In this document: positions 1-60,069 of the stretch, piece after piece
How positions within the stretch are numbered: the first letter of the stretch is position 1
How the letters are laid out: each line of letters begins with the position of its first letter
NCBI GenBank assembly: GCA_015065075.1
Contig: SVRA01000003.1
Location: 1-60,069 of the forward strand
Source of the DNA: Oscillospiraceae bacterium
GTDB lineage: Bacteria; Bacillota; Clostridia; Oscillospirales; CAG-272
DNA: 60,069 nt
Direction of reading: 5' to 3'
Notes under the pieces: generated by a model
What the model was told of the DNA's origin: nothing
Seen by the model: only the letters and a program-made list of their open reading frames with translations
Databases searched by the model: none
Made by a program: the position numbers and the translations under genes

Positions 1-19
1 ATGCCCGGAATGTTCTGAT

Positions 20-619
20 ATGGCAGAATATATCGAGTCGCTCCAGAAGCTTGCGGAGCAGTTCGGCAGACTTGACGGCGTGGGCAGAAAGAACGCTATG
101 AAAATGGCGTTTTCGGTGCTTGATATGACCGACGAGGAGGCAAGCGAATTCGCCGCGGCTATTCTTGACGCGAAAGCGAAGATACACCTTTGCCCGATCT
201 GTCAGAATATAACCGACAAGGAGGTCTGCCCGATCTGTGCCGACCTGCAAAGAGACAGAAAAACGGTCTGCGTGGTCTCCGACCCCAAGGTCGTCATATC
301 TATGGAAAAGGTAAGGGAATATAAGGGACTTTATCACGTTCTCCACGGAGTTATCTCGCCCACCAACGGCGTCACTCCCGAAAAGCTCAAGATCCGCGAG
401 CTGCTCGCGAGACTTAACGAGGGAGAGATCGAGGAGGTCATAGTTGCGACTAACCCGACGGTCGAGGGAGAGGTCACGGCAATGTACCTTGCCCGTCTAC
501 TCAAGCCGATAGGAATAAAGGTCACACGGCTCGCATACGGCGTGCCTATGGGAAGTGACCTTGAATACGCGGACGAAATAACCCTGTTCCGCGCCCTCGA
601 GGGAAGACGCGATTTTTAA
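20..619 (+). CDS. recR: Recombination mediator RecR
   Basis: HhH (GVGRKNA), C4 zinc finger CPICQN...CPIC, Toprim motifs YHVLHGVISP, ATNPTVEGE, GSDLEYAD. Confidence 0.98.
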   Translation: MAEYIESLQKLAEQFGRLDGVGRKNAMKMAFSVLDMTDEEASEFAAAILDAKAKIHLCPICQNITDKEVCPICADLQRDRKTVCVVSDPKVVISMEKVREYKGLYHVLHGVISPTNGVTPEKLKIRELLARLNEGEIEEVIVATNPTVEGEVTAMYLARLLKPIGIKVTRLAYGVPMGSDLEYADEITLFRALEGRRDF

Positions 620-628
620 AAGCTTAAA

Positions 629-653
629 CGGGCGAACCTTGTTCGCCCATAAG
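629..653 (-). repeat. Degenerate GTAG-family REP-like palindrome
   Basis: CGGGCGAAC-CTT-GTTCGCCC-ATAAG; palindrome resembles GTAG-GGGCG...CGCCC REPs in reverse orientation with a decayed GTAG foot. Confidence 0.45.
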
Positions 654-671
654 TTGTTTTTACCGAATTAT

Positions 672-814
672 CGCCGCAAGCGGCGGATGGAGATCAGCGT
701 GAAGGCGAGGTCACTTTTATAGGTAATTAAACTGCTTCACGCGCGAATTTTGCCGACGAGGCAAAATTCAACGATTACTGTTTGTGCCGCCGCAAGCGGC
801 GGATGGAGATCAGA
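672..814 (+). repeat. Dispersed structured intergenic cassette, family 1, copy 1 (bounded by 26-bp direct repeats)
   Basis: CGCCGCAAGCGGCGGATGGAGATCAG at 672-697 and 788-813; internal GCGTGAA/TTCACGC stem and GAATTTTGCC/GGCAAAATTC hairpin; homologous to 6719-6842 and 31029-31152. Confidence 0.9.
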
Positions 815-1663
815 ATGAAATACATAAACCAAAATTATGACGAAGAACGTGCCCTGTACGGCATCGAAGATGCAGAGATCATAAATTGCACCTTCGCAGG
901 CGAGGCCGACGGCGAAAGTGCGCTAAAGGAGTGCAGACGCATCAAGGTTGAGAGCTGTCTGTTTGAATTGCGTTACCCCTTTTGGCACGTAAACGGCGCA
1001 GAAATATCCAACATCACCATGACCGAGACCTGCCGAGCTGCACTTTGGTACGACGATCACGTAAATATCGAAAAAAGCACGCTCCACGGCATAAAAGCTC
1101 TCCGCGAGTGCAAAAACGTCACGCTTTCCGAGTGCGACGTCGATAGCGCGGAGTTCGGCTGGAGATGCTCGGATATTACCGTCAAAAACACCACCGTTAA
1201 CTCCCAATATCCATTTTTTGAGTGCAAGAATATGCAGCTTTCCGAGTTTACCCTCTCGGGCAAGTATTCCTTCCAATACGTCGAAAACGTCGAGATCAGA
1301 AATTCCCATCTCAAGACCAAGGACGCCTTCTGGCACGCCAAGGACGTTATTGTTTACGACAGCGTCATCGAGGGAGAATATCTCGGCTGGTATTCCGAGA
1401 ATCTGCACCTCGTCCGTTGTCATATCAAGGGCACCCAGCCCCTCTGCTATTGCAAAAATCTTATCCTTGACGACTGCTTGACCGAGGATTGCGACCTCTC
1501 GTTTGAAAACAGCGAGGTCAAAGCGACAGTAAATGGCGATATCGTCAGCGTAAAGAATCCCGTCAGCGGCTTTGTCAGAGCAGATAGCATCGGCGAGATC
1601 ATCTGGGACGAAAAGCATAAAAAAGCATCCACTTGTAAAATAGAGTGCACAGTGAAAATATAA
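815..1663 (+). CDS. DUF3737 family protein (beta-helix-like repeats)
   Basis: ERALYG, DGESALKE, RYPFWH, TKDAFWH, GEYLGW, GTQPLCY motifs; start moved to ATG 815 behind GGAG. Confidence 0.85.
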   Translation: MKYINQNYDEERALYGIEDAEIINCTFAGEADGESALKECRRIKVESCLFELRYPFWHVNGAEISNITMTETCRAALWYDDHVNIEKSTLHGIKALRECKNVTLSECDVDSAEFGWRCSDITVKNTTVNSQYPFFECKNMQLSEFTLSGKYSFQYVENVEIRNSHLKTKDAFWHAKDVIVYDSVIEGEYLGWYSENLHLVRCHIKGTQPLCYCKNLILDDCLTEDCDLSFENSEVKATVNGDIVSVKNPVSGFVRADSIGEIIWDEKHKKASTCKIECTVKI

Positions 1664-1666
1664 CGC

Positions 1667-1710
1667 AAAAAAGCATCTCCCGTCCGACATTGGACGGGAG
1701 ATGCTTTTTT
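1667..1710. terminator. Bidirectional intrinsic terminator
   Basis: AAAAAAGCATCTCCCGTCC-loop-GGACGGGAGATGCTTTTTT between convergent genes. Confidence 0.9.
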
Positions 1711-1717
1711 ATGATCG

Positions 1718-3259
1718 TTATTTATTTTTCTTTACGACCCTTTTTACGAAGTTTTCAAGAGACTTGTTCGCGCTCTGGGCATTGCTATCGTAATAAGATG
1801 TAAGCTCGTAGCCGCTTGTCGCTGAGGTGACGTACGGCAGCATATAAAGCATATCGTTGGAAGCGTTTTCAAAGGTCTGACCGAAGTCTGTGCAAACGCT
1901 GTCCCAAACTATCTCAAGCATGTGTCTGTCATCGGGATTGTCGGCAACCTGCTTGCCGAGCAGCTTCTGGTAGAATGCGACCTTTACGCCGTCGCTGTAA
2001 TACGCGAGCATTTCAATGGTCTCTCCGACCATTTCTTCATCCTCAAAGTAAGCGGGAATAGCGAGATAACCACCCCACTGCAGCGAATGGTATTCTGTCT
2101 GATTGCTATCGAACAAAGGATAGGGAACTATACCGAAATCAATATCGTAATGAAGATATTCGGTAAGCTGATTGGTAGAGGATAGAGTCATGAGTGCTCG
2201 ATTAGTTGTGAAGGGAACAGTTATCTCAAAGGACCAATAATCCACGCAAGCGTAATCAGATGCAGCAAGATCCTTGAGCTTACCGACAAGCGCGATGGTC
2301 TTATCCTTGGTTTGTGCGTTGTAGAATGAAACCTCGTAGTTTCCTTGATCGTTCATCTCGACGAGATTGATGCCGCATCCCTCAAGGAAGCCGCACCACG
2401 GAACCCACTGAAGCCCCGTAAAGCCGTACTGATTTTTCTCAACGCTACCGTTGTCTATGTATGCAACCTTGGCGAGATCGATCATCTTATCGATCGTCCA
2501 CTCGTGGTCGTCGACCATCTGATAAATGCTCTTGTCAAGTACGTCGTCGTACTTTTCGAGCAGAGTTTTGTTAAAAGCGATAACGTATGTATAGAGAATA
2601 TTGAAGTCGTTAAAGCCTAGGAAATACATGTCGTCGATTGCAAGCGACTCCATAAAATCCTGATTCCAGTAATCAGCGTCAAGATCTATCTCGGGGATAT
2701 CGTTAAATTTGGTCAGATAACCGTCGGAGACAAGTCCTGCGACGTTAATGCTGACGTGAGTCATCATAAGATCTATTGCGCCTGATTTGGTCTTAACCGC
2801 TGTCTTGAAGGCGCTGGAGTAATCCTCCTCGGTGTTGTGCCAAGCGTACAGCTCGACTCCAAGATGATTTAGGATATCTTCCTGGCGGGCAAATAAAGCT
2901 GCGGATAATACGTCGTTGCCACTTTCTTCTACCCAATAATTATCGATAGGGTTGCAAGAGCCCTCAAGATACAAATAAAATATATCGTCGTAATTTTTCT
3001 TCTCAATATCGGGGACGTCAGGAGTTACCTCCGTGGTCTGCTCCGAAGTCTGTCCCGTGGTCTGCTCCGAAGCCTGTCCCGTGGTCTGCTCAGCGGTCTG
3101 TTCAGCGGTCTGACCCTCAGTCGGTTCAGTGGTTTCGTAGCCGTTGCCAGCAGAAGTCGTAGTATTTTCAGACGTGCCTGAAGCATCACACGCGGCAAAT
3201 ACAGAAAAAACAGAAAGAGCAGCCAATATAAGTGCCAACACTTTAAGCTTAAGTTTCAT
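1718..3259 (-). CDS. Extracellular solute-binding lipoprotein (carbohydrate ABC SBP-like)
   Basis: Lipobox VFAAC, T/E/Q-rich linker, SBP motifs IDLDADYWNQ, FNKTL, WTIDKM, DFGIVPYP. Confidence 0.8.
   Translation of the reverse strand: MKLKLKVLALILAALSVFSVFAACDASGTSENTTTSAGNGYETTEPTEGQTAEQTAEQTTGQASEQTTGQTSEQTTEVTPDVPDIEKKNYDDIFYLYLEGSCNPIDNYWVEESGNDVLSAALFARQEDILNHLGVELYAWHNTEEDYSSAFKTAVKTKSGAIDLMMTHVSINVAGLVSDGYLTKFNDIPEIDLDADYWNQDFMESLAIDDMYFLGFNDFNILYTYVIAFNKTLLEKYDDVLDKSIYQMVDDHEWTIDKMIDLAKVAYIDNGSVEKNQYGFTGLQWVPWCGFLEGCGINLVEMNDQGNYEVSFYNAQTKDKTIALVGKLKDLAASDYACVDYWSFEITVPFTTNRALMTLSSTNQLTEYLHYDIDFGIVPYPLFDSNQTEYHSLQWGGYLAIPAYFEDEEMVGETIEMLAYYSDGVKVAFYQKLLGKQVADNPDDRHMLEIVWDSVCTDFGQTFENASNDMLYMLPYVTSATSGYELTSYYDSNAQSANKSLENFVKRVVKKNK
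3031..3112. repeat. Coding tandem repeat (24-bp and 12-bp units) encoding EQTT/GQTS linker
   Basis: CCGTGGTCTGCTCCGAAG(T/C)CTGTC x2.5 then TCAGCGGTCTG x2. Confidence 0.85.
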
Positions 3260-3352
3260 AAATATATCCCTCCGCTTACATTTTTGCTTTTAAATATCTA
3301 CAAAAACATTATAATCCTAAAATAACAAGATGTCAAGAGCAAATCTATATGA

Positions 3353-5515
3353 TTATTTAAAATCAAACACGACCTTGTCCCCGTCAAGCTTGAGCCTTGC
3401 ATTGAATAGCTTACCGTTTTTGGAGGTAAAACCTTGTATTTCCGAGGTTTTTCCCTCGGCAAGCAGCTTGCGCGCGTTGCTGATCGAGATCGGGCGCTTG
3501 CAAATAAAGCTGCCAAATCGGAATTTGCATCCTTCCTTGTATCCCATACAGCCGTAACCGTATCTTCCGCGGACAACGTCCCTTTGACACACGGGGCATC
3601 TACCTACGAGATCTCCGTAGAATCCCGTGTCGGTGTCAAGCTCGATCGGGGCTTCGCGGCGGTCAAAGACCGCGGAGATCTCGTCGCACGCCTGCTTGAC
3701 GCTCTCGTCGACGGTCATCGTACCGCGATAGACCTTTTTGAGTGCCTGACCAAGCACGCTGGTCTTGTATTTGTCCATCGAAATGTTCATCTGCGAGAGC
3801 TGCTCGATGAGATATTCGCCGCCGGGCAGGATCGTGTAAACGTCCTTTTTGAGCTCAATGTATCCCGACTTGCGCGCGTTGTCGATAATACCCGTGCGCG
3901 TCGCCTCGGTGCCAAGCTCAAGACCCTCGAATATCGCTCTGTAATCCTCCTCGTCGTTTTCGACCTCGGAGGAAAGCTCCTCGCCCGATTCCGCGGCGGC
4001 TTTTTCCTTTTCGGCAAGCGCCGCCTTGTCTTCACGGAAGGGATTTTTCAGATAGTTGTTGAGCGTTTCTATGGTGTAGTGACGGGGAGGGGAGGTCTGC
4101 TTTTCGACGGGATGGAAGTTGATATTCACCTCGTCACCCTTTTCAAGCGGCGGCAGGATCTTATCCTTTCTCTCGCTGTCGTCGAATCGCAAAAATCCGC
4201 GTTGGATTATCATCATTCCCTTGAGAGTAAATTGCTCGTATCCGCCAACGTCAATGACGATCTCGGTCTTTTGAGCAAGACATTCTTCTTCGCAGAATAC
4301 CGAAACGAATCGGCGGAAAACCGTCTGATATACCTGCATCTCCTTTTCGGAAAGATGCTCTTTTTTGGGTATCTTGTAGGTCGGAGTCAGCGCCGAGTGG
4401 CTTTCGATCTTCGAGTCGTCGAAGATCGTCTTTTTGTCCTTGAAAACGACGGGATAGCCCAAGTGCTTGATGTTTGAAATGATCTTTTTGATCTTGTCCT
4501 TTTCATTTGTAGCAAGATATTCCGAGTTTGTGCGGGGATAGGTGAGATATCCCTCCTCGTAAAGCTTCTGAACTATCGCAAGGCTCTCCGCCATCGACAT
4601 TTTGTACTTTTTGCCAAGAAGATTTTGAAGCTTTGATAGTGAAAAGAGCTTTCCTGGGTTGACTGTCTCCTTTTTCGTCTTTTTGGATATTACGATAGCC
4701 TTGCTCGCGTTGTATTTGGCACAGAGCGCTTCAGCCTGGGCACGCTTGTCCTTGTCGAATTTCTCTTTGCTGACGAGCTCGATCTCCTCGCCCTTCGTAA
4801 TCTCCTTGGAAACTGCGGCGAGATAGATATCGGGAACGAAGTTGCGTATCGCCATATCTCTGTCGTATATCGCGCGAACTATCGGCACGATAACTCTGCC
4901 AACGCGCAAAAGCGTGCCGCATTTAAGCGTTGCAAATCGGGTAAGATTAACACCGTAAAGCCAATCTATATACGTCCTCGCAAAGCCCTCGTCGGCGAGA
5001 TTCTGATACTCATCCTCGCCCTTCATCTCGATAAGCGCTTTTCCGACCGTCTCGGGAGTCTGATCGGGCAGCCAGAGCCGCATAAATTTCTTGCTCGGAT
5101 CGGCAAGAGCGCCGGTATTCATCACACAAAGACGAATGATTATCTCACCCTCGCGGTCCGAGTCTCCCGCGTTTACTATACAGGTAACGTCGGGTCTCAG
5201 ACAAAGATATTTTATCGTTTCAAACTGTCGCTCAACCCCGGCATCGACCTTTTTGTCTGCCCCTGCGCGAAGCTTGTATTTGAATTCCGAGGGGAAGCAG
5301 GGAAGATTGTCAAGCGTCCATCTCGCGCTTGCATCTCCGCCCGTGTAATCCTCAATATCGCACAAAGAAAAAAGGTGACCGAACGCCCACGTAACTACGT
5401 AGTCGCCACCCTCAAAATATCCGTTTTTCTTTGATAAAGCCGCGCCGCCGTTTTCGACGATACCCGCAACGATATTTCGCGCAAGGCTCGGCTTTTCAGC
5501 AATTATTAACGTCAT
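3353..5515 (-). CDS. topB: Type IA DNA topoisomerase III
   Basis: IIAEKPS, TWAFGHL, NAGDSDREGE, GRVIVP, catalytic TYPRT, GTEATR, C-terminal topoisomerase repeat (GFTSKNGKLFNARL). Confidence 0.9.
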   Translation of the reverse strand: MTLIIAEKPSLARNIVAGIVENGGAALSKKNGYFEGGDYVVTWAFGHLFSLCDIEDYTGGDASARWTLDNLPCFPSEFKYKLRAGADKKVDAGVERQFETIKYLCLRPDVTCIVNAGDSDREGEIIIRLCVMNTGALADPSKKFMRLWLPDQTPETVGKALIEMKGEDEYQNLADEGFARTYIDWLYGVNLTRFATLKCGTLLRVGRVIVPIVRAIYDRDMAIRNFVPDIYLAAVSKEITKGEEIELVSKEKFDKDKRAQAEALCAKYNASKAIVISKKTKKETVNPGKLFSLSKLQNLLGKKYKMSMAESLAIVQKLYEEGYLTYPRTNSEYLATNEKDKIKKIISNIKHLGYPVVFKDKKTIFDDSKIESHSALTPTYKIPKKEHLSEKEMQVYQTVFRRFVSVFCEEECLAQKTEIVIDVGGYEQFTLKGMMIIQRGFLRFDDSERKDKILPPLEKGDEVNINFHPVEKQTSPPRHYTIETLNNYLKNPFREDKAALAEKEKAAAESGEELSSEVENDEEDYRAIFEGLELGTEATRTGIIDNARKSGYIELKKDVYTILPGGEYLIEQLSQMNISMDKYKTSVLGQALKKVYRGTMTVDESVKQACDEISAVFDRREAPIELDTDTGFYGDLVGRCPVCQRDVVRGRYGYGCMGYKEGCKFRFGSFICKRPISISNARKLLAEGKTSEIQGFTSKNGKLFNARLKLDGDKVVFDFK

Positions 5516-5551
5516 GATCTATCCGTCCGAAGATATTTTTCTGATACTATC

Positions 5552-5580
5552 ATTTTATCATAATGCCGAGTATTTGTCAA
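5552..5580 (-). promoter_or_regulatory. Sigma-A promoter of topB
   Basis: TTGACA-17-TAAAAT with extended TG on minus strand. Confidence 0.7.
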
Positions 5581-5697
5581 CAAAAAAAGCCCCTTGTTTG
5601 TTCATTGTCAATAAAATATGTGTAAATTAACTGATTGTCGGAAATAATCTTTGTTGAATTTGTCCTGTCGGGAGATGGAAATTTTGGCAGGAAAGCA

Positions 5698-5726
5698 TTG
5701 ACAAGTTAAACAAATTATAGTATAAT
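5698..5726 (+). promoter_or_regulatory. Sigma-A promoter of degV-DAK2 operon
   Basis: Perfect TTGACA-17-TATAAT. Confidence 0.85.
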
Positions 5727-5817
5727 TAATTTGTATGTGCTGACATTATAGTATAAATAATGTATGAGATATGCGAGGCAAACGACGTAATGCGTCGCAA
5801 AAAGAAATGGAGATTTT

Positions 5818-6681
5818 ATGAGAGATTACGTAATTTTTACAGACTCGTCCTGCGATCTTCCCACTTCCTTGGTAAAGGAATGGGGAATAGAAATACTCTC
5901 GCTTGAGGTAAACATCGAGGGTATTGGAACCTTCCTTAACCACGAGATCGAGCCCGCAAAATTTTACGGATACCTTCGAGACAAGCGCCCCGTAAAGACT
6001 GCTGCGGCAAATATGGAGGGCTTCGTAAATGCATTTGAGAAAATAGTATCCGAGGGCAAGGATATCCTTTATATAGGATTTTCCACGGGACTTTCCGCGA
6101 CCTACGTTGCAGGAAAGAACGCAGCCGAGGAGGTAATGGAAAAGCACCCCGAATGTAAGATCCTCACGGTCGACTCGCTCTGCGCGGCACTCGGTCAGGG
6201 TCTGCTTGTAAAATATGCGGTAGATAAGAAAAACACGGGAGCAACTCTCGAGGAGCTTGCGGCGTACGTCGAGGGACTTAAGCTCAACCTTGCACATTGG
6301 TTCACGGTCGAGGATCTTTTCTTCCTCAAGCGCGGCGGACGCGTATCCGCTGCGACCGCAGTTATGGGAACTGTCCTTCAGATCAAGCCCGTAATGCACG
6401 TTGATAACGACGGAAAGCTTATCAATATGGCAAAGGCGAGGGGCAGAGACGCATCTATCAAGGCTCTCGTTGAAAGAATGAAGCAGACCGTGATTGATCC
6501 CGAAAGGCAGACCGTATATATCTGCCACGGCGACTGCTATGACGATGCAAAGAAGCTTGCCGATATGGTCACCGCTGAATTCGGCATCACCGATATACTT
6601 ATCGACTACGTAGGTCCCGTTATCGGAGCTCATTCGGGTCCCGGCACTCTTGCGCTGTTCTTCATCGGAAGAGAAAGATAA
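5818..6681 (+). CDS. DegV family fatty acid-binding protein (FakB-like)
   Basis: TDSSCDLP, FSTGLSATY, LKRGGRVS, IKPVM, GPVIGAHSGPG. Confidence 0.95.
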   Translation: MRDYVIFTDSSCDLPTSLVKEWGIEILSLEVNIEGIGTFLNHEIEPAKFYGYLRDKRPVKTAAANMEGFVNAFEKIVSEGKDILYIGFSTGLSATYVAGKNAAEEVMEKHPECKILTVDSLCAALGQGLLVKYAVDKKNTGATLEELAAYVEGLKLNLAHWFTVEDLFFLKRGGRVSAATAVMGTVLQIKPVMHVDNDGKLINMAKARGRDASIKALVERMKQTVIDPERQTVYICHGDCYDDAKKLADMVTAEFGITDILIDYVGPVIGAHSGPGTLALFFIGRER

Positions 6682-6718
6682 TACGGTATACTACCGAAGT
6701 CAAAAAATATTTGAGATA

Positions 6719-6842
6719 CCGCACAAGCGGCGTAGTGGAGTTCAGCGTGAAAGGCACTTTGCACTTATAGGCAATTCAACTGCTTCACACACGAATTTTG
6801 CCGATGGCAAAATTCACCGATTATTATTTGTGGAGATATAAA
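6719..6842 (+). repeat. Family 1 cassette, copy 2
   Basis: CCGCACAAGCGG..TGGAG..GCGTGAA..TAGGCAATT..TTCACAC..GAATTTTGCC-GAT-GGCAAAATTC..TTTGTGGAGAT-ATG. Confidence 0.9.
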
Positions 6843-8504
6843 ATGGGTATAACAGGACAATTATATCGCAGTATGGTGCTTTCGGGCGCGGCAATGCTGA
6901 GCGATAGAAAAGAAGAGATAAACAATCTGAACGTGTTTCCAGTTCCCGACGGAGATACGGGTATAAATATGAGCCTTACGATGAGCACGGTAGGACAGGC
7001 GTCCGCAGAGCTCCCCGTAGGCGAGTGTGCCGATAAGGTTGCAGGACTTATGCTTCGTTCGGCAAGAGGAAACAGCGGCGCGATCCTCTCTCTGTTCTTC
7101 AGAGGAATAGGAAAAGCACTCAAGGGCGTATCCGAAGCAGAGCCCAAGGAGCTCGTTGAGGCGTTCAAGAGAGGTACTACCGAAGCATACCGCGCAGTAA
7201 TGAAGCCCACCGAGGGCACGATCCTCACGGTTATGAGAGTAGCGGGCGAGGGAGCTGAAAAGGCATACACTGCGAATAAGAGCATCAGTGTAAACGAGCT
7301 TTTCAAGGTTCTCATCGACAGCGCCGAGGTCGCTCTGGCGCAGACCCCCGATATGCTTCCCGTGCTTAAGCAGACGGGAGTCGTCGACGCAGGCGGTGCA
7401 GGCTTTGTCTGCGTGCTTAAGGGAATGAGAATGGCACTTGAGGGAGATCCTTACGTAGCCAAGAATGCTCCCGTGGACGAGAGCAGCGCACCCGCAGAGG
7501 TCGCAGGCGCGGATTTTGCGGACTTCAATACCGAGGACATCACCTTCGGCTATTGTACCGAATGTATAGTTGACAAAAACGAAAAGTATCTCGGCGAGGA
7601 CACCTCGGGCGAGCTTTACGAGTTTATAAAGAGCATCGGAGACAGCGCCGTGTTCGTAGATGACGAGAGCATCATCAAGCTCCACATACATACGAACGAT
7701 CCGGGCGCAGTTCTCACAAAGGCTATCGAATTTGGAAGTCTTGCAACGGTAAAGATCGAGAATATGAGAAATCAGCATACCGCGCTTACGAGCGAGGCGG
7801 CTGCATCCGAGAGCAACAAGACCGACAAGAAAAAGGTAGCTATTGAGAAGAAGTACGGATTTGTCAGCGTATGTATGGGCGAAGGCGTAAGCGAGATGTT
7901 CCGCGACGTCGGAGTTGATAATATCATCACGGGCGGACAGACTATGAACCCCAGCACGCAGGATATTATCGACGCAGTAATGAAGACCCCCTCCGAGTAC
8001 GTCTTCGTTATGCCTAACAATAAGAATATCTGTATGGTAGCGAGACAGGCATCGGAGATCATCACCGAGCGCAAGGTCGTTGTAATTCCCACGGAGACCG
8101 TGCCTCAGGGTATGGCGGCTATGATCGCGTACAACCCCGATGCAGAGGCAGAGGTCGTCGAAAGGGAAATGAACGACGCGGCAAAGATGGTAACGTCAAT
8201 GTCGGTAACCTTTGCCGTCAGAGATACCGAGATCGACCGCTTCAAGATCAAAAAAGGACAGTTCCTCGGTCTTGTTGAAAACAAGATTGCCTGCGTGAGC
8301 AACGAGAGCTTCGATTGCGTAAAGCAGCTCACCAGAGGAATGACGGGCGCCGTGTACGTCACCGTATTTTACGGCGAGGACGTAAGCGAGGAGACCGCAA
8401 ACAAGGTCGCTGAAATGATCTCGAATAAGGTCGGAGAGAACTGCGAGGTCGCAGTTCTTTACGGCGGCCAGCCCCTCTACGATTATATAATTTCCGTTGA
8501 ATAA
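6843..8504 (+). CDS. fakA: DAK2 domain protein / fatty acid kinase subunit FakA (YloV-like)
   Basis: INNLNVFPVPDGDTGINM, ARGNSG, PTEGTILTV, VDAGG, YCTE, HIHTNDPG, GGQTMNPS, GGQPLY; start moved to 6843. Confidence 0.92.
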   Translation: MGITGQLYRSMVLSGAAMLSDRKEEINNLNVFPVPDGDTGINMSLTMSTVGQASAELPVGECADKVAGLMLRSARGNSGAILSLFFRGIGKALKGVSEAEPKELVEAFKRGTTEAYRAVMKPTEGTILTVMRVAGEGAEKAYTANKSISVNELFKVLIDSAEVALAQTPDMLPVLKQTGVVDAGGAGFVCVLKGMRMALEGDPYVAKNAPVDESSAPAEVAGADFADFNTEDITFGYCTECIVDKNEKYLGEDTSGELYEFIKSIGDSAVFVDDESIIKLHIHTNDPGAVLTKAIEFGSLATVKIENMRNQHTALTSEAAASESNKTDKKKVAIEKKYGFVSVCMGEGVSEMFRDVGVDNIITGGQTMNPSTQDIIDAVMKTPSEYVFVMPNNKNICMVARQASEIITERKVVVIPTETVPQGMAAMIAYNPDAEAEVVEREMNDAAKMVTSMSVTFAVRDTEIDRFKIKKGQFLGLVENKIACVSNESFDCVKQLTRGMTGAVYVTVFYGEDVSEETANKVAEMISNKVGENCEVAVLYGGQPLYDYIISVE

Positions 8505-8506
8505 AC

Positions 8507-8537
8507 AAAAAACCGAGTGCATCGCACTCGGTTTTTT
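8507..8537. terminator. Bidirectional intrinsic terminator
   Basis: AAAAAACCGAGTGC-ATC-GCACTCGGTTTTTT. Confidence 0.9.
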
Positions 8538-8541
8538 ATTA

Positions 8542-9375
8542 TTAAATCAACCCCAACTTGACAAAAGCATTGTAAATGCCGTCGTCGGTAACGTCGGTCG
8601 TAACGATATCAGCCACCGCCTTCACGTCGTCAGAGCCGTTTCCCATACAAACGCCGACTCCCGCCGCCTTGATCATCTCAAGATCGTTTCCGCTGTCGCC
8701 CACGGCGATCGAATTTTTCATCGGCGCGCCTACCGCCGTCATAAATTTTTCGATGCCTACCGCCTTGTTGACTCCGTCAAAGGTTATCTCGCCGTGATAT
8801 AAGCTCTGCCCCGAGCCAAGACTGTAGCTGACGACGTAATAATAATCGCCAAGCTCGGCTCTGACCTCCTCGATAGAGAGGGGGGAATAGTAATAAGCGG
8901 CTTTTTCAACACATTCGAGCGCCTTGGGATCTTCAACGATCTCGGTGTTTCCGAAAACGCTGTCGAGCGTGACCTTGCCCGCACCCTCGGACTCAAAATG
9001 CGCGTATATCCGGTCGTAGCACCACCTCAAAGCGATCAAGCGATCGGTACTCTGCAAAAAATACGGGATCTTATACTTGTCGAAAAAATCTATCATTTCC
9101 GACAGCTTTTCGCGCGACGGACGGCTCTCGAATATCACCTTACCGCCGTATTCGATGTACGCGCCCGACGAAGCGACCATACCGTCAAAATCTATCTTTT
9201 CAAACAAGAATTTGTGTATCTGTGACTTCTGTCTGCCCGTGGCAAGCATTACTTTATGCCCGTTAGCCTGCGCTTTTTTCAGCGCGCAAACGGCGGACTC
9301 GGGTATCTCGCCCATAAAATTGACGAGCGTTCCGTCAACGTCAAGAAAAATATATTTCGTTTCCATTTTCATCAT
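8542..9375 (-). CDS. Cof-type HAD-IIB hydrolase
   Basis: FLDVDGTL, LATGR, NKAVGI, VGDSGNDLEM, MGNG. Confidence 0.95.
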   Translation of the reverse strand: MMKMETKYIFLDVDGTLVNFMGEIPESAVCALKKAQANGHKVMLATGRQKSQIHKFLFEKIDFDGMVASSGAYIEYGGKVIFESRPSREKLSEMIDFFDKYKIPYFLQSTDRLIALRWCYDRIYAHFESEGAGKVTLDSVFGNTEIVEDPKALECVEKAAYYYSPLSIEEVRAELGDYYYVVSYSLGSGQSLYHGEITFDGVNKAVGIEKFMTAVGAPMKNSIAVGDSGNDLEMIKAAGVGVCMGNGSDDVKAVADIVTTDVTDDGIYNAFVKLGLI

Positions 9376-9467
9376 TTCCTTATGGTATTCAGAGCGACAC
9401 TCCGACGGACAAATTATATCAAATTATTCGTCGAATGTCAAGATGAAACGTGGAAAAGACAAAGATC

Positions 9468-10394
9468 TTACTGCTTGTTCTGATCTTGCTGTGCCTCAAG
9501 CTTCTTTTTGCGCTTTTTCTTTGCCGAGGATACGCATATTATCACGATTACAGCGGCTACCACACCGCAGAATACCGTAAAGGGAAGGCAAGCAACGAAA
9601 ACGATAAGAATGCCCTGGCATATCGTCAGGAAGAAATCCCAACCGCCTGTGAGAGCACCTAACAGAGCCTCTCCGAAGGTCTCCTCATCTTCTTCGGTGT
9701 ATTCCTTGACCTCACTGATATTGAGGTGGATCGTGGAATAAGCAACCTTGCTGTCGTACAAACGGATCTGTGTTTCGTAAGCCTCGATCTCCGCGATGAC
9801 CTCGTAAAGCTTATCCTGAAGCTCAAGCAGATAGTTTATGTCTCCGTATTCGGTGTACTCGTCGTAAAGCTTCTGCAAGGATTCCTTCTGCATCTCGAGC
9901 ACTTCAATGCGGGATTTTATATCGTAATAGGTAGAGGTCACCTCGTCGGACGAGCTGGAGGAGGAGGTAACGTTGACGATACCGTCGATGCCCTTGCTGA
10001 AGCCGTCAAAGCTTTGTGCAGGAATACGCAGAGTATAATTTGCATAGCGGTAAGTTCCTTTGTTCGTAAGGCTTTTGCCCGATACGGAGGAGCTTTCGAC
10101 GTATCCGCCGAGGTCGATGCAGAGCTGCTCGATCATTTTGACCGCCTCTTCAAAGTCGGTCGCCTGCGCGGATATGTTTGCGGTCTTGATTATCTTGCGC
10201 TCGTATTCCGAGTCGTTCTCGATCCCGTTGCCGCCGAGGTCGACGTCAAGATAGGAGTCGTCCTTGATCGACGGCGCAGACTCGTAGTCCTCTGCAAAGC
10301 CGTTTCCGCTTTTTGCATCGCAAGAAGCGAAGGCAAGCACGAGCATAAGTGCCATAGCCAAACAGGTTACAACTGTAAAAATTCTTCTTTTCAT
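9468..10394 (-). CDS. DUF4349 domain lipoprotein
   Basis: Lipobox AFASC, RKIIKTA, GGYVESS, LRIPA, DEVTSTYYD, VAYSTI, C-terminal TM; start moved to MKRR. Confidence 0.88.
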   Translation of the reverse strand: MKRRIFTVVTCLAMALMLVLAFASCDAKSGNGFAEDYESAPSIKDDSYLDVDLGGNGIENDSEYERKIIKTANISAQATDFEEAVKMIEQLCIDLGGYVESSSVSGKSLTNKGTYRYANYTLRIPAQSFDGFSKGIDGIVNVTSSSSSSDEVTSTYYDIKSRIEVLEMQKESLQKLYDEYTEYGDINYLLELQDKLYEVIAEIEAYETQIRLYDSKVAYSTIHLNISEVKEYTEEDEETFGEALLGALTGGWDFFLTICQGILIVFVACLPFTVFCGVVAAVIVIICVSSAKKKRKKKLEAQQDQNKQ

Positions 10395-10458
10395 AATAAT
10401 ATCCGTCCTTTCAGACAATTTTTAGTGAGACGTTGCATCTCCAAAACCAGCAGAACGC

Positions 10459-10520
10459 AAAAAAGCGACTTTATAAGCAGGATTTGAAGCAATTCTTCGC
10501 CTTCTACCTATAAAGTCGCT
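10459..10520 (-). terminator. Long hairpin plus U-tract downstream of the valS-hydrolase unit
   Basis: AGCGACTTTATA (10464-10475) / TATAAAGTCGCT (10509-10520), followed by a T run on the minus strand. Confidence 0.55.
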
Positions 10521-10540
10521 GTTTTTTCTGAAAGGTTACA
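10515..10540 (-). promoter_or_regulatory. Putative ECF-sigma promoter for the DUF4349 gene
   Basis: TGTAAC-16-CGAC on minus strand, similar to the Firmicute ECF TGAAAC-N16-CGTC pattern. Confidence 0.55.
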
Positions 10541-10605
10541 GCTTTTTCTAAAAAAATATTTTTTTTGGAAATCTATCCTTCACGATTCGCGTTTAAGCCA
10601 TTTGA

Positions 10606-12081
10606 TTATTTTTGAACACCGTATGCCTCGCCTTGATATTCATCCATAAACCATTCGGCAACCTTGGACATCTTGATAGCGATCTTGTCGCCCTCAAATG
10701 TGATGTATGCGTGCATATTTCCAAGGCTGTTATCGAGAATGTAAACGCGAATGTGCAGGGTGCTATCGTTGATCCACTCTGCCGAAGCAAAGGCGTTAAG
10801 ACCGCGGTTTGCGGGCAGATTGATCTGATAGTCGTAATAATGATTCTCGGGGAACTTGAAGAATATATTCTTCGCCATTCCGAAGGGCAGGGTTTTCTTT
10901 CCTCTCAAGGTATCGTAGTGCATTGCACCCTCTTCGCCGTTGAATTCAAAGCTGACGGAGGTAATTTGCATCGGGTTGTTGAAAATGGAATATTCTACCC
11001 CGTTCACTCTCTGTGCTTCAGACGAGGTGATCGCACCGTGAAGCGCGTGGACCTTCAGTCCCGCAAGTCTCTCGGAGAGGAGAGCCTGTGCGGCATCGTC
11101 GGGAGCGTAGGGATCGCAGAGGTTATCAACTATGTGCTTCTTTGCGATTTCAAAAACGTCTGCATAGTTAGGCTCGCCTTGAGTGTCGGCAATGAAGACC
11201 GCTACGAGACCCTGCTCGGGCAGTATCCAGGCGCACTCGCATCCCATTCCAAGAAAAGCATAGCCTTCTCCCTGTGTCATCCATACCTGATATCCGTAGC
11301 CATTGCCGTGGAGAAGGTCGGGATGAGGATATTGAGTGGTGTTTGCGATCTGGTATTTGGTTGCCTCGTCAATGTAATCGGCAGGCAAAAGCTGCTTGCC
11401 GTGCGCTACGCCGCGATTTTTCACAAGCGTTGCAAAGCGAACCGTGTCGCGCAAAGATGCAAGCACGCCCGAGCCACCCCAGGAGTGTCCGTCAGGCGAC
11501 TGTATGCACCAAGCATCCTCCGAAAATCCGATCTCGCGCAGACAAACGTCCTTCAGATATTCAAGGAAGGGCTTGCCTGTCACACGCTCGACTATGCAAT
11601 CCAACATATAAGTACCGCAGGTGTCGTAAATAAATCTTGTTCCGGGACGCACCTGAGGGGGCTTGTTGAAGAAGCTGTATTCCCAGTCGGGAACGAAGCG
11701 ACCGTAGGTCTCCTGATCAAACGGAGTTGCCATCATCAAAAGATGGCGTATGGTTGCTTCAGCTATATAGGGATGCAGATTTTCAGGAAGCTTGTCGGGG
11801 AAATATTTGTAAACGGGATCGTCAAGCGAGACCTTGCCCTCGGCGATAAGCGCGCCTATGGCCATTGAGGTATAGGTTTTACTTGTCGAGTACATTCTGT
11901 GGAGAAATTTCTCATCTACAGGAGCAAAGTATCCTTCTGCGAAGATCTTGTCATGACGGAGAAATGCAAATCCATGCATCATAATGCCACGAGACTCAAG
12001 CTCGTCAATAAAAGCATTAACGCAGGCGTAGGGCACACCGCACTCCGCAGGGGAGGCAAATCCAAAATTATCCTTGTTCAT
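10606..12081 (-). CDS. Serine hydrolase, beta-lactamase class C/esterase family
   Basis: MYSTSKT (SxxK), SLDDPVYKYFP, TIRHLLMM, PGTRFIY, GYGYQVW. Confidence 0.9.
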   Translation of the reverse strand: MNKDNFGFASPAECGVPYACVNAFIDELESRGIMMHGFAFLRHDKIFAEGYFAPVDEKFLHRMYSTSKTYTSMAIGALIAEGKVSLDDPVYKYFPDKLPENLHPYIAEATIRHLLMMATPFDQETYGRFVPDWEYSFFNKPPQVRPGTRFIYDTCGTYMLDCIVERVTGKPFLEYLKDVCLREIGFSEDAWCIQSPDGHSWGGSGVLASLRDTVRFATLVKNRGVAHGKQLLPADYIDEATKYQIANTTQYPHPDLLHGNGYGYQVWMTQGEGYAFLGMGCECAWILPEQGLVAVFIADTQGEPNYADVFEIAKKHIVDNLCDPYAPDDAAQALLSERLAGLKVHALHGAITSSEAQRVNGVEYSIFNNPMQITSVSFEFNGEEGAMHYDTLRGKKTLPFGMAKNIFFKFPENHYYDYQINLPANRGLNAFASAEWINDSTLHIRVYILDNSLGNMHAYITFEGDKIAIKMSKVAEWFMDEYQGEAYGVQK

Positions 12082-12120
12082 ATCGGTTCCTTCCGCCGTG
12101 TTATCGGCATAAATAATAAT
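12082..12120 (-). repeat. Partial family 1 cassette (3' hairpin + RBS module)
   Basis: Minus strand ATTATTATTTATGCCG-ATAACA-CGGCGGAAGGAACCGAT-ATG resembles the 3' end of copies 1-3. Confidence 0.5.
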
Positions 12121-12134
12121 TCTTTCGTAGATAT

Positions 12135-14780
12135 TTATTTCAGCTTTGCGATCGCCGCAACAATACCCTCGAGGTTTTCGCGGTATTTTGCCATCTTCGC
12201 TCTCTCACCCTCAACGACCGCGGCAGGAGCCTTGGCAACGAAGCCCTCGTTGGAAAGCTTCTTTTCGATTCTCTCGATCTCAGCTTCAAGCTTCTTCTTC
12301 TCGCCCTCAAGACGCGCCTTTTCCTTTTCAAAATCAATGATATCGGAAAGCGGCAGATAGATCGTAGCAGAGTCGGTGATTATCTGTACTGCATTGTCTG
12401 CACTGACCTCGTCCTCGGCAAACTTGTCGGCAACGATAAGCTCGGAGGCGGATGCGAGACGTGCAAAGAACGCCTCTGCGGTAGCAAATACGTCAGCGTA
12501 TCTGGTAGCAAGATAAACCTTCGCCTTTTTGGAGGGAGGAACGTTCATCTCGCTTCTGCGCGCTCTGATCGCCTTGATCGCGTCGATGATCTTCGTCATC
12601 TTCTCGGCATCGGCAGAGAAGCAGAGCGACTTGCAAGCCTTAGGATACTCGGAGATCATAATGCTCTCGCACTCGTGAGGCAGAGCCTGATATATCTCCT
12701 CGGTAATAAAGGGCATAAAGGGATGCAGAAGCTTGAGCGTTCCGCAAAGAACGTATGCGATAACGTTCTGGCAGGTAAGATTTGCCTCGGTGTCCTTTTC
12801 GTTAAGACGTGCCTTGGCAAGCTCAATGTACCAGTCGCAGAAGATATCCCAGGTAAATCCGTAGATCGCGCCGAGAGCAACGCCAACCTCAAAGTTGTCA
12901 AGATTGGTAACTACGTTCTCGCAAAGCGCGTTGAATTCGTTGAGTATCCACTTGTCCTCGATCGCGAGCTTGTCGGCATCGGGGAGCTTGATCTCATCAA
13001 TCGTCAGATTCATACGAACGAATCGCGACGCGTTCCAGAGCTTGTTGGCGAAGTTTCTCGCCGCCTCGATCTTCTCGTCGGAGAATCTCATATCGTTTCC
13101 GGGGGAGTTGCCCGTCGCAAGCGCGAAGCGGAGCGCATCCGCGCCGTACTGCTTGATGACCTCAAGAGGATCGATACCGTTACCGAGCGACTTGGACATC
13201 TTACGGCCCTGCGCGTCACGTACGAGACCGTGAATAAATACGGTAGAGAAGGGCTTTGCATCCATGTGCTCAAGACCCGAGAAGATCATACGCGATACCC
13301 AGAAGGTGATTATATCGTATCCCGTAACGAGCACGTCGGTGGGATAATATCTCTTGAGATCCTCGGTCTGCTCGGGCCAGCCGAGAGTAGAGAAGGGCCA
13401 GAGAGCCGACGAGAACCAGGTGTCAAGCACGTCCTCATCCTGATGAACCTTGGCGCCGCACTTGGGGCAGGTGTCAATGTCGACCTTAGAAACGGTCATC
13501 TCGCCGCACTCGTCGCAGTAGAAGGCGGGAATTCTGTGACCCCACCAGAGCTGACGTGAAATGCACCAGTCGAGAATATTGTTCATCCAGTTAAAATAGT
13601 TCTTGGAGAAGCGCTCGGGAACGAAGCTGATCTCGCCGCTCTCAACCGCCTCGATCGCAGGCTTTGCGAGAGGCTTCATCTTAACGAACCACTGGTCACT
13701 CGTGAGGGGCTCGACCGTCGTACCGCAGCGGTAGCAAACGCCAACGTTGTGGTCGTGAGGCTCAACCTTAACGAGATATCCCTCGGCTTCAAGATCGGCA
13801 ACGAGAGCCTTGCGGCAGGCATATCTGTCCATACCCTCGTATTTGCCGGCATAAGCGTTCATGGTCGCATCGTCGTTCATAACCTTGATCTGCTCAAGGT
13901 CGTGTCTCTGACCGACAAGGAAGTCGTTGGGGTCGTGTGCGGGCGTGATCTTAACGCAGCCCGTACCGAAGCCGATCTCAACGTAATCGTCCGCAATAAC
14001 GGGGATTTCTCTGTTAACGATGGGAAGAAGAACCTTCTTGCCGATAAGATGCTTGGTGTTCTCGTCCTCGGGGTTGACCGCGACCGCGGTATCACCGAAC
14101 ATAGTCTCGGGACGGGTGGTAGCAACCTCAACGTAGCCGTCCTCACCGATGATGGGATACTTGATGTGCCAGAAATGTCCGGGCTGATCCTTGTATTCAA
14201 CCTCCGCGTCGGAAAGCGCAGTCAGACAGCGAGGACACCAGTTGATGATACGGTGACCGCGATAGATAAGTCCCTTGTCGTAAAGGTTTACAAAGACCTC
14301 ACGAACCGCCTTGGAGCAGCCCTCGTCCATGGTGAATCTCTGTCTTGTCCAGTCGCACGATGCGCCAAGCTTCTTGAGCTGACCCGTAATGCGAGCCTCG
14401 TATGTGTCCTTCCAGCCCCAAACGCGTTCAAGGAACTTCTCACGACCGAGATCGTAACGGGTAAGACCCTCGTCAACGCGCAGTCTCTCCTCAACCTTGA
14501 TCTGCGTAGCAATGCCCGCGTGGTCGGTACCGGGAACCCAAAGCGTGTTGAAGCCCTGCATTCTCTTGTATCGAACGAGAATGTCCTGCAACGTCTCGTC
14601 AAGCGCGTGACCCATGTGAAGCTGACCTGTGACGTTGGGAGGGGGAATTACTATCGAAAAAGAGGGATTATTGTTGTTCTTGTCGGGCGTGAAATAACCC
14701 TTTTCACACCACTCGGCGTATATCCTGTCCTCAAACTCGGACGGCGAATACGTCTTCGGTAATTCATTGTAACTGTTCAT
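12135..14780 (-). CDS. valS: Valine--tRNA ligase
   Basis: [41 protein letters not shown]-terminal coiled coil. Confidence 0.99.
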
Positions 14781-14833
14781 TTTTTATATTTCCTTTCTGT
14801 TGTTAAACATAGTAACTGAATGTATCGATTTCT

Positions 14834-15200
14834 CTACTTTTCTTGAAAGAAAAGTAGCAAAAGAACTTCCCCTATATTTTGGGTCCTTTTACAGTGCCGT
14901 AGAATTTTTTCAGCGGCAAGCCTCGAAAAAATTCCTCTCTATCGTTTCTTACTTATAAGGTGTTGAACCCAAGCCATCTCGCCCGTCTTAAAACCAATAA
15001 TCAACCCGCCCGGTCGGCGAAGCCGACTTTTAAGATTAAAAGCAACTCAATCATCAAAACGGAGAGGGGAATTCTTAAGGGCGGAGAGGATGTTGAAGCA
15101 AGAGAAAATGCGGCTCGCTGCTTTTTTTCTTGCGAAACCCTCTCCCCCTTAAGCGGCGTTTCTTTTGTAACTTTTCTTGTCGCTGATGACAAGAAAAGTT
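14834..15200. mobile_element. REPIN/MITE-like non-coding insert with inverted palindromic ends
   Basis: Left end ACTTTTCTTG-AAAGAAAAGTAGCAAAAGAA mirrors the reverse complement of right end TTCTTTTGTAACTTTTCTTG...AAGAAAAGT; several internal hairpins. Confidence 0.5.
15069..15200 (+). repeat. Structured repeat family 2, copy A
   Basis: 80-nt stem-loop CTTAAG...CTTAAG with apical GCGGCTCGCTGC, linker CGGCGTTTCTTTT, terminal hairpin; homologous to 25808-25936. Confidence 0.88.
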
Positions 15201-15219
15201 AATAAAAACCCATACAAAC

Positions 15220-15490
15220 AAAAAAGCCCCGATGTAAAAACATCAGGACGTCAATACGCGGTACCACCTAATTTGCATCTGCCGTAGGGGCGGATTCCAT
15301 ATCCGCCCGAAAAAATCGGACAAACACCACTCAAAAGCTCTAACGTCGCCACCGTCGCAGACTACTCAGCAAAAAAGCCTTCACCCGCACCACTCGCAAG
15401 CTACCTTCAACCGCCGCCTCTGTGGATTTTCACCTGCCATCCACTCTCTGAAAGAGACCTGCGACCTACTCCTCTTGGTCATCGCGTTTA
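15220..15490 (-). promoter_or_regulatory. T-box riboswitch (Val) upstream of valS
   Basis: T-box AATTAGGTGGTACCGCG (15257-15273, minus), AGAGA and GGTGAAA stem I motifs, specifier GAAG-GTA-GC (GUA = Val, 15402-15404), terminator CCTGATGT/ACATCGGGG + T6. Confidence 0.95.
15284..15309 (+). repeat. GTAG-family REP palindrome
   Basis: GTAG-GGGCGGAT-TCCAT-ATCCGCCC-G. Confidence 0.7.
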
Positions 15491-15503
15491 AATATGATAA
15501 CAC

Positions 15504-15532
15504 ATTATAACACTTGTTTTGAGTTTTGTCAA
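15504..15532 (-). promoter_or_regulatory. Sigma-A promoter of the valS leader
   Basis: Perfect TTGACA-17-TATAAT with extended TG. Confidence 0.9.
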
Positions 15533-15675
15533 CCGTTTTATAACAGTTTTTTTAATGAAAGGAGCATTAATTCATATAAAAAACAACAAACGAAAATTGA
15601 TTCTCACGATGTTGGTAAGAAATTAGGTCTTTTATTCTATACTATCTCCATATTTGACGTGTTTCCATCATAATA

Positions 15676-15704
15676 TTGACATTTTTCGACGCAAATGGTA
15701 TAAT
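15676..15704 (+). promoter_or_regulatory. Sigma-A promoter of the ECF sigma gene
   Basis: Perfect TTGACA-17-TATAAT with extended TG; GGAGG RBS follows. Confidence 0.85.
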
Positions 15705-15732
15705 GTATACCGATTGGAAAGGAGGTCCTTGA

Positions 15733-16314
15733 ATGTTACCGATAATTTTGAACGTTGCTGATGACGACGACCGTTCATTCGTGGAAGATATCTACGTAAA
15801 ATATGAAAATCAGCTCTATTTGATATCAATGAAATACTTGCAAAATCATCACGATGCGCAAGACTGCGTACACGATACGATCAAATTGGTCATCGACTAT
15901 ATAGAAAAGTTTAAAACGGCGCAGGATAATGGATATCTTGAAAGACTGTTAACGGTGGTGTGCCGTAATTGTGCTAAAAACGCGTTGCGTGTGAAAATTC
16001 GAAAAAACGAGTACGAGCAGTCGCTCACCCGATACAATTACGACGAGGACTCATATGAGGATATCGATATCCCCGACTACACCTCGTGCGTTGATAAACT
16101 GTACGTCAGCGAAGAGAATTGTGAGTATCTTCATACGCTTATAAATAAACTTGACGATAAATACCGTGATGTTATTTTGTTTAAAAGCCTGGGCTTTGAC
16201 AGCAAAAGCATCGCTAAAATGATGAATATTTCCGAGGAACTTGTAAGAAAGAGATATTCGCGTGCGAAAAAGAAGCTTTGGGAAATGGGAGGTGAAGAGC
16301 TCTATGTTGAATAA
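15733..16314 (+). CDS. ECF-type sigma-70 factor
   Basis: Region 2 (YLQNHHDAQDCVHDT, VCRNCAKN) and region 4 HTH (LDDKYRDVI...IAKMMNISEELVRKRYSRAKKKL). Confidence 0.92.
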   Translation: MLPIILNVADDDDRSFVEDIYVKYENQLYLISMKYLQNHHDAQDCVHDTIKLVIDYIEKFKTAQDNGYLERLLTVVCRNCAKNALRVKIRKNEYEQSLTRYNYDEDSYEDIDIPDYTSCVDKLYVSEENCEYLHTLINKLDDKYRDVILFKSLGFDSKSIAKMMNISEELVRKRYSRAKKKLWEMGGEELYVE

Positions 16315-17047
16315 TACCGACAAATTCGATCATTTAATTGCATTGGCGGCAATGAAATGCACCGAGGAGGAGGCAAGCGAGCTCAAAAGCTTGGATACTT
16401 CATCCGTGAGCTTTGATCCCTCGTATTACAGAAAAAGGAACAAGGTTATACGCCAATATAAGTATAGGACGACCGGCAGGAGATCAACAGCAGCAAGATT
16501 GGCTGTGGCGATAGCGGCAGCGATTATTCTTATGTCGCTTTTGATAGGATGCGTGCCCAGACTCAGAGAGGCAATATATAATGCCATCGTCGAGTGGTAC
16601 AATGATTATTTTGCTGTTCGTTATGAAGACCCCGATGGCAAAGAGAAGGAGACCTTGTATGAGGAGGAGTCGACAACAGCAAACGAGCTTGGCGCAGATG
16701 CCCCAATATATATTGAGGACATACATAAACCAAGAGATCTGCCCGAAGGCGTTTGGGAGGATGTTCTATCCGAGAATAATACTCATATAACTATTGACTA
16801 CTATATTGGTGATGAGTATCTGTTTTCGTTTACACAGAATATATTGAAACCAATTGATAGATACGTCGATAATGAAGACGTAAACGTTACATATATTCAA
16901 ATTAATGGAAATGGTGCCACGGTCGTAGAATATATACACAAAAAAGAAATAAATATCATCTGGAGAGATAGCGAATATTCATATCATATATTTTCTACGG
17001 AATGTGATCTTGATACCTTGGTTCAATATGCAAAAAGTGTAAAATAA
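16304..17047 (+). CDS. Putative anti-sigma factor, DUF4367-like
   Basis: Overlaps sigma stop; single TM; extracellular PRDLPEG and DNE...IQINGNGA...IIW...YSYHI pattern. Confidence 0.75.
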   Translation: MLNNTDKFDHLIALAAMKCTEEEASELKSLDTSSVSFDPSYYRKRNKVIRQYKYRTTGRRSTAARLAVAIAAAIILMSLLIGCVPRLREAIYNAIVEWYNDYFAVRYEDPDGKEKETLYEEESTTANELGADAPIYIEDIHKPRDLPEGVWEDVLSENNTHITIDYYIGDEYLFSFTQNILKPIDRYVDNEDVNVTYIQINGNGATVVEYIHKKEINIIWRDSEYSYHIFSTECDLDTLVQYAKSVK

Positions 17048-17108
17048 ATTGCATTTTTTAAAATTAAATATCAAAAAATAAAAATTTTTAAAAAATCCTG
17101 AAAAATGT

Positions 17109-17136
17109 TGTCACGTTTTCGGGATTTTTTTGTTAT
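17109..17136 (+). promoter_or_regulatory. Putative cognate ECF promoter
   Basis: TGTCAC-17-GTTAT upstream of the secreted protein gene; no sigma-A match seen. Confidence 0.45.
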
Positions 17137-17179
17137 GAATATCGGGCCCCCAAAAATGTCTTGATGACATTGGAGGAAA

Positions 17180-17608
17180 ATGAAACGTAATAACGCAATA
17201 AAAGCAATCGTATCAATTGCGCTTTCGATTATTATGATCTGCTCGCTTACAGCTCCTGCATTTGCCGCGCAGCCCGAGGATACGGCCGTACAACCCAGAT
17301 GGACGAGCATCGCGACTATGGAAGTTAGTATGAGCTTTGTGGGAAGCGACGGTAACGTTTCGGCTATTGCAAGGAAGCAGTCAACCGCATCGCATATCGT
17401 AGGCACGCTCTATCTATACAAGTGGAACGGATCGTACTACGAATATATGGATGAGGTTTCGGGCAGCAAAAGGGTAGGAACCCTGGCTCTTAGTATCGAC
17501 TTCGTTTGCGAAAAAGGAGTTCAGTACAAGGGAGTCCTGACTGTTGTTGCTTATACTGATGAGCACGGTGAGTACGAAAGCGTTTACTACTGCGAAACCT
17601 GTAAATAA
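17180..17608 (+). CDS. Small secreted protein
   Basis: GGAGG RBS, signal peptide ending PAFA, VQPRW motif, beta-rich mature part. Confidence 0.8.
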   Translation: MKRNNAIKAIVSIALSIIMICSLTAPAFAAQPEDTAVQPRWTSIATMEVSMSFVGSDGNVSAIARKQSTASHIVGTLYLYKWNGSYYEYMDEVSGSKRVGTLALSIDFVCEKGVQYKGVLTVVAYTDEHGEYESVYYCETCK

Positions 17609-17699
17609 TTTGACTATAAGAAAATCTGCAATCAACCAAAAAATAATATTGATAGAAAGATCATTATAGACGTTCTACGGGGTCCAAAAAATACAATAT

Positions 17700-17960
17700 C
17701 TATTTATTCATCAGATCATTGATGACGTCAAGAAAATGTACCTGTGGAATTCTGTACTTATTCAAGATGTCAACGATAGATAGGGCGAGGTCCTTATCGG
17801 TGCCGATCTCCTTGATGCATATGACGTTATGCTCATATGCATCATGCACGGCTATACCGTAAGCATTCTCCGAGTCGGTTTTTGTGATCACAGCCAAACT
17901 GTATTCACATACGTCACCGAGAGAAGCTACACGAGCCGCGATTGATTTGTTCGTCTCCAT
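17700..17960 (-). CDS. Small protein, DUF6514-like
   Basis: AGGAG RBS before ATG 17960; YGIAV...I..I..D...A..I...L.......HF.DVI.D pattern. Confidence 0.65.
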   Translation of the reverse strand: METNKSIAARVASLGDVCEYSLAVITKTDSENAYGIAVHDAYEHNVICIKEIGTDKDLALSIVDILNKYRIPQVHFLDVINDLMNK

Positions 17961-18046
17961 TTTGCGACACTCCTTTCTTTCGGGTGACATCATTATACCC
18001 TATGCAAAAAAGTGTTTTTATCACTGTACAACAGCCCCTTTGTCAA

Positions 18047-18440
18047 TGAAAGCACAAAGCATATGGCGCAGATCAATTATTGGATATCTATGATTGAAAC
18101 AGAAGGACTGGGCAGCGTATCTAAAGATATAGAGAAGTTTGACGTTTCTGCTCTGGATAAAATATTCTATATTGCAAAATACGTTTTGTTGCAAGATTTT
18201 GAAAAAGTGTCGGGAATTATTGACGATCTCTACACTAAAAAAGAGATACCTATTTATGCGCTGGAAGAATGGCCGTTGTTTATGCACTATAAATTATCAC
18301 CTGAATATTGTGCGTTTAAGAAGAGACACGCCGAGCTGGGCGCCGTTGTCATGTCTGAACCCAAAACAGAGAATTTGATGGAAAACAATAAAGCAACACA
18401 AAACGTGCGAGCTGAATTGCAAGAATCCGAAAATGCTTAA
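18047..18440 (+). pseudogene. Probable 5'-truncated remnant of a larger foreign gene
   Basis: Protein-like AT-rich frame (INYWI, FDVSAL, LEEWPLF) with no RBS; 5' end runs into the promoter region of the divergent gene. Confidence 0.45.
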
Positions 18441-18593
18441 CAAGTCAGAAACAGTGGAGAAAAATGTGATCAATCTTGATCCACATTCTGATACTAAAAA
18501 ATCGGAAAGAGCATTGCCTCTTTCCGATTTTTTGAGTAAGTTGTCAATTATATCTAACCTTGGCTTTACCCCCGAGATATGTGATCTTCGGGG

Positions 18594-18833
18594 ATGTTTT
18601 TGCTTGCCACGTACACGTACAACAGCAACAACGGCAAGCTGGTGTCTATGAAATACGGAAACGACACCATTCCTGTAACTTATCAGTACGATGCTCTTGA
18701 CAGATTGAAAAGAGTCTGCTGTAACATTGAAGGTAAGCTTTCGGAATACGTCCGGTATAATCTTGATGATAGAGGCATTTGCTTGTCATTAAAAAACGGC
18801 AAGTTTCTAAAAAATATTAGATTCAAAAAATAA
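18594..18833 (+). pseudogene. RHS/YD-repeat fragment
   Basis: LATYTYNSNNGKLVSMKYGN...VTYQYDALDRL resembles YD repeats; only about two repeats, no core or toxin tip. Confidence 0.65.
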
Positions 18834-18856
18834 TTTAAAAAATTTGAAAAAAGGGG

Positions 18857-18885
18857 TTGACAAATCGAAATTTGTTTGATATAAT
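18857..18885 (+). promoter_or_regulatory. Sigma-A promoter of tRNA-Thr
   Basis: Perfect TTGACA-17-TATAAT with upstream A-tracts. Confidence 0.9.
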
Positions 18886-18915
18886 AGACAAGTCGTCAAG
18901 ACAAAGTGAATATTT

Positions 18916-18991
18916 GCTGGTATGGCTCAGTCGGTAGAGCACGTCATTGGTAATGACGAGGTCATCAGTTCGATTCTGATTACCAGCTCCA
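18916..18991 (+). tRNA. tRNA-Thr(GGT)
   Basis: 76 nt; acceptor GCTGGTA/TACCAGC, D arm GCTC/GAGC, anticodon arm CGTCA-TTGGTAA-TGACG, T arm ATCAG-TTCGATT-CTGAT, encoded CCA. Confidence 0.98.
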
Positions 18992-19020
18992 AAATCCATC
19001 GCAAAAGCGGTGGATTTTTT
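18992..19020 (+). terminator. tRNA terminator (duplicated at 19152-19180)
   Basis: AAATCCATCGC-AAAA-GCGGTGGATTTTTT. Confidence 0.85.
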
Positions 19021-19036
19021 GTTTCTACTTCGCCAC

Positions 19037-19151
19037 GGCTCAGTCGGTAGAGCACGTCATTGGTAAGGACGACCTACGTTCGCTGCGCTCACTGTGCGAA
19101 ATTGCTTCGCAATTATCGGGATCATCAGTTCGATTCTGATTACCAGCTCCA
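19037..19151 (+). pseudogene. Pseudo-tRNA-Thr copy with 47-nt insertion
   Basis: Matches 18924-18991 except 2 substitutions and an insert at 19073-19119; 5' acceptor strand missing. Confidence 0.88.
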
Positions 19152-19239
19152 AAATCCATCGCAAAAGCGGTGGATTTTTTGTTTTCCTTGACATTTTCTT
19201 CAAACTATGCTACCATAGTTACAGAAAGGCGGTGAACTT

Positions 19240-19605
19240 ATGAGCAATAAAGCAGGATCAATAGCTGTAATATGTATCTTAACTATTCTGCTGATAATTT
19301 CAGTAGCAATCTTCCTTTCGACTCAAAACTCATTGGACAATATGCAAAACGTCGATCCCTCCAACGATCAATTACCGGGAGCATCTGTTCTGGCAACAAT
19401 TATTGGCTCGCTGACAGTATGGTTAGGCTTCATATTGGGCGAGTTCATCGTTTCTATGATAGGATTTGCCGGTTCCTTCTTGGCAATTAAAATCGCCCCA
19501 AGTCGCGTCCTGAAGGGAATTTCCATCGGCTTTTTCGTTTTCTATTCATTGATTGCTCTGGTATCAACCGCTGCGATCGTTTTCATTGTTATAGCAATCG
19601 TATAA
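19240..19605 (+). CDS. Small membrane protein (about 3 TM)
   Basis: Own promoter TTGACA-17-TACCAT (19188-19216), RBS, hydrophobic helices. Confidence 0.75.
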   Translation: MSNKAGSIAVICILTILLIISVAIFLSTQNSLDNMQNVDPSNDQLPGASVLATIIGSLTVWLGFILGEFIVSMIGFAGSFLAIKIAPSRVLKGISIGFFVFYSLIALVSTAAIVFIVIAIV

Positions 19606-19624
19606 CAGCATAATTTCAAATCAC

Positions 19625-19657
19625 AAAAAGCGCAACGCCATCGGCGTTGCGCTTTCT
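19625..19657. terminator. Bidirectional terminator
   Basis: AAAAAGCGCAACGCC-ATC-GGCGTTGCGCTTT. Confidence 0.8.
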
Positions 19658-20754
19658 CATTTTTTCCTCCCCATCACGATCGGCAACACCGCCGCCAAGA
19701 AAAACACACAGCAAACGAACGCCGCATTTGAGTAATCTCGTCCCGACACCTCAAGGGACGGGAGCTTTGCCAAAGCCTCCTTTGAAAAGGGAAATATCTT
19801 CAATGCAACCCACATCAGCGCCGTACATATCACCCCCTGTGCCGCTTTGGCAATAAAAAACGGTTTAAATGACACCCCGCGCCCCGAGCATATCGTTATT
19901 ATCTGAAAATGCACCGATAACCCCGACCACCCCGCGCCCGCCGCGCAAAGCAAGACCGCCGCCAATGGAGCGCCGACCTCAACCGCCGCCCCCATTCCGC
20001 TTGATATCTCAAAAAATCCAAATATCATAGCCGTCACCACTCGCGGAATATCGATCTCGGCAAGCAGCGACCCGATGCACCCGACGAACGACGAGAAAAA
20101 CACCACGTACGCGCATACCGTTATCATCGAGATAGCCGAACTCTGAATAGCCGACGTAAAGACCTCGATCGCGCCTTTTCTCTCAAAAGCAACCGCACCA
20201 TACCCCGATTTTGACCGCCCATCCCCGATCTTCCCGAAAAATATCCTCTCAAAAACACCGACAATGACCGCCGAAAGCAGAACGCACCCGTATAGCGTGA
20301 CCCCAAGCTCGACACTGCCAAGGAGCGATACCCCTACCGCGCTTATCACGAACGCCGACCCGGGATTGTTGCAAAACGTCAGCGCTCGCGAAAACTCGCG
20401 ATCAGAGATCTCACCGCGATCATACAGAGAGCATAGCGTCTTCGCCCCTATGGGAAATCCGCAGATCGCGCCAAGCACGAAGGCACAAGCCCCCGCCTCG
20501 CTTATTCCAAATAGAAATCTCGTCGGTTTCGCCAACAATCTCCCCACACGCTGCCCGACACCGCTGTGGATCAGCAGCTCGGAGATTATCATAAAAGGGA
20601 AAAGTGACGGAATGACCGCCCCTGCGCATAGTTGAAGCCCCTTTTTCATATAATTGATTGCAACGCTCGAACGGATCAGGAAAAGAAGGAAAGCCGCCGA
20701 GGCGATCACAGCAAAGATCGGGAATCTACGTTTTTTTGCCTCTGCACGCGCCAT
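19657..20754 (-). CDS. ylbJ: Sporulation integral membrane protein YlbJ-like
   Basis: VIPSLFPF, CGFPIGAK, FCNNPGSAFV, FEISSG, GWSGLSVHFQ; start at ATG 20754 behind AAGGAGG. Confidence 0.85.
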   Translation of the reverse strand: MARAEAKKRRFPIFAVIASAAFLLFLIRSSVAINYMKKGLQLCAGAVIPSLFPFMIISELLIHSGVGQRVGRLLAKPTRFLFGISEAGACAFVLGAICGFPIGAKTLCSLYDRGEISDREFSRALTFCNNPGSAFVISAVGVSLLGSVELGVTLYGCVLLSAVIVGVFERIFFGKIGDGRSKSGYGAVAFERKGAIEVFTSAIQSSAISMITVCAYVVFFSSFVGCIGSLLAEIDIPRVVTAMIFGFFEISSGMGAAVEVGAPLAAVLLCAAGAGWSGLSVHFQIITICSGRGVSFKPFFIAKAAQGVICTALMWVALKIFPFSKEALAKLPSLEVSGRDYSNAAFVCCVFFLAAVLPIVMGRKK

Positions 20755-20814
20755 TTTTACCCTCCTTAAAGCGAACTTAATTTCAGTAAAATATATTTTG
20801 TCCGAGGTCGTAAT

Positions 20815-21138
20815 ATGAGTGCAGAGCCAAATAAAGTTCATAAGGAGAAAAGGGGATTTCTCGAATTCCTCGCAGTTAAGGCAGAGCTGCCGAGCGACGT
20901 GCTGGGAGGCGACTTTCACATAGAGCTCCGAGGCAGAAACACGCTTTTTATGCAGGGCTGCCGCAGAATATTGAAATATTCCCCCGACGAAATGATAATG
21001 TCGGCGCGCGGCTTTGCTGTGGTGATCGAGGGTGAGCGCCTTATCTGCTCAACCTACCACAGCGGCACTGTAACGGTGGAGGGTAACATATTGGCAGTCC
21101 GCTTCGACCTGCCGGATAGCGAGGAGAAAAACAGATGA
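20815..21138 (+). CDS. yqfC: YabP/YqfC family sporulation protein
   Basis: ELPSDV...IELRGR...GCRRILKY...IEGERL...VEGNI; directly upstream of yqfD. Confidence 0.8.
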   Translation: MSAEPNKVHKEKRGFLEFLAVKAELPSDVLGGDFHIELRGRNTLFMQGCRRILKYSPDEMIMSARGFAVVIEGERLICSTYHSGTVTVEGNILAVRFDLPDSEEKNR

Positions 21139-22310
21139 ATATATCCTACTTTATTTGCGGCTATGTCACGATAAAAGCGAATTACGATAATATCACCCCG
21201 CTTCTCAATCTCTGTATGTACTATTGCATACCGTATTCAAACTTCAGAGCCGAGACCGACGGCGTACTTCTCACTATGCGCCTCTCGGCCAAAAAGAAGC
21301 TCGAAAAAGAAGCAAAAGCGAGGGGAATAGAATTCGAAACCGTCAAAAAAGGCGGCATTCCCACGCTACTGTCGCGGTATAAGCACAGATACGGAATACC
21401 GATAGGAGTGCTTGTTGCCGCCGCGCTCGTCTTTTTCTCGCATCGATTCGTCTGGGATATAGAGGTCACGGGCAACGAGAATATCACCACCTCCGAGATC
21501 TGCGAGGCCTTAAAAAGCTACGGGCTCGGAGTCGGCTCGTATATCCCGTCGCTAAATACCGACAGAATAGAGAACGAATTTCTGCTTGATTCCGAAACAG
21601 TGTCGTGGATATCGGTAAACCTTATCGGCACGGTCGCCGAGGTACAGATAAGAGAGTACCGGGGAGAGACCGACGAGCAGGCGTCGACCAAACCCGCCAA
21701 CCTCGTCGCCTCGAAATCGGGGATCATACAAGAGGTAAGAGTGTATAACGGCAACGTGGTCGTCGTGTCGGGACAGCACGTCGATCAAGGCGACCTGCTC
21801 GTAAGCGGCCTTTACGATAGCAAAACGCTCGGCTTTCGCTACACCCGCGCCGAAGGAAGCATAATGGCAAAAACCGTTACCGAATATTATATCGAAATCC
21901 CCTACGAATACGAGGCAACAGTCTACACGGGGGCAGAATATTACGATAAATATTTAAATTTTTTTGACTATTCGATTAACATTTCAAAAAATAGTGGAAA
22001 AGAGGGCGCATTATATGATACAATAAGTATAGTGGAGAGTCTTTGCCTTCCCGACGGGACCGAGACCCCGTTTGAGATGCGGACCGTAAAGCATTTGGAA
22101 TATGAATCGGTCACGCTGACCCGTACCGCAGCCGAAGCCGAGGAGCTCGCGTATTTCGAGCTTTCTCAAAGACTTGCAGCGGCGGCAGAGGGCACGACGA
22201 TCCTCCGCAAAATAATCGTTCCGCAAATAAAGGACGGCTCCTTTGCGCTTTACTGTACCGTGATAGCCATCGAGGATATCGCGAAAACGGTGGAGTTCGA
22301 GGTCGAGTAA
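21135..22310 (+). CDS. yqfD: Sporulation protein YqfD
   Basis: FVWDIEVTGNE, SWISVNLIGT, PANLVASKSGII, GDLLVSG, EDIA; yqfC-yqfD-phoH synteny. Confidence 0.9.
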   Translation: MNISYFICGYVTIKANYDNITPLLNLCMYYCIPYSNFRAETDGVLLTMRLSAKKKLEKEAKARGIEFETVKKGGIPTLLSRYKHRYGIPIGVLVAAALVFFSHRFVWDIEVTGNENITTSEICEALKSYGLGVGSYIPSLNTDRIENEFLLDSETVSWISVNLIGTVAEVQIREYRGETDEQASTKPANLVASKSGIIQEVRVYNGNVVVVSGQHVDQGDLLVSGLYDSKTLGFRYTRAEGSIMAKTVTEYYIEIPYEYEATVYTGAEYYDKYLNFFDYSINISKNSGKEGALYDTISIVESLCLPDGTETPFEMRTVKHLEYESVTLTRTAAEAEELAYFELSQRLAAAAEGTTILRKIIVPQIKDGSFALYCTVIAIEDIAKTVEFEVE

Positions 22311-22328
22311 CACTTGAAAGGACAAAAA

Positions 22329-23390
22329 GTGAGCAGTAAAATAATCAAAATAGAAAGCCCCGACGTGCTGGCAACGGTCTTCGGCAGCTGCGATTCAAAC
22401 GTAAAGATAATCGAAAAGAAATTCGGCGTCGCCGTGCATAATCGCATCGCGGACAGCGGAGAGGACGTAATCGTCGTCTCGGGCGATCAGGACATGGCGG
22501 TCAGTCAGGCGGCAAGCGCCGTGGCGTACCTTGTCAAAATGGCAAAATATAACGAAAACATCAACGATCAAAGCGTGATATACGTCTGCGACACGGTGAG
22601 CTCGGGCAACTCGGGCGAGCTCGAGGAGCTTGGCGACGATACTATCTGTGTCACGATGAAGGGCAAGCCGATCAAGGCAAAGACCGTCGGACAAAAGCAG
22701 TACGTCAACGCGATCAAAAAGAACACCATAGTGCTCGGCATCGGACCTGCGGGAACGGGAAAGACCTTCCTCGCGGTCGCAATGGCGGTCAAGGCACTCC
22801 GCGAAAAGCAGGTGTCGAGAATAATCCTCACCCGACCCGCTATCGAGGCGGGCGAAAAGCTCGGATTTTTGCCGGGTGACCTGCAAAGCAAGATCGACCC
22901 CTACCTCCGCCCACTCTACGACTCGCTCTACGAAATGATGGGCGCGGAGAATTATCAGCGTCAGGTCGAGAAGGGAGTTATCGAGGTCGCACCCCTGGCG
23001 TATATGAGAGGAAGAACGCTCGACGATTCCTTCATAATCCTCGACGAAGCGCAAAACTGTACCCCCGAGCAAATGAAAATGTTTCTGACCCGACTCGGAT
23101 TCAACTCAAAGGCGGTCGTAACGGGAGACCTTACCCAGACCGACCTGCCGTACGGACAGAAAAGCGGTCTTGCCGAGGCGGTCAAGATCCTCACCGACAT
23201 CGAGGATATCGCGATCCATAGCTTCAGCGAGCGCGACGTGGTAAGACATAAGCTCGTGCAGAAGATAATACTCGCATACGAAAAATACGACAAGGAGCGC
23301 AGAGAGAAATACTCGCGCAACGACGATAAAAAGCATAACGACAGAAAGGAAACGGACGGCAAGCACAGCTACCGCCCCTCAAGGAATTGA
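22329..23390 (+). CDS. phoH: PhoH family protein
   Basis: GPAGTGKTFLA, LTRPAIEAGEKLGFLPGD, PLAYMRGRTL, DEAQN; GTG 22329 follows AAGGA. Confidence 0.95.
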   Translation: MSSKIIKIESPDVLATVFGSCDSNVKIIEKKFGVAVHNRIADSGEDVIVVSGDQDMAVSQAASAVAYLVKMAKYNENINDQSVIYVCDTVSSGNSGELEELGDDTICVTMKGKPIKAKTVGQKQYVNAIKKNTIVLGIGPAGTGKTFLAVAMAVKALREKQVSRIILTRPAIEAGEKLGFLPGDLQSKIDPYLRPLYDSLYEMMGAENYQRQVEKGVIEVAPLAYMRGRTLDDSFIILDEAQNCTPEQMKMFLTRLGFNSKAVVTGDLTQTDLPYGQKSGLAEAVKILTDIEDIAIHSFSERDVVRHKLVQKIILAYEKYDKERREKYSRNDDKKHNDRKETDGKHSYRPSRN

Positions 23391-23395
23391 CCGAT

Positions 23396-23890
23396 ATGAA
23401 CAGAAAAATGGGACTAAAGATCTATTTTGAAAACGCGCAGGACAAGCTCCCGCTGACCTATAAAATGAAAATGCTCATCAGAGAAGCCGTCGAAACCACG
23501 CTTGATTTCGAGGATTTTCAGAATCATTGCGAGGTCTCGGTGACCTTCACGGATAACGAGGGAATACACGAGCTCAACAAGAAATTCCGCGAGGTAGACA
23601 AGCCCACCGACGTGCTCTCGTTCCCCCTTTTCGACTTTGAGGGCGAGACCGACGAGCCCCCCGTCGACGAGATAATGAGCAACCTCGGCGATATCGTCAT
23701 TTCCCTTGAAAAAGCAAAAGAGCAGGCAGATGAATACGGTCATTCCTTCGAGCGCGAGGTCGCGTTCCTTTGCGTCCATTCAATGCTCCACCTGCTCGGC
23801 TATGACCACGAAACAAGTGACGAGGACGACGTCGAAATGAGATCCAAGCAGACCGAAATAATGAGAATAATGGGCCTTGAGGTCAAATAA
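23396..23890 (+). CDS. ybeY: rRNA maturation endoribonuclease YbeY
   Basis: PTDVLSFP, LGDIVIS, HSMLHLLGYDH. Confidence 0.97.
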   Translation: MNRKMGLKIYFENAQDKLPLTYKMKMLIREAVETTLDFEDFQNHCEVSVTFTDNEGIHELNKKFREVDKPTDVLSFPLFDFEGETDEPPVDEIMSNLGDIVISLEKAKEQADEYGHSFEREVAFLCVHSMLHLLGYDHETSDEDDVEMRSKQTEIMRIMGLEVK

Positions 23891-23908
23891 AAAGCAAGGA
23901 AAAAGATA

Positions 23909-24793
23909 ATGAAAAAAACAGGATTTATAGCAATAGTAGGAAGACCTAACGTAGGAAAATCCACGCTTCTCAATAGCATTCTCGGCGAAAAGGTGGCGAT
24001 AGTCTCCTCCAAGCCGCAGACCACGAGAAACAGAATCATCGGAATACATACCGTCGGCGACGATCAGTACGTGTTCCTTGATACCCCGGGCATTTTCAAG
24101 CCGCGCAACAGCCTCGGCTCTTATATGGTAAAAACGGCTAATTCCTCGATGCAGGATGCAGATGCGGTTATCCTTGTTGTCGATACGGGTAAGCCGATAA
24201 GTGAGACCGAGAAAAACGTAATAACCTACCTCAAAAGAACCGAGACCCCAAGTGTCCTCGTTCTCAATAAGATCGACCTCTACCGCCGCGAGCAGATAGC
24301 CGAAACAATCGCCGCATATAGCGAGCTCCACTCGTTTGACGCGGTCGTGCCGATCTGCGCGAAGAACGGAAAGGGAGTGGACGAGGTGCTCGACGAGTGT
24401 AAAGCCTTCCTTGGCGAGTCCGACTTCTTTTTCCCCGAGGATATGGTCACAGATCAGTCCGAGCGTCAGGTAGCTGCCGAGGTCATCCGCGAAAAGCTCT
24501 TGAGAACACTCAATAAAGAGATCCCCCACGGCATCGCCGTCGCGATCGAGGAGTTCAAGGACGAGGGAAGCCTCGTCAGTATCCGCGCCGAGATCTTCTG
24601 CGAAAAGGCGTCGCATAAGGGAATTATCGTCGGCAAGAACGGCGAGGAGCTCAAGCGCGTCGGATCGTACGCGCGCGCTGACCTTGAAGCCATATTCGGC
24701 GCAAAGGTTTACCTCAACCTCTGGGTAAAGGTCAAGGAAAATTGGCGCGATAGCCAGAGAGGAATCACCGACTTCGGCTTCACCGAGGACTGA
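23909..24793 (+). CDS. era: GTPase Era
   Basis: GRPNVGKSTL, PQTTR, DTPG, NKID, KH domain KGIIVGKNG. Confidence 0.98.
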   Translation: MKKTGFIAIVGRPNVGKSTLLNSILGEKVAIVSSKPQTTRNRIIGIHTVGDDQYVFLDTPGIFKPRNSLGSYMVKTANSSMQDADAVILVVDTGKPISETEKNVITYLKRTETPSVLVLNKIDLYRREQIAETIAAYSELHSFDAVVPICAKNGKGVDEVLDECKAFLGESDFFFPEDMVTDQSERQVAAEVIREKLLRTLNKEIPHGIAVAIEEFKDEGSLVSIRAEIFCEKASHKGIIVGKNGEELKRVGSYARADLEAIFGAKVYLNLWVKVKENWRDSQRGITDFGFTED

Positions 24794-24830
24794 TCAGGAA
24801 TCAAAAAAACAACGTAAGAGGAGTAAGGAT

Positions 24831-25625
24831 ATGACCTTCGCAACCGACGGGCTTATCACCCGCGTGATCGACGTAGGCGCGTCGGACAAGCTTGTAAATA
24901 TCATAACCCACTCGCGCGGACGAATCGGCGTGATGGTCAAGGGCGGACGTTCTCCAAACAGTAAGCTGACCGCAATATCTCAGCTTTTTACTTACGGAAA
25001 TTTCGAGATCTACGAAAAGAATTCAATGTATTGGCTTCGCGGCGGCTCGGTCACCAATTCCTTTTATAACCTCTCCACCGACGTCTCGAAGGTCGCGCTT
25101 GCGGCGTATCTTTGTGACCTCGCCAACGAGCTGACCGATGAGGACGAGGAGTGCGACGAGCTGCTCAGATTGCTGCTCAATTCGCTTTTCCTTATAGGTA
25201 AGGGAGAAAAGGATCAGGCGATAATAAAATCAGTCTTTGAGTTTCGCACCGCGGCAAACTCGGGATATCTCCCCGAGCTTTCGGGATGCGTGTATTGCGG
25301 AAGCGGCAGCGCCGATCAGATCTACCTCGACGTAATGGGCGGAAGACTTATCTGTACCGATTGTCTTTCGAGAAGAGGAGAGAAGCGTCCGAATATTTCA
25401 AAGGAATTCGACGATATGCCCTCGGCAACCGTGCTCTGCGGTATCTCACCGTCAACTCTTGCGGCTCTGCGATATATCGCATACGCCCCCGCAAATAAGG
25501 TCTTTTCCTTTGACCTGAAGGACGACTCCGATATCCGCGACCTTTCCAAAGCCACCGAAGCGTATATCCTCAACCACCTCGGACGAAGCTTCGACTCACT
25601 CGATTTCTATAAAGCAGTTATGTAA
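24831..25625 (+). CDS. recO: DNA repair protein RecO
   Basis: OB-fold N-terminus, GYLPELSGCVYCG...GGRLICTDC zinc finger, era-recO synteny. Confidence 0.93.
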   Translation: MTFATDGLITRVIDVGASDKLVNIITHSRGRIGVMVKGGRSPNSKLTAISQLFTYGNFEIYEKNSMYWLRGGSVTNSFYNLSTDVSKVALAAYLCDLANELTDEDEECDELLRLLLNSLFLIGKGEKDQAIIKSVFEFRTAANSGYLPELSGCVYCGSGSADQIYLDVMGGRLICTDCLSRRGEKRPNISKEFDDMPSATVLCGISPSTLAALRYIAYAPANKVFSFDLKDDSDIRDLSKATEAYILNHLGRSFDSLDFYKAVM

Positions 25626-25628
25626 AAA

Positions 25629-25659
25629 AACGGGAGCAGACATACCGTCTGCTTCCGTT
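25629..25659 (+). terminator. Hairpin after recO
   Basis: AACGGGAGCAGAC-ATACC-GTCTGCTTCCGTT. Confidence 0.7.
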
Positions 25660-25807
25660 AATTCTTAAACTCCATCTTGCGAAGCACAAGCGTGTGCGAG
25701 CAACACAGCATTACTTTCACCCAAGATGGACAAAAGAGCCCCATCAGGAAGTTCAACCACGCGGCTTCAGATTCGGAAACACAGTGTGCCGAAGGCGAAA
25801 GGGTGGA

Positions 25808-25936
25808 GAATTCTTAAAGAGAAGGGAGATGTTGAGCAAGTTCAAAACGCGGCTCGCTGCTTTTTGAACGGCGAAACCTCCCTTCTTTTTAAGCGGCGTT
25901 TCTTTTCGTAGTTTTCTTGCCGCTGTTGGCAAGAAA
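25808..25936 (+). repeat. Structured repeat family 2, copy B
   Basis: Same architecture as 15069-15200 with compensatory stem changes. Confidence 0.88.
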
Positions 25937-25947
25937 TGAACACCTCT

Positions 25948-26445
25948 CTATCTCCCAAATCTCCTCTTCCCACGCTTAGCCACTCTTTTAACATTCCCCG
26001 CAAGTGCCCCAAGCACCGAGAAAACGATCACCAACGCATGTAAAAGCAAAGATTGCCAAAGCTCAAAGTTAGAGGACGAAATCCCCTTGAGCACAATAGA
26101 AAACAACATCGCGCAAACCGTTGAAAGCCCTCCGCAAATGATCCCGCAAAGCGCAGGCGCATCCTTGACCCTTTTGGCGGTCACAAATCCGCCGATAAAC
26201 GCAGAGGGAAAGAGCGCAATAAGCGATAGCGATGAAATTAAACTCAGCGGATCAGGACTTGCAAGTGCCGCAGCGGATAGCACGCTGATAAGAATAATCC
26301 CCGAGATAAACGTGACCAAAAGCCCCCAAAGAGAGCATTTCAGCACAGATGTAAAAAGCGGTGACTCGTCGCCAGAGCGTGACCGCGCGGCAACGGGAGT
26401 CGTACGCGAGCGCACGAGCGCGGAAGACCTTTGATTTCTGTTCAT
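25948..26445 (-). CDS. TIGR04086/YrzE-like membrane protein
   Basis: 4 TM, AFIGGFVTAK...G...G pattern, basic C-terminus, next to yajC. Confidence 0.75.
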   Translation of the reverse strand: MNRNQRSSALVRSRTTPVAARSRSGDESPLFTSVLKCSLWGLLVTFISGIILISVLSAAALASPDPLSLISSLSLIALFPSAFIGGFVTAKRVKDAPALCGIICGGLSTVCAMLFSIVLKGISSSNFELWQSLLLHALVIVFSVLGALAGNVKRVAKRGKRRFGR

Positions 26446-26480
26446 AATAAAAACGCCTCCGTAACGTATATTTCCGTAGA

Positions 26481-26507
26481 AATATATGCCTTCGGAAGCG
26501 TTTTTAT
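26481..26507 (-). promoter_or_regulatory. Sigma-E (mother cell) type promoter
   Basis: ATA-16-CATATATT matches the B. subtilis SigE consensus. Confidence 0.6.
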
Positions 26508-26530
26508 TACTTTTATGAAGATCTGATCGG

Positions 26531-26869
26531 TCAGTCGATAGAGTCCTCTGCCTTAACGTCAACGCGGCTGACAGCAGTCTTGAGAATGCGGATCTTGGTG
26601 CCGTCGCGGCTAGTCTCGATAACGCAGGTCTCCTCCTTGATGCTTACGATCTTGCCGATGATACCGCCGATCGTGGTGATCTCGTCGCCAACCTGAAGAT
26701 TGTTGCGCATGCTTGCAATCTCCTGATCTTGCTTTCTTTGTTTGCGAGAGCTCACTACCATAATAACGATCAGGATTCCGATCATAATAACGGGCAGCAA
26801 CAACGAAGTAAGGCCTCCACCGTTGTTTGGAGTGCTGGTCGATGAGAGCAAAAGAGCTGTATTGAGCAT
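26531..26869 (-). CDS. yajC: Preprotein translocase subunit YajC
   Basis: Single TM, MRNNLQVGDEITTIGGIIGKI. Confidence 0.93.
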   Translation of the reverse strand: MLNTALLLSSTSTPNNGGGLTSLLLPVIMIGILIVIMVVSSRKQRKQDQEIASMRNNLQVGDEITTIGGIIGKIVSIKEETCVIETSRDGTKIRILKTAVSRVDVKAEDSID

Positions 26870-27166
26870 AATGTTAGTTACCCTTTCTTGGTTATATTTT
26901 TCATACTTTTCTATTGTACCCTCAAATACGGTGTATGTCAACCTTGTATTTGTAAATTTTTTTCAACATCCCCGTTTTTTGCCGCCCAAACCCCACTTTA
27001 TTGTCATTTCGTCACTAAAAATCAAAAAAATCACACTATCTCTTGCAATTTAAATATAATTGTGCTATAATGTAGATAATTATTATGCCAAACTGTGCCT
27101 TTTTTGGCATCTCGGAGAAAAAACGCCGAAAATATATTGAAAAGTCGAGGCTGAACGCAATAAATT

Positions 27167-27682
27167 ATGGAAAAGAAACAGTATCTTGAATGCGCGATAA
27201 TTATAAATACCCACGGAGTGCGCGGAGACGTCAAGCTCGAATCTCTCTGCGATAGCCCCGAGGTCCTTGCCTCGCTCGAGCGGGTTTTTACGCTCGAAAA
27301 CGGCAAATACAGAGAAATAAAAGTGACTCACGCGTCAATATTCAAGCAGTTCGTGCTTGCCTCGCTCGAGGGAGTGACCGATATGGATCAGGCGGCAGTA
27401 ATGAAGGGAACTATGCTCTACGCCTCGCGCGACGATTTTGAGCTCGACGAGGGAGATTACTTCATCGCCGACCTCATAGGACTTCCCGTTATCGACGTCG
27501 ATAGCGGCAAGACCTACGGCACGGTAAAAGAGGTCATCAACCGCGGCGCGTCGGATATATACGTCGTAAAGACACCCGACGGAGAGCGAATGATGCCCGC
27601 AGTCGAGGAATTCGTCAAGAATATTGATCTCGAAAAGGGAATATTCGTCAAAACCATCCCGGGACTGCTCAGCGACGACTGA
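27167..27682 (+). CDS. rimM: Ribosome maturation factor RimM
   Basis: NTHGVRGDVK, YFIADLIGL, GASDIYVV. Confidence 0.96.
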   Translation: MEKKQYLECAIIINTHGVRGDVKLESLCDSPEVLASLERVFTLENGKYREIKVTHASIFKQFVLASLEGVTDMDQAAVMKGTMLYASRDDFELDEGDYFIADLIGLPVIDVDSGKTYGTVKEVINRGASDIYVVKTPDGERMMPAVEEFVKNIDLEKGIFVKTIPGLLSDD

Positions 27683-27706
27683 TAAAGACAATTAAAAGGA
27701 CAAATT

Positions 27707-28411
27707 ATGAGATTTGATATAATGACACTCTTTCCCGACCTTGTGAATACGGTGCTGGGCGAGAGCATCATCGGCAGAGCGCAAAAAAGCGGCGCGGTCG
27801 AGATAAACACCTACAATATCCGCGATTATAGCGAGGACAAGCACCGTCGGGTAGACGATACCCCCTATGGCGGCGGCAAGGGAATGCTTATGATGGCGCC
27901 CCCGATATATAATTGCTATTCGGCTATCCTTGAGCAGCAAAAGGATGTCGGATTTGCCCCCGAAAGCCGCAGAGTCGTATACATGTCGCCTGCAGGAAAG
28001 GTGCTCGATCAGAAAAAAGCCGAGGAGCTTTCAAAGTTTGAAAACGTTATCATTCTTTGCGGTCACTACGAGGGAGTCGACCGCAGAATAATCGACGAGA
28101 TCGTCGACGAGGAGATCTCGATAGGCGACTTCGTGCTCACGGGCGGCGAGATCCCCGCAACAATACTCGTGGATGCAGTTTCCCGTCTTTTACCGGGAGT
28201 TCTGTCAGATCCCGAGTGCTACGAAAAGGAAAGCATATCGTCGGGTATGCTTGAATATCCGCAGTACACAAGACCCTATGAATTCCATGGAGTTAAGGTT
28301 CCCGACGTGCTTATCTCGGGACACCACGCCAATATCGATAAATGGCGCGACGAAACTGCGAGAGAGCTGACCGAAAAAAATCGCCCCGACCTTTTGGAAG
28401 GGAAAAAATAA
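27707..28411 (+). CDS. trmD: tRNA (guanine-N1)-methyltransferase TrmD
   Basis: TLFP, VDDTPYGGG, CGHYEGVD, SIGDFVLTGGE, YPQYTRP. Confidence 0.98.
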   Translation: MRFDIMTLFPDLVNTVLGESIIGRAQKSGAVEINTYNIRDYSEDKHRRVDDTPYGGGKGMLMMAPPIYNCYSAILEQQKDVGFAPESRRVVYMSPAGKVLDQKKAEELSKFENVIILCGHYEGVDRRIIDEIVDEEISIGDFVLTGGEIPATILVDAVSRLLPGVLSDPECYEKESISSGMLEYPQYTRPYEFHGVKVPDVLISGHHANIDKWRDETARELTEKNRPDLLEGKK

Positions 28412-28448
28412 AAAAGCCACGAAAGATTCACGGAAGGGAGGAGATAGC

Positions 28449-30431
28449 TTGGCAACGAGAAAAAAAGAAAAGCAGCGAAAGGGCTCGTTTATTCTTAACG
28501 CCGTAAACGCGTTCACAGCGTTCATATATTCGTTGTTCGCGCACGGCAGAGTCGGAAGCTGGATGTCCGTGGCAAACGAGTCGTATGAGGACAGCTACTG
28601 TGCTCAGATTTTGGATAATACCGCGCGCTCCAAGAAGCAAGGCACACTGAAAAAGCATGCCGATACAGTGCTCAAGGAAAGTAGGGGCCTGCGAATATTG
28701 GATTCGCTTAGAAAGCTGATGTCCTCGTTGAAGGTCAACGTATACGGAATGTTTTTCCTTATGTACGGAATGACCTCAGCCATAGTCTATTTCGTTCCGA
28801 TACTTTTGTATGGAAAAAGCAATCACGCGGTATCCTCTCTGTTTACGTCGGTTACGTTGATAGTCTGCTCACTTCCTTTGCTGATGTCGTCAAAGACCTT
28901 GGCAGCAACCGTCTACGAGCACAGGACGTTGAAAAAAATATTCCTGTCTTTTTTTGGCATACCCGAGGAAAAGCTCGTATCTATTAAGGAAAAAACGGGC
29001 GGAGCGGTAGGTATGTTCATTGCCTCGCTGATAGCCGTAGGGTGCGGTGTGCTGACCTATTTCGTCCACTCGTCGTATCTTCTTTTTGTCGTTGCCATAT
29101 TAATAGTTTTCTGCCTTGTGACCTCGACCACCGAAACAGGCGTTGCGATCACGCTTGCGGCAACCCCATTCCTTAGATATTTCTCGGTTTCGGATATAAT
29201 CCTCGTTTCCCTGATATTGCTCACGGCAATATCCTATATTGCCAAGATGCTCAAACACAGAAGAGTGATCTCATTCTCCGCGGAAAGCGTAATAGTGTTT
29301 GTTTTCTGCGGATTTATCTTGGTCACAAGCTTGTTTTCGGATGGCGGTATGCGAACCGTTTTGGATTCGTTGTACTCGGTAGTCGTGATCCTCGGCGGAT
29401 TTTTTATGACGTATAATCTCATAAGAGACAGAAAACGGCTCAACGCTTGTGTCAAAATAATGGCGGTGAGCTTTTGTATACTTGCCGTAGTCGGTTTGTG
29501 GAATGTGTTTTATGATGCGATAGCAGACGGATTTATACATTCGATACACGAATACGCTCGTCCGATATTTGAAGGTCAGTCGATCAATATAGCGGATAGC
29601 GCAGAGGTGTACGGAGTGCTGGCTGTTATAGTGACCCCATTGCTTTTCGCTTATATGTCAAAGCAGCGTACTGTCAGCGGTGTCTTTTTAAGGTGTGTGC
29701 TGTTAGTCTTGGTTATGGTGTCTGTATTCATTTACGGAACCTACGAGGCAGCTATTGCGATACTTATAGAGTTTTGCCTGTTTTGGCTGATTTACAGCCA
29801 TAAAACGCTGACGACAGTGATGGTCCTGCTCGTCCCCATAGGTATATTTACGATGCTTTATCCATACGTGTCGTCGTACGTAGACTTTGGCGAAGCATTG
29901 AATTCTATCTCTTGGATATTACCCGAGGAATCCGCAAATGCCCCGATAAGAATGAGCGTCTTCGAAAGCGTTTGGGAAATGCTTAGTAACGGTAACTTCT
30001 TGGGTATCGGCTCGGGAGAACACGCGTTTGTGTCGGCACATTCAGCATATGCAAACGCCGTTTCCGATGGAGCGACCTCGTCGGGCTCGTTGTGGCTGCA
30101 GGTGCTCTGTTGGTCGGGAATAGGAGGCGCCGTAACGTTCGTTATTTTCAGCTTTATCATTTTGCGTAACGGCTTGGGTTACGTTGCAAGCATACGGAGT
30201 CACGAAAACAAGAGAGAGGCACTTGCGCTCACGGTAGGAATTTTCGCGTCTCTTGTTTTTGGAACGGTAAGTTGCCTGTGGGATGATATGAGAATGCTTT
30301 ACTTGTTTTGGACTGCGGCGGGCTTGCTTGCGGGATACGTCAGAGTCGGAAGAGAAGAGCAGCAAAAGGACAAGACCGAATATTCCAATAATGAAACCGA
30401 TTTTGACGTCGAAGTGAGATTTTACAAATAA
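28449..30431 (+). CDS. Polytopic membrane protein, O-antigen ligase-like
   Basis: Many TMs; IRMSVFESVWEML...GIGSG...F...SGSLWLQVL..SGIGG resembles the Wzy_C loop. Confidence 0.65.
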   Translation: MATRKKEKQRKGSFILNAVNAFTAFIYSLFAHGRVGSWMSVANESYEDSYCAQILDNTARSKKQGTLKKHADTVLKESRGLRILDSLRKLMSSLKVNVYGMFFLMYGMTSAIVYFVPILLYGKSNHAVSSLFTSVTLIVCSLPLLMSSKTLAATVYEHRTLKKIFLSFFGIPEEKLVSIKEKTGGAVGMFIASLIAVGCGVLTYFVHSSYLLFVVAILIVFCLVTSTTETGVAITLAATPFLRYFSVSDIILVSLILLTAISYIAKMLKHRRVISFSAESVIVFVFCGFILVTSLFSDGGMRTVLDSLYSVVVILGGFFMTYNLIRDRKRLNACVKIMAVSFCILAVVGLWNVFYDAIADGFIHSIHEYARPIFEGQSINIADSAEVYGVLAVIVTPLLFAYMSKQRTVSGVFLRCVLLVLVMVSVFIYGTYEAAIAILIEFCLFWLIYSHKTLTTVMVLLVPIGIFTMLYPYVSSYVDFGEALNSISWILPEESANAPIRMSVFESVWEMLSNGNFLGIGSGEHAFVSAHSAYANAVSDGATSSGSLWLQVLCWSGIGGAVTFVIFSFIILRNGLGYVASIRSHENKREALALTVGIFASLVFGTVSCLWDDMRMLYLFWTAAGLLAGYVRVGREEQQKDKTEYSNNETDFDVEVRFYK

Positions 30432-30449
30432 TCGAAAGGATATAGAGAA

Positions 30450-31049
30450 ATGCCTGAACTCAAGAAGAACGATCAGAGCGAGACCGCAAAGAATCTGAAA
30501 AAGGCAGATTCCGAAAAATCATTAGGCGGTACGCAGATTGATTACATAGTTGGGCTTCGCGGTGTAAAAGCGAAGGATCCGACAGAAAGCGAAAAAACCC
30601 GTAAAGCAAAGGCGCGTAAAAAGCTTCCGCTGGCAGTAGATATTATAATAACCCTGTTGATGCTGGCACTGATAGTGGGAGTAATAGTTGGAGCTTATTA
30701 TCTGTTCAGATATTTCTCCACGGATTATGAAAGCGTGAATATCGAGTATTCCTTTGCCATCTCGTGTGAAGAAAACGCCGCTGAATATCAAAAGGTGTTG
30801 AATAAAGAGCTCTATTTTGACATAGATGGCAGTACCGTGTATTTTGGAAAGATAAAGTCAATTTCTGTTTCCGAGGATAATACGCTTGCGGTATTGACCG
30901 TAGAGGTCACGGCAATCCATAAGGCAGATGCGGGATATTATCTTGGAGAAAACAGAGTAGCAGTTGGAAGCGACTATACTCTCAGGATCGAGGATCAAAA
31001 AATAGACGGAACCGTTGTCGAACTTACGGGAGGTTTGCGTGAAAGTTGA
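30450..31049 (+). CDS. Single-TM protein, DUF4330-like
   Basis: VDIIITLL TM, FGKIKSI, GYYLGENRVAVGS..LR. Confidence 0.6.
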   Translation: MPELKKNDQSETAKNLKKADSEKSLGGTQIDYIVGLRGVKAKDPTESEKTRKAKARKKLPLAVDIIITLLMLALIVGVIVGAYYLFRYFSTDYESVNIEYSFAISCEENAAEYQKVLNKELYFDIDGSTVYFGKIKSISVSEDNTLAVLTVEVTAIHKADAGYYLGENRVAVGSDYTLRIEDQKIDGTVVELTGGLRES

Positions 31050-31152
31050 TTCCTACCATTAGGTAATTATGCTTTTTCACGCGAGAAATTTGCCGTTGGC
31101 AAAATTCGCAAATCATATTTGTGCCGCTGCACGCGGCGGAATGGAGATTAAA
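31029..31152 (+). repeat. Family 1 cassette, copy 3
   Basis: GGAG..GCGTGAAA..TAGGTAATT..TTTCACGC..GAAATTTGCC-GTT-GGCAAAATTC..TTTGTGCCGC..GCGGCGGAATGGAGAT-ATG. Confidence 0.88.
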
Positions 31153-31695
31153 ATGGCAGAAAAGCGCAAAAGATCGGGTAGAAGAATAACCGCGTTCGAT
31201 ATAATGGTGATATTGCTCGTCCTTTGCCTTATCGGGACGGTAGTATACAGAGTGTATACCGAAATCGACAACGACAAAGCGGGCATCACGTCAAAATATT
31301 CAATTGAATTTGAGTGCGAGGATTACGATAGTCTTGCAAAATATCTTTTAGACGAAGAGGAGGTATACCTTGCCTCAAACGGCAGACTCCTTGGAGAGAT
31401 ATATAAGGGTTGGAACGACGCTCAGGCGATATACGTTGAGTATTCCGACACGGAAGGCACAGAGCAGACCGAGTCGGGAAATGACGAGCAATCAGCAAAA
31501 AATGAGACGGCGGTGTCGTACCGAATGGCAAAAATGACGGGAAAAATGCGTCTGAACTTAGAGGTTTTGGCATCAAAGGAAGGAAACTACTATTCGTTGG
31601 GAGAAGTCAACTTTTCCAAGGGGAGCGTGATAGACGTATATACCGACGATGCGGAGTTTACGATAACTATAACAAGCATAACCGCAACTAAATAA
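31153..31695 (+). CDS. Single-TM protein, DUF4330-like paralog
   Basis: FDIMVILL TM, GRLLGEI, YYSLGEVNFSKGS; start moved to 31153. Confidence 0.6.
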   Translation: MAEKRKRSGRRITAFDIMVILLVLCLIGTVVYRVYTEIDNDKAGITSKYSIEFECEDYDSLAKYLLDEEEVYLASNGRLLGEIYKGWNDAQAIYVEYSDTEGTEQTESGNDEQSAKNETAVSYRMAKMTGKMRLNLEVLASKEGNYYSLGEVNFSKGSVIDVYTDDAEFTITITSITATK

Positions 31696-31899
31696 CGCTT
31701 AAGAATTAAAAAATTATCGAGATTTGTGTATTTTGCCAAAAAAACACACAAAAATTGTGCAAAAAATATACAATATTTGCTCTTGATTTTGAACTGTATT
31801 TTTGTTATACTAATGGTAACCGAAGTTCTCGGTTTTATTGCCGACGAATTTTTGAGAACGATCTAAATCAGAGATACATACAGACAGGAGTAAAAATCG

Positions 31900-32163
31900 A
31901 TGAAAACTCGTGAAGTCGTAATAACAAATGCCAGCGGTCTCCACGCAAGACCTGCAACCTTCTTTATTCAGAAGGCGAATTGTTATAAAAGCACGATCCT
32001 TATTGAAAAAGACGACCGTAAGGTAAATGCAAAAAGTCTTCTCGGTGTTCTGTCTCTTGGAATTGCAAAGGGAATGACTGTTAAGATCACGGCAGAAGGA
32101 CAGGACGAGGATTCAGCATTGGACGGCCTCGTATCCCTCGTAAATTCAGGGTTCAACGAATAA
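31900..32163 (+). CDS. ptsH: PTS phosphocarrier HPr
   Basis: GLHARPA (His15), NAKSLLG (Ser46). Confidence 0.95.
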   Translation: MKTREVVITNASGLHARPATFFIQKANCYKSTILIEKDDRKVNAKSLLGVLSLGIAKGMTVKITAEGQDEDSALDGLVSLVNSGFNE

Positions 32164-32184
32164 TAACAGAACGGTGCCAAGGGG

Positions 32185-32222
32185 TGCGGAGACGGTCGAT
32201 ATCGGCTGCTCCGCATTTTTTC
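32185..32222 (+). terminator. Terminator after HPr
   Basis: TGCGGAG...CTCCGCA followed by a T run. Confidence 0.7.
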
Positions 32223-32253
32223 AACCTTAAAAATGCAGATGGGAGGGTAAGAA

Positions 32254-34092
32254 ATGCCAATAAAAGAAAACGAAATAAAAGCGTTGCTCGAAAAGGCGAA
32301 CTCTCTGCCTCTGCGCCCTGGCGTGTATATTATGAAAAACGCCGCGGGAACGGTGATATACGTAGGTAAATCACGCAAGCTGAAGAACCGCGTTTCGCAG
32401 TATTTTCAGAATAGCGAAAAGAACGTCAAAACCGCGGGAATGGTAAGAGCCGTCAAGGATTTCGACTATTACGTCTGCGACACTGAGATCGAGGCGCTCT
32501 CGCTCGAAAACACCCTGATAAAGCAGTATTCACCCAAATATAATATAAGACTTAAGGACGCAAAATCCTACCCATATATCAAGCTGACCGACGAGCTCTA
32601 TCCAAGACTCGTAATGACGCGAAAGCGCGGCGAGGGCGGCAGATATTTCGGACCCTATTCAGGCACGTCGACCGTCTTTTCGGTCATAAATACGCTCTCC
32701 GCAGTGCTCGGACTCCCAACCTGTAAACGAAAATTCCCGAGAGATATCGGCAAGGAGCGCCCCTGCCTATATTATCAAATGAAGAAATGCTGCGGAGTCT
32801 GCACGGGCAACGTAGAGCCCGACGAGTATCTTGAAAAGATAAAATACGCGACCGACGTGTTGCGCGGACACACCAAAGAGGTTAAAAACAAGCTGACCGA
32901 GCAGATGTACGAGTACGCCGAGAACGAAAGATTTGAAGCGGCGGCAAGGTGCAGAGACACGATAGCGGCGCTCGACCGACTCGGACAAAAGCAAAAGGTG
33001 GTCGCGCCCTCCGATACCGAGCACGACGTGATCGCGCTATATAACGACGACGTCTGCTCCTGTATATCGGTATTCTTCATCCGCGACGGAGCAGTCAGCG
33101 ATAAGCAGGAATTCGTCTACGGTGCGGAGCGCATCGTGGACGAGCAGAACATTTCTGCGTTCATCTGCGAGCTTTATCAGATAAGAGAATATATCCCGAA
33201 AAGCATATTGCTTTCCTTCGAGCTCGACGACGGAGACAGAGAAACGCTCAGCGCATACCTCTCCGAGCTCGCAGGAAGAAAAGTAATCGTAAGAACGGCA
33301 GAGCGCGGAGACAACAAGGCGCTTTGCGATATGGTAAGAGACAATGCAGAGGAGAGGGCAAAGGCGTATAAAAACGCGGCAGAGAAGGATGAAAAGGTGC
33401 TCACCCGACTCGCAGAGCTGCTCTCACTTGAGACCTACCCCGAAAGGATCGAGGCGTACGATATATCCAACCTCGGACGTGAGCATATCACTGCGGGAAT
33501 GATAGTGACCGACGGCACGAGCTTCAAGAAAAGCGACTACCGTTCGTTCAAAATAACCTCGGTCAAGGACGGCACCGACGACTACGCAAGCATGCGCGAG
33601 GCGATCTCGCGCCGACTCGATCATCTTGACGACGAAAGCGGCTCATTTTCCGAGCTCCCCGACCTGATATTGCTCGACGGCGGCAAGGGACACGTTTCGA
33701 CCGTTCGAGAGCTGCTCAGAGAAAAGGGACTCGATATCGCGGTCTTCGGTATGGTCAAGGACGATTTCCATAAAACACGAGCCCTCTGTACCGATACCGA
33801 GGAGATAAGCATCGCCAAGGAAAACGCGCTCTTCGTGTTCATCTATAAGATACAGGAGGAGGTCCACCGCTTTACCGTCTCGAGAATGGATAGCGCAAAG
33901 CGTAAGACACTCACAAGATCCTCGCTCACAAAAATAAGCGGAATTGGCGACGCGAAGGCAAAGCTTCTGCTCTCGCACTTCGGCGGTATCGGAGCGATAA
34001 AGACCGCCACCGAGAGCGAGATAGCCGCCGTCAAGGGAATCAGCGCCAAGGACGCAGCAAAAATAAAGGAATATTTCAACGATAAGGACTGA
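32254..34092 (+). CDS. uvrC: Excinuclease ABC subunit C
   Basis: GIY-YIG (PGVYIM...IYVGKS), FGPY, IEAYDISN, PDLILLDGGKGH, HhH. Confidence 0.98.
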   Translation: MPIKENEIKALLEKANSLPLRPGVYIMKNAAGTVIYVGKSRKLKNRVSQYFQNSEKNVKTAGMVRAVKDFDYYVCDTEIEALSLENTLIKQYSPKYNIRLKDAKSYPYIKLTDELYPRLVMTRKRGEGGRYFGPYSGTSTVFSVINTLSAVLGLPTCKRKFPRDIGKERPCLYYQMKKCCGVCTGNVEPDEYLEKIKYATDVLRGHTKEVKNKLTEQMYEYAENERFEAAARCRDTIAALDRLGQKQKVVAPSDTEHDVIALYNDDVCSCISVFFIRDGAVSDKQEFVYGAERIVDEQNISAFICELYQIREYIPKSILLSFELDDGDRETLSAYLSELAGRKVIVRTAERGDNKALCDMVRDNAEERAKAYKNAAEKDEKVLTRLAELLSLETYPERIEAYDISNLGREHITAGMIVTDGTSFKKSDYRSFKITSVKDGTDDYASMREAISRRLDHLDDESGSFSELPDLILLDGGKGHVSTVRELLREKGLDIAVFGMVKDDFHKTRALCTDTEEISIAKENALFVFIYKIQEEVHRFTVSRMDSAKRKTLTRSSLTKISGIGDAKAKLLLSHFGGIGAIKTATESEIAAVKGISAKDAAKIKEYFNDKD

Positions 34093-34094
34093 TT

Positions 34095-34658
34095 ATGATG
34101 CGAATAATAACGGGCAAGGCCCGAGGAATAAAGCTTTTAACGCTCGAGGGCGAAAATACCCGACCGACCTCGGAGCGCGCCAAGGAGGCGGTATTTTCAA
34201 TGCTCCAGTTTGATCTTGAGGGCAGAGAGGTGCTCGACCTTTTTGCAGGCTCGGGTCAGATGGGACTCGAAGCCGTGTCACGCGGCGCGGCAAGTGCAAC
34301 CTTTGTCGACAGATCAAAGGATGCCGCCGCAATTATTGCCAAGAATATCGAAAAAACACACCTCGACGCGCAGTGTCGACTTTTTACCGCCGACGTCTCG
34401 GACTATATCCGCACCGTGAAGGGCAGAAGAAGGTTCGATATCGTATTTATCGACCCGCCGTATAGCCTCCGCGCCGTGCCGCCCACGCTCGAGGCGCTTT
34501 TGAGCGCAGATCTGCTCAAGCCGACCTCAATTTTGGTCTGCGAGAGCGCCGAGGAGGATATTTTTGAAAATAACCCCGACCTCGCGGCAAAATTCGAGAT
34601 GATCAAGCGCGCAAAATACGGTGTCGCGCATATAACTATATTAAAACCGCTGATCTAA
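34095..34658 (+). CDS. rsmD: 16S rRNA (guanine966-N2)-methyltransferase RsmD
   Basis: MRIITG, TRPT, LDLFAGSG, FIDPPY. Confidence 0.95.
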   Translation: MMRIITGKARGIKLLTLEGENTRPTSERAKEAVFSMLQFDLEGREVLDLFAGSGQMGLEAVSRGAASATFVDRSKDAAAIIAKNIEKTHLDAQCRLFTADVSDYIRTVKGRRRFDIVFIDPPYSLRAVPPTLEALLSADLLKPTSILVCESAEEDIFENNPDLAAKFEMIKRAKYGVAHITILKPLI

Positions 34659-34690
34659 CTCCCAAAATCAAAAAATCAGGAGAAAAAACG

Positions 34691-35200
34691 ATGAAGATAG
34701 CACTTATCCCGGGTAGCTTCGACCCGATAACCCTCGGTCATCTCAACGTGATCGAGCGCGCCTCGAAAATGTTTGATAAGGTCTACGTTGCCGTGATGAA
34801 TAACGACTCCTCAAAGTATTCCGAAGTCCTTTCCTCCAAAACCTATACGTTCACCGCCGAGGAGAGATTGATAATGGTCGGACACGCCACATCACATATG
34901 GAAAATGTCGAAGCAATCTACGGAGAAGGAATACTGCTCATAGACCTTTTCGACGAGCTCGGCGCAACCGCCATCGTAAAGGGAATACGTAACGAAAAAG
35001 ACCTAGAATACGAAATGATACACGCCAAATGGAACAAAGAGCACAACGATCGCGCCGAGACCTTGTTTCTTCCCGCCGATGAAAAGCTTTGCTCGGTCAG
35101 CTCCACGGCAGTCCGTCAGTTGATATCGGAAAAGAATTTTAAAGCTCTTGAGGGTGTAATTCATAAAAAAACGCTCGAATGGCTAAAAAACAGATATTAA
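34691..35200 (+). CDS. coaD: Phosphopantetheine adenylyltransferase
   Basis: PGSFDPITLGH, KGIRN..D.EYE, VSSTAVR; rsmD-coaD synteny. Confidence 0.93.
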   Translation: MKIALIPGSFDPITLGHLNVIERASKMFDKVYVAVMNNDSSKYSEVLSSKTYTFTAEERLIMVGHATSHMENVEAIYGEGILLIDLFDELGATAIVKGIRNEKDLEYEMIHAKWNKEHNDRAETLFLPADEKLCSVSSTAVRQLISEKNFKALEGVIHKKTLEWLKNRY

Positions 35201-35267
35201 GTTAACATTCAGTTAATAAAACTGTTGTAACATAAAATTACAAAATTTATACAAACGGAGGCAAATT

Positions 35268-35867
35268 ATGTCTAACAAGAAAAACGTGTTGGCGAATATT
35301 ATCATTTCGCTGATCATCGGAGTTATCCTTGGAACACTTCTCGTAGTGCTTTCAAATGTACTTCAATTTAACGATCTTCTGTACTGGGGTTTGGTAGTTG
35401 TTGGAATTATCACAATTATCAGTAACGTTCCTTCTCTCATCAACGGTATTATGAATATAAAGACCGCTGTGGGTATCATTGACCTTATATTTTCAATATT
35501 AGGTATCGTATTGGGCTGTATGCTGATATTTGTTCAGCACGAGGCAGTTAATATCATTTTGGCGGTATATCTTATAGCTTTCCCTATAGTCAGAATTATT
35601 CTTGCGGGCAAGAATGGTTGGAAGGATCAAATCAAAAAGGAATGGGTCAGAATATTGATAGGAGTGCTTTTGCTTGCATTCCTTCCTGCTTTGATTGGCG
35701 CGGGTGACAATATTTTGAAGATTTTGCTCTCTGTAAGTGGCTGGGTAGTTATCGCACTTTCCGTGCTCTTCTTCGTCCTCTCCCTTGTTTCCTATATCAA
35801 GGCTGTAAAGAACGTTGAAGCAGCAGCACCCGTAGAGACCACCGCAGAGGAAACTCAGGCAGAATAA
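35268..35867 (+). CDS. Membrane protein (about 6 TM, DUF308/HdeD-like)
   Basis: GGAGG RBS; repeated hydrophobic helices; AT-rich. Confidence 0.75.
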   Translation: MSNKKNVLANIIISLIIGVILGTLLVVLSNVLQFNDLLYWGLVVVGIITIISNVPSLINGIMNIKTAVGIIDLIFSILGIVLGCMLIFVQHEAVNIILAVYLIAFPIVRIILAGKNGWKDQIKKEWVRILIGVLLLAFLPALIGAGDNILKILLSVSGWVVIALSVLFFVLSLVSYIKAVKNVEAAAPVETTAEETQAE

Positions 35868-35884
35868 TTAAAACCAATATCGCT

Positions 35885-35920
35885 AAGATCCGCAGAGAGA
35901 CTTGTCTTTCTGCGGATCTT
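35885..35920 (+). terminator. Hairpin terminator
   Basis: AAGATCCGCAGAGAGAC-TT-GTCTTTCTGCGGATCTT. Confidence 0.75.
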
Positions 35921-36084
35921 GTGTTATGATGTGACTAAATAAAGCTTCTCATTTTCGCAAGGAAGGATTTGGCTGTAACTATTTGTTTGGTTCTTTATTT
36001 AGAAACTGCCCTTTAGAACCCGTCGCATTTCGGTCGGTATTTTTTTTTTTTTGCCTCAAAATCGCAAAAAAATATAAAAATCTA

Positions 36085-36141
36085 TTTACTTATGCAGTAA
36101 AGTGTGATATAATAATATGGATCGCAATAGAACTAAAGTTT
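36085..36141 (+). promoter_or_regulatory. uvrB promoter with putative LexA box
   Basis: TTTACT-17-TATAAT (TG-extended), then GAAC-TAAA-GTTT at 36130-36141 matching clostridial GAAC-N4-GTTY. Confidence 0.65.
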
Positions 36142-36171
36142 CATTTTTGGAAATTCGGGAAGGAGTTACCT

Positions 36172-38145
36172 ATGGATAGATTCAAGCTGAAAAGTGAATA
36201 TAAGCCCACGGGTGACCAGCCCCAAGCGATAGAGGAACTCGTCAGAGGACTCAAGGAGGGCAAAAAAATGCAGACCCTTCTGGGTGTAACGGGCTCGGGT
36301 AAGACCTTCACTATGGCAAACGTCATAGAGCAGATCAATAAGCCCACCCTCGTCCTCGCGCACAACAAGACTCTCGCCGCCCAGCTTTGCACCGAGTTTC
36401 GCGAGTTTTTTCCCGAAAACGCAGTCGAATACTTCGTTTCCTATTATGACTATTATCAGCCCGAGGCATACATTCCGGGCAAGGATATGTATATCGAAAA
36501 GGACGCCCTCGTAAACGATGAAATAGACCGCCTGCGCCATTCCGCGACAAGCTCGCTTTTTGAGCGCAGAGACGTCATCATCGTCGCCAGCGTTTCCTGC
36601 ATATATTCCTTGGGCGAGCCCGACGATTATAAGGATCTCGTCATTTCTCTGCGCCCGGGCGCGTATATGTCGCGCGAGGAGCTTATCCGCCGACTCATCG
36701 CGATAAGCTATACGAGAAACGATCTCAACCTGGTTCGCGATTCCTTCCGCGTTCGCGGAGATACCGTCGAGATAATCCCCGCAAGCATGGACAGTAAAGC
36801 CATCCGTGTCGAGTTCTTCGACGAGGAGATAGACCGCGTTTCCGAGATAAATATAGTCACGGGTGAGCTTGTCCGCAGCCTCTCGTATTATCCGATCTAC
36901 CCCGCAACTCACTACGCCGTCTCCGACGAAAAGCGAGATGCCGCGATCAAGGAAATATACGAGGAAATGGTAGAGCGCGCCGCCTATTTCGAGTCCGAGG
37001 GCAAGCTTATCGAGGCGCAAAGAATAACCGAGCGCGTAAAATACGATATGGAAATGCTCCGCGAGGTCGGCTTCTGCTCGGGAGTAGAGAACTACTCGAG
37101 AGTTTTGTCGGGCAGACCCGCAGGCTCGACCCCGTATACTCTGCTCGACTATATGCCCGACGATTTTCTGCTCTTCGTCGACGAGTCTCACGTAACTCTG
37201 CCGCAGGTGCGCGGTATGAGCGGCGGCGATCTCGCGCGAAAGAAAAACCTTGTGGACTATGGCTTCCGCCTGCCGTCCGCATACGATAACAGACCATTGT
37301 TCTTTGATGAATTTGAAAGCAAGCTCAATCAGACCGTCTTCGTCAGTGCCACCCCCGGCGACTACGAGGCGGAATACAGCGAGCAGACCGTCGAGCAGAT
37401 AATTCGCCCCACGGGTCTGCTTGATCCCGAGGTCGAGGTGCGCAAGATCGAGGGTCAGGTCGACGACCTGATGGGTGAGATACGTATAAGAGCCGAGAAG
37501 GGCGAGCGCGTGCTCGTCACAACCCTCACCAAGAAAATGGCAGAGGATCTCACCGATTACCTCGAGGGTAACGGAATAAAGGTGCGTTATATCCACTTCA
37601 ACGTCGACACCATCGAAAGAATGGAGATCATCCGCGACCTGAGACTCGGCGTTTTTGACGTCCTCGTCGGTATAAACCTGCTTCGTGAGGGACTCGATAT
37701 CCCCGAGGTCTCGCTCGTTGCCATCCTCGATGCCGATAAGGAAGGATTCTTGCGCGCCGAGAGATCGCTGATACAGACCATAGGCAGAGCCGCGCGAAAC
37801 GCAAACGGTAAGGTCATAATGTACGCCGATACCGTCACTCGATCAATGGAGCGTGCGATCTCTGAGACCAACCGCCGCCGCAAGATCCAGGACGACTACA
37901 ATAAGGCAAACGGCATAGTGCCCAAGACCGTCATCAAGGGCGTTCGCGACATTATCGACGTCGGCGCTCGCGACGACGGGCAGAGCAAGACGGGCAAGGC
38001 TAAGAAGCCGAAGAAGCTCACCGCCTCCGAGCGCGAAAAGCTCATTGAAAAGCTGACCCGCGAAATGAAGGACGCCGCCCGCACCCTCGAATTTGAAAAA
38101 GCCGCCTACCTCCGCGACGAGATAAAGAAGCTGCGCGAGGGATAG
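36172..38145 (+). CDS. uvrB: Excinuclease ABC subunit B
   Basis: [36 protein letters not shown]; start moved behind AAGGAG. Confidence 0.99.
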
Positions 38146-38154
38146 GGATGCGAG

Positions 38155-38251
38155 CCTTCCCCAAAAACTCTAATATGGGTTCAGCAGTTGAAAAAATTAT
38201 TATTTGAAGTTTTTGAAGGGTTTGGGGGACTTTTTTCAAAAAGTCCCCCAA
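38155..38251. repeat. Palindromic intergenic element between uvrB and uvrA
   Basis: CCTTC..CAAAAACT / AGTTTTTG-AAGG stem plus TTGGGGGACTTTTT-TC-AAAAAGTCCCCCAA. Confidence 0.6.
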
Positions 38252-38266
38252 AAGAAAAAACAAAGT

Positions 38267-41104
38267 ATGGAAAAAAACTTAGTAATCAAGGGCGCACGCG
38301 TCCACAATCTCAAAAATATAGACGTCACCATCCCGCGCGATAAGCTCGTTGTCCTTTCAGGACTTTCGGGAAGCGGAAAATCGTCGCTCGCGTTTGACAC
38401 CATCTACGCCGAGGGACACCGCCGCTTCGTCGAGTCGCTGTCAAGCTACGCGAGAATGTTCCTCGGACAGATGGACAAGCCCGACGTCGACTCGATAGAC
38501 GGACTTTCTCCCGCCATTTCAATAGACCAGAAGACCACCTCAAAAAACCCACGCTCAACCGTGGGCACGGTCACCGAAATATACGACTATCTGCGCCTCC
38601 TCTATGCGCGCATCGGCATCCCGCATTGTCCGATCTGCGGCAAGGAGATCAGACAGCAGACCGTCGACCAGATCATCGAAAGAATATTAAAGCTCCCCGA
38701 GGGTACGCGATTTCTCGTAGTCGCCCCCGTAGTCAGAGCGCAGAAGGGAATGCACGAAAAGGTCTTTGAGAGTGCCAAAAAGAGCGGCTACGTCCGCGTC
38801 CGCGTAGACGGCAACCTCTACGACCTCTCCGAAGAAATAAAACTCGATAAAAACAAAAAGCACTCCATAGAGATCGTCGTAGACCGTCTCGTAATGCGCG
38901 ACGGCATCAGACCCCGCCTTGCCGACTCGGTCGAAAATGCGCTGAGTCTTGCCGACGGGCATCTTATCATCGTTCCCGTGCCGCGTGACGGCGAGGAGAC
39001 CGACGGCGAGGTTCTGACCTTTTCGCAGTCCTACGCCTGTGAGGAGCACGGCATTTCAGTCGGCGAATTTGAGCCGAGAATGTTCTCGTTCAACAATCCG
39101 CAGGGCGCGTGTCCGCATTGCTCGGGACTTGGAGACACAAGACGCATATCAGTCGATCGATTGATCCCAAACAGAAAGCTCTCGCTTTCACAGGGCGCGA
39201 TAAACGTAAACGGCTTCAAAACTCTCGAGGAGGAGAGCTGGAACGGACCTCTTTTCGCCGCCGTAGGCGAAAAACACGGCTTTTCGCTCGAAATGCCGAT
39301 CGAAAGCTTCACCGACACGGCGTATCGCGCGTTGCTCTACGGCACGGGCGACGACACGTACGACGTGGTTCGCTATTTCGGAGGCGAATCCCACCGCAAA
39401 AATGCAAAATTCGAGGGTCTCATCCGTATGATCGAGCAAAGAATGGAATACGGTATGAACGCCGACTACTACGAGCAGTTCGTAGAGGAAGCCCCCTGCG
39501 AGCACTGCAACGGACAGCGCCTCAACCCGATGTCGCTCGCCGTCACCGTAGGAGGTCTGAATATCCACGAGCTTTGCTCACTGTCAATTCAAAAAGCACT
39601 CGATTTCGTCAACTCGCTCGAGCTGACCGATACCGAGTATGCGATCGCGCGCGAGATCCTCAAGGAGATCAAGGCGCGCCTCGGCTTCCTTGTCAGCGTA
39701 GGACTTGAATATCTCACGATGGCAAGAAAAGCAGGCACGCTGTCGGGCGGAGAAGCGCAAAGAATAAGACTTGCCACGCAAATAGGCTCGTCGCTCGTCG
39801 GCGTGCTCTATATCCTCGACGAGCCGAGCATAGGACTCCACCAACGCGACAATTCCAAGCTGATAAGCACCCTCAAAAAGCTCCGCGACCTTGGAAATAC
39901 GGTCATCGTAGTCGAGCACGACGAGGAGACCATGGAGGAATCCGACTACATCATCGACGTCGGACTCGGTGCGGGCATACACGGCGGAAATATCGTCGCC
40001 GCAGGTACTCCCGACGAGATCAGAGAGAGCCCCGACTCGATCACGGGCGCGTATCTTTCGGGCAGAAAAAGGATCGCGATCCCCCAAAAAAGACGCGAGG
40101 GCAACGGCAAATATATCACAGTCAAGGGCGCGGCAGAGCATAACCTCAAGCATATCGACGTAAATATCCCCCTTGGCAAATTCGTCTGTGTCAGCGGCGT
40201 TTCGGGAAGCGGAAAATCCTCGCTCGTAAACGGAATTCTGTATCCCAAGCTCGCCCACGACCTCAACCGCGCGATCGCCTATCCGGGCAAGTGCGACGGC
40301 ATAGAGGGCATCGAAAATCTCGATAAGGTCATTTGCATCGACCAAAGTCCGATCGGACGCACACCGCGCTCCAACCCCGCAACCTACACAGGAGTTTTCA
40401 CCGACATCAGAGATCTTTTTGCATCGACCAAGGACGCTAAGGCAAAGGGCTATGCCGCAGGCAGATTTTCCTTCAACACCAAGGGCGGCAGATGCGAGGC
40501 GTGCGAGGGTGACGGAGTTAAGTGTATAGAGATGCACTTTTTGCCCGACGTTTACGTCACCTGCGACGTGTGTAAGGGAAGAAGATATAACGCCGATACC
40601 CTCGACGTGCGATATAAGGGCAAAAATATCTTCGACGTGCTCGATATGACGGTCGAGGAGGGCCTCAGCTTCTTCGACGGACTTCCCAAGATCCGCCGCA
40701 AGCTGCAGACGCTTTATGACGTAGGACTCGGATATATCAAGATCGGTCAGTCCTCGACCACCCTCTCGGGCGGCGAAGCGCAGAGAGTCAAGCTCGCGAC
40801 CGAGCTTGCAAAGCGCAGCACGGGTAAAACGATATATATCCTCGACGAGCCCACCACGGGACTGCATACTGCAGACGTGGCGAAGCTGCTCGAGGTGCTC
40901 CAGAAGCTCTGCGACAGCGGCAATACCGTCCTTGTGATCGAGCATAACCTCGACGTAATAAAATCCGCCGACCACATCATAGATCTCGGCCCCGAGGGCG
41001 GCGACGGCGGCGGCACGATCGTCGCGGAGGGCACACCCGAACAGGTCGCAGAGGTCGAAGGCTCCTACACGGGACAGTACCTCAAAAAATGGCTCAACCG
41101 CTAA
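38267..41104 (+). CDS. uvrA: Excinuclease ABC subunit A
   Basis: Two [10 protein letters not shown] Walker A motifs, two LSGGEAQR, zinc fingers. Confidence 0.99.
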
Positions 41105-41116
41105 AAAATAACCCTG

Positions 41117-41147
41117 CGCGGCGAAATTTTACAAAATTTCGCCGCGC
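41117..41147. terminator. Hairpin after uvrA
   Basis: GCGCGGCGAAATTTT-A-CAAAATTTCGCCGCGC near-perfect palindrome; no U-tract. Confidence 0.5.
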
Positions 41148-41209
41148 TACAGACAAATCGGCAAAAAAATGCTATACTTAAAGCATAAATCCAAAAAGAA
41201 GGTAACGAA

Positions 41210-42007
41210 ATGATAGCCAATTACCATACCCATACCCCGCGCTGCAAGCATGCCGTGGGAAGCGAAAGAGAATACGTAGAAAAAGCCATAGAGCTGGGTT
41301 TTACCGAGCTCGGATTTGCCGACCACGCCCCTATGCCTCTGCCGAAAGGACTTCACCCGACGAATTACATAACGATCGGTGAGATGCGTATGGCACTCGA
41401 GGAGACCGACGGATACGTCAACACTCTGCTCGATCTGCGTAAAGAGTACGAGCACGACATAAAAATACACATAGGCTTTGAGGTCGAATATTACTCTGCC
41501 TGCTTTGATAACTTTCTCCGTTTCATCTCGGATTATCCGATAGATTACTTGATTCAAGGACAGCATTTCGGCGAGGTGGAGGGTATTCCGCTTGCATATT
41601 ACGGAGCGCAAACGAGCTCTGAGGAAACATTGAAAAGCTACGTTGATCAAGTAATAAAGGGAATAGAGTCGGACAAGATAACCTACGTCGCACACCCCGA
41701 TCTTGCGGCGTATTACGGAGATATCGAGGTCTATGAAAGACATATGGCGCGCCTTATACGAAGCGCAAACGCGCATAACGTGCCCCTTGAGATGAATCTG
41801 TACGGGCTCTCGGAGCTCAGACGCTACCCGAATATTGCGTTCTGGCAGATCGCAGCGAACATCGGATGTGACGTGGTGCTCGGAAGCGACGCACATACTC
41901 CAAATCACCTGCTCAATAAAACTGCCTTGAAATATGCCCAAAGTCTGATAGATTCGTCGCCCAAGCTCAATCTCCTTGAAAAGATCGAATTCAAACCCGT
42001 AAGGTAA
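41210..42007 (+). CDS. PHP-domain phosphatase (histidinol-phosphatase HisJ family)
   Basis: NYHTHT.RCKHA, GFADHAP, GFEVEY, AHPD, GSDAH. Confidence 0.88.
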   Translation: MIANYHTHTPRCKHAVGSEREYVEKAIELGFTELGFADHAPMPLPKGLHPTNYITIGEMRMALEETDGYVNTLLDLRKEYEHDIKIHIGFEVEYYSACFDNFLRFISDYPIDYLIQGQHFGEVEGIPLAYYGAQTSSEETLKSYVDQVIKGIESDKITYVAHPDLAAYYGDIEVYERHMARLIRSANAHNVPLEMNLYGLSELRRYPNIAFWQIAANIGCDVVLGSDAHTPNHLLNKTALKYAQSLIDSSPKLNLLEKIEFKPVR

Positions 42008-42012
42008 TAACT

Positions 42013-42552
42013 ATGCACCCATTCAAACATTTTCACACAATAACAAAGCATCGCCATAAGGTTATCTACCACTGCTTCAAGACGGGAATCGGCCTGCAGG
42101 GGCTTTTTCACGACCTTTCAAAGTATAGCCCGACCGAATTTATCCCGGGCGCAAAATATTATCTCGGAACGAGAAGCCCGAATGAAAAGGAAAGAGAGCT
42201 TTTCGGCTATTCGCTCGCCTGGATGCACCATAAGGGCAGAAACAAGCACCATTTTGAGTATTGGGTCGATATAAATCCCCAAACCAAGCGCTATGATCCC
42301 GTTCCGATGCCACTGAGATATATCACCGAAATGTTCTGTGACAGAGTCGCGGCTTGTAAGATCTATCGCGGCAAGGACTACACCGACAGCGCGGCGCTCG
42401 AGTATTTTCTGCGCGGAAACGCACGCTCGAAAATGCATTCCGAGACCGCAGATATTCTCGAGGAATGGTTGACGATGCTTGCCGAGAGAGGCGAGAGGGA
42501 GACCTTTGCCCATATCAAAAAAATCAACAAAAACGCGCGAAAAAGAAAATAA
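42013..42552 (+). CDS. DUF5662 family protein (HD-like)
   Basis: HDLSKYSPTEF, AWMHHKGRNKHHFEYW, EMFCDRVAA. Confidence 0.85.
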   Translation: MHPFKHFHTITKHRHKVIYHCFKTGIGLQGLFHDLSKYSPTEFIPGAKYYLGTRSPNEKERELFGYSLAWMHHKGRNKHHFEYWVDINPQTKRYDPVPMPLRYITEMFCDRVAACKIYRGKDYTDSAALEYFLRGNARSKMHSETADILEEWLTMLAERGERETFAHIKKINKNARKRK

Positions 42553-42606
42553 TCATCATAATATCACCTCTTGCCGAAATATAATCGGATAAGAGGTGAT
42601 GTTTTT

Positions 42607-43806
42607 ATGAAGAAAAATTTTTTGATCAAGCTGACGGCAATTTTACTCTCGCCGTTGCTTTTATTTTCATTCATCGGTGCTCTTGCCGCGGACGAGGTCG
42701 TTCCTATCAACAATAGCGCCAATAACGAAGAAACTCCCGCAAAGGATACCTTGCAGCTTGACTGCAAGAGCGCAATATTGATGGAAGCGAGCACGGGAAA
42801 GGTTCTTTACGAGCAAAATGCCGACGAAGCCCTGCCGCCTGCATCGGTGACCAAGGTGATGACGCTCCTTCTTGTAATGGAGGCAATAGAGTCGGGCAAG
42901 ATAAAGCTTGACGATATGGTTACCACAAGCGCCCACGCGGCAAGCATGGGCGGCTCGCAGATATATCTCGAGGAAGGCGAGCAAATGAGCGTTGAGGATA
43001 TGGTAAAAAGTGTCGTGATAGCATCTGCAAACGATGCGGCGTGTGCGCTCGCGGAATTTGTCTCGGGAAGCGAGGAAGCCTTTGTCAAGGCTATGAATGA
43101 ACGCGCTATGGAGCTCGGAATGAAGAGTGCCGTCTTTGAAAACACCAACGGACTCGACGATACTGCCGAAAACCACGTCATCAGCGCACGAGATATCGCC
43201 ATAATGTCCTCCGAGCTGATAAAATATGAAAAAATATTGGAGTATAGCTCTATCTGGATGGATACTATACGGAACGGTGAGTTCGGATTGACCAATACCA
43301 ACCGCCTCGTCCGTTATTATAACGGCTGTACGGGACTGAAAACGGGCTCGACCTCAAAGGCGGGCTTTTGTATCAGTGCGACCGCAGAGAGAGACGGATT
43401 GAGCCTCGTATGCGTCATAATGGGAGCCGAAACGAGAGATATCAGAAACGCCGCGGCAACAAGATTGCTCGATTGGGGTTTTGCAAACTACGCCGTGTAT
43501 ACCCACGAGGCAGAAAAGCTTGATCCGATAAGCGTAGTGGGCGGAACCAAAACCAGTGCGGGCGTTGCATACGACGATTTTTCTTGCGTAGCAGATAAAG
43601 GCACCGTTTCAAAGATAGAGATGAAATTTGAGCTTCCCGAGCGTTTGACAGCGCCCTTGAAAAAGGGAGACAAGATAGGTGCGGCGGTATTTTGGTGCGA
43701 CGGCAAGGAGGTGGGCAGGAGCGACGTTTATGTGACCGAGGACGTGTCGAAAATCGGCTATTTTGACGTCTGGCTCCGAATGCTTGGTAAATATCTGCTC
43801 AAATAG
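42607..43806 (+). CDS. dacF: D-alanyl-D-alanine carboxypeptidase (peptidase S11, DacF-like)
   Basis: PASVTK, SAND, KTG motifs; GGSQIYL, LTNTNRLV. Confidence 0.85.
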   Translation: MKKNFLIKLTAILLSPLLLFSFIGALAADEVVPINNSANNEETPAKDTLQLDCKSAILMEASTGKVLYEQNADEALPPASVTKVMTLLLVMEAIESGKIKLDDMVTTSAHAASMGGSQIYLEEGEQMSVEDMVKSVVIASANDAACALAEFVSGSEEAFVKAMNERAMELGMKSAVFENTNGLDDTAENHVISARDIAIMSSELIKYEKILEYSSIWMDTIRNGEFGLTNTNRLVRYYNGCTGLKTGSTSKAGFCISATAERDGLSLVCVIMGAETRDIRNAAATRLLDWGFANYAVYTHEAEKLDPISVVGGTKTSAGVAYDDFSCVADKGTVSKIEMKFELPERLTAPLKKGDKIGAAVFWCDGKEVGRSDVYVTEDVSKIGYFDVWLRMLGKYLLK

Positions 43807-43913
43807 CGAAAAAATGTGCAAAATCCACCTCATATACACGCAAAAACCTATTGCAAAAGCAAAAAAATTGTGATATACTTAAATAAAGTAAAAAATATGC
43901 GGAGGTTTTAAAA

Positions 43914-45251
43914 ATGGCAATTAAGCTCAGTGATAAGTATCTGTCCAGATTCGTCTCGGCGCACGAGTATGAAAACATCAAGCCCGCAGTGAGTGCGGCA
44001 CACAAAATGATAGTCGAAAGAAACGGCGCGGGTAACGATTTCCTCGGTTGGATAGACCTTCCCGAAAACTACGATAAAGAAGAATTTGCGAGGATCAAGG
44101 CAGCGTCCGAAAAGATCAAAAAGTCTTGCGACGTGTTCGTCGTCATCGGTATCGGCGGCTCCTACCTCGGCGCACGTGCGGTCATCGAATTTTTGAAGTC
44201 TCCCAATTACAACAATTTGAAAAAGGACACCCCCGACGTCTATTTCGCGGGTTGTGATATAAGCGCAGTTTCTCTTGCAGAGCTCGTCGAGGTCTGTGAG
44301 GGTAAGGATGTCTGCATCAACGTTATCTCCAAGTCGGGTACGACCACAGAACCTGCCGTAGCGTTCAGAGTATTCCGTGAGATGCTTGAAGCTAAATACG
44401 GCAAGGACGGCGCAAGAGAAAGAATCTTCGTAACTACCGATCGCGCAAAGGGAACGCTTAAGGGCTTCTCCGATAAGGCGGGCTACGAGACCTTCGTTGT
44501 TCCGGATGACGTCGGCGGTCGCTTCTCGGTGCTCACCGCAGTAGGACTTCTCCCCGTTGCAGTGGCAGGTGTAGATATCGACGCTCTTATGCAGGGAGCC
44601 AACGATGCGAGAGTAGCTTATAGCTGCGAGGACATCGAAAAGAACGACGCTTATAAGTACGCGGCGATAAGAAATATCCTTTACCGCAAGGGAAAGGTCA
44701 CCGAAATACTCGTAGGCTACGAATCATATTCGAGAATGCTCAACGAGTGGTGGAAGCAGCTCTATGGCGAGAGCGAGGGCAAGGATAACAGAGGAATTTT
44801 CCCCGCATCCGTGATCTTCTCCACCGACCTCCATTCGCTCGGTCAGTTCATCCAGGAGGGCAACAGAAACCTCTTTGAAACCGTTATCTCGGTTGAGGAC
44901 AACGGCATAGAGTTCAAGATCCCTCACGATCCCAACAATATCGACGGACTCAACTTCCTCTCGGGAGTAGATCTCAATAAGGTCAAAAAGACCGCAATGC
45001 AGGGAACCCTGCTTGCCCACGTGGACGGCGGCGTGCCCAATATCCTCATCGAAATGAAGGACAGAAGCGCGTATTCTCTTGGCTACCTTATCTACTTCTT
45101 CGAGATCGCTTGCGCGCTCTCGGGATATATGCTCGGAGTCAACCCCTTCGACCAGCCCGGAGTAGAAGCATATAAGAAAAATATGTTTGCGCTCCTCGGA
45201 AAGCCGGGATATGAGGAGCTTCGTGCCGAGCTTGAAGAAAAATTAAAATAA
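43914..45251 (+). CDS. pgi: Glucose-6-phosphate isomerase
   Basis: [42 protein letters not shown]; promoter TTGCAA-17-TATACT at 43851-43879. Confidence 0.98.
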
Positions 45252-45379
45252 TTTGGTACAAATTTTTGTATACCACTTGCAAAAATCTGTAAGATATGCT
45301 ATAATATACCCAAGGTATTCAAAGTTTTATATGAATCTTAAAAATACATTTCCGCATAGGCGGCAGGAAGGAGCCATTT

Positions 45380-45787
45380 ATGGTTAAACTTATCATCGGC
45401 GTTAAGGGAACAGGCAAGACTAAGACTCTCATTTCCATGGTAAATGAGGCAGCAGCAAAAACTGAGGGAACCGTCGTTTGTATCGAAAAGGGAGTAGGTC
45501 TCCGTTTTGATATCAAGCACAGCGTACGTCTTATAAATACCAACGAGTATCTCGTATTCGATGCAGAAGCTCTGTACGGATTCGTTGCAGGTATCCTTGC
45601 AAGCAACCACGACGTCACCGATCTCTTTATAGATTCCGCACTCAAGATAGCAAACAACGATATGGTAGGCTTTGAGGCATTCCTTAAGGAAGTTGACGAG
45701 CTCACAAGCAAGATCGGCGTAAACGTAGTTATCACGTCCTCTATTCCCGCAGAGGAAGCAAGCGATATCGTAAAGAAGTATCTTTGA
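45380..45787 (+). CDS. Conserved clostridial small P-loop protein
   Basis: GVKGTGKTK Walker-A-like motif; own promoter TTGCAA-17-TATAAT near 45277-45305. Confidence 0.8.
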   Translation: MVKLIIGVKGTGKTKTLISMVNEAAAKTEGTVVCIEKGVGLRFDIKHSVRLINTNEYLVFDAEALYGFVAGILASNHDVTDLFIDSALKIANNDMVGFEAFLKEVDELTSKIGVNVVITSSIPAEEASDIVKKYL

Positions 45788-45911
45788 TAGATATTAAGTT
45801 GGTGCCCCATCGGCAATCTTTTGACTTGCAATGGGCTGACCGAATTTTGAGGGGTGCAGGCAGCTTTGTTTGCGCCCCTGAAATTTATTTAAAACCAAAC
45901 GGAGAAGAAAT

Positions 45912-46394
45912 ATGAATACAAAGGTTCTTAAAATACTCGCGGATAACGCGCGCTGCTCGATAGAGGATATCGCAACTATGACGGGGCTTTCGCTCAAAGA
46001 GGTCACAGACGAGATCGGTGAGCTCGAGTCGGCGGGACTTATAAGAGGCTATAAGGCGGTTATCGACTGGGAAAAGCTTGATAACGCTTCTGTTTCCGCG
46101 CTTATCGAGCTTAAGGTAATTCCTCAGGATAGATTCGGATTTGAGAATATTGCCGAAACTATAATGAAATATAAAGAGGTCGAGACCGTTTATCTTATGT
46201 CGGGCTCATACGATCTTTGCGTCATCGTAAAGGGCAAGACCTTCCAGGAGGTCGCGAGATTCGTAGCAAAGGAGCTTGCAACTATGCGCGAGGTGACCTC
46301 GACGGCAACGCATTTCGTTCTCCGTCGCTATAAGGAGCTTGACGTAGAGCTCGTGGACGGAGAGCAGGATGACAGAGGAGCTTATTCCTTATGA
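45912..46394 (+). CDS. Lrp/AsnC family transcriptional regulator
   Basis: N-terminal HTH, GLIRGYKAVIDW, VYLMSGSYDL, TATHFVL. Confidence 0.93.
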   Translation: MNTKVLKILADNARCSIEDIATMTGLSLKEVTDEIGELESAGLIRGYKAVIDWEKLDNASVSALIELKVIPQDRFGFENIAETIMKYKEVETVYLMSGSYDLCVIVKGKTFQEVARFVAKELATMREVTSTATHFVLRRYKELDVELVDGEQDDRGAYSL

Positions 46395-47575
46395 TAGATT
46401 ACGATCGCATACTTAATCCCACGGTCGTCAACGATATAAAGCCGTCGGGAATAAGAAAATTTTTCGATATTGCCGCAGGCATGGAGGGTGTCATCTCTCT
46501 GGGAGTGGGTGAGCCCGATTTTCCTACGCCGTGGCATATAAGACGAGAGGGAATAAAGTCCCTCGAAAACAGTAAAACGAGATATACGTCTAACGCGGGT
46601 CTTATCGAATTGAGACAGGAGATCAGCAAGTATATCGCGCGTCGCTACGGTGTCAGCTACGAGGCAGATAACGAGGTTCTCGTTACGGTCGGCGGAAGCG
46701 AGGGAATAGACGGAGCTATCCGTGCACTCGTCGCGCAGGGCGACGAGGTCATCATACCTCAGCCGAGCTTCGTGTGCTACGAGCCGATAGTCAGGCTCGC
46801 AGGCGGCACTCCGGTTATCATCGAGCTCAAGGCAGAGAATGAGTTCCGTCTTACAGCGGACGAGCTCCGCGGCGCAATAACCGACAAGACAAAGCTGCTT
46901 GTCTTTCCTTTCCCATGCAATCCTACGGGTGCGGTCATGGAAAAGGAGGATATCGAGGCTATCGCAGATGTGTTGCGTGATACTGATATCTGCGTGCTCT
47001 CCGACGAGATATATTCCGAGCTGACCTACGGCGGAAAACGCCACGTATCTATCGCTTCGGTCGAAGGCATGAGAGAGAGGACTGTGCTTATAAACGGCTT
47101 TTCAAAGAGCTACTCGATGACGGGCTGGAGAATGGGCTACGCTTGTGCTCCCGCGCCTATAATCGCACAGATGACCAAGATACATCAGTTTGCGATCATG
47201 TCCGCACCTACGACCTCGCAGTATGCGGCGGTCGAAGCGCTCCGAAACGGTGACGACGACGTAGCGACGATGGTCGCGGAGTACGATATGCGCCGCAGAC
47301 TCGTGGTCAACGGCTTCAATAAAATCGGAATGGATTGCTTCGAGCCCAAGGGCGCGTTCTATTGCTTCCCGTCGATAAAGCGCACGGGGATGACCAGCGA
47401 AGAATTTTGCGAGGAGCTGCTTCGCTCCAAGAAGGTCGCCGTCGTGCCTGGAAGCGCGTTCGGAAAGAGCGGGGAAGGGTTCGTCCGTGTGTCGTATTGC
47501 TACTCCACAGACCACATCAAAGAGGCGCTTTCGAGAATAGAAGAATTTTTGGAAGAGGTCTGTCCAAAGGCTTGA
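46391..47575 (+). CDS. Class I/II PLP aminotransferase (YugH/AlaT-like)
   Basis: SGIRKFFD, SLGVGEPDF, CNPTG, SDEIY, SKSYSMTGWRMGY; overlaps Lrp gene. Confidence 0.93.
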   Translation: MIDYDRILNPTVVNDIKPSGIRKFFDIAAGMEGVISLGVGEPDFPTPWHIRREGIKSLENSKTRYTSNAGLIELRQEISKYIARRYGVSYEADNEVLVTVGGSEGIDGAIRALVAQGDEVIIPQPSFVCYEPIVRLAGGTPVIIELKAENEFRLTADELRGAITDKTKLLVFPFPCNPTGAVMEKEDIEAIADVLRDTDICVLSDEIYSELTYGGKRHVSIASVEGMRERTVLINGFSKSYSMTGWRMGYACAPAPIIAQMTKIHQFAIMSAPTTSQYAAVEALRNGDDDVATMVAEYDMRRRLVVNGFNKIGMDCFEPKGAFYCFPSIKRTGMTSEEFCEELLRSKKVAVVPGSAFGKSGEGFVRVSYCYSTDHIKEALSRIEEFLEEVCPKA

Positions 47576-47640
47576 ATATCAGTGGTTTCAGACCACAATA
47601 AGCGAAAATGAATATTCACTAAAATATACACAAAATATGC

Positions 47641-47672
47641 AAAAATGCAGATCGCTGACGATCTGCGTTTTT
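47641..47672 (+). terminator. Intrinsic terminator
   Basis: AAAAATGCAGATCG-CTGA-CGATCTGCGTTTTT. Confidence 0.7.
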
Positions 47673-47685
47673 GACGAGGTATTTG

Positions 47686-48462
47686 ATGAAATTAGACGAT
47701 AATAAAAAAGCATTAAGAAAAAAGCTGTATCTGTTCAGCACGATCGCGCTTGCGGCGATATACACGCTTAACGGACTTGTGATATCCCCGATTTATATTG
47801 GCGTGATAAACAATATTATGTATGACGGCTCGGCGTTGGTCGATATTTTGTTTTATCTCAGACGTCTGCTTGAGCTGGCCGCAGTAGCGGCAGCATACGC
47901 GGTTATGATCTACGGAATATACCGTTTTACTCTTTCGGGATTTAGGGGCGGAGTAGGAATATTTATAGGAGCAACGCTGTATAAATATGCAACAAACGTA
48001 GTTGTTGATTGGGTGAATAACGGAAGCATACCAACTACGTGGCTAGTCGATATTTTATATATTTTGTTCTATACGACTCTTGAATTATTGCAGCTTTCGC
48101 TCGTTTTGGCAATCGTTTGCGCGCTTATTTCGCGCCACGAAAAAGCCGTTGAATTCTGCAAAAAAGTCGGCAAAACTCACCTTATTCCCGAGATCTTTCC
48201 GTTCAAAAAGCTATACGATAAAGAGAATTGTCTGCTTCGATCCGTCCTCGCTTGCTCGATCGTAATATTGCTCATAAACCTTATAACACAAGCGATCAAC
48301 GATATTCTGACTATCGAAAAGATCCTTGATCCGTTGCTTATGATCGTCGCTTATCTGGCGGAGATCGTGCTTGCTGTAATATGCTATTTTGTTATGTACG
48401 TTACGATCAACATCTGTGCGGACAAGCTTGATATCCCTTGTGATATAAGGGAAAACGCTTAA
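47686..48462 (+). CDS. Hypothetical membrane protein (about 6 TM)
   Basis: GAGGT RBS, hydrophobic helices. Confidence 0.75.
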   Translation: MKLDDNKKALRKKLYLFSTIALAAIYTLNGLVISPIYIGVINNIMYDGSALVDILFYLRRLLELAAVAAAYAVMIYGIYRFTLSGFRGGVGIFIGATLYKYATNVVVDWVNNGSIPTTWLVDILYILFYTTLELLQLSLVLAIVCALISRHEKAVEFCKKVGKTHLIPEIFPFKKLYDKENCLLRSVLACSIVILLINLITQAINDILTIEKILDPLLMIVAYLAEIVLAVICYFVMYVTINICADKLDIPCDIRENA

Positions 48463-48501
48463 CTTGATCTCAAAACAAAGATACATCTGAAGCACACACT
48501 G

Positions 48502-48622
48502 TAGAGAGTGAAAAACCACTTGGCAGAGAGCGAAAAATACCTAAATAAAAAGCGCAAACGTATCCCACAGAGAGCAAAAATACACCCGTAGTGCTCCCAA
48601 AGCTACAATCTCCCATAGAGAG
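48502..48622 (+). repeat. Degenerate 22-bp-period direct repeat array
   Basis: YAGAGAGYGAAAAA-like units at 48502, 48524, 48546, 48568, weaker at 48616. Confidence 0.6.
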
Positions 48623-48898
48623 ATGTTTATTGCTCGAATACAACAATAAAAACGGTCAAAATTTGACCGTTTTTATCTTTTTTGTAAACATTTGCGAAAA
48701 TCTTCTCGAAAATGCAAAAAAACCCTTATATAATTTGGAAAAGCCCTTGACTTTACCGCCGCTTTTCTGTTATAATAAATATATATTATTTAAAATTGGA
48801 GTAGTAGGGCCGAAATCGATATCAGTACCAATCAAAACGGCTCGGCAAACAATTAGAATTAGTTGAATTTAAAGACAGTGGAAAGGAAATTATCGGAT

Positions 48899-50365
48899 AT
48901 GAAGGACATAAGCAGAAACCTTACGATGCTTTGCGATTTTTACGAGCTGACTATGAGCAACGGATACTTTAAATGCGGTATCAAGGATAAGACCGTTTAT
49001 TTTGACGTATTCTACCGTAATAATCCCGACGGTGGCGGATTTGCCGTCGTTGCGGGACTTGAGCAGATAGTCGAATATATCAACGACCTTCACTTTGACG
49101 AGGACGATATCGAATATCTCCGTTCAAAGAATTGCTTTGACGAGGAATTTCTCGAATATCTCCGCACGTTCAAGTTCACGGGAGATATATGGGCGATCCC
49201 CGAGGGAACCGTGGTTTTCCCCGGCGAGCCCTTGATGACGGTCAGAGCAAAGGCGATCGAGGCTCAGTTCATCGAGACCTACATCCTTATGATCATCAAC
49301 CACGAGTCGCTGATCGCCACGAAGGCGGCGCGCATTACTCGCGCGGCAAAGGGAAGGCTCGTCAGCGAGTTTGGTTCCCGCAGAGCGCAAGGCGCGGACG
49401 CGGCAATACTCGGTGCACGCGCGGCTTACATAGGCGGTTGCGGCGCTACGGCCTGTACCATTACCGACGAGGTATTTGGCGTTCCCGCAACGGGAACCAT
49501 GGCGCACTCCTGGGTGCAGATGTTTGATACCGAATACGAGGCGTTCAAGACCTATTGCGAGATATATCCGAATAACGCGACACTTCTTGTAGATACTTAC
49601 AACGTAATAGAATCCGGAATTCCGAATGCTATAAAAGTATTTAACGAGGTGCTCAAGCCCCGCGGGATCACCAAGTGCGGTATTCGTATCGACTCGGGAG
49701 ATATCACTTATCTCTCCAAGAAATGCCGCAAGATGCTTGACGATGCGGGTTGGACGGAATGCCGTATCATAGTATCGAATTCGCTTGACGAATATATAAT
49801 CCGCGAGCTTATAAGACAGGGCGCGGAGATAGACGGCTTCGGTGTTGGCGAACGCCTTATTACCGCAAAGAGCCACCCTGTTTTCGGCGCGGTATATAAG
49901 CTTTGCGCGGTCGAGGACGAAAACGGCACGGTAAGACCGAAGATAAAGATCAGCGAAAACGTTGGCAAGATCACAACTCCGCATTTTAAAAAGATATACA
50001 GATTGCGTGGCAGAGATACGGGCAAGGCGGAGGTCGACCTTATCTGTCTTCACGACGAGGTGATCGACGACTCCAAGCCTCTCGAGGTGTTCGATCCCGA
50101 GCACACATGGAAGCGCAAGACTATTGAAAACTTCACCGCCACCGAGTTGCTCGTTCCGATATTCAAGGACGGCAAGCAGGTATACGAGCTCCCCTCCTTG
50201 AAGGAGATCAGAGAGCACCACGCAAAAGAGATAGAGGGAATGTGGGAAGAGGTAAAACGCTTTACCAATCCGCACAACTACTATGTGGATCTTTCGGAGA
50301 AGCTTTGGGGAATAAAGAACGATATGCTCAAAGCGGGGGCTAACTCAAATAAGACGGGCAAGTAA
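48899..50365 (+). CDS. pncB: Nicotinate phosphoribosyltransferase
   Basis: DFYELTM, EFGSRRAQG, GTMAHSW, LVDTY, RIDSGD, FGVGE. Confidence 0.96.
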   Translation: MKDISRNLTMLCDFYELTMSNGYFKCGIKDKTVYFDVFYRNNPDGGGFAVVAGLEQIVEYINDLHFDEDDIEYLRSKNCFDEEFLEYLRTFKFTGDIWAIPEGTVVFPGEPLMTVRAKAIEAQFIETYILMIINHESLIATKAARITRAAKGRLVSEFGSRRAQGADAAILGARAAYIGGCGATACTITDEVFGVPATGTMAHSWVQMFDTEYEAFKTYCEIYPNNATLLVDTYNVIESGIPNAIKVFNEVLKPRGITKCGIRIDSGDITYLSKKCRKMLDDAGWTECRIIVSNSLDEYIIRELIRQGAEIDGFGVGERLITAKSHPVFGAVYKLCAVEDENGTVRPKIKISENVGKITTPHFKKIYRLRGRDTGKAEVDLICLHDEVIDDSKPLEVFDPEHTWKRKTIENFTATELLVPIFKDGKQVYELPSLKEIREHHAKEIEGMWEEVKRFTNPHNYYVDLSEKLWGIKNDMLKAGANSNKTGK

Positions 50366-50467
50366 TGCCGCAAATATTGTAAGGATTGCTCGGAGATCTG
50401 CGCCGCAAGGTGCTTTCGGCTATAAGTCTCCGCAGTCAACCGTAATTTGACAGAAAGGATCGAAAAG

Positions 50468-51469
50468 ATGCTTCAAAACATAAAACTTTCGATATCACTA
50501 TGGGATAATATCGTCCAGCTTTTTAAGGACTACGTATGGTTTTCGGTATCCCAGATAACGTTCGTGGACGTAGTGGATATATTGCTGCTTTCGGGTCTGA
50601 TATATATCGTCTACAAGTTCATAAGGGACAGACATGCGGGAAGAGCCGTTATCGGACTGGGTTTGCTGATCGTACTGTACGTTATAAGCGATATTTTCAA
50701 TATGGTGGCGATAAATTCGATACTGAAGAATTTCTATGCGGTCGGTATTATTGCGCTTTGCGTACTGTTTCAGCCCGAGCTTCGCGACGTTCTCGAGGAA
50801 TTCGGCGCGACTACGTCCGACAATATAAAAAGATTCAGAAACCGTCACATTACCGACGATGAGAGGATACTTCACTATGTAAACGAGATATGCAAGGCGG
50901 CGTTCGATCTCTCGGGTAAGGGAGAGGGCGCGCTGATCGTTATCGAAAGACAGGGAACTCTGAGAAATCAGATGTCCGAGGGCACTCCTATCGATGCCGT
51001 AGTGTCGCACGAGCTGCTTTGTAATATTTTCGTTAATAAATCTCCGCTTCACGACGGCGCAGTCATCATCAGAGACGGAAGAATAGTTTGTGCTTCAAGC
51101 AAATCGAAGACCATTGCCGAAAACGGACCGATGGTTGAGGGTCTTGGCACACGTCACCGTGCCGCACTCAAGATAAGCGAGGTCAGCGACGCTATCGTGG
51201 TCGTCGTTTCCGAGGAGACGGGAACTATATCCGTTGCAAACAATAAGCTTCTCAAGAGACATTACGAAAAGGAAAGTGTGCACAAGTCGGGAGATCTGAA
51301 GGACGATCTGTTCAAGCTGCTCACGGGACGCACAGTGGCCGAGAGTGCGTCGGGCGTCAACGTTGACGGCAACACAAAGAAGCAGGAACAAAACAAGGAC
51401 TCGGCTGATACAGTTGATCGAAATGTTGATACTGATAATACGGGTAATGGAGGTGAGCGTAAGGAATGA
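50468..51469 (+). CDS. cdaA: Diadenylate cyclase CdaA
   Basis: 3 TM, FQPELR, GALIVIER, PLHDGA, GTRHRAA, VSEETG. Confidence 0.93.
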   Translation: MLQNIKLSISLWDNIVQLFKDYVWFSVSQITFVDVVDILLLSGLIYIVYKFIRDRHAGRAVIGLGLLIVLYVISDIFNMVAINSILKNFYAVGIIALCVLFQPELRDVLEEFGATTSDNIKRFRNRHITDDERILHYVNEICKAAFDLSGKGEGALIVIERQGTLRNQMSEGTPIDAVVSHELLCNIFVNKSPLHDGAVIIRDGRIVCASSKSKTIAENGPMVEGLGTRHRAALKISEVSDAIVVVVSEETGTISVANNKLLKRHYEKESVHKSGDLKDDLFKLLTGRTVAESASGVNVDGNTKKQEQNKDSADTVDRNVDTDNTGNGGERKE

Positions 51470-52488
51470 AAAAATTCAGCTTTACAAACGATACGAGCGG
51501 TAAAAAGGACGGCTCGATAGTCGTTGATCGGGCAAAGAGAAAAAACCTCGATATCGGAGCCAGACTCATTTGCCTCCTTATAGCCCTTCTTATATGGATA
51601 TACATGGTAAACGTCAACGTTGTTGATAAGACTGAGACGATAACCCTCAACATAAACGTGGTTGGGGCAGACGTTCTTAATGCAAACGAAAACATGATGA
51701 TATACGGTATGGACAAGGGAACCGTTACTATCACGGTAAAGGGGTCTAACAGAGAACTCAGAAAGCACCTTGATTCCGAGTATAGCGCATCGGTGAACGT
51801 TAGCAATATATCGGACAGCGGAAAGCATACATTACCCATATCGATCCAGCTTCCCGCAGGAGCAAATATAAGTCTTGTTTCGATGGATTCTTCCAACGTA
51901 ACCTTTTATTCAGACACCGTGTTAACTAAAACCGTTCCGTTCGATACCTTTTACGGTAACGCGATAATGCTTTCCGAAGCCGAAGGATATTACAGCGTGG
52001 TCAAGTCGGTCGATTTTGTTGAGATCACGGGACCCAAGCAGCTGATCGATATGGTCGAGTCTGCCAAGTACTGCATTGAAGGCGATATAAAAATGGGCAA
52101 GAGCTTTTCAAATTGTGCTCTCATGTTCTGTGATGTAAACGGAGATTTCGTGTCTAATAACACCGATCTGATCTCTTACTCCTCCAAGGATATATCCGTG
52201 GACGTTCTCGTTACCGGAAAAAAAGAGGTGCGGCTGTCTGTAACGGTTGCGGGACTTGAGGATGTAGAATGGTTTGCTAAGATGAGTACTGAAAAGGTTA
52301 CTATTTACGGAGATCCTGCAGTGCTTGCCGAGATCGATGAATATACGATAGGGCTTGACAGCGTGATGATCGGACAGACGGTAGAGGTCGTTTTGACCGA
52401 CAAGGATCTTGACGAGGGTATCAGCTTTGGAGAAACTCCTATATCCGTATATATTCAGATCAATTCAACCGCCGATGCGTCGAAATAA
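51466..52488 (+). CDS. cdaR: CdaR / YbbR-like regulator
   Basis: LICLLIALLIWIYMV TM, YbbR-type repeats (VTITVKG, VEITGP, VTIYGD); overlaps cdaA. Confidence 0.8.
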   Translation: MKKFSFTNDTSGKKDGSIVVDRAKRKNLDIGARLICLLIALLIWIYMVNVNVVDKTETITLNINVVGADVLNANENMMIYGMDKGTVTITVKGSNRELRKHLDSEYSASVNVSNISDSGKHTLPISIQLPAGANISLVSMDSSNVTFYSDTVLTKTVPFDTFYGNAIMLSEAEGYYSVVKSVDFVEITGPKQLIDMVESAKYCIEGDIKMGKSFSNCALMFCDVNGDFVSNNTDLISYSSKDISVDVLVTGKKEVRLSVTVAGLEDVEWFAKMSTEKVTIYGDPAVLAEIDEYTIGLDSVMIGQTVEVVLTDKDLDEGISFGETPISVYIQINSTADASK

Positions 52489-54107
52489 TGAGAAAATATA
52501 TATTTGACGGAATATCCCTGCCGTTTTCGTCGGACCCTTCGGATGCGTTGCGCGTAGTTGAAAAAAAGCTGAGGGGGATAGGGATAGCGTGTAATGAGTG
52601 CAGGTTAGCAATTTGCAAAAAGTCCGTCGATGCAAGGCACAAGGACGATATCAAACTGATTTACTCTGTTCTTATTAGTTTTGCTCATCTCACTCAAAAA
52701 GAACGCGATCGTATAGCCAAGCTTGGAGCAAGGGCTGTGACGACCGAGGAGCTTGAGATCAAGGTTGGAAACGAAACGATGCAGGCAAGACCGCTTGTGG
52801 TCGGAATGGGCCCTGCAGGTATGTTTTGCGCGCTGATCCTTGCCGAGAACGGATACAAGCCGATCATTATTGATCGCGGTGATTCGGTCAACGACAGAGT
52901 TGCGGCGCTTGAACGGTTTTATTCTGAACATATTCTCGACACCGAGTCAAATATTCAGTTCGGCGCAGGGGGCGCGGGTACTTTTTCGGACGGAAAGCTG
53001 CTTACGAGGATCAACGATCCCAAATGCTCCTACGTGCTCGAAGCTCTCGTGAAATTCGGTGCGCCCGAGGAGATAACCGTTAAGGCGAAGCCGCACGTTG
53101 GCACGGACGTTTTAAGAACGGTAGTTGACAACATTTTGGGTCATATTGAGAAGCTTGGCGGCGAGGTCATATATCGTTGCAAGCTTACGGGTATCCGTGA
53201 GATAAGTGATGGGCTTGTAGAGGTTTCGACGAGCAAGGGCGATTTTCTTGCCTCGTCGGTTGTGCTTGCACTCGGTCACAGTGCGCGGGATACTTATCGC
53301 ACGCTTATTGAAAGTCAGTTTGACATTATCCCAAAACCGATATCGGTTGGAGTGCGAATAGAGCACAAGAGAAGCTTTATTGAGGAAGCTTTATACGGTC
53401 GCTTTGCGGGAGAGCCTGCGCTGGGCGCGGCTGAATATGCGCTGTCCGACACTCGCGGTGAGCGAGGAGTTTACACCTTTTGTATGTGTCCCGGCGGCGA
53501 GGTCGTCGCGGCGGCAAGCGAGGAGGGCGGAGTAGTCGTTAACGGAATGAGTCATTTTGCCCGTGACGGCGAAAATTCAAACTCCGCGGTTGCGGTTTCG
53601 ATCGGGGTAGAGGATTACGAGGCAATAGACGGAAGTCTTGCTCTCGGAGCGATAGAATTTCAAAGATCGATAGAGCGCCGCGCATTTGCGGCGGGGGGAG
53701 GCGGTTATGCCGTGCCCGTACAGACCGTTGGAGATTTTATGAGTGGAAAAACGGGAAGTGAGCCGAGCTCAGTCCTGCCGACATATATGGGAGGCAACAA
53801 CTTCAAGTTCGCATCTATGGATGAAGTGCTGCCGCCATTCGTTTGTGAATCCTTGCGCTACGGCCTTGCCTCATTTGACAAAAAAATAAAAGGATTTGCC
53901 TTGGATCCCGCGCTTTTGTCGGGTGCGGAGACGAGGACCTCATCTCCGCTGAGGATCTTGCGCGGAGAGGATATGAGAGCCATTGGCAAAAAGAGCATTT
54001 ATCCCTGTGGGGAGGGTGCGGGATATGCCGGTGGTATTACGAGCGCCGCAGTTGACGGCGTTAAGGTGGCGATGGCTATCGCCTCAAGATTCAAGCCGTT
54101 TGATTAA
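52488..54107 (+). CDS. Uncharacterised FAD-dependent oxidoreductase
   Basis: VVGMGPAG, FGAGGAGTFSDGKL, FCMCPGG, ETRTSSP, GEGAGYAGGI. Confidence 0.9.
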   Translation: MRKYIFDGISLPFSSDPSDALRVVEKKLRGIGIACNECRLAICKKSVDARHKDDIKLIYSVLISFAHLTQKERDRIAKLGARAVTTEELEIKVGNETMQARPLVVGMGPAGMFCALILAENGYKPIIIDRGDSVNDRVAALERFYSEHILDTESNIQFGAGGAGTFSDGKLLTRINDPKCSYVLEALVKFGAPEEITVKAKPHVGTDVLRTVVDNILGHIEKLGGEVIYRCKLTGIREISDGLVEVSTSKGDFLASSVVLALGHSARDTYRTLIESQFDIIPKPISVGVRIEHKRSFIEEALYGRFAGEPALGAAEYALSDTRGERGVYTFCMCPGGEVVAAASEEGGVVVNGMSHFARDGENSNSAVAVSIGVEDYEAIDGSLALGAIEFQRSIERRAFAAGGGGYAVPVQTVGDFMSGKTGSEPSSVLPTYMGGNNFKFASMDEVLPPFVCESLRYGLASFDKKIKGFALDPALLSGAETRTSSPLRILRGEDMRAIGKKSIYPCGEGAGYAGGITSAAVDGVKVAMAIASRFKPFD

Positions 54108-54210
54108 GCGGCTATTGATAAGATCTTTTTTCAGATTGCCGAGATCACTTTTCGGCAATCTGACCTGATTTTGTAAATAATTTTTGGTTATATATAGTTT
54201 TGGAGTTGAA

Positions 54211-56412
54211 ATGAATTTAAGTGAAAAGAAAAAGGTCTGGTCGCTGAGGTACACGTCGGGAAATGCTGGCGTTGACCGCGCGATCGGGGCTATCGCGGCG
54301 GAAAACGGTATATCCGAGGTCTCGGCGAAGCTTATATACAACAGAGGATACAGGACCGCCTCGTCGGTCGAGAGCTTTTTGTCTCCGTCGATCGAAAGAG
54401 CACACGATCCGTATCTGATGAAGGATATGGACAAGGCGGTCTGCCGCATTAACGAGGCGCTTGAGAGGGGAGAGAAGATAACCGTTTACGGCGATTACGA
54501 CGTGGACGGTGTTACCTCGGTGACGCTGATATATCTCTATCTGAAGTCGCGCGGGGCGGATATTGATTATTATATTCCCTCGAGAAGCAAGGAGGGCTAC
54601 GGCCTTTCGACTATGTCCCTTGAAAATCTGAAAAAATCGGGCACGGAGCTGATAATAACCGTTGATACGGGTATTACGGCGAACGCGGAGGCGGATTACG
54701 CGCGCGAGCTTGGAATGGAGATGGTCATAACCGACCACCACGAGTGTCACGCGGAGCTTCCCGTTGCCTGTGCGGTAGTAAATCCCCACAGACCCGATTG
54801 CAGCTATCCCTTCAAGGAGCTGGCAGGCGTTGGCGTCGTTTTCAAGCTGATCTGCGCTTGTGAGATCAGTCGTTGCGAGTGCGAGGACAAAATCGCGTGT
54901 ATTGAGCGTGTATTTGCGGAATATTCCGATCTTGCGGCTATCGGCACGGTTGCTGACGTTATGCCCCTGATCGATGAAAACAGAATAATAGTCAAGAGAG
55001 GACTTGCAGAGCTGTCCAAGACCGAGAGGATTGGTCTTTCGGCGCTTATTGAGGCGGCAAGCGCGCCGTCCGGCAACACCCGTCCTGTCGTTGGAGAGCC
55101 TGAAAAGGCGAAAAAGAAGAAAATGAGCGCGGGCTTTATCGGGTTTGCACTTGCTCCGAGAATCAACGCGGCGGGAAGGATCAGCTCGGCGCAAAAGGCG
55201 GTTGAGCTTCTGCTTGAGGAGGATAAGGCGAGGGCTGCCGAAAAGGCTGACGAGCTTTGTCAGATAAATCTCAGGCGTCAAAAAGAGGAGAACGCTATTG
55301 CCGAGGCAGCATATAAGACTATCGAGGAGAAGCATGATTTTGAGAATGATCGCGTTATCGTGCTTGACGACGACACCTGGCAGCAGGGAATTATCGGTAT
55401 AGTTTCATCGAGAATTACCGAAAAATACGGTCTTCCCTCGATACTTATCTCGTTTGACGGTGCGACGCGCGGATACAGCAGTCTCGACGACGTTGGAAAG
55501 GGCTCGGGACGCTCTATAAAGGGAATGAATCTCGTCGGTGCGCTCGATTATTGCCGCGATCTACTCGTCCGCTTCGGCGGTCACGAGCTGGCGGCGGGGC
55601 TTTCGGTTATGAGATGCAATCTCGACGAGTTCAGAAAGAGGATCAACGAATATGCAAGAGAGCATCTGACCGAGGATCTTTCCTGCATTAAATACGATGT
55701 CGATTGCGAGATACATAGCGATGAGATTGAGCTCTCCTTAGCTAACGAGCTTGCGGTATTGGAGCCATTCGGAGTCGCAAACCCCACTCCCGTATTTCTA
55801 ATCAAGGGACTTACGCTCAATAAAGTCATTTCGATGGGCGCAGGAAAGCACTCGAAGCTGCTTTTGGGTTCGGAAAATCGCAATTTCCAAGCGGTCTACT
55901 TCGGCATGCCTGCATCCTCGGTGGATTTTTACCCAGGAGAGAAGGTCGATCTGCTCTGTCAGATGAATATAAACGAATTCAGGGGAGTATCTACGGTACA
56001 GCTCGTCATTCAGGACATCAGACTTTCTGATGAGTGCGAGACCGAATACGATCACGAGCGCCACAGATATCACGAGATACTTGACGGCGCGGAGTTCTCC
56101 TGTGATGAGGATATTCTGCCTTCAAGAGCCGATATAGCCGAGCTTTACCGTTTCTTCAGGCGTGAAAACATGAGTGGACACACCTCCTTTACGTACCGAA
56201 TGCTTCGCTCGCAGCTTTTCGAGCATTTGCACGTCAACGTAAGCTATCCTAAGCTTCGGTTTGCGATCTCCATCCTCGGAGATATAAACGTTTGCGGCAT
56301 TTCTGAGGAATCGAGCGAGGTCGTTTCGGTAGAAGTGTATAAAAATGCCGCAAAAACCAATATTGAAACATCCGAGACCTATAAGCGACTTTGTAATCAA
56401 TGCGGAGCTTAA
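54211..56412 (+). CDS. recJ: ssDNA exonuclease RecJ
   Basis: YGDYDVDG, TVDTG, TDHH, PRINAAGR, GSGRS, FGGHELAAG, LEPFG. Confidence 0.97.
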   Translation: MNLSEKKKVWSLRYTSGNAGVDRAIGAIAAENGISEVSAKLIYNRGYRTASSVESFLSPSIERAHDPYLMKDMDKAVCRINEALERGEKITVYGDYDVDGVTSVTLIYLYLKSRGADIDYYIPSRSKEGYGLSTMSLENLKKSGTELIITVDTGITANAEADYARELGMEMVITDHHECHAELPVACAVVNPHRPDCSYPFKELAGVGVVFKLICACEISRCECEDKIACIERVFAEYSDLAAIGTVADVMPLIDENRIIVKRGLAELSKTERIGLSALIEAASAPSGNTRPVVGEPEKAKKKKMSAGFIGFALAPRINAAGRISSAQKAVELLLEEDKARAAEKADELCQINLRRQKEENAIAEAAYKTIEEKHDFENDRVIVLDDDTWQQGIIGIVSSRITEKYGLPSILISFDGATRGYSSLDDVGKGSGRSIKGMNLVGALDYCRDLLVRFGGHELAAGLSVMRCNLDEFRKRINEYAREHLTEDLSCIKYDVDCEIHSDEIELSLANELAVLEPFGVANPTPVFLIKGLTLNKVISMGAGKHSKLLLGSENRNFQAVYFGMPASSVDFYPGEKVDLLCQMNINEFRGVSTVQLVIQDIRLSDECETEYDHERHRYHEILDGAEFSCDEDILPSRADIAELYRFFRRENMSGHTSFTYRMLRSQLFEHLHVNVSYPKLRFAISILGDINVCGISEESSEVVSVEVYKNAAKTNIETSETYKRLCNQCGA

Positions 56413-56477
56413 GGTTGGATAGATAAATTTTTTATTAGAGGGCTCTTTCGCAATAGTGGGGGAGGCACGGGATCTTT

Positions 56478-58709
56478 ATGGACAACAACACGGTACAAAC
56501 GAATGATTTTACAGCTAAAAAGCTGATAGATCTGCTCAGGGTCACGGGAAAGAATTACGACCTTGATAAAATACAAAGAGCATACGAGTATGCGGCAATG
56601 CTTCACGTCGGACAGTTCCGCGCAAGCGGTGAGCCGTATATCTCGCATCCTCTGGCGGTCGCGGAGATAGTTGCAAGCCTCGAGCTTGACACCGACTCGA
56701 TATGCGCGGCTCTGCTTCACGATACGGTCGAGGACTGCTCCGACAAGACCGACCTCAAGGAAATACAAAAGCTTTTTGGACCCGAGGTGGCTCTGCTCGT
56801 TGACGGTCTTACAAAGCTCGTTTACTTTGAGATTGAGGACAAAGAGGAGCAGCACATCGAAAATCTCCGAAGGATGCTGCTTGCGATGTCGAAGGACGTC
56901 AGAGTCATTTTTATCAAGCTTTGCGACAGACTTCACAATATGAGGACTCTTGATGCGAAAAAAGAGAACAAGAGAAGACTTACCGCGCTTGAAACTATGC
57001 ACGTATACGCTCCTCTCGCTCACCGACTCGGTATGCAGAAGATCAAGCAGGAGCTTGAAAATCTCAGTCTTCAGCATCTTGACCCGATCGGATATAACGA
57101 GGTCAGAAACGATATCGAGGGCAAATACGGAAAGAGCCTTAATCTGATCGAGCATATCAGAGCCGTTATTTCGGATAAGCTCAACGAGAACGGTATCAAT
57201 TTCTACCTTGAGGGAAGAATAAAGACAGTCTACAGCGTGTACAAAAAGATGTACAACCAGAACAAGAGCTTCGATGAGATATACGATTTTTACGCGTTAC
57301 GTGTTATCGTTGACACCGAGCTTGAGTGCTACGCTACGCTCGGTATCATTCACGAGATGTTCAACTCGCTTCCCGGACGCTTCAAGGATTATATTTCAAC
57401 TCCTAAGCCCAATATGTACAGATCCCTGCATACCACGGTCATCGGGCGCGAGGGTATTCCTTTTGAGGTCCAGATAAGGACCAGAGAGATGCATCATATC
57501 GCGGAATACGGTATCGCGGCGCACTGGAAGTATAAGTCCGGTGCATCCTCTAAGCAGGAGCTGGACAAGAAGCTTGAGTGGATATCGCGTCTTATCGAGA
57601 CCGAGGATGGCACGCGCGATCCCGACGAGTTTATGGACGCTATCAAGACCGATATTTTGCACGACGAGGTCTTTGCGTTCACACCCAAGGGTGATATAAT
57701 TCCTCTGCCGCAGGGTGCTACTGTAATTGACTTTGCTTATGCTATACACTCTGCAGTCGGAAACAAGATGATAGGCGCCAAGATCAACGGCATGATCGTT
57801 CCTATTGACCGCACGGTTCAGAACGGTGAGATCGTTGAGGTACTGACGTCGTCGAGCACCAAGGGGCCGAGCCGAGATTGGCTGAATATCGTCAAGACGA
57901 GCGAGGCAAGATCGAAGATAAGGCAGTGGTTTAAGAAGGAGTCGAGACCCGAGAACATCGTGCTTGGTCGCGCCATTCTTGACGGTGAGTTTAAAAAGTA
58001 CAACGTTAAGCTTACCGATCAGCAGAAGAACGATATGGTTGCCGTTGTGGCACAAAGAACCGGCTTTACGAGTGCCGACGATCTTTATAATGCCGTCGGT
58101 TACGGAGGCGTTGCACTTAACAAGCTTGCGAACAAGCTTAAGGAAGAGATATCCAAGATGACTGTGGTGAACGCTGAACCTGCTGTCGTTACAGAGGAGA
58201 CGATGGTTCAGAAGAGCCAGAAACCCAAGCATCTCAAGTCGAACGGCGGTATAGTCGTCGACGGCGAGGCAGGCTGTCTGGTCAAGTTCGCAAAGTGCTG
58301 TAATCCCTTGCCCGGAGACGACGTCGTCGGATTCGTTACCAAGGGCTACGGTATATCGATACACAAGAAGGATTGTCCCAACGTTATCGAGGGCATGAAG
58401 AACGACGAAAATAAGGATCGTTGGAAGGTCGCTTACTGGGAGGAGCAGGACAACGGATCCTCCAGAAGCGTTTACGAGGCATTGCTTCAGCTCTTTACAG
58501 AGGACAGAGTGGGTATGCTTGCAGATATTGCGGTTGCGCTTGCCGATATGAAGGTTTCTATTCTTCAGGTCAATTCGCAGAAGAGAAACAACGGCAGATG
58601 TATAATCACCTTGAAGATAAGCTGCAAGAACATCGAGCATTACGATTCGATCGTTTCAAGACTGCGCTCGCTGAACGGAGTTGAGAGTGTGGCGAGAGGC
58701 TTCTCGTGA
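56478..58709 (+). CDS. relA: Bifunctional (p)ppGpp synthetase/hydrolase Rel
   Basis: HD motif LLHDTVED, DRLHNMRTL, RFKD, EVQIRT, TGS, ZFD (KCCNPLPGD), ACT. Confidence 0.97.
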   Translation: MDNNTVQTNDFTAKKLIDLLRVTGKNYDLDKIQRAYEYAAMLHVGQFRASGEPYISHPLAVAEIVASLELDTDSICAALLHDTVEDCSDKTDLKEIQKLFGPEVALLVDGLTKLVYFEIEDKEEQHIENLRRMLLAMSKDVRVIFIKLCDRLHNMRTLDAKKENKRRLTALETMHVYAPLAHRLGMQKIKQELENLSLQHLDPIGYNEVRNDIEGKYGKSLNLIEHIRAVISDKLNENGINFYLEGRIKTVYSVYKKMYNQNKSFDEIYDFYALRVIVDTELECYATLGIIHEMFNSLPGRFKDYISTPKPNMYRSLHTTVIGREGIPFEVQIRTREMHHIAEYGIAAHWKYKSGASSKQELDKKLEWISRLIETEDGTRDPDEFMDAIKTDILHDEVFAFTPKGDIIPLPQGATVIDFAYAIHSAVGNKMIGAKINGMIVPIDRTVQNGEIVEVLTSSSTKGPSRDWLNIVKTSEARSKIRQWFKKESRPENIVLGRAILDGEFKKYNVKLTDQQKNDMVAVVAQRTGFTSADDLYNAVGYGGVALNKLANKLKEEISKMTVVNAEPAVVTEETMVQKSQKPKHLKSNGGIVVDGEAGCLVKFAKCCNPLPGDDVVGFVTKGYGISIHKKDCPNVIEGMKNDENKDRWKVAYWEEQDNGSSRSVYEALLQLFTEDRVGMLADIAVALADMKVSILQVNSQKRNNGRCIITLKISCKNIEHYDSIVSRLRSLNGVESVARGFS

Positions 58710-58766
58710 TCGCAACGGCGAAGGGTCGAGACAAATTTCAATTTTTAAGCAAAGGATCTGTAGATA

Positions 58767-59228
58767 ATGAAGGCGGTATTGCAGAGAGTAAAGAGCGCGA
58801 GCGTGAGCGTTGACGGTCAGGTCGTCGGGGAGTGCGCGGAGGGATTGATGATCCTTTTGGGTGTTGCGAACGGCGACACCGAGGAGGATGCGAGACTTCT
58901 TGCGACCAAGATATGTAATTTGAGAATATTTTGCGACGAGAATGACAAGATGAATCTTTCGGTCAAAAATATCGACGGCGAGGCACTCGTTATATCCCAA
59001 TTTACTTTGATGGCGAATTACAAGCACGGCAACCGCCCCGATTATCTTGAGTCGGCTCCTCCTGCCGAGGCGAACAGACTTTACGAATATTTTAAGGGAC
59101 TTATGGCTGCCGAGCTTCGTCACGTTGGTTGCGGAGTGTTCGGCGCACATATGGAAGTAAGTCTTATCAATAACGGACCCGTTACCATAGTTATGGATAG
59201 CGAGGTCCTCAAAAAGAAAAAGGCATAA
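58767..59228 (+). CDS. dtd: D-aminoacyl-tRNA deacylase
   Basis: MKAVLQRV, SQFTL, GVFGAHM, NNGPVT. Confidence 0.97.
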   Translation: MKAVLQRVKSASVSVDGQVVGECAEGLMILLGVANGDTEEDARLLATKICNLRIFCDENDKMNLSVKNIDGEALVISQFTLMANYKHGNRPDYLESAPPAEANRLYEYFKGLMAAELRHVGCGVFGAHMEVSLINNGPVTIVMDSEVLKKKKA

Positions 59229-59309
59229 GAGAGTACTCTTTGCCATCGTGTGACCCTTTAAAATACACGGATCGTGCAGGCAGTGCCTGCAGGGAAGGAC
59301 AACAGGAAA

Positions 59310-60069
59310 ATGAAACTTAACATAAGCGGTAATATAAACGCGTATTACGTTCAGACTCTTTGTATGATATTTTTCCCTGGGGAGAAATTTTCTGACAAGA
59401 TGCCGACGGATCCCGAGGTCGCGTCGCCCGAGCTGACGCTTTCTCTTGAGGAGACCGATGCGGGAGTTAAGGTATGCGCTGAATTGACGCTTGAAGAAAA
59501 ATTTGCTAACTGCGAAAAGGTATATCCTGTTCGCGAGGATATTACGTACGATAGACTCAAAAAGATCGCCGTGGGTGACGCGGTGTTATCGGTATGCAGT
59601 GAGGTCATAGGCTATAGACCCTCGTGGGGAATGCTCGTCGGCGTTCGTCCCTCCAAGGTCGCGACCGAGCTTTTTACAAGCGGAATGTCGAAGACAAAGG
59701 TCAAGAAAGCGTTGGTCAACGATTATTTCGTCATTCCCAAAAAGGCGGCGCTTGCCACCGAGGTCGCACTCAACGAGGCTGAATTTGTCCAGAAGGTAGA
59801 GCCCAAGGCGTGCAGCGTATATATATCGATACCTTTTTGCCCGACGAGATGTGCGTATTGCTCGTTCGTTTCATATACTTCTAAAAAGCTGCTTTCGACG
59901 ATACCCGATTATCTCGTTGCACTTGGCAAAGAGATAAACAGGACCTTTGATACTATCAAGGAGCTTGGTCTTACGGTCAAGACCATATACATAGGCGGAG
60001 GCACGCCCACGATACTTGATGAGGTTCAGCTTGCTTGGCTTTTATCTGTGGTAGAGGCGAATATCGACG
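59310..60069 (+). CDS. hemZ: Radical SAM HemZ-like protein (runs off window end)
   Basis: Not in ORF track because no stop in window; PSWGMLVGVRPSK, YISIPFCPTRCAYCSF, IYIGGGTPT. Confidence 0.88.
   Translation, partial: MKLNISGNINAYYVQTLCMIFFPGEKFSDKMPTDPEVASPELTLSLEETDAGVKVCAELTLEEKFANCEKVYPVREDITYDRLKKIAVGDAVLSVCSEVIGYRPSWGMLVGVRPSKVATELFTSGMSKTKVKKALVNDYFVIPKKAALATEVALNEAEFVQKVEPKACSVYISIPFCPTRCAYCSFVSYTSKKLLSTIPDYLVALGKEINRTFDTIKELGLTVKTIYIGGGTPTILDEVQLAWLLSVVEANID

Follow-up and report, generated by a model that had tools for sequence, protein, structure and literature searches.

A structured repeat family at the ribosome-binding sites of unrelated genes in uncultured gut Clostridia

How does one short sequence come to lie directly before the start codons of genes that have no function in common, and what does it do there? 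The question is raised by a stretch of DNA of 60,069 nucleotides from an Oscillospiraceae bacterium (the window), in which three copies of the same element are found at positions 672 to 814, 6719 to 6842, and 31029 to 31152, all on the + strand, each followed by the ATG of a downstream gene (at 815, 6843, and 31153, respectively). Repeats of the interspersed kind are commonly dismissed as junk or regarded as an assembly nuisance. The original prediction, which located all three copies correctly, took them to be a mobile or domesticated translational leader, a portable ribosome-binding site (RBS) or attenuator module carried within operons.

The element has a fixed order: a host Shine-Dalgarno (SD) sequence, a GTG within hairpin P1, hairpin P2, an AU-rich linker, the GC hairpin P3, GGAATGGAGAT, and the ATG. 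The motifs by which it had been described were found in the order given (GGAG; GCGTGAA(A/G) with (C)TTCAC(G/A)C; GAA(T/A)TTTGCC-loop-GGCAAAATTC; TTTGTG; GCCGC/GCGGC; GGAGAT; ATG), as was the loss of the GCCGC/GCGGC hairpin from the 3' end of copy 2. Copy 1, between the genes for RecR and DUF3737, lies where it was placed but is not a single element; it comprises 1.2 units. The extra partial unit (672 to 697, + strand), which contains a P3-type GC hairpin (672 to 685) and a GGAG (689 to 692), is a 26-nt direct repeat of positions 786 to 811 (100% self-match to query positions 117 to 142), and relatives have a native SD, AAGGAAGT, in its place. P1 (697 to 742) consists of the arms GCGTGAAG (697 to 704) and CTTCACGC (735 to 742) around a variable inner hairpin; its GTG (699 to 701) starts an 8-codon frame, seven sense codons and a stop, closed by a TAG at 720 to 722. 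P2 (745 to 769) is formed by GAATTTTGCC, the loop GACGA, and GGCAAAATTC, and is followed by the unpaired, AU-rich linker AACGATTACTGTTTGTG (770 to 786). The 3' part (787 to 817) holds the P3 GC hairpin (787 to 802) and the element-borne SD, GGAG (805 to 808), at a 6-nt spacing from the ATG of the DUF3737 gene (815 to 817). The predicted fold of copy 1 has a minimum free energy of -45.1 kcal/mol (z = -3.9).

Copy 2 (6719 to 6845 with the start codon, + strand) occupies the gap between degV and fakA. It begins with a decayed upstream P3 and SD (6719 to 6742, GGAG at 6737 to 6740), followed by the P1 arms (6745 to 6753 and 6783 to 6790), P2 (6793 to 6815), and the linker (6816 to 6832); P3 is absent, and the SD GGAG (6832 to 6835) precedes the fakA ATG (6843 to 6845). 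The z score of the fold is -2.1. Copy 3 (31029 to 31155, + strand) has a host SD GGAG (31029 to 31032), P1 arms (31037 to 31045 and 31072 to 31082), P2 (31085 to 31107), linker (31108 to 31123), P3 (31124 to 31138), SD GGAG (31143 to 31146), and ATG (31153 to 31155), with a minimum free energy of -40.1 kcal/mol (z = -3.3). The flanking genes are those named beforehand, although the two proteins around copy 3 match DUF4330 weakly (E values of 3e-5 and 2e-4, below the Pfam cutoff). The location between genes given beforehand does not strictly apply to copy 3, where the stop codon of the upstream open reading frame (ORF), at 31047 to 31049, lies inside P1. An ortholog of copy 3 is present in a related genome (G045, locus L309). 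In contigs assembled from four DNA runs, breaks fell within copy 1, copy 2 was spanned (X7, X11, and X16), and no contig joint skipped an element.

The three copies proved to be a small part of a much larger family. A search of the source genome, a 1.84-Mb draft, gave 55 matches with iterated nhmmer and 53 with a covariance model, an approach suggested at the outset, and the element was also recovered from 22 of 24 other sampled species of the genus (1 to 62 matches each). Diverged forms occur in 27 of 120 other genomes of the same family, representing 25 of 97 genera, with up to 67 matches per genome; none was found in 16 genomes of other families of the same order. Copy number differs between species. 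The repeat is about 115 bases long, with units of 100, 116, and 117 nt, and module variants include units without P3, a lone P3 with its SD, and a 45-nt insert in P3. Tandem arrays occur, for example three units on contig C12, as do 5'-truncated copies that keep the 3' end. As had been suspected, no match to a known riboswitch or RNA family was found: a scan of the window against Rfam 15 at the gathering thresholds gave a T-box and a tRNA, both elsewhere in the window, an E-value scan of positions 600 to 900 gave subthreshold noise alone, and ten loci from other genera gave no match at E values up to 0.01. No match to plasmids or phages was obtained with blastn; an exact pattern match on one viral contig, inside an ORF and without a model match, was taken as chance. 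No description of the element turned up in the literature searched.

What the copies share is their position. Of 46 matches with a 3' SD, 40 were followed, 4 to 9 nt past the GGAG, by the first codon of an ORF of 50 or more amino acids, and in 29 of those the spacing was exactly 6 nt; random GGAG controls were followed by an ORF start in the same way in 751 of 5,000 cases, which puts the pattern well outside chance. Of the six exceptions, four were internal units of tandem arrays, one lay at a contig end, and one was degenerate. In other genera, an ORF start followed 29 of 30 copies. The genes served in this way are unrelated, encoding DUF3737, FakA, CysRS, RNase III, and sigma factors in the source genome and NusB, GroEL, RuvA, HPr, AmtB, and others in other genera, and the notion of a portable RBS, which supplies such genes with a GGAG, usually at a distance of 6 nt from the start codon, held. 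So did the sense orientation, found in every case: genome-wide, neither orientation nor distance to the start codon was random. The sense strand was the one with positive GC skew at 31 of 42 loci, compared with 64% of all genes (P = 0.26), and because this bias matches the gene background, orientation is tied to genes and not to replication. An intra-operon location was confirmed in part. A crude ORF call, in which the "divergent" class contains shadow ORFs (copy 2 is one case), placed a co-oriented ORF upstream of the element at about 30 of 49 loci, but at least a third of the copies are in 5' leaders, behind a divergent gene or a gap. A 16S rRNA gene, sought for an unusual anti-SD matching GGAATGGAG, was not present in the draft.

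Comparison of orthologous sites pointed to gain or loss, as a site that carries the element in some species can be cleanly empty in others. Loci lacking the cassette were found; the recR site was empty at 19 of 23 resolved loci and filled in four species (1, 1, 2, and 2.3 units), so that, with the source included, it carries 0, 1, 1.2, 2, or 2.3 units. Units at one site vary from 0 to 2.5 between species, and one RBS carries two different variants in different species. At the fakA site, a full element is present in G045, G041, G016, and G007 and a lone P3 with SD in G042. Conversely, 15 sites that have the element in relatives are normal short RBSs in the source genome. Resolved sites scored as filled or empty were about 150 nt or about 35 to 45 nt long, and none resembled a decayed remnant. 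The junctions do not fit simple insertion. In three pairs with 96 to 100% identical flanks (C69, C11, and C12), the native spacer was 3 to 5 nt shorter, and in the remaining pairs read the spacer after the SD was back to 6 to 7 nt. None of 15 empty/filled pairs showed a duplicated flank of the kind left by target duplication. The unit ends, 5' CAGCGTGAA and 3' GGAATGGAGAT, are not complementary, and the inverted repeats are internal hairpins, with no terminal ones. An origin of the empty sites by simple SD-to-SD deletion was rejected, as the spacers differ from those it predicts (C69, C11, C12, and C64).

Copies that are in place are conserved. In 23 orthologous pairs, drawn from profile-found copies among which decayed ones could be missed, core columns were 96.4% identical, compared with 85.2% at neighboring third codon positions. 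Differences between orthologous copies affected 15 to 19% of loop positions and 0.5 to 5.6% of those in stems and linker, none of 136 positions in the SD region, and 1 of 196 in the 5' arm of P1 with its GTG; the linker differed at 11 of 321 positions, compared with 375 of 2,526 third codon positions. Stems, linker, and SD therefore change about four times more slowly than neighboring third codon positions, and loops at about that rate. Conservation of stems, linker, and SD in place fits the term "domesticated." The structure itself is upheld by covariation: compensatory changes were seen in 15 of 23 base pairs, in 103 cells compared with 28 in shuffles (0 of 500 reached the observed number), and 96.7% of cells were paired, compared with 31 to 49% when partners were slid. 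P2 covaries across genera, with compensatory changes in all nine pairs. The most conserved sequence is found in the end hairpins, P1 and P3, and the middle hairpin, P2, differs between genera.

Evidence for the strand on which the hairpins act was sought in three ways. Fold energies were equal for sense and antisense and gave no strand signal, G-U and A-C pair types numbered 31 and 25, without a G-U excess on the sense strand, and changes from a standard pair in orthologs (20 to G-U and 16 to A-C) likewise carried no strand signal. We saw no sign of selection on the hairpins at the RNA rather than the DNA level. The attenuator part of the original prediction was not supported, as no terminator-like site was found on the sense strand of the three window copies and no alternative pairing consistently hides the SD, which predicted folds leave unpaired or weakly paired. 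Neither the subfamilies nor the genera have a conserved anti-SD stretch in common; pairing through a TCCAT in P1 was considered and rejected, being confined to one subfamily and absent in other genera. An internal promoter was also rejected: a weak TTGCCG-18-TATTAT site occurs in copy 2, with none in copies 1 and 3, and P2 differs in other genera.

We consider it likely that one structured repeat family once spread through a family of uncultured gut Clostridia, reaching the RBSs of many unrelated genes, and we read the element, from comparison of its sequences, as a historically mobile RBS cassette that has become a constrained leader. Weighing against this reading are the junctions, the lack of signs of recent copying and of RNA-level selection on the hairpins, the failure to find a mobilizing enzyme among those sought, and a possible bias in the conservation estimate from the use of profile-found copies. 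Each copy occupies the space between the original SD of a gene and its start codon, bringing a replacement SD, GGAATGGAGAT, most often 6 nt ahead of the ATG, so that the gene would remain translatable. Transcribed within the mRNA, the copy would fold into P1, P2, and P3 independently, leaving the AU-rich linker and the new SD single-stranded, so that translation would start from a region complete in itself and insulated from its context; the old SD would now face the GTG in P1 with its frame of a few codons. The conserved hairpins presumably act in the RNA, for example by insulating the leader, by giving 5' protection ahead of the SD, or by marking a point between cistrons for processing. For the insertion itself, our preferred guess is recombination at the SD/start-codon region by a host or other enzyme, and not classical cut-and-paste transposition.

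A more specific proposal, which we regard as possible but tentative, is that the family represents a new kind of RBS-homing mobile element, one that recognizes the SD/start region, swaps the spacer for an SD cassette without a transposase of a known family, and is then kept by the host as a leader. If true, part of the translation-start landscape of this bacterial family would have been built from one repeat. No mobilizing enzyme was found. Three near-complete genomes with many copies (G041, G042, and G045; 96 to 98% complete, 35 to 43 copies) contained no Y1 transposase, reverse transcriptase, or IS110 transposase, and the Y1 family, PF01797, also had no match in G012, G016, G021, and G007 (30 to 62 copies in each of the seven genomes). 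PF01797 matches were present in 18 of 39 genomes of the genus, including four in G010, which has no copies of the element. Y1 and IS110 transposases were rejected as mobilizers, since neither tracks copy number, and retro-copying, considered on account of the 5'-truncated copies, was rejected with the reverse transcriptase absent from high-copy genomes; selection for the 3' SD explains the truncation pattern equally well. In a look for a longer, autonomous element with the same ends, no pair of matches in the source genome was split by a gene-sized insert, in draft assemblies (30 to 350 contigs) that often lose insertion sequences.

The family might instead be a purely selfish, nonautonomous DNA repeat (MITE-, REP-, or PATE-like), its hairpins serving as transposase recognition sites and its RBS position reflecting target preference together with purging of harmful insertions, with no role for the RNA beyond harmlessness. 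Dispersed copies in species-dependent numbers, tandem arrays and module variants, symmetric palindromes with no G-U excess on the sense strand, and a P2 that varies between genera while the end hairpins hold the best-conserved sequence are all in keeping with such a repeat. We nevertheless consider it unlikely. Dead copies should decay evenly, and orthologous stems and linker are kept about four times better than third codon positions; terminal inverted repeats, target duplications, and, in the three high-copy genomes, the enzymes sought are lacking; and orientation follows genes, not replication. There is also no sign of recent copying, as no near-identical paralogs were seen apart from tandem neighbors: within one relative, the nearest sampled paralogs were 57 to 86% identical, and tandem neighbors alone were closer (90 to 99%).

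Alternatively, the element could act in cis as a regulatory leader RNA to which a protein, small RNA, or ligand binds, so that 40 to 60 genes in each genome come under a common control of translation or stability, its repeat-like spread amounting to regulon rewiring. Its fixed place in 5' leaders beside the SD and the purifying selection on it there are compatible with this, a binder acting in trans could make use of the conserved unpaired linker and of P1 and P3, which are conserved in sequence, and about 17 of 29 species of the genus retain a lone hairpin with GGAATGGAGAT ahead of fakA. However, the genes have no function in common and are not the same in close species or in different genera, no terminator and no consistent anti-SD pairing or alternative fold was found, and neither an Rfam match nor a candidate binding partner was found; we judge this account improbable. 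That the GTG frame encodes a functional leader peptide, or that translation of the unit extends the downstream protein at its N terminus, is very hard to credit: although a host SD-like motif lies 6 to 8 nt ahead of the GTG in most copies, the P1 arm that holds the GTG is the best-conserved part, and one copy read by eye is open from GTG into the gene (G150, L262), the frame otherwise ends after 6 to 9 codons at varying places, about 85 nt short of the gene's ATG, the sequence from GTG to stop is the most variable of the element, two orthologous fakA copies have a decayed upstream SD, the unit lengths cannot be divided by three, and read-through fails in one other checked copy of the same genome (L267).

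If the RBS cassette reading is right, a single repeat family would provide the RBS of roughly 40 genes in the source genome, housekeeping genes among them (those for CysRS, FakA, and RNase III; in other genera, GroEL, NusB, and RuvA), and would show how nature makes an RBS part that is portable and insulated by its structure. The element spans many genera of an abundant, uncultured gut lineage and is under purifying selection where it is located. It poses the question of what recognizes an RBS as an insertion site. There are practical consequences as well: gene callers may choose an in-frame ATG within GGAATGGAG as the start codon, and short-read contigs break at copies of the element.

Among known systems, attenuators and riboswitch leaders differ from the element in that they contain a terminator or can refold so as to hide the SD. 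The Correia repeats of Neisseria and the enterobacterial ERIC repeats, which alter the expression of neighboring genes, lie between genes, are transcribed, and provide unrelated genes with expression signals or with sites for RNA processing, and in concept they are alike to the element; both are MITE-like, with terminal inverted repeats. The present element, in contrast, lacks terminal inverted repeats and target site duplications, the features that define MITEs, and it brings an RBS and not a promoter, a weak promoter-like site being present in one of the three window copies. With REP/REPIN-RAYT and IS200/IS605 elements it has in common short palindromic units, hairpins near the ends, high copy number, and the absence of terminal inverted repeats and target duplications. 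It differs in the lack of a Y1 transposase from seven element-rich genomes, in an orientation that follows genes and not GC skew (for IS200/IS605), and in its location before start codons, whereas REPs usually lie after genes.

The pneumococcal BOX element is modular (boxA, boxB, and boxC), and the element described here too gains and loses modules; like BOX, RUP, and SPRITE, it is a small, structured, interspersed repeat in a Firmicute. In the consulted passages of one account, those repeats occur in the species and in others closely related to it and are cotranscribed with neighboring genes, ORFs formed by BOX lack good SD candidates, and a fixed distance to start codons is not among the properties it reports (PMC3049150). 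In our element, compared with BOX by description, the SD is the best-conserved part.

The closest analog is the mycobacterial MIRU, which is described in a review as mobile and as inserting at start codons while expression of the target gene is spared, through an internal ORF coupled to the gene by a 4-nt overlap (PMC12548453). Both repeats are short, keep one orientation relative to transcription, and lie between genes of operons, and the number of tandem units varies between strains or species in both; examined for the characteristics of MIRU, the element was sense-oriented, lay in intergenic DNA where genes begin, and varied in its number of tandem units. Unlike MIRU, it belongs to another phylum, contains three hairpins, and has no unit-spanning ORF that overlaps the flanking stop and start codons, its own SD instead lying 6 nt before the ATG; the two were compared by description and not by sequence. 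The element may represent, besides MIRU, a second and mechanistically different case in which a repeat inserts at the starts of genes and leaves them expressed.

The element is an interspersed repeat of about 115 bases, comprising three hairpins (P1, P2, and P3), an AU-rich linker, and its own Shine-Dalgarno (SD) sequence, which precedes the ATG of a gene. The three copies in the window (copies 1 to 3, at 672-814, 6719-6842, and 31029-31152, all on the + strand) are real and alike, and each follows the predicted order of motifs: GGAG, P1, P2, linker, P3 (missing from copy 2), GGAGAT, and the ATG of a long ORF. P1 pairs GCGTGAA(A/G) with (C)TTCAC(G/A)C, the two arms enclosing some 30 variable bases; P2 is a perfect 10-bp hairpin, GAA(T/A)TTTGCC-loop-GGCAAAATTC; the linker is unpaired, with TTTGTG at its end; and P3 is a GC hairpin. 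The outlines of the original prediction differ in two respects: copy 1 carries an extra P3+SD piece at 672-697 (+), a repeat of 786-811, and thus counts as 1.2 units (a unit being one full element), and the ORF preceding copy 3 terminates within the element, at 31047-31049. Pfam searches bore out the predicted flanking genes of copy 1 (RecR, then DUF3737) and copy 2 (DegV, then FakA); the pair around copy 3, called DUF4330-like, gave only weak, sub-threshold matches to that family. Elsewhere, the window holds a T-box leader at 15241-15491 (-; 115.9 bits), upstream of an 881-aa ORF (12135-14780, -) that is presumably an aminoacyl-tRNA synthetase, and a tRNA gene at 18916-18988 (+).

The family is far larger than the three copies first recognized. 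Iterated nhmmer searches of the host genome (a 1.84-Mb draft in 126 contigs, about 75% complete) gave 55 matches, 40 of them near full length, and a covariance model made from 25 copies gave 53 at E values up to 0.01. With the same model, 22 of 24 further species in the genus proved to carry the element (1 to 62 matches each), and 16 genomes of 16 other families of the order gave none. Five close relatives have 30 to 43 matches apiece. In a wider sample of the same family, diverged forms were found in 27 of 120 other genomes, or 25 of 97 genera, with 13 to 67 matches in single genomes. When 185,579 species genomes were scanned for the exact pattern, at least 108 stretches matched, and almost all of them were from uncultured gut "Clostridia"/"Eubacteriales" assemblies; about six were singletons in unrelated phyla, close to the nine or so chance matches expected by a hand estimate. 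An Rfam scan for a described family gave no match to the element, either in the window or in other genera, and we found no description of the element in the literature.

Position relative to start codons is strongly conserved. An ORF of at least 50 aa starts 4 to 9 nt after GGAG in 40 of the 46 host-genome matches that include the 3' SD, and the spacing is exactly 6 nt in 29 of these; random GGAG sites showed such a start in 751 of 5,000 cases. Of the six exceptions, one lies at the end of a contig, four are internal units of tandem arrays, and one is a degenerate copy with a mutated SD. An ORF also starts at this place in 29 of 30 copies from five other genera. Since the ORF begins right after the element, every copy lies in the sense orientation, and both orientation and distance to the start codon, the features proposed for checking the original prediction, are kept genome-wide. 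Orientation is not tied to replication: 31 of the 42 loci have positive GC skew on the sense strand, compared with 64% of genes generally (p = 0.26). A crude ORF call placed a co-oriented ORF upstream at about 30 of 49 loci, 15 of these ORFs stopping no more than about 20 nt short of the element or running into its first bases, and a divergent gene or a gap at the rest. The predicted intra-operon location therefore holds at only part of the loci, and the element is an RBS-associated repeat rather than solely an intra-operon one.

In most copies an SD-like motif of the host lies directly 5' of the element, 6 to 8 nt before the GTG of P1. The frame from this GTG reaches a stop after 6 to 9 codons and varies in sequence, and in two orthologues at fakA the SD before it is decayed; on these sequence features, the short frame is probably a by-product of landing just past the host SD (the gene's original SD). 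At the other end, GGAATGGAG (window 803-817, and likewise in most copies of the genome) contains an ATG that usually shares the reading frame of the true start, 12 nt further on, and a naive ORF call thus gives many proteins four extra, MEIK-like residues; gene callers may misplace the starts of genes behind the element.

The genes that follow are functionally unrelated, as predicted. Twenty sampled from the host genome include DUF3737, FakA, CysRS, RNase III, two sigma factors, diaminopimelate dehydrogenase, a phosphoglucomutase-type enzyme, an oxidoreductase, an EPSP-synthase-fold enzyme, a creatininase-family protein, a CAAX protease, and an aminotransferase; 20 from other genera include NusB, GroEL, RuvA, HPr, an ammonium transporter, D-Tyr-tRNA deacylase, PfkB kinases, and transketolase. 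No Pfam family is common to the two samples, which argues against a functional regulon.

Copies 1, 2, and 3 have fold energies of -45.1, -25.8, and -40.1 kcal/mol (z-scores of -3.9, -2.1, and -3.3). Within the genus the stems hardly vary and thus carry little covariation information. In a family-wide alignment of 46 sequences, fitted to the structure of the model and so favoring it, both-sided changes occur at 15 of 23 pairs, including all nine P2 pairs, and cover 103 cells, compared with 28.1 in shuffles (0 of 500 reached the observed value); paired cells make up 96.7%, against 31 to 49% with partners slid. Read directly, the P2 arms differ in sequence from genus to genus and remain complementary, and some of them enclose two nested hairpins; the sequence kept across genera comprises P1 (GCGTGAAA/TTTCACGC), the linker end (TATTTG.G), P3 (CCGCC/GGCGG), and ATGGAG. 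Neither the G-U and A-C counts (31 to 25) nor recent changes from a standard pair (20 to G-U, 16 to A-C) gave a signal for the strand or molecule in which pairing matters, and the sense and antisense strands fold equally well. Four host-genome copies (C119:3610-3790, C48:11382-11562, C7:21182-21361, and C15:21520-21699, by contig) share a hairpin-forming insert of about 45 nt nested in the P3 loop, and matches of about 180 nt also occur in relatives; the loops seem to accept further small palindromic modules.

Comparison of 23 orthologous copy pairs, from 17 host-genome loci, showed 96.4% identity in 70 conserved model columns (1381/1432) and 88.7% in 21 variable columns (402/453); the adjacent genes gave 85.2% at third codon positions (2151/2526) and 97.2% at first and second positions (4911/5051). 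Differences were few in the P1 arms (5', 1/196; 3', 14/252), P2 arms (8/230; 10/228), linker (11/321), P3 arms (4/131; 2/96), and SD region (0/136), and more frequent in the P2 loop (17/112), P3 loop (13/69), and P1 interior (65/642). Stems, linker, and SD are thus held, and the loops change roughly as fast as third codon positions do. Gene conversion among paralogues would homogenize the loops too, and they are not homogenized, which makes purifying selection at each locus the simpler explanation. Copies were found by profile, so decayed ones could be missed; the resolved sites scored as empty or filled, however, measured either about 150 nt or about 35 to 45 nt, and none of them resembled a decayed remnant.

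Orthologous loci without the element, which the original prediction called for, do exist. The recR-DUF3737 site has a short, ordinary intergenic region in 19 of 23 resolved species; in one related genome (G007), with flanks 90 to 96.5% identical to the window, it reads AAGGAAGT-TACAA-ATG. The four filled species carry one unit without P3 (G016), one unit (G042), two tandem units (G045), and 2.3 units (G041), compared with the 1.2 units of the window. Conversely, at 15 sites relatives have a copy and the host genome a plain RBS, and 26 copies of G045 correspond in the host genome to 10 empty sites, 7 filled at the same length, 2 variant, and 7 unresolved. The 5' junction falls 1 to 3 nt past the host SD, and at the 3' junction the element's own GGAGAT is followed by 3 to 5 nt and the ATG, with the three bases ahead of the ATG often matching the empty allele; in three pairs with flanks 96 to 100% identical (contigs C69, C11, and C12), the host spacer is 3 to 5 nt shorter. 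Filled/empty pairs showed neither target duplication nor terminal inverted repeats. At the RBS orthologous to C11:1525, three species share one orthologous copy and a fourth has a different variant, which suggests that the site has been used more than once. The draft itself holds a second recR-DUF3737 version (C125:1-1014), 93% identical to window 200-1300 and with 2.3 tandem units; the bin (estimated contamination, 3.76%) thus appears to combine two strains or closely related species.

The degV-fakA copy is common to the window, G045, G041, G016, and G007; G042 has TTTGTG-P3-GGAATGGAGAT alone before the ATG. Of 29 species in the genus, about 17 have some hairpin and then GGAATGGAGAT here, the lone hairpin varying in sequence and the GG(A)ATGGAGAT before fakA almost invariant (upstream of window 6843, and in loci L236, L238-L244, L246, L248, L249, L253, L255, L257, L258, and L260). 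GGCGGAATGGAG occurs 24 times in the host genome, 22 of them before an ORF start. P3 with its SD may represent an older unit that was mobile, or was conserved, by itself. In five other species of the genus (L238, L239, L241, L242, and L243) the spacer holds a different repeat of roughly 180 to 200 nt, present as about 2.5 tandem copies in L243; after this repeat comes the hairpin and GGAATGGAGAT module before fakA. The spacer appears to be a hot spot shared by several families of repeats.

Among 30 sampled copies of G045 there was no trace of very recent copy-and-paste: each is 57 to 86% identical to its nearest sampled paralogue, only tandem neighbors being closer (90 to 99%). Differences between species may thus mix old insertions, losses, and allele exchange. 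Identity between the window and G045 is 99% at fakA (window 6250-7350) and 91 to 95% at recR (200-1300), about 6 kb away; the genomes are therefore mosaics, which suggests recombination between species of the genus.

The element supplies an SD at working distance from the start codons of unrelated genes, in support of the predicted portable RBS, and its structure and linker are maintained in place. The proposed attenuator role gained no support: the sense strands of the three window copies showed no terminator-like site, and no consistent alternative pairing that hides the SD was found. In mRNA, the element would act as a self-folding, insulated start region; P3 right before the SD and the AU-rich linker would plausibly aid ribosome loading or 5'-end protection, and P1 and P2 could form a processing site between cistrons. 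As for its spread, MITE, REP/RAYT, IS200/IS605, IS110, and retro-copying routes are opposed by the lack of terminal repeats and duplications, by a spacer replaced rather than simply split, by strictly gene-tied orientation, and by the gene content of G041, G042, and G045, near-complete genomes with many copies that have no Y1 transposase, reverse transcriptase, or IS110 gene. Our guess is that insertion might be a recombination in which both ends use the SD and start-codon region, carried out by a host or unknown enzyme, and that unequal exchange between repeated SD modules might yield tandem arrays and partial units.

By analogy, the closest known counterpart is the mycobacterial MIRU, a sense-oriented, intercistronic repeat of variable tandem number for which insertion at start codons with expression spared has been described (PMC12548453). 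There, expression is spared through a coupled internal ORF, whereas the present element would do so through the SD that it carries; pneumococcal BOX repeats (PMC3049150) offer a looser parallel.

What the first reader, a model, noticed from the sequence alone, without database searches (positions are those of the whole stretch)
689..722. Length-invariant 7-codon minigene in every full family 1 copy
Seen: each copy has GGAG, exactly 6 nt, then GTG-AAR, five variable codons and TAG: 699-722 MKARSLL, 6747-6770 MKGTLHL, 31039-31062 MKVDSYH. Codons 3-6 differ between copies, yet SD spacing, start, Lys2, length and stop are fixed, and the stem 3' arm starts exactly 13 nt after TAG. The GTG lies in the 5' arm of that stem. 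Inference: a ribosome on the minigene would melt the stem, so this could be a peptide-sequence-independent leader-ORF device coupling translation to the downstream gene.
Basis: partly seen in the sequence, partly recalled or inferred. Interest (0 to 1): 0.85.

Follow-up and report, generated by a model that had tools for sequence, protein, structure and literature searches.

The report
Mini-ORF at edge of RBS-invading repeat
The seven-codon "minigene" is the left edge of a small repeated DNA element that wedges itself between a gene's ribosome-binding site and its start codon, so the signals around it come mostly from how the element inserts and folds, and it has no fixed length.

Summary
The three window copies are exactly as described: GGAG, 6 nt, GTG-AAR, seven codons, TAG, with the 3' stem arm 13 nt later. 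The claim does not generalise. Among 94 aligned copies from this genus the ORF has 5 to 10 codons in 86, 8 read through, and 5 lack GTG.

Family 1 is a roughly 115-nt element, found only in this genus among the genomes searched. Empty versus filled orthologous sites show that it sits 2-3 nt after a GGAG-type SD and about 4 nt before the ATG. It ends in its own hairpin plus a GGAATGGAGAT SD.

The GGAG before the GTG is therefore the host gene's stranded SD, or the 3' SD of a preceding unit. GTG-AAR is the 5' arm of a covarying stem. The "Lys" wobble base covaries with the 3' arm, and one GTG-to-GCG change is compensated.

One feature does favour ribosome use. Stops are 3-4 times enriched in the GTG frame (86/94 copies against 37-38/94 in the other frames), and they change position between copies.

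My best reading is an insertion-made decoy mini-ORF with selected early termination. A regulatory leader ORF is not excluded. There are no expression data.

The parts
672..694 (+). Hairpin plus GGAG (689-692) in front of copy 1. This is the 3' hairpin-SD module of a truncated preceding unit, and it serves as the 'SD' of the copy 1 mini-ORF.
   Evidence: The stretch is repeated at 788-819 (family D13). At this locus G016 and G043 carry the native SD instead, G007 is empty, and G045 and contig C125 carry two tandem units.
695..810 (+). Family 1 element, copy 1. It runs from the YAGC left end to the GGAGAT right end.
   Evidence: Conservation starts at -4 relative to GTG and ends at GGAGAT. Empty and filled sites are compared.
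699..722 (+). Mini-ORF of copy 1: GTG, then six more sense codons, then TAG.
   Evidence: Read directly from the sequence.
697..742 (+). Stem P1 of copy 1, with the 5' arm at 697-704 and the 3' arm at 735-742. It encloses the mini-ORF.
   Evidence: The MFE and centroid fold contain it. Helix 1 is paired in 93.0% of cells across 94 copies, with compensatory changes.
745..769 (+). Hairpin P2 of copy 1, a 10-bp stem.
   Evidence: (helix 2, 95.1% paired).
787..808 (+). Hairpin P3 (787-802) and the element's own SD, GGAG at 805-808, which serves the gene that starts at 815.
   Evidence: helix 3, 92.4% paired. GGAG is followed by ATG after 6 nt in 66 copies and after 5-7 nt in 90 of the 118 copies scanned; 16 gave no motif or start.
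815..1663 (+). Downstream gene of copy 1 (282 aa).
6719..6740 (+). Degenerate hairpin plus GGAG (6737-6740) in front of copy 2. It is a remnant of an earlier hairpin-SD module.
   Evidence: Thirty orthologous DegV-YloV intergenic regions were compared. G043 has the module alone, and G007 has the module followed by a full element.
6743..6837 (+). Family 1 element, copy 2. P3 is lost at the 3' side. The mini-ORF is 6747-6770, the SD is 6832-6835 and the gene ATG is at 6843.
31029..31032 (+). Native SD of the gene at 31153. It lies inside the 3' end of the upstream ORF (30450-31049) and now precedes the copy 3 mini-ORF.
   Evidence: The empty orthologous sites in G016, G045 and G043 keep this SD directly before the ATG. 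The insertion rewrote the last codons of the upstream ORF.
31035..31148 (+). Family 1 element, copy 3. The mini-ORF is 31039-31062, P1 arms are 31037-31044 and 31075-31082, P2 is 31085-31107, P3 is 31124-31139, the SD is 31143-31146 and the gene ATG is at 31153.

Best explanation
Family 1 is a roughly 115-nt interspersed element. Among the genomes searched its core occurs only in this genus. Every copy lies in sense orientation inside the ribosome-binding site of a host gene.

The left end (YAGC-GTG-AAR-G...) follows a GGAG-type SD by 2-3 nt. The right end is a GC hairpin followed by GGAATGGAGAT, and it lies about 4 nt before the gene's ATG. The element thus supplies a replacement SD at the normal 6-nt spacing. 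These points are shown.

The GGAG in front of the GTG is the host gene's original SD, or in tandem or truncated arrays the 3' SD of the preceding unit. The GTG lies 4 nt inside the element, so it lands where the displaced ATG used to be. 'SD, 6 nt, GTG' follows from that geometry (shown from empty and filled sites).

GTG-AAR is the 5' arm of an 8-9 bp stem, P1, that covaries with its 3' arm (shown). This explains the conservation of the start codon and of Lys2.

I infer that the stranded SD still loads some ribosomes on this GTG. I also infer that selection keeps the frame closed inside the P1 loop, after 5-10 codons at varying stop positions, often with stacked stops. Such ribosomes would then be released before they run out of frame across P2, P3 and the real RBS.

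On this reading the mini-ORF is a decoy, or ribosome-disposal, ORF made by the insertion. It is not a peptide gene, and it is not shown to be a regulatory leader.
For: (1) Family size and range.
- The own genome has 36 hits.
- Twenty of 24 other genomes of the genus have matches. None of 16 genomes from other families of the order does.
- In 119 other Clostridia genomes the P1-P2 core was never matched. Only the 3' module was matched.

(2) Empty versus filled orthologous sites at nine loci.
- At the C8, C32, C40, C62 and C122 loci and at window copies 1 and 3, the native SD stays to the left of the element.
- The last approximately 4 nt of the spacer and the ATG stay to its right.
- At C40 the inserted block is exactly YAGC...GGAGAT, with no target duplication.

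(3) Base profile of 118 copies. Conservation begins at -4. G occurs at -10 in 87 copies and at -9 in 101. Sequence further upstream is unrelated between copies.

(4) The 3' GGAG is followed by ATG after 6 nt in 66 copies and after 5-7 nt in 90 of the 118 copies scanned; 16 gave no motif or start.

(5) Structure.
- P1, P2 and P3 are paired in 93.7% of cells, against 27-53% when partners are slid.
- Nine pairs show changes on both sides, and 0 of 500 shuffles reach this.
- Pair 20-55, the third base of the 'Lys' codon, reads AU in 71, GC in 14, GU in 4 and CG in 1.
- Pair 16-59 includes one compensated GTG-to-GCG change.

(6) Stops.
- Frame 0 is closed inside P1 in 86 of 94 copies. Frame 2 is closed in 38 of 94, and frame 1 in 37 of 94 when the obligatory GTGA is set aside.
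- Stops per copy are 1.55 in frame 0, against 0.42 and 0.41 in the other frames.
- A null model with independent columns gives 63.0 +/- 3.5 of 78 copies with a stop. The observed number is 74 (P about 3e-4). Frames 1 and 2 do not exceed their nulls.
- Among 22 representatives that differ at more than 10 of 30 interior positions, 21 keep a frame-0 stop, against 9 and 9 in the other frames. Base composition predicts 45%.
Against: - There are no transcript or ribosome data, so translation of the GTG is inferred only.
- The GTG is sequestered in a stable stem, which should depress initiation and weaken any selection on stops.
- Copies are related by descent and by gene conversion. The stop statistics therefore overstate independence. 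Conserved purines in the loop (A20, A22, G23, A26, A27) could reflect an RNA motif rather than stop codons.
- Eight of 94 copies read through (17 or more codons, or no stop), with no visible loss of SD or GTG.
- SD strength does not decay with divergence from the consensus; the fraction with a strong SD is 0.92 in all four quartiles.
- At the C9 locus GGAGG lies on both sides, so that junction is ambiguous.
- Junctions were compared between species, not within one species. Their exact position is uncertain by 1-3 nt at several loci.
- The mobilising mechanism is unknown.
Confidence: 0.5

Rival explanations
1. The mini-ORF is a peptide-independent leader ORF. A ribosome translating it melts P1, and this changes the fold of the 5' region and so tunes or couples translation of the downstream gene.
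For: - SD, start and stop recur in about 90% of copies.
- The SD does not decay in the more diverged copies.
- Stops are specific to the GTG frame and change position.
- The peptide is unconstrained.
- In some copies the MFE fold pairs the SD region, or the YUUCC inside the ORF, with other parts instead of forming P1 (L123 and window copy 2). Alternative folds therefore exist.
Against: - No conserved pairing connects P1 or the ORF to the downstream SD. The YUUCC:GGAG pairing is compatible in 85.9% of cells, but the shuffled mean is 86.3% and no pair changes on both sides.
- The downstream SD sits unpaired after P3.
- No terminator-like site lies in the elements.
- The stop lies about 85 nt before the gene's ATG, which is far for reinitiation.
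- The downstream genes are unrelated.
- The start codon is lost in 5 of 94 copies, once with stem compensation.
- The sister family in other Clostridia lacks a start codon at the equivalent position in 31 of 53 hits. Where GTG is present (12 hits), the ORFs run for 13 or more codons.
Confidence: 0.2
2. The feature is purely structural. The element is an RNA or single-stranded DNA structure module (P1-P2-P3). The GTG is buried and never used, and the ORF and its stops are by-products of an AU-rich loop motif inherited from a common ancestor.
For: - Covariation explains GTG and AAR.
- The span from GTG to the 3' arm is constant whether or not the ORF frame is kept.
- There is no codon-position signature: entropies are 1.02, 1.18 and 1.10.
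- ORF length varies and some copies read through.
- One-sided changes are often G-U, as expected for a sense-strand fold.
- Folding energies have z-scores of -1.9 to -3.3.
Against: - The three- to fourfold frame-specific stop excess persists in strongly diverged representatives (21 of 22).
- The negative association between alternative stop positions is not predicted by structure alone.
- The stranded SD was by definition a working SD, and it lies 6 nt from a GTG.
Confidence: 0.2
3. The retained SD plus mini-ORF acts as a 5' stabiliser. A 30S subunit or ribosome held at the stranded SD and the P1-P3 hairpins would shield the downstream cistron from 5'-to-3' decay after operon processing, as described for SD-type stabilisers in Bacillus. 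That comparison is recalled and was not checked here.
For: - The SD is retained in 104 of 118 copies.
- Three stable hairpins without a terminator tail are present.
- Most copies lie between co-directional genes: 26 of 33 have an upstream ORF ending within 300 nt, and 13 within 60 nt.
- Relatives are labelled Clostridia or Oscillospiraceae.
Against: No data on RNA ends or half-lives exist. Frame-specific stops are not needed for a stabiliser. This reading rests on analogy only.
Confidence: 0.1

Closest known systems
Neisseria REP2 repeats, with the similar Borrelia IR sequences (Parkhill 2000 and Morelle 2003, as described in the review PMC3184786, of which I read sections 9 and 11 and search passages)
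   Same: Both are multi-copy 120-150 bp intergenic repeats without terminal inverted repeats. Both have internal stem-loops, sit immediately upstream of unrelated ORFs and carry the ribosome-binding site those genes use.
   Different: REP2 also carries a promoter and the ATG. Here a promoter-like match occurs in only 1 of 3 window copies, and the ATG with the last approximately 4 nt of spacer belongs to the host gene. Insertion into the SD-ATG spacer, a stranded SD and a mini-ORF are not described for REP2 in the text I read. Sequence similarity was not tested.
Mycobacterial interspersed repetitive units, MIRU (Supply 1997, as described in PMC3184786 section 9)
   Same: Both are small repeats between genes of an operon, co-transcribed with them. 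Both contain short ORFs and have ends that overlap the adjacent genes. Both show empty and filled sites.
   Different: MIRUs show tetranucleotide direct repeats and imperfect terminal inverted repeats. Here there is no target duplication and no terminal inverted repeat. Here the ORF is closed inside the element and does not bridge the two genes.
Leader-peptide and uORF translational control (erm- or cat-type leaders, recalled; upstream RBSs giving coupling or RBS occlusion, PMC13285730, abstract start only)
   Same: In both, an SD and start codon lie upstream of a gene and open a very short ORF that overlaps an RNA stem.
   Different: Here there is no conserved peptide or length, no alternative fold tied to the downstream RBS or to a terminator, and no dedicated gene class. 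The upstream SD is a relic of insertion.
REP/BIME, BOX, RUP, Correia and other MITE-like repeats (PMC3184786; PMC3049150, search passages only)
   Same: All are short, structured, multi-copy intergenic repeats with presence/absence polymorphism and tandem arrays.
   Different: Those families insert at varied intergenic positions, and many have terminal inverted repeats and target duplications. This element is strictly oriented and is placed inside the RBS.
IS200/IS605-derived palindrome-associated elements (recalled)
   Same: Both have subterminal hairpins, no terminal inverted repeats and no target duplication. Both insert just 3' of a short motif, have a fixed orientation and leave clean empty sites.
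   Different: Only a sub-threshold Y1 transposase match exists in this 75%-complete genome. The distance from GGAG to the left end varies by 1-2 nt. No autonomous partner was found.

Membership tests
Leader-peptide / uORF attenuator | An SD and start codon open a short ORF upstream of the regulated gene | tested here: met
   GTG is present in 89 of 94 copies. An SD-like site is present in 104 of 118 copies.
Leader-peptide / uORF attenuator | A conserved ORF length, peptide or stalling motif | tested here: not met
   The ORF has 5 to 10 codons and 8 of 94 copies read through. There are 68 distinct peptides in 78 copies.
Leader-peptide / uORF attenuator | Mutually exclusive folds that link ORF translation to the downstream RBS or to a terminator | tested here: inconclusive
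   No terminator was found. The downstream SD is unpaired in the consensus. YUUCC:GGAG pairing is possible but shows no covariation.
RBS-carrying intergenic repeat (REP2-like) | A multi-copy repeat immediately upstream of unrelated ORFs that provides their RBS | tested here: met
   The own genome has 36 hits. GGAG is followed by ATG after 5-7 nt in 90 of the 118 copies scanned, and 16 gave no motif or start. Downstream genes are diverse.
RBS-carrying intergenic repeat (REP2-like) | Carries a promoter and the ATG | tested here: not met
   A promoter-like site (9 of 12 matches) occurs in 1 of 3 window copies. The ATG and the last approximately 4 nt of spacer are present in the empty sites.
RBS-carrying intergenic repeat (REP2-like) | Sequence homology to REP2 | not tested
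   No REP2 sequence was available from a tool.
MITE | Terminal inverted repeats and target-site duplication | tested here: not met
   The two ends (YAGCGTGAAAG and GGAATGGAGAT) are not complementary, as read. No duplication is seen at the C40 junction.
IS200/IS605-type non-autonomous element | Subterminal hairpins, no TIR or TSD, insertion 3' of a short motif | tested here: met
   Hairpins P1 and P3 are supported. GG lies at -10 and -9 in 87 and 101 of 118 copies. Junctions are shown.
IS200/IS605-type non-autonomous element | A Y1 transposase (PF01797) in the genome, with matching ends | tested here: inconclusive
   There is one sub-threshold match of 20.1 bits against a cut-off of 23. The genome is 74.6% complete.
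Any Rfam family | A covariance-model match | tested here: not met
   At gathering thresholds the window gives only a T-box and a tRNA. With E up to 10 on 620-840, nothing comes near its threshold.

The most novel reading that the evidence does not exclude
Family 1 and its relatives form a superfamily of mobile 'RBS cassettes' in Clostridia. Each element recognises an SD-start-codon spacer, inserts into it and re-supplies a standard hairpin-SD. That 3' module occurs before unrelated genes in 17 other genera. The insertion turns the displaced native SD into the driver of a self-terminating mini-ORF. Translation of this mini-ORF would open P1. Each insertion would then install a transposable, sequence-independent unit that insulates or couples translation in front of a gene.
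Probability: 0.2. Interest if true: 0.85.

Novelty: new variant of a known kind. Interest (0 to 1): 0.55.

Why it matters
- It replaces an apparently designed leader gene with a testable origin. The SD, its spacing and the start codon follow from where and how a repeat inserts and folds.
- It describes a repeat that sits precisely inside ribosome-binding sites and brings a substitute SD. I did not find that placement described in three full-text searches or in the review sections I read.
- If ribosomes really use the stranded SD, these elements are natural experiments. They show how cells neutralise or exploit an orphan initiation site in front of dozens of genes.
- The hairpin-SD module shared across Clostridia may be a portable RBS.
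- Practically, such mini-ORFs should not be annotated as genes. The elements also rewrite the ends of upstream genes, as at window 31039-31049.

Tried and rejected
- Known RNA families: none.
- Consensus folding by the alignment tool returned only part of P3, and my own RNAalifold run returned nothing. I therefore scored hand-drawn helices.
- An inner helix in the P1 loop (TTACT with AGTRA) was not tested. One search failed on a string-length slip and I did not resend it.
- Anti-SD pairing of YUUCC with either SD showed no covariation.
- A promoter carried by the element: weak, and seen in only 1 of 3 window copies.
- Y1 transposase as mobiliser: only a sub-threshold match. No other transposase family was searched.
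- Phage or plasmid carriage:
  - No exact motif was found in viral contigs.
  - No match was found in the phage collection.
  - One plasmid match covers the 3' module only. It lies in a Roseburia plasmid beside an IS110-family gene, and I take this adjacency as no evidence of mobilisation.
- Cross-lineage support for the start codon was rejected on closer look. A sister family in four genomes of another Clostridia family also begins with GTGAAA in some copies. Across its 53 hits, 31 have no NTG-AAR at that position. The 12 hits with GTG open ORFs of 13 to 424 codons.
- RNA evidence: no RNA holder was listed for window 1-9000.
Supplementary files were not requested.

Rows dropped:
- From 124 nhmmer hits (36 own, 88 from relatives), 1 duplicate was removed, leaving 123.
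- Five rows were then set aside, leaving 118. These were misaligned tandem C12 units, the C96 duplicate and two loci fetched twice.
- For the alignment I kept 105 copies with a recognisable 3' SD and a length of 125-160 nt.
- One hundred of these could be referenced in stored loci.
I left out five copies with a family 2 insertion in P3 and one short copy.
- The stop null model used the 78 of 94 copies without indels.

Full report
Observation. Each has GGAG, six bases, GTG-AAR, five further codons and TAG, at 699-722, 6747-6770 and 31039-31062. The GTG lies in the 5' arm of a stem. In copy 1 the 3' arm (736-742) starts 13 nt after the TAG. Rfam finds no known family there.

The family. A profile built from the three copies finds 36 hits at E<1e-6 in the window's own genome, a 1.84-Mb assembly that is 74.6% complete. 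One pair (C45 end and C96 start) is the same locus. The two tandem units on contig C125 are a variant of the window copy 1 locus. Twenty of 24 other genomes of the same genus have matches, from 1 to more than 20 each. None of 16 genomes from other families of the order does. Relatives are metagenome-assembled genomes labelled Clostridia, Eubacteriales or Oscillospiraceae bacterium. I fetched 88 further copies from those relatives.

The consensus unit has these parts in order:
- an SD-like GGAG and 2-3 variable bases;
- YAGC-GTG-AAR-G;
- a loop of about 28 nt;
- the 3' arm TTTCACGC (together with the GTG arm, stem P1);
- a perfect 10-bp hairpin (P2);
- a 17-nt linker;
- a GC hairpin (P3);
- GGAATGGAGAT, about 4 bases, and the ATG of a gene.

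Is the mini-ORF invariant? No.
- In the own genome it has 6 codons in 10 copies, 7 in 10, 8 in 6, 10 in 4 and 24 or more in 5. One duplicate was mis-anchored. Three copies do not start with GTG.
- In 94 aligned copies (A2), 89 have GTG. The others have GCG (2), ACG, GTT and GTA.
- In those 94 copies the first stop comes after 5 codons in 2, 6 in 30, 7 in 38, 8 in 11 and 10 in 5. Eight run for 17 or more codons or have no stop.
- The span from GTG to the 3' arm is constant in 78 of 94. It is the whole stem interior that is poor in indels, and single-base indels occur within the ORF part.
- There are 68 distinct peptides in 78 copies. The three codon positions vary equally, with entropies of 1.02, 1.18 and 1.10.

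Why GTG and AAR are conserved. The three helices are paired in 93.7% of 2335 cells, against 27-53% when the partners are slid. Nine pairs show changes on both sides, and 0 of 500 shuffles reach this. The third base of the 'Lys' codon pairs with the 3' arm and covaries with it: AU in 71, GC in 14, GU in 4 and CG in 1. One copy has GTG changed to GCG together with CAC changed to CGC, which keeps the stem and loses the start. Single-copy folds contain P1, P2 and P3, with z-scores of -1.9 to -3.3.

Where the SD comes from. I compared nine loci with their orthologues in closely related species.
- At the C8, C32, C40, C62 and C122 loci, and at window copies 1 and 3, some species have a plain site with SD, a spacer of 6-9 nt and ATG. 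Other species have the element inside that spacer.
- In the filled sites the native SD stays on the left, 2-3 nt before YAGC. The last approximately 4 nt of the spacer and the ATG stay on the right of GGAGAT.
- At the C40 locus the inserted block is exactly YAGC...GGAGAT, with nothing duplicated or lost.
- At C9, GGAGG lies on both sides, so that junction is ambiguous.
- At a tenth locus, C57, all four close relatives are filled.
- At window copy 3 the native SD lies in the last codons of the upstream gene. The insertion rewrote that gene's C-terminus, so the ORF 30450-31049 now stops inside the element.
- At window copies 1 and 2 the GGAG belongs to a hairpin-SD module left by a preceding, truncated unit. 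Related species show the native SD, the module alone, one unit or two tandem units at these loci.

In 118 copies, conservation starts at -4. G is found at -10 in 87 and at -9 in 101, while sequence further upstream is unrelated. The element's GTG lies 4 nt from its left end, and the element sits about 4 nt before the ATG. The GTG therefore takes the place of the displaced ATG. This gives 'SD, 6 nt, GTG' by construction. The element's own GGAG is followed by ATG after 6 nt in 66 copies and after 5-7 nt in 90 of the 118 copies scanned; 16 gave no motif or start.

What speaks for ribosome use.
- An SD-like site (duplex energy of -4 kcal/mol or lower with a recalled anti-SD motif) is present in 104 of 118 copies, against 19 of 117 control windows. 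It is no weaker in the more diverged copies.
- Frame 0 is closed inside the P1 interior in 86 of 94 copies. Frame 2 is closed in 38 of 94, and frame 1 in 37 of 94 once the obligatory GTGA is set aside.
- Stops per copy are 1.55 in frame 0, against 0.42 and 0.41 in the other frames. They fall at nucleotides 18, 21, 24 and 30, often stacked.
- A null model that draws each column independently predicts 63.0 +/- 3.5 of 78 copies with a frame-0 stop. The observed number is 74 (P about 3e-4). The other frames do not exceed their nulls.
- Among 22 representatives that differ from each other at more than 10 of 30 interior positions, 21 keep a frame-0 stop, against 9 and 9 in the other frames. Base composition predicts 45%.

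The copies are related, so these figures overstate independence. Conserved loop purines could also belong to an RNA motif.

What speaks against a regulatory leader.
- The downstream SD is unpaired in the consensus.
- The only candidate link, YUUCC inside the ORF with either GGAG, shows no covariation.
- No terminator is present, and a promoter-like site occurs in only one window copy.
- The stop lies about 85 nt before the gene's ATG.
- The downstream genes are unrelated. Most copies lie between co-directional genes: 26 of 33 have an upstream ORF ending within 300 nt.

Wider relatives.
- A search of 119 other Clostridia genomes with a full copy matched 19 genomes from 17 other genera. Every match covers only the last approximately 50 nt, that is the linker end, P3, the SD and the ATG.
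- In eight loci read, this module precedes unrelated genes. It also occurs in a Roseburia plasmid.
- In four genomes of another family the module is joined to a different 5' core that forms tandem arrays.
- Some of those copies begin with GTGAAA after an SD. Across 53 hits, 31 have no start codon at that position. The 12 hits with GTG open ORFs of 13 to 424 codons. The mini-ORF is thus not a feature of the superfamily.

Comparison with known systems.
- The closest described kinds are the Neisseria REP2 repeats and the Borrelia IR sequences. These are repeats without terminal inverted repeats, with internal stem-loops, placed immediately upstream of genes and carrying their RBS.
- MIRUs are also close. 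They are intercistronic repeats with small ORFs that overlap the neighbouring genes. For both comparisons I read sections 9 and 11 and search passages of the review PMC3184786.
- The present element differs from these in three ways. It sits inside the SD-ATG spacer, it leaves a stranded SD, and it closes the resulting frame early.
- It fails the MITE criteria. It resembles IS200/IS605-derived elements in its architecture, but no transposase was found.
- Three full-text searches listed nothing that describes such a placement. Supplementary files were not consulted.

Verdict. The SD, the spacing, the start codon and Lys2 are explained by insertion geometry and by stem pairing. The frame-specific stops suggest that ribosomes do see this ORF. 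I read it as a decoy mini-ORF made by the insertion (confidence 0.5). No expression data could be obtained.

Noticed in passing
L148 (G043), inside the P3 loop of the C57-locus element; also the 3' ends of own-genome copies on contigs C7, C119, C15 and C48: A second short repeat ('family 2', about 47 nt, beginning CGGGG and containing GAATTAAGTGAGC) is nested in the P3 loop of several family 1 copies. It was also seen in relatives (L027, L044, L053, L072).
   Followed up: partly
window 5783-5820: A solo hairpin followed by GAAATGGAGATTTT and the ATG of the ORF at 5818-6681. It resembles the family 1 3' module without P1 and P2. A regular-expression scan listed 43 candidate sites of this kind in the own genome; only some of them show a hairpin.
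   Followed up: partly
L269-L275, L267 and L276-L302 (other Clostridia genera; Roseburia plasmid NZ_CP135163.1 at 203470-203521): The linker-P3-GGAATGGAG module occurs before unrelated genes in 19 of 119 other Clostridia genomes. In one family it is joined to a different 5' core that forms tandem arrays of up to 5-6 units. In the Roseburia plasmid it lies about 300 nt from an IS110-family transposase gene.
   Followed up: partly
own-genome contig C125, 266-554: This short contig repeats the flanks of window 646-830 but carries two tandem family 1 units instead of one. It is probably a strain variant binned into the same assembly. G045 has the same two-unit state.
   Followed up: partly
window 15241-15491 (- strand): A T-box leader (Rfam RF00230, 115.9 bits).
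   Followed up: no
window 15066-15196 and 25805-25936: Two stretches of about 130 nt that are 70-85% alike (repeat families D4 and D8). One lies next to the T-box leader. Their nature is unknown.
   Followed up: no
window 18916-19184: A tRNA gene (18916-18988) followed by near-identical repeated pieces (D3, D11). This suggests tandem tRNA genes that share a 3' flank and hairpin.
   Followed up: no
window 3007-3126: A 12-nt periodic repeat, seven registers of a 48-nt unit, inside the long ORF at 1718-3259 on the - strand.
   Followed up: no

Follow-up and report, generated by a model that had tools for sequence, protein, structure and literature searches.

Several described families of small repeats can be set beside the element analysed here. 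The bcr1 repeats (group A bcr repeats) of the B. cereus group are, in the part of PMC3184786 drawn on here, intergenic Firmicutes elements of ~155 nt with two independent stem-loops and compensatory changes; they are transcribed, have 5-bp direct repeats at their ends and show a distribution that is not conserved among close strains. For the REP, BIME and REPIN sequences of Enterobacteria and Pseudomonas and their RAYT partner, the portion of PMC3116915 used here describes short imperfect palindromes, inverted doublets that form long hairpins, mosaic clusters, compensatory changes and sites after genes or between convergent genes; it gives REPs as G+C-rich sequences of 20-40 nt that flank and co-occur with a single-copy RAYT. 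The BOX, RUP and SPRITE repeats of Streptococcus pneumoniae are, again in that part of PMC3184786, modular (boxA-(boxB)n-boxC) and non-autonomous with stable predicted folds, and RUP and BOX have candidate mobilising IS. Classical MITEs (Correia/NEMIS and others) are small and non-coding, with insertion polymorphism, high copy number and terminal inverted repeats.

The window, by which we mean the whole 60,069-nt stretch of Oscillospiraceae DNA that was analysed, holds two copies (A and B) of a repeat that has something of each of these systems. It is like bcr1 in its intergenic setting in Firmicutes, its size (~138 nt), its two independent stem-loops, its compensatory changes and its uneven distribution among close strains, but the sequences are not similar, no direct repeats are readable at its ends, and the present family is modular and often found as inverted pairs. 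All the features listed above for REP, BIME and REPIN sequences as a group recur here; in contrast to REPs, however, the smaller hairpin (P3) is A+T-rich, the unit is 138 nt long with a conserved single-stranded linker, and a RAYT-like gene neither flanks nor tracks it. BOX, RUP and SPRITE share its modularity, its stable predicted folds and its lack of autonomy but differ in sequence, host and the candidate IS, of which none was found here. Compared with classical MITEs, it has the small size, the non-coding content, the insertion polymorphism, the copy number and, in its composite form only, terminal inverted repeats; here, though, each arm has its own covarying, strand-biased hairpins, the P1 hairpins of the arms differ, and neither a target duplication nor a parent IS was found. 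The element lacks what defines the REPIN-RAYT system and has the features of a MITE only in part. The repeat family is previously undescribed, with no match in Rfam or in the literature searched for its linker motif or for gut-Clostridia repeats. Our best reading is a mobile mosaic repeat of the MITE, BIME and bcr1 kind whose hairpins must fold in one strand, and copies A and B are probably members of such a lineage-restricted, high-copy and non-autonomous mobile repeat of uncultured gut Clostridia.

On this reading the basic unit would measure about 138 nt and comprise a purine-rich lead-in, a long hairpin (P1) with an exchangeable tip, a single-stranded linker, (A)AGCGGCGTTTCTTT, and P3, an AT-rich hairpin of 12-15 bp. 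It would occur solo, fused to other modules (290 nt) or as inverted pairs around a core of ~190 nt (~560 nt in total). The features of the two loci are collected in Table 1.

Table 1. Positions of the repeat units and of the neighbouring features at the two window loci.
Feature	Position	Strand	Basis
Copy A, complete two-hairpin unit (5' purine-rich flank, P1, linker, P3)	15062-15202	+	model R1, 147.3 bits, model positions 1-138
Copy A P1, long composite hairpin	15074-15153	+	MFE structure, pair counts
Copy A linker, conserved, pyrimidine-rich, CGGCGTTTCTTTTG, no convincing pairing	15154-15167	+	near-invariant columns 235-248 of alignment A3
Copy A P3, AT-rich hairpin, 14 bp, loop GCTGAT	15168-15201	+	self match, MFE, pair counts
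Block inserted between valS ribosome-binding site and T-box terminator, ~415 nt	14799-15213		comparison with relatives
valS	12135-14780	-	NF004349, 1258 bits; TIGR00422, 1146 bits
valS T-box leader	15241-15491	-	RF00230, 115.9 bits
T-box terminator of valS	15249-15226	-	terminator prediction
valS promoter, TTGACA-17-TATAAT, 12/12	15532-15504	-	promoter prediction
Copy B, two-hairpin unit	25801-25942	+	model R1, 131.7 bits
Copy B P1	25813-25893	+	R1 match, MFE
Copy B linker	25894-25912	+	R1 match, MFE
Copy B P3	25913-25936	+	R1 match, MFE
Copy B locus, full 290-nt composite (130-140-nt 5' module plus two-hairpin unit)	25658-25947	+	repeat copies, empty site
recO	24831-25625	+	gene context
Terminator hairpin common to recO and the DUF3792 gene	25635-25653		terminator prediction, relative comparison
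DUF3792 gene, convergent with recO	25948-26562	-	gene context

In copy A the base helix of P1 is CTTAAGGG/CCCTTAAG, followed by GGAGAGG/CCTCTCC; its internal loop holds a 3-bp GTT/AAC helix, CAAGAGAAAA/TTTTTTCTTG lies further in, and the tip is an apical mini-hairpin, GCGG-CTCG-CTGC. Folded alone, the + strands of copies A and B reach minimum free energies of -69.0 kcal/mol (z -8.2) and -58.8 kcal/mol (z -5.4), with 0 of 200 shuffles as good in either case, and in both copies the - strand is ~13 kcal/mol less stable. On alignment, A (15069-15200) and B (25808-25936) are 78-80% identical. An earlier note on this DNA had described the two copies as keeping a set of unpaired motifs while their stems change on both arms. 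Indeed GATGTTGA, GCGAAACC, GCGGCTCGCTGC and AAGCGGCGTTTCTTTT are found in each copy and the three stem pairs listed as different are there as well. The motifs are not wholly unpaired, however, since the GTT within GATGTTGA forms a helix with AAC or GAC in GAAACC that itself covaries (U-A in 8, U-G in 5 and C-G in 1 of 15 copies). What had been taken for a plain apical loop turned out to be a mini-hairpin of 4-5 bp with a recurrent G.U. Two further candidates were rejected. For a helix that would close the linker on the purine-rich 5' flank, pairing is 80%, yet neighbouring registers show 70-76%, and the signal looks like an effect of purine/pyrimidine composition. A short ORF from a conserved ATG after GGAGAGG in P1 varies among copies in length and frame (by eye).

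The earlier note had also proposed that the structure is under selection, and that claim is supported by a larger alignment, where covariation is strong and unusually clean. A covariance model of 138 positions (R1) was built from 15 copies of the variant first noticed (alignment A2), and its 121 matches, 105 of them distinct, were aligned; being model-fitted, this alignment leans to the structure. Among the 105 distinct copies standard pairs are formed by 97.0% of cells, against 76.3% in 500 shuffles (none as high), and pairing falls to 46-55% when partners are slid by 1-3 columns. Changes on both sides are found in 37 of the 39 pairs, and double changes in 10 of the 12 pairs of P3. As a check on the lean of the fitted alignment, a structure-blind MAFFT alignment of 15 copies gave 96.2% paired versus 86.5% after shuffling (0/500 as high), with 17 of 39 pairs compensatory. 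The observation that G-T pairs favour the + strand also held: the distinct copies have 224 G.T against 43 A.C cells, a figure that may be inflated somewhat, R1 rewarding G.U, while the 13 kcal/mol gap between strands is independent of the model. Pairs with at least five such cells number 12 for G.T and 3 for A.C.

What had been described as a family of two copies has 16 R1 matches in this genome (G000, a 1.84-Mb metagenome-assembled genome, or MAG, 74.6% complete) and hundreds in the genus, where 30 of the 39 genomes have matches. With counts per genome taken from the best 84 candidates, the highest are at least 84 (G001), 82 (G023), 52 (G012 and G015) and 41 (G032). All the genomes are fragmented MAGs with contigs breaking at these repeats, so that copy numbers and architectures are incomplete. 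BLAST with a longer stretch found 11 copies of the 5' module of the 290-nt form in this genome, most of them bearing a different P1 tip. Other genera of the same taxonomic family carry multi-copy versions of 75-95 nt (15 genomes; 12 of the 96 genera sampled) that have a short P1 and the linker and P3 arms of the 138-nt unit. For 24 other families of the order, each represented by one genome, a plain DNA search gave no match. An exact 20-mer of the 5' module occurs at 25 places in a species-representative collection, 9 of these loci being divergent pairs, and 24 of the places are MAGs titled uncultured Clostridia, Eubacteriales or Clostridium. The elements are dispersed, non-coding and 138-560 nt in size, and their neighbours are unrelated housekeeping genes (recO, mraZ, ppdK, pfkA, rpsO, ftsK and others).

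Copy A is antisense to valS, as had been noted, and sits in the valS leader between the T-box terminator and the start codon. It is part of the ~415-nt block of Table 1, which also contains a different repeat (14810-14977) and whose termini are imperfect inverted P3-like hairpins. The block is found in this genome and its nearest relatives G034, G029 and G016; in 13 other genomes of the genus the spacer at the same site is only 23-231 nt long, and all 7 of these that were inspected (G008, G024, G015, G001, G022, G018 and G026) lack the block. The repeat at 14810-14977 belongs to a second, unrelated-looking family, with copies in relatives too and at least seven more in this genome (C14, three on C19, C12, C77 and C55); its left end, CTACTTTTCTTGAAAGAAAAGTAG then CAAAAGAAC, resembles an inverted P3 plus linker. 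The 1058-nt valS-leader spacer of G017 was considered as an autonomous element and set aside as an ordinary inserted gene of ~310 aa, which lies between T-box and valS at G017:C31 (L073) 421-1491. From this arrangement the T-box of G017 would govern a two-gene unit.

Copy B had been placed at 25808-25936. Its sequence is real, yet the copy turned out to be the 3' half of the 290-nt element at 25658-25947, which lies directly 3' of the recO/DUF3792 terminator hairpin, at a position within the T-tract of the relative with an empty site. In that relative, G027, recO is 96% identical and a mere 25 nt (terminator and T-tract) stand where the window has the element. A third locus of G000, the pfkA/marR spacer (C81), measures 630 nt against 325 nt in G027, where it holds just a P3 hairpin between inverted 23-nt arms. 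G001 likewise has two composites, of 569 and ~800 nt, that are missing from the collinear G008 (88-90% identical). Empty sites in close relatives are clean at both window loci, and at two sites of another species as well, from which we conclude that the element was inserted. At neither the recO site nor G001 site 1 was there a clear direct repeat that would mark a target-site duplication, the flanks differing by 4-12% between the compared species. Contigs from four DNA runs over 14400-26700 break at the repeats, and no empty-site joint was found in them at either copy. In the recO spacers of G029:C17 (L110) and G034:C13 (L112) there are an extra 120-190 nt of other repeat modules, lying between the first 20 nt of the element and the CTTGCGAAGC start, with CCTTG on both sides; to judge from this layout they look like a nested insertion into the element.

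Other features of the window were recorded in passing. A 69-nt repeat family, TGGAG..CAGCGTGAA....TTCACGCGCGAATTTTGCCG, has copies at 688-756, 6736-6804 and 31028-31096 and also at G000:C68:1520-1600; one of the copies immediately precedes a diaminopimelate-dehydrogenase-like gene, there is no Rfam match at gathering, and the family is probably the one called family 1 in the earlier note. In contigs from three DNA runs, 15552 is followed by 31 other letters and then by 18825, a joint which implies that 15553-18824 (3.27 kb) is missing or replaced in related strains. This stretch abuts a tRNA gene (18916-18988) whose 3' part and terminator are duplicated at 19037-19072 and 19117-19184 (97%), and 15553-18824 and 18916-19184 together look like an integrated element with an att-type duplication. 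At 3007-3126 a tandem repeat of 12-nt period, CCGTGGTCTGCT / CCGAAGTCTGTC, probably lies in a coding region and encodes a short peptide repeat.

The common composite of G001 consists of a - arm, a core of ~190 nt and a + arm, bounded by AT-rich inverted repeats of ~35 nt. A 15-mer of this terminal repeat occurs 79 times in G001 compared with 15 times for the reversed control, and the terminal inverted repeats are absent from solo units and from the 290-nt form of copy B. Within one composite the P1 sequences of the two arms are different, and additional linker-plus-P3 units can stack at composite ends. At G000:C68:540-735 at least six tandem 27-nt units (half of P3 plus spacer) lie at the outer end of one copy. 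A 253-aa ORF was seen between the two copies of a pair on C46. At the valS site G000 and G029 have one type of P3 and G034 and G016 another, while the P1 differences group the genomes otherwise (G034 with G029); at the recO site G034 has an alternative P1 tip; and the apical mini-hairpin is reverse-complemented in 5 of the 105 distinct copies. The swaps of P3 and of the P1 tip at orthologous loci, together with the flipped apex, mean that modules have been exchanged and flipped between copies.

Such exchange bears on the possibility that the covariation is a by-product, with template switching perfecting the palindromes and gene conversion copying modules under no functional constraint. Whole-module replacement (the two P3 types at valS that are discordant with P1, the P1 tip replaced at G034 recO), flipped apex modules and mosaic loci such as the tandem half-P3 array and the G027 pfkA/marR spacer are what one would see in that case. 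Template switching, however, is strand-blind and gives perfect Watson-Crick palindromes; it predicts neither the five-fold excess of G.T over A.C, nor G.T at the same pairs across genera, nor the conservation of the unpaired linker and internal loop across 13 genera, and we regard a pure by-product as unlikely.

If the hairpins are recognised during mobility, one candidate is the RAYT-like Y1 (HUH) transposase of the genome, which would move a REP/REPIN-type element on its folded single strand. Its 192-aa ORF (G000:C41:10841-11416) matches NF047646 with E 6e-16 and has an HUH-like PNHIHIV, but the score of 58.6 bits lies below the NCBIfam cut-off of 80 bits. P3 is an imperfect palindrome of REP size, the G027 P3 with its inverted 23-nt arms forms a REPIN-like long palindrome, and inverted doublets are common among the copies, as in REPINs. 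Covariation is present too, and compensatory changes have been reported for REPINs in the cited portion of PMC3116915. Against this, element and gene do not go together across the 39 genomes (both in 20, the element only in 10, the RAYT-like gene only in 4, neither in 5). The genomes with the element and no RAYT-like gene include G001 (at least 84 copies), G012 (52) and G008 (19), and no Y1_Tnp candidate at all turned up in G027 or G029, which are 96-97% complete. At the 12 RAYT-like loci inspected, neither an R1 match nor a P3-like hairpin lies within ~1.5 kb. Moreover, an association with REPs is limited to RAYT groups 2 and 3 and is not clear for group 1, the one found in Clostridia, in the section of PMC5581495 used here. 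A REPIN-RAYT system is on these grounds very improbable. The RAYT-like gene itself (L065:1210-1788) overlaps the end of ddl and is present in 24 of the 39 genomes of the genus, sometimes as several copies or fragments.

Still harder to sustain is a derivative of the IS200/IS605 type, be it a PATE or the guide (omega) RNA scaffold of TnpB or IscB, to which we give hardly any credence. The solo and 290-nt forms do show a sharp border on the 5' side, neither terminal inverted repeats nor a target duplication, and sub-terminal hairpins on one strand, and the 290-nt body is structured. Yet TnpB-type PF07282 is found nowhere in this genome (8 of 14 genomes gave the positive control), no motif is common to the element and the IS200 tnpA genes of G001 and G008, HEARO and other Rfam omega-RNA-like models gave no match, and the favoured hairpins of the composite arms lie on opposite strands, unlike the ends of IS200/IS605. 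PF01797 yielded the sub-threshold RAYT-like match alone in this genome. Searches with RRXRR (PF14239) in this genome and with Y2_Tnp/IS91 (PF04986) in five high-copy genomes gave no match, the control being likewise silent in both. Reverse transcriptase was dropped as a candidate; it is found in G001 and G023 only, neither locus is near an element, and the G001 copy lies amid phage-looking genes (by eye). As for a parent IS or autonomous copy, no terminal-repeat motif pair 1-3 kb apart was found in G001, and incomplete MAGs may miss an IS. The distribution of the element follows that of none of these gene types, be it RAYT-like, IS200, TnpB or reverse transcriptase.

A different view is that the unit is a functional structured RNA, either an sRNA gene on a mobile cassette or a cis-acting 3'-end stabiliser or processing signal; the covariation would then reflect selection at the RNA level for the host, which is compatible with mobility. 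The strand-specific G.U excess (224 to 43) is in keeping with it, as is the recurrence of G.U at fixed pairs (columns 56:184 with 37 cells and 253:286 with 42 cells). We also count in its favour the apical G-CUUG-C / G-CUCG-C loop, which we take to resemble the CUYG tetraloop class. Sigma-70-like promoters directed towards an arm, in the favoured sense of that arm, are found in some G001 cores (12/12 in L168, 10/12 in L162 and L171); these core promoters, though, are not conserved, the TATAAT box being present in 3 of 6 aligned composites, and at copies A and B the + strand has neither a predicted promoter nor a predicted terminator. Solo copies are sense to both neighbours in 11 cases and antisense to both in 3 (12 others are mixed and 15 have one unscorable side), counts which rest on heuristic gene calls, include orthologous copies and do not separate a transcription bias from a replication-strand bias. 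Orthologous recO copies differ by one compensatory change made in place (A-U to G-C), a hint of selection on the resident copy, but the orthologous valS copies show several stem changes without compensation. The antisense position of copy A in the valS leader, the flipped apex of five copies and the lack of a common function among genes beside the copies also count against a host RNA. The search for an identity with a described family ended in the absence of any such family from Rfam 15: at gathering the T-box and one tRNA alone pass in the window, and permissive thresholds (E <=10 or <=1) added merely generic hairpin (miRNA) matches far below gathering. There is a precedent in the bcr1 of the B. 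cereus group, mobile, transcribed and with compensatory changes in the cited part of PMC3184786. On balance we consider a host-serving RNA possible, though doubtful.

Thus, of the two alternatives put forward at the outset, an RNA motif or a single-stranded DNA substrate of a mobilising enzyme, the evidence moves to the mobile-element side because of the orthologous empty sites, the copy number of at least 84 per genome and the modular, often inverted-pair architectures; the search for an enzyme gave no gene associated with the element, and the fold may also act at the RNA level. The family is insertion-polymorphic, of high copy number, exchanges modules and conserves pairing in a strand-specific manner. 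We infer that the element is moved in trans by some enzyme and that the copies propagated or kept are those whose P1 and P3 fold in the + strand, as single-stranded DNA or RNA. If only folding copies propagate, this step would produce the compensatory pattern across subfamilies. Resident copies may then be at most passive hairpin blocks in leaders and 3' regions, with the valS copy presumably a passenger of the leader, transcribed antisense. What speaks against the mobile-repeat reading is that no transposase is linked to the element, that no autonomous copy with the same ends was found in G001, and that no target-site duplication is readable. Cut-and-paste of double-stranded DNA by a DDE-type enzyme alone would not need strand-specific hairpins, and the outward promoter-like sites predicted in composite cores would fit an RNA product.

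One tentative possibility, to which we assign a small share of the probability, is that the fold is the substrate of a structure-specific mobilisation that involves neither RAYT nor IS200 TnpA nor IS91, or that the element is a self-propagating cassette of small-RNA genes, read outward from a central bidirectional promoter. If either were true, Clostridia would harbour a REPIN-like replicator that is spread across the family and persists by vertical descent, served by a new partner enzyme or yielding an RNA product. As a mobile repeat, the family accounts for the covariation without a new riboswitch or sRNA, and mobile hairpin repeats that can pass covariation tests call for caution in the discovery of RNA motifs from metagenomes. 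For the organisms themselves, the family is a visible share of the intergenic DNA in a genus of uncultured ruminant-gut Clostridia; its copies break short-read assemblies, and insertions have reached regulatory DNA such as the valS T-box leader and a shared terminator. With a strand-specific constraint and neither RAYT nor IS200 as a partner, the repeat lends itself well to studying what maintains the fold of hairpin repeats.
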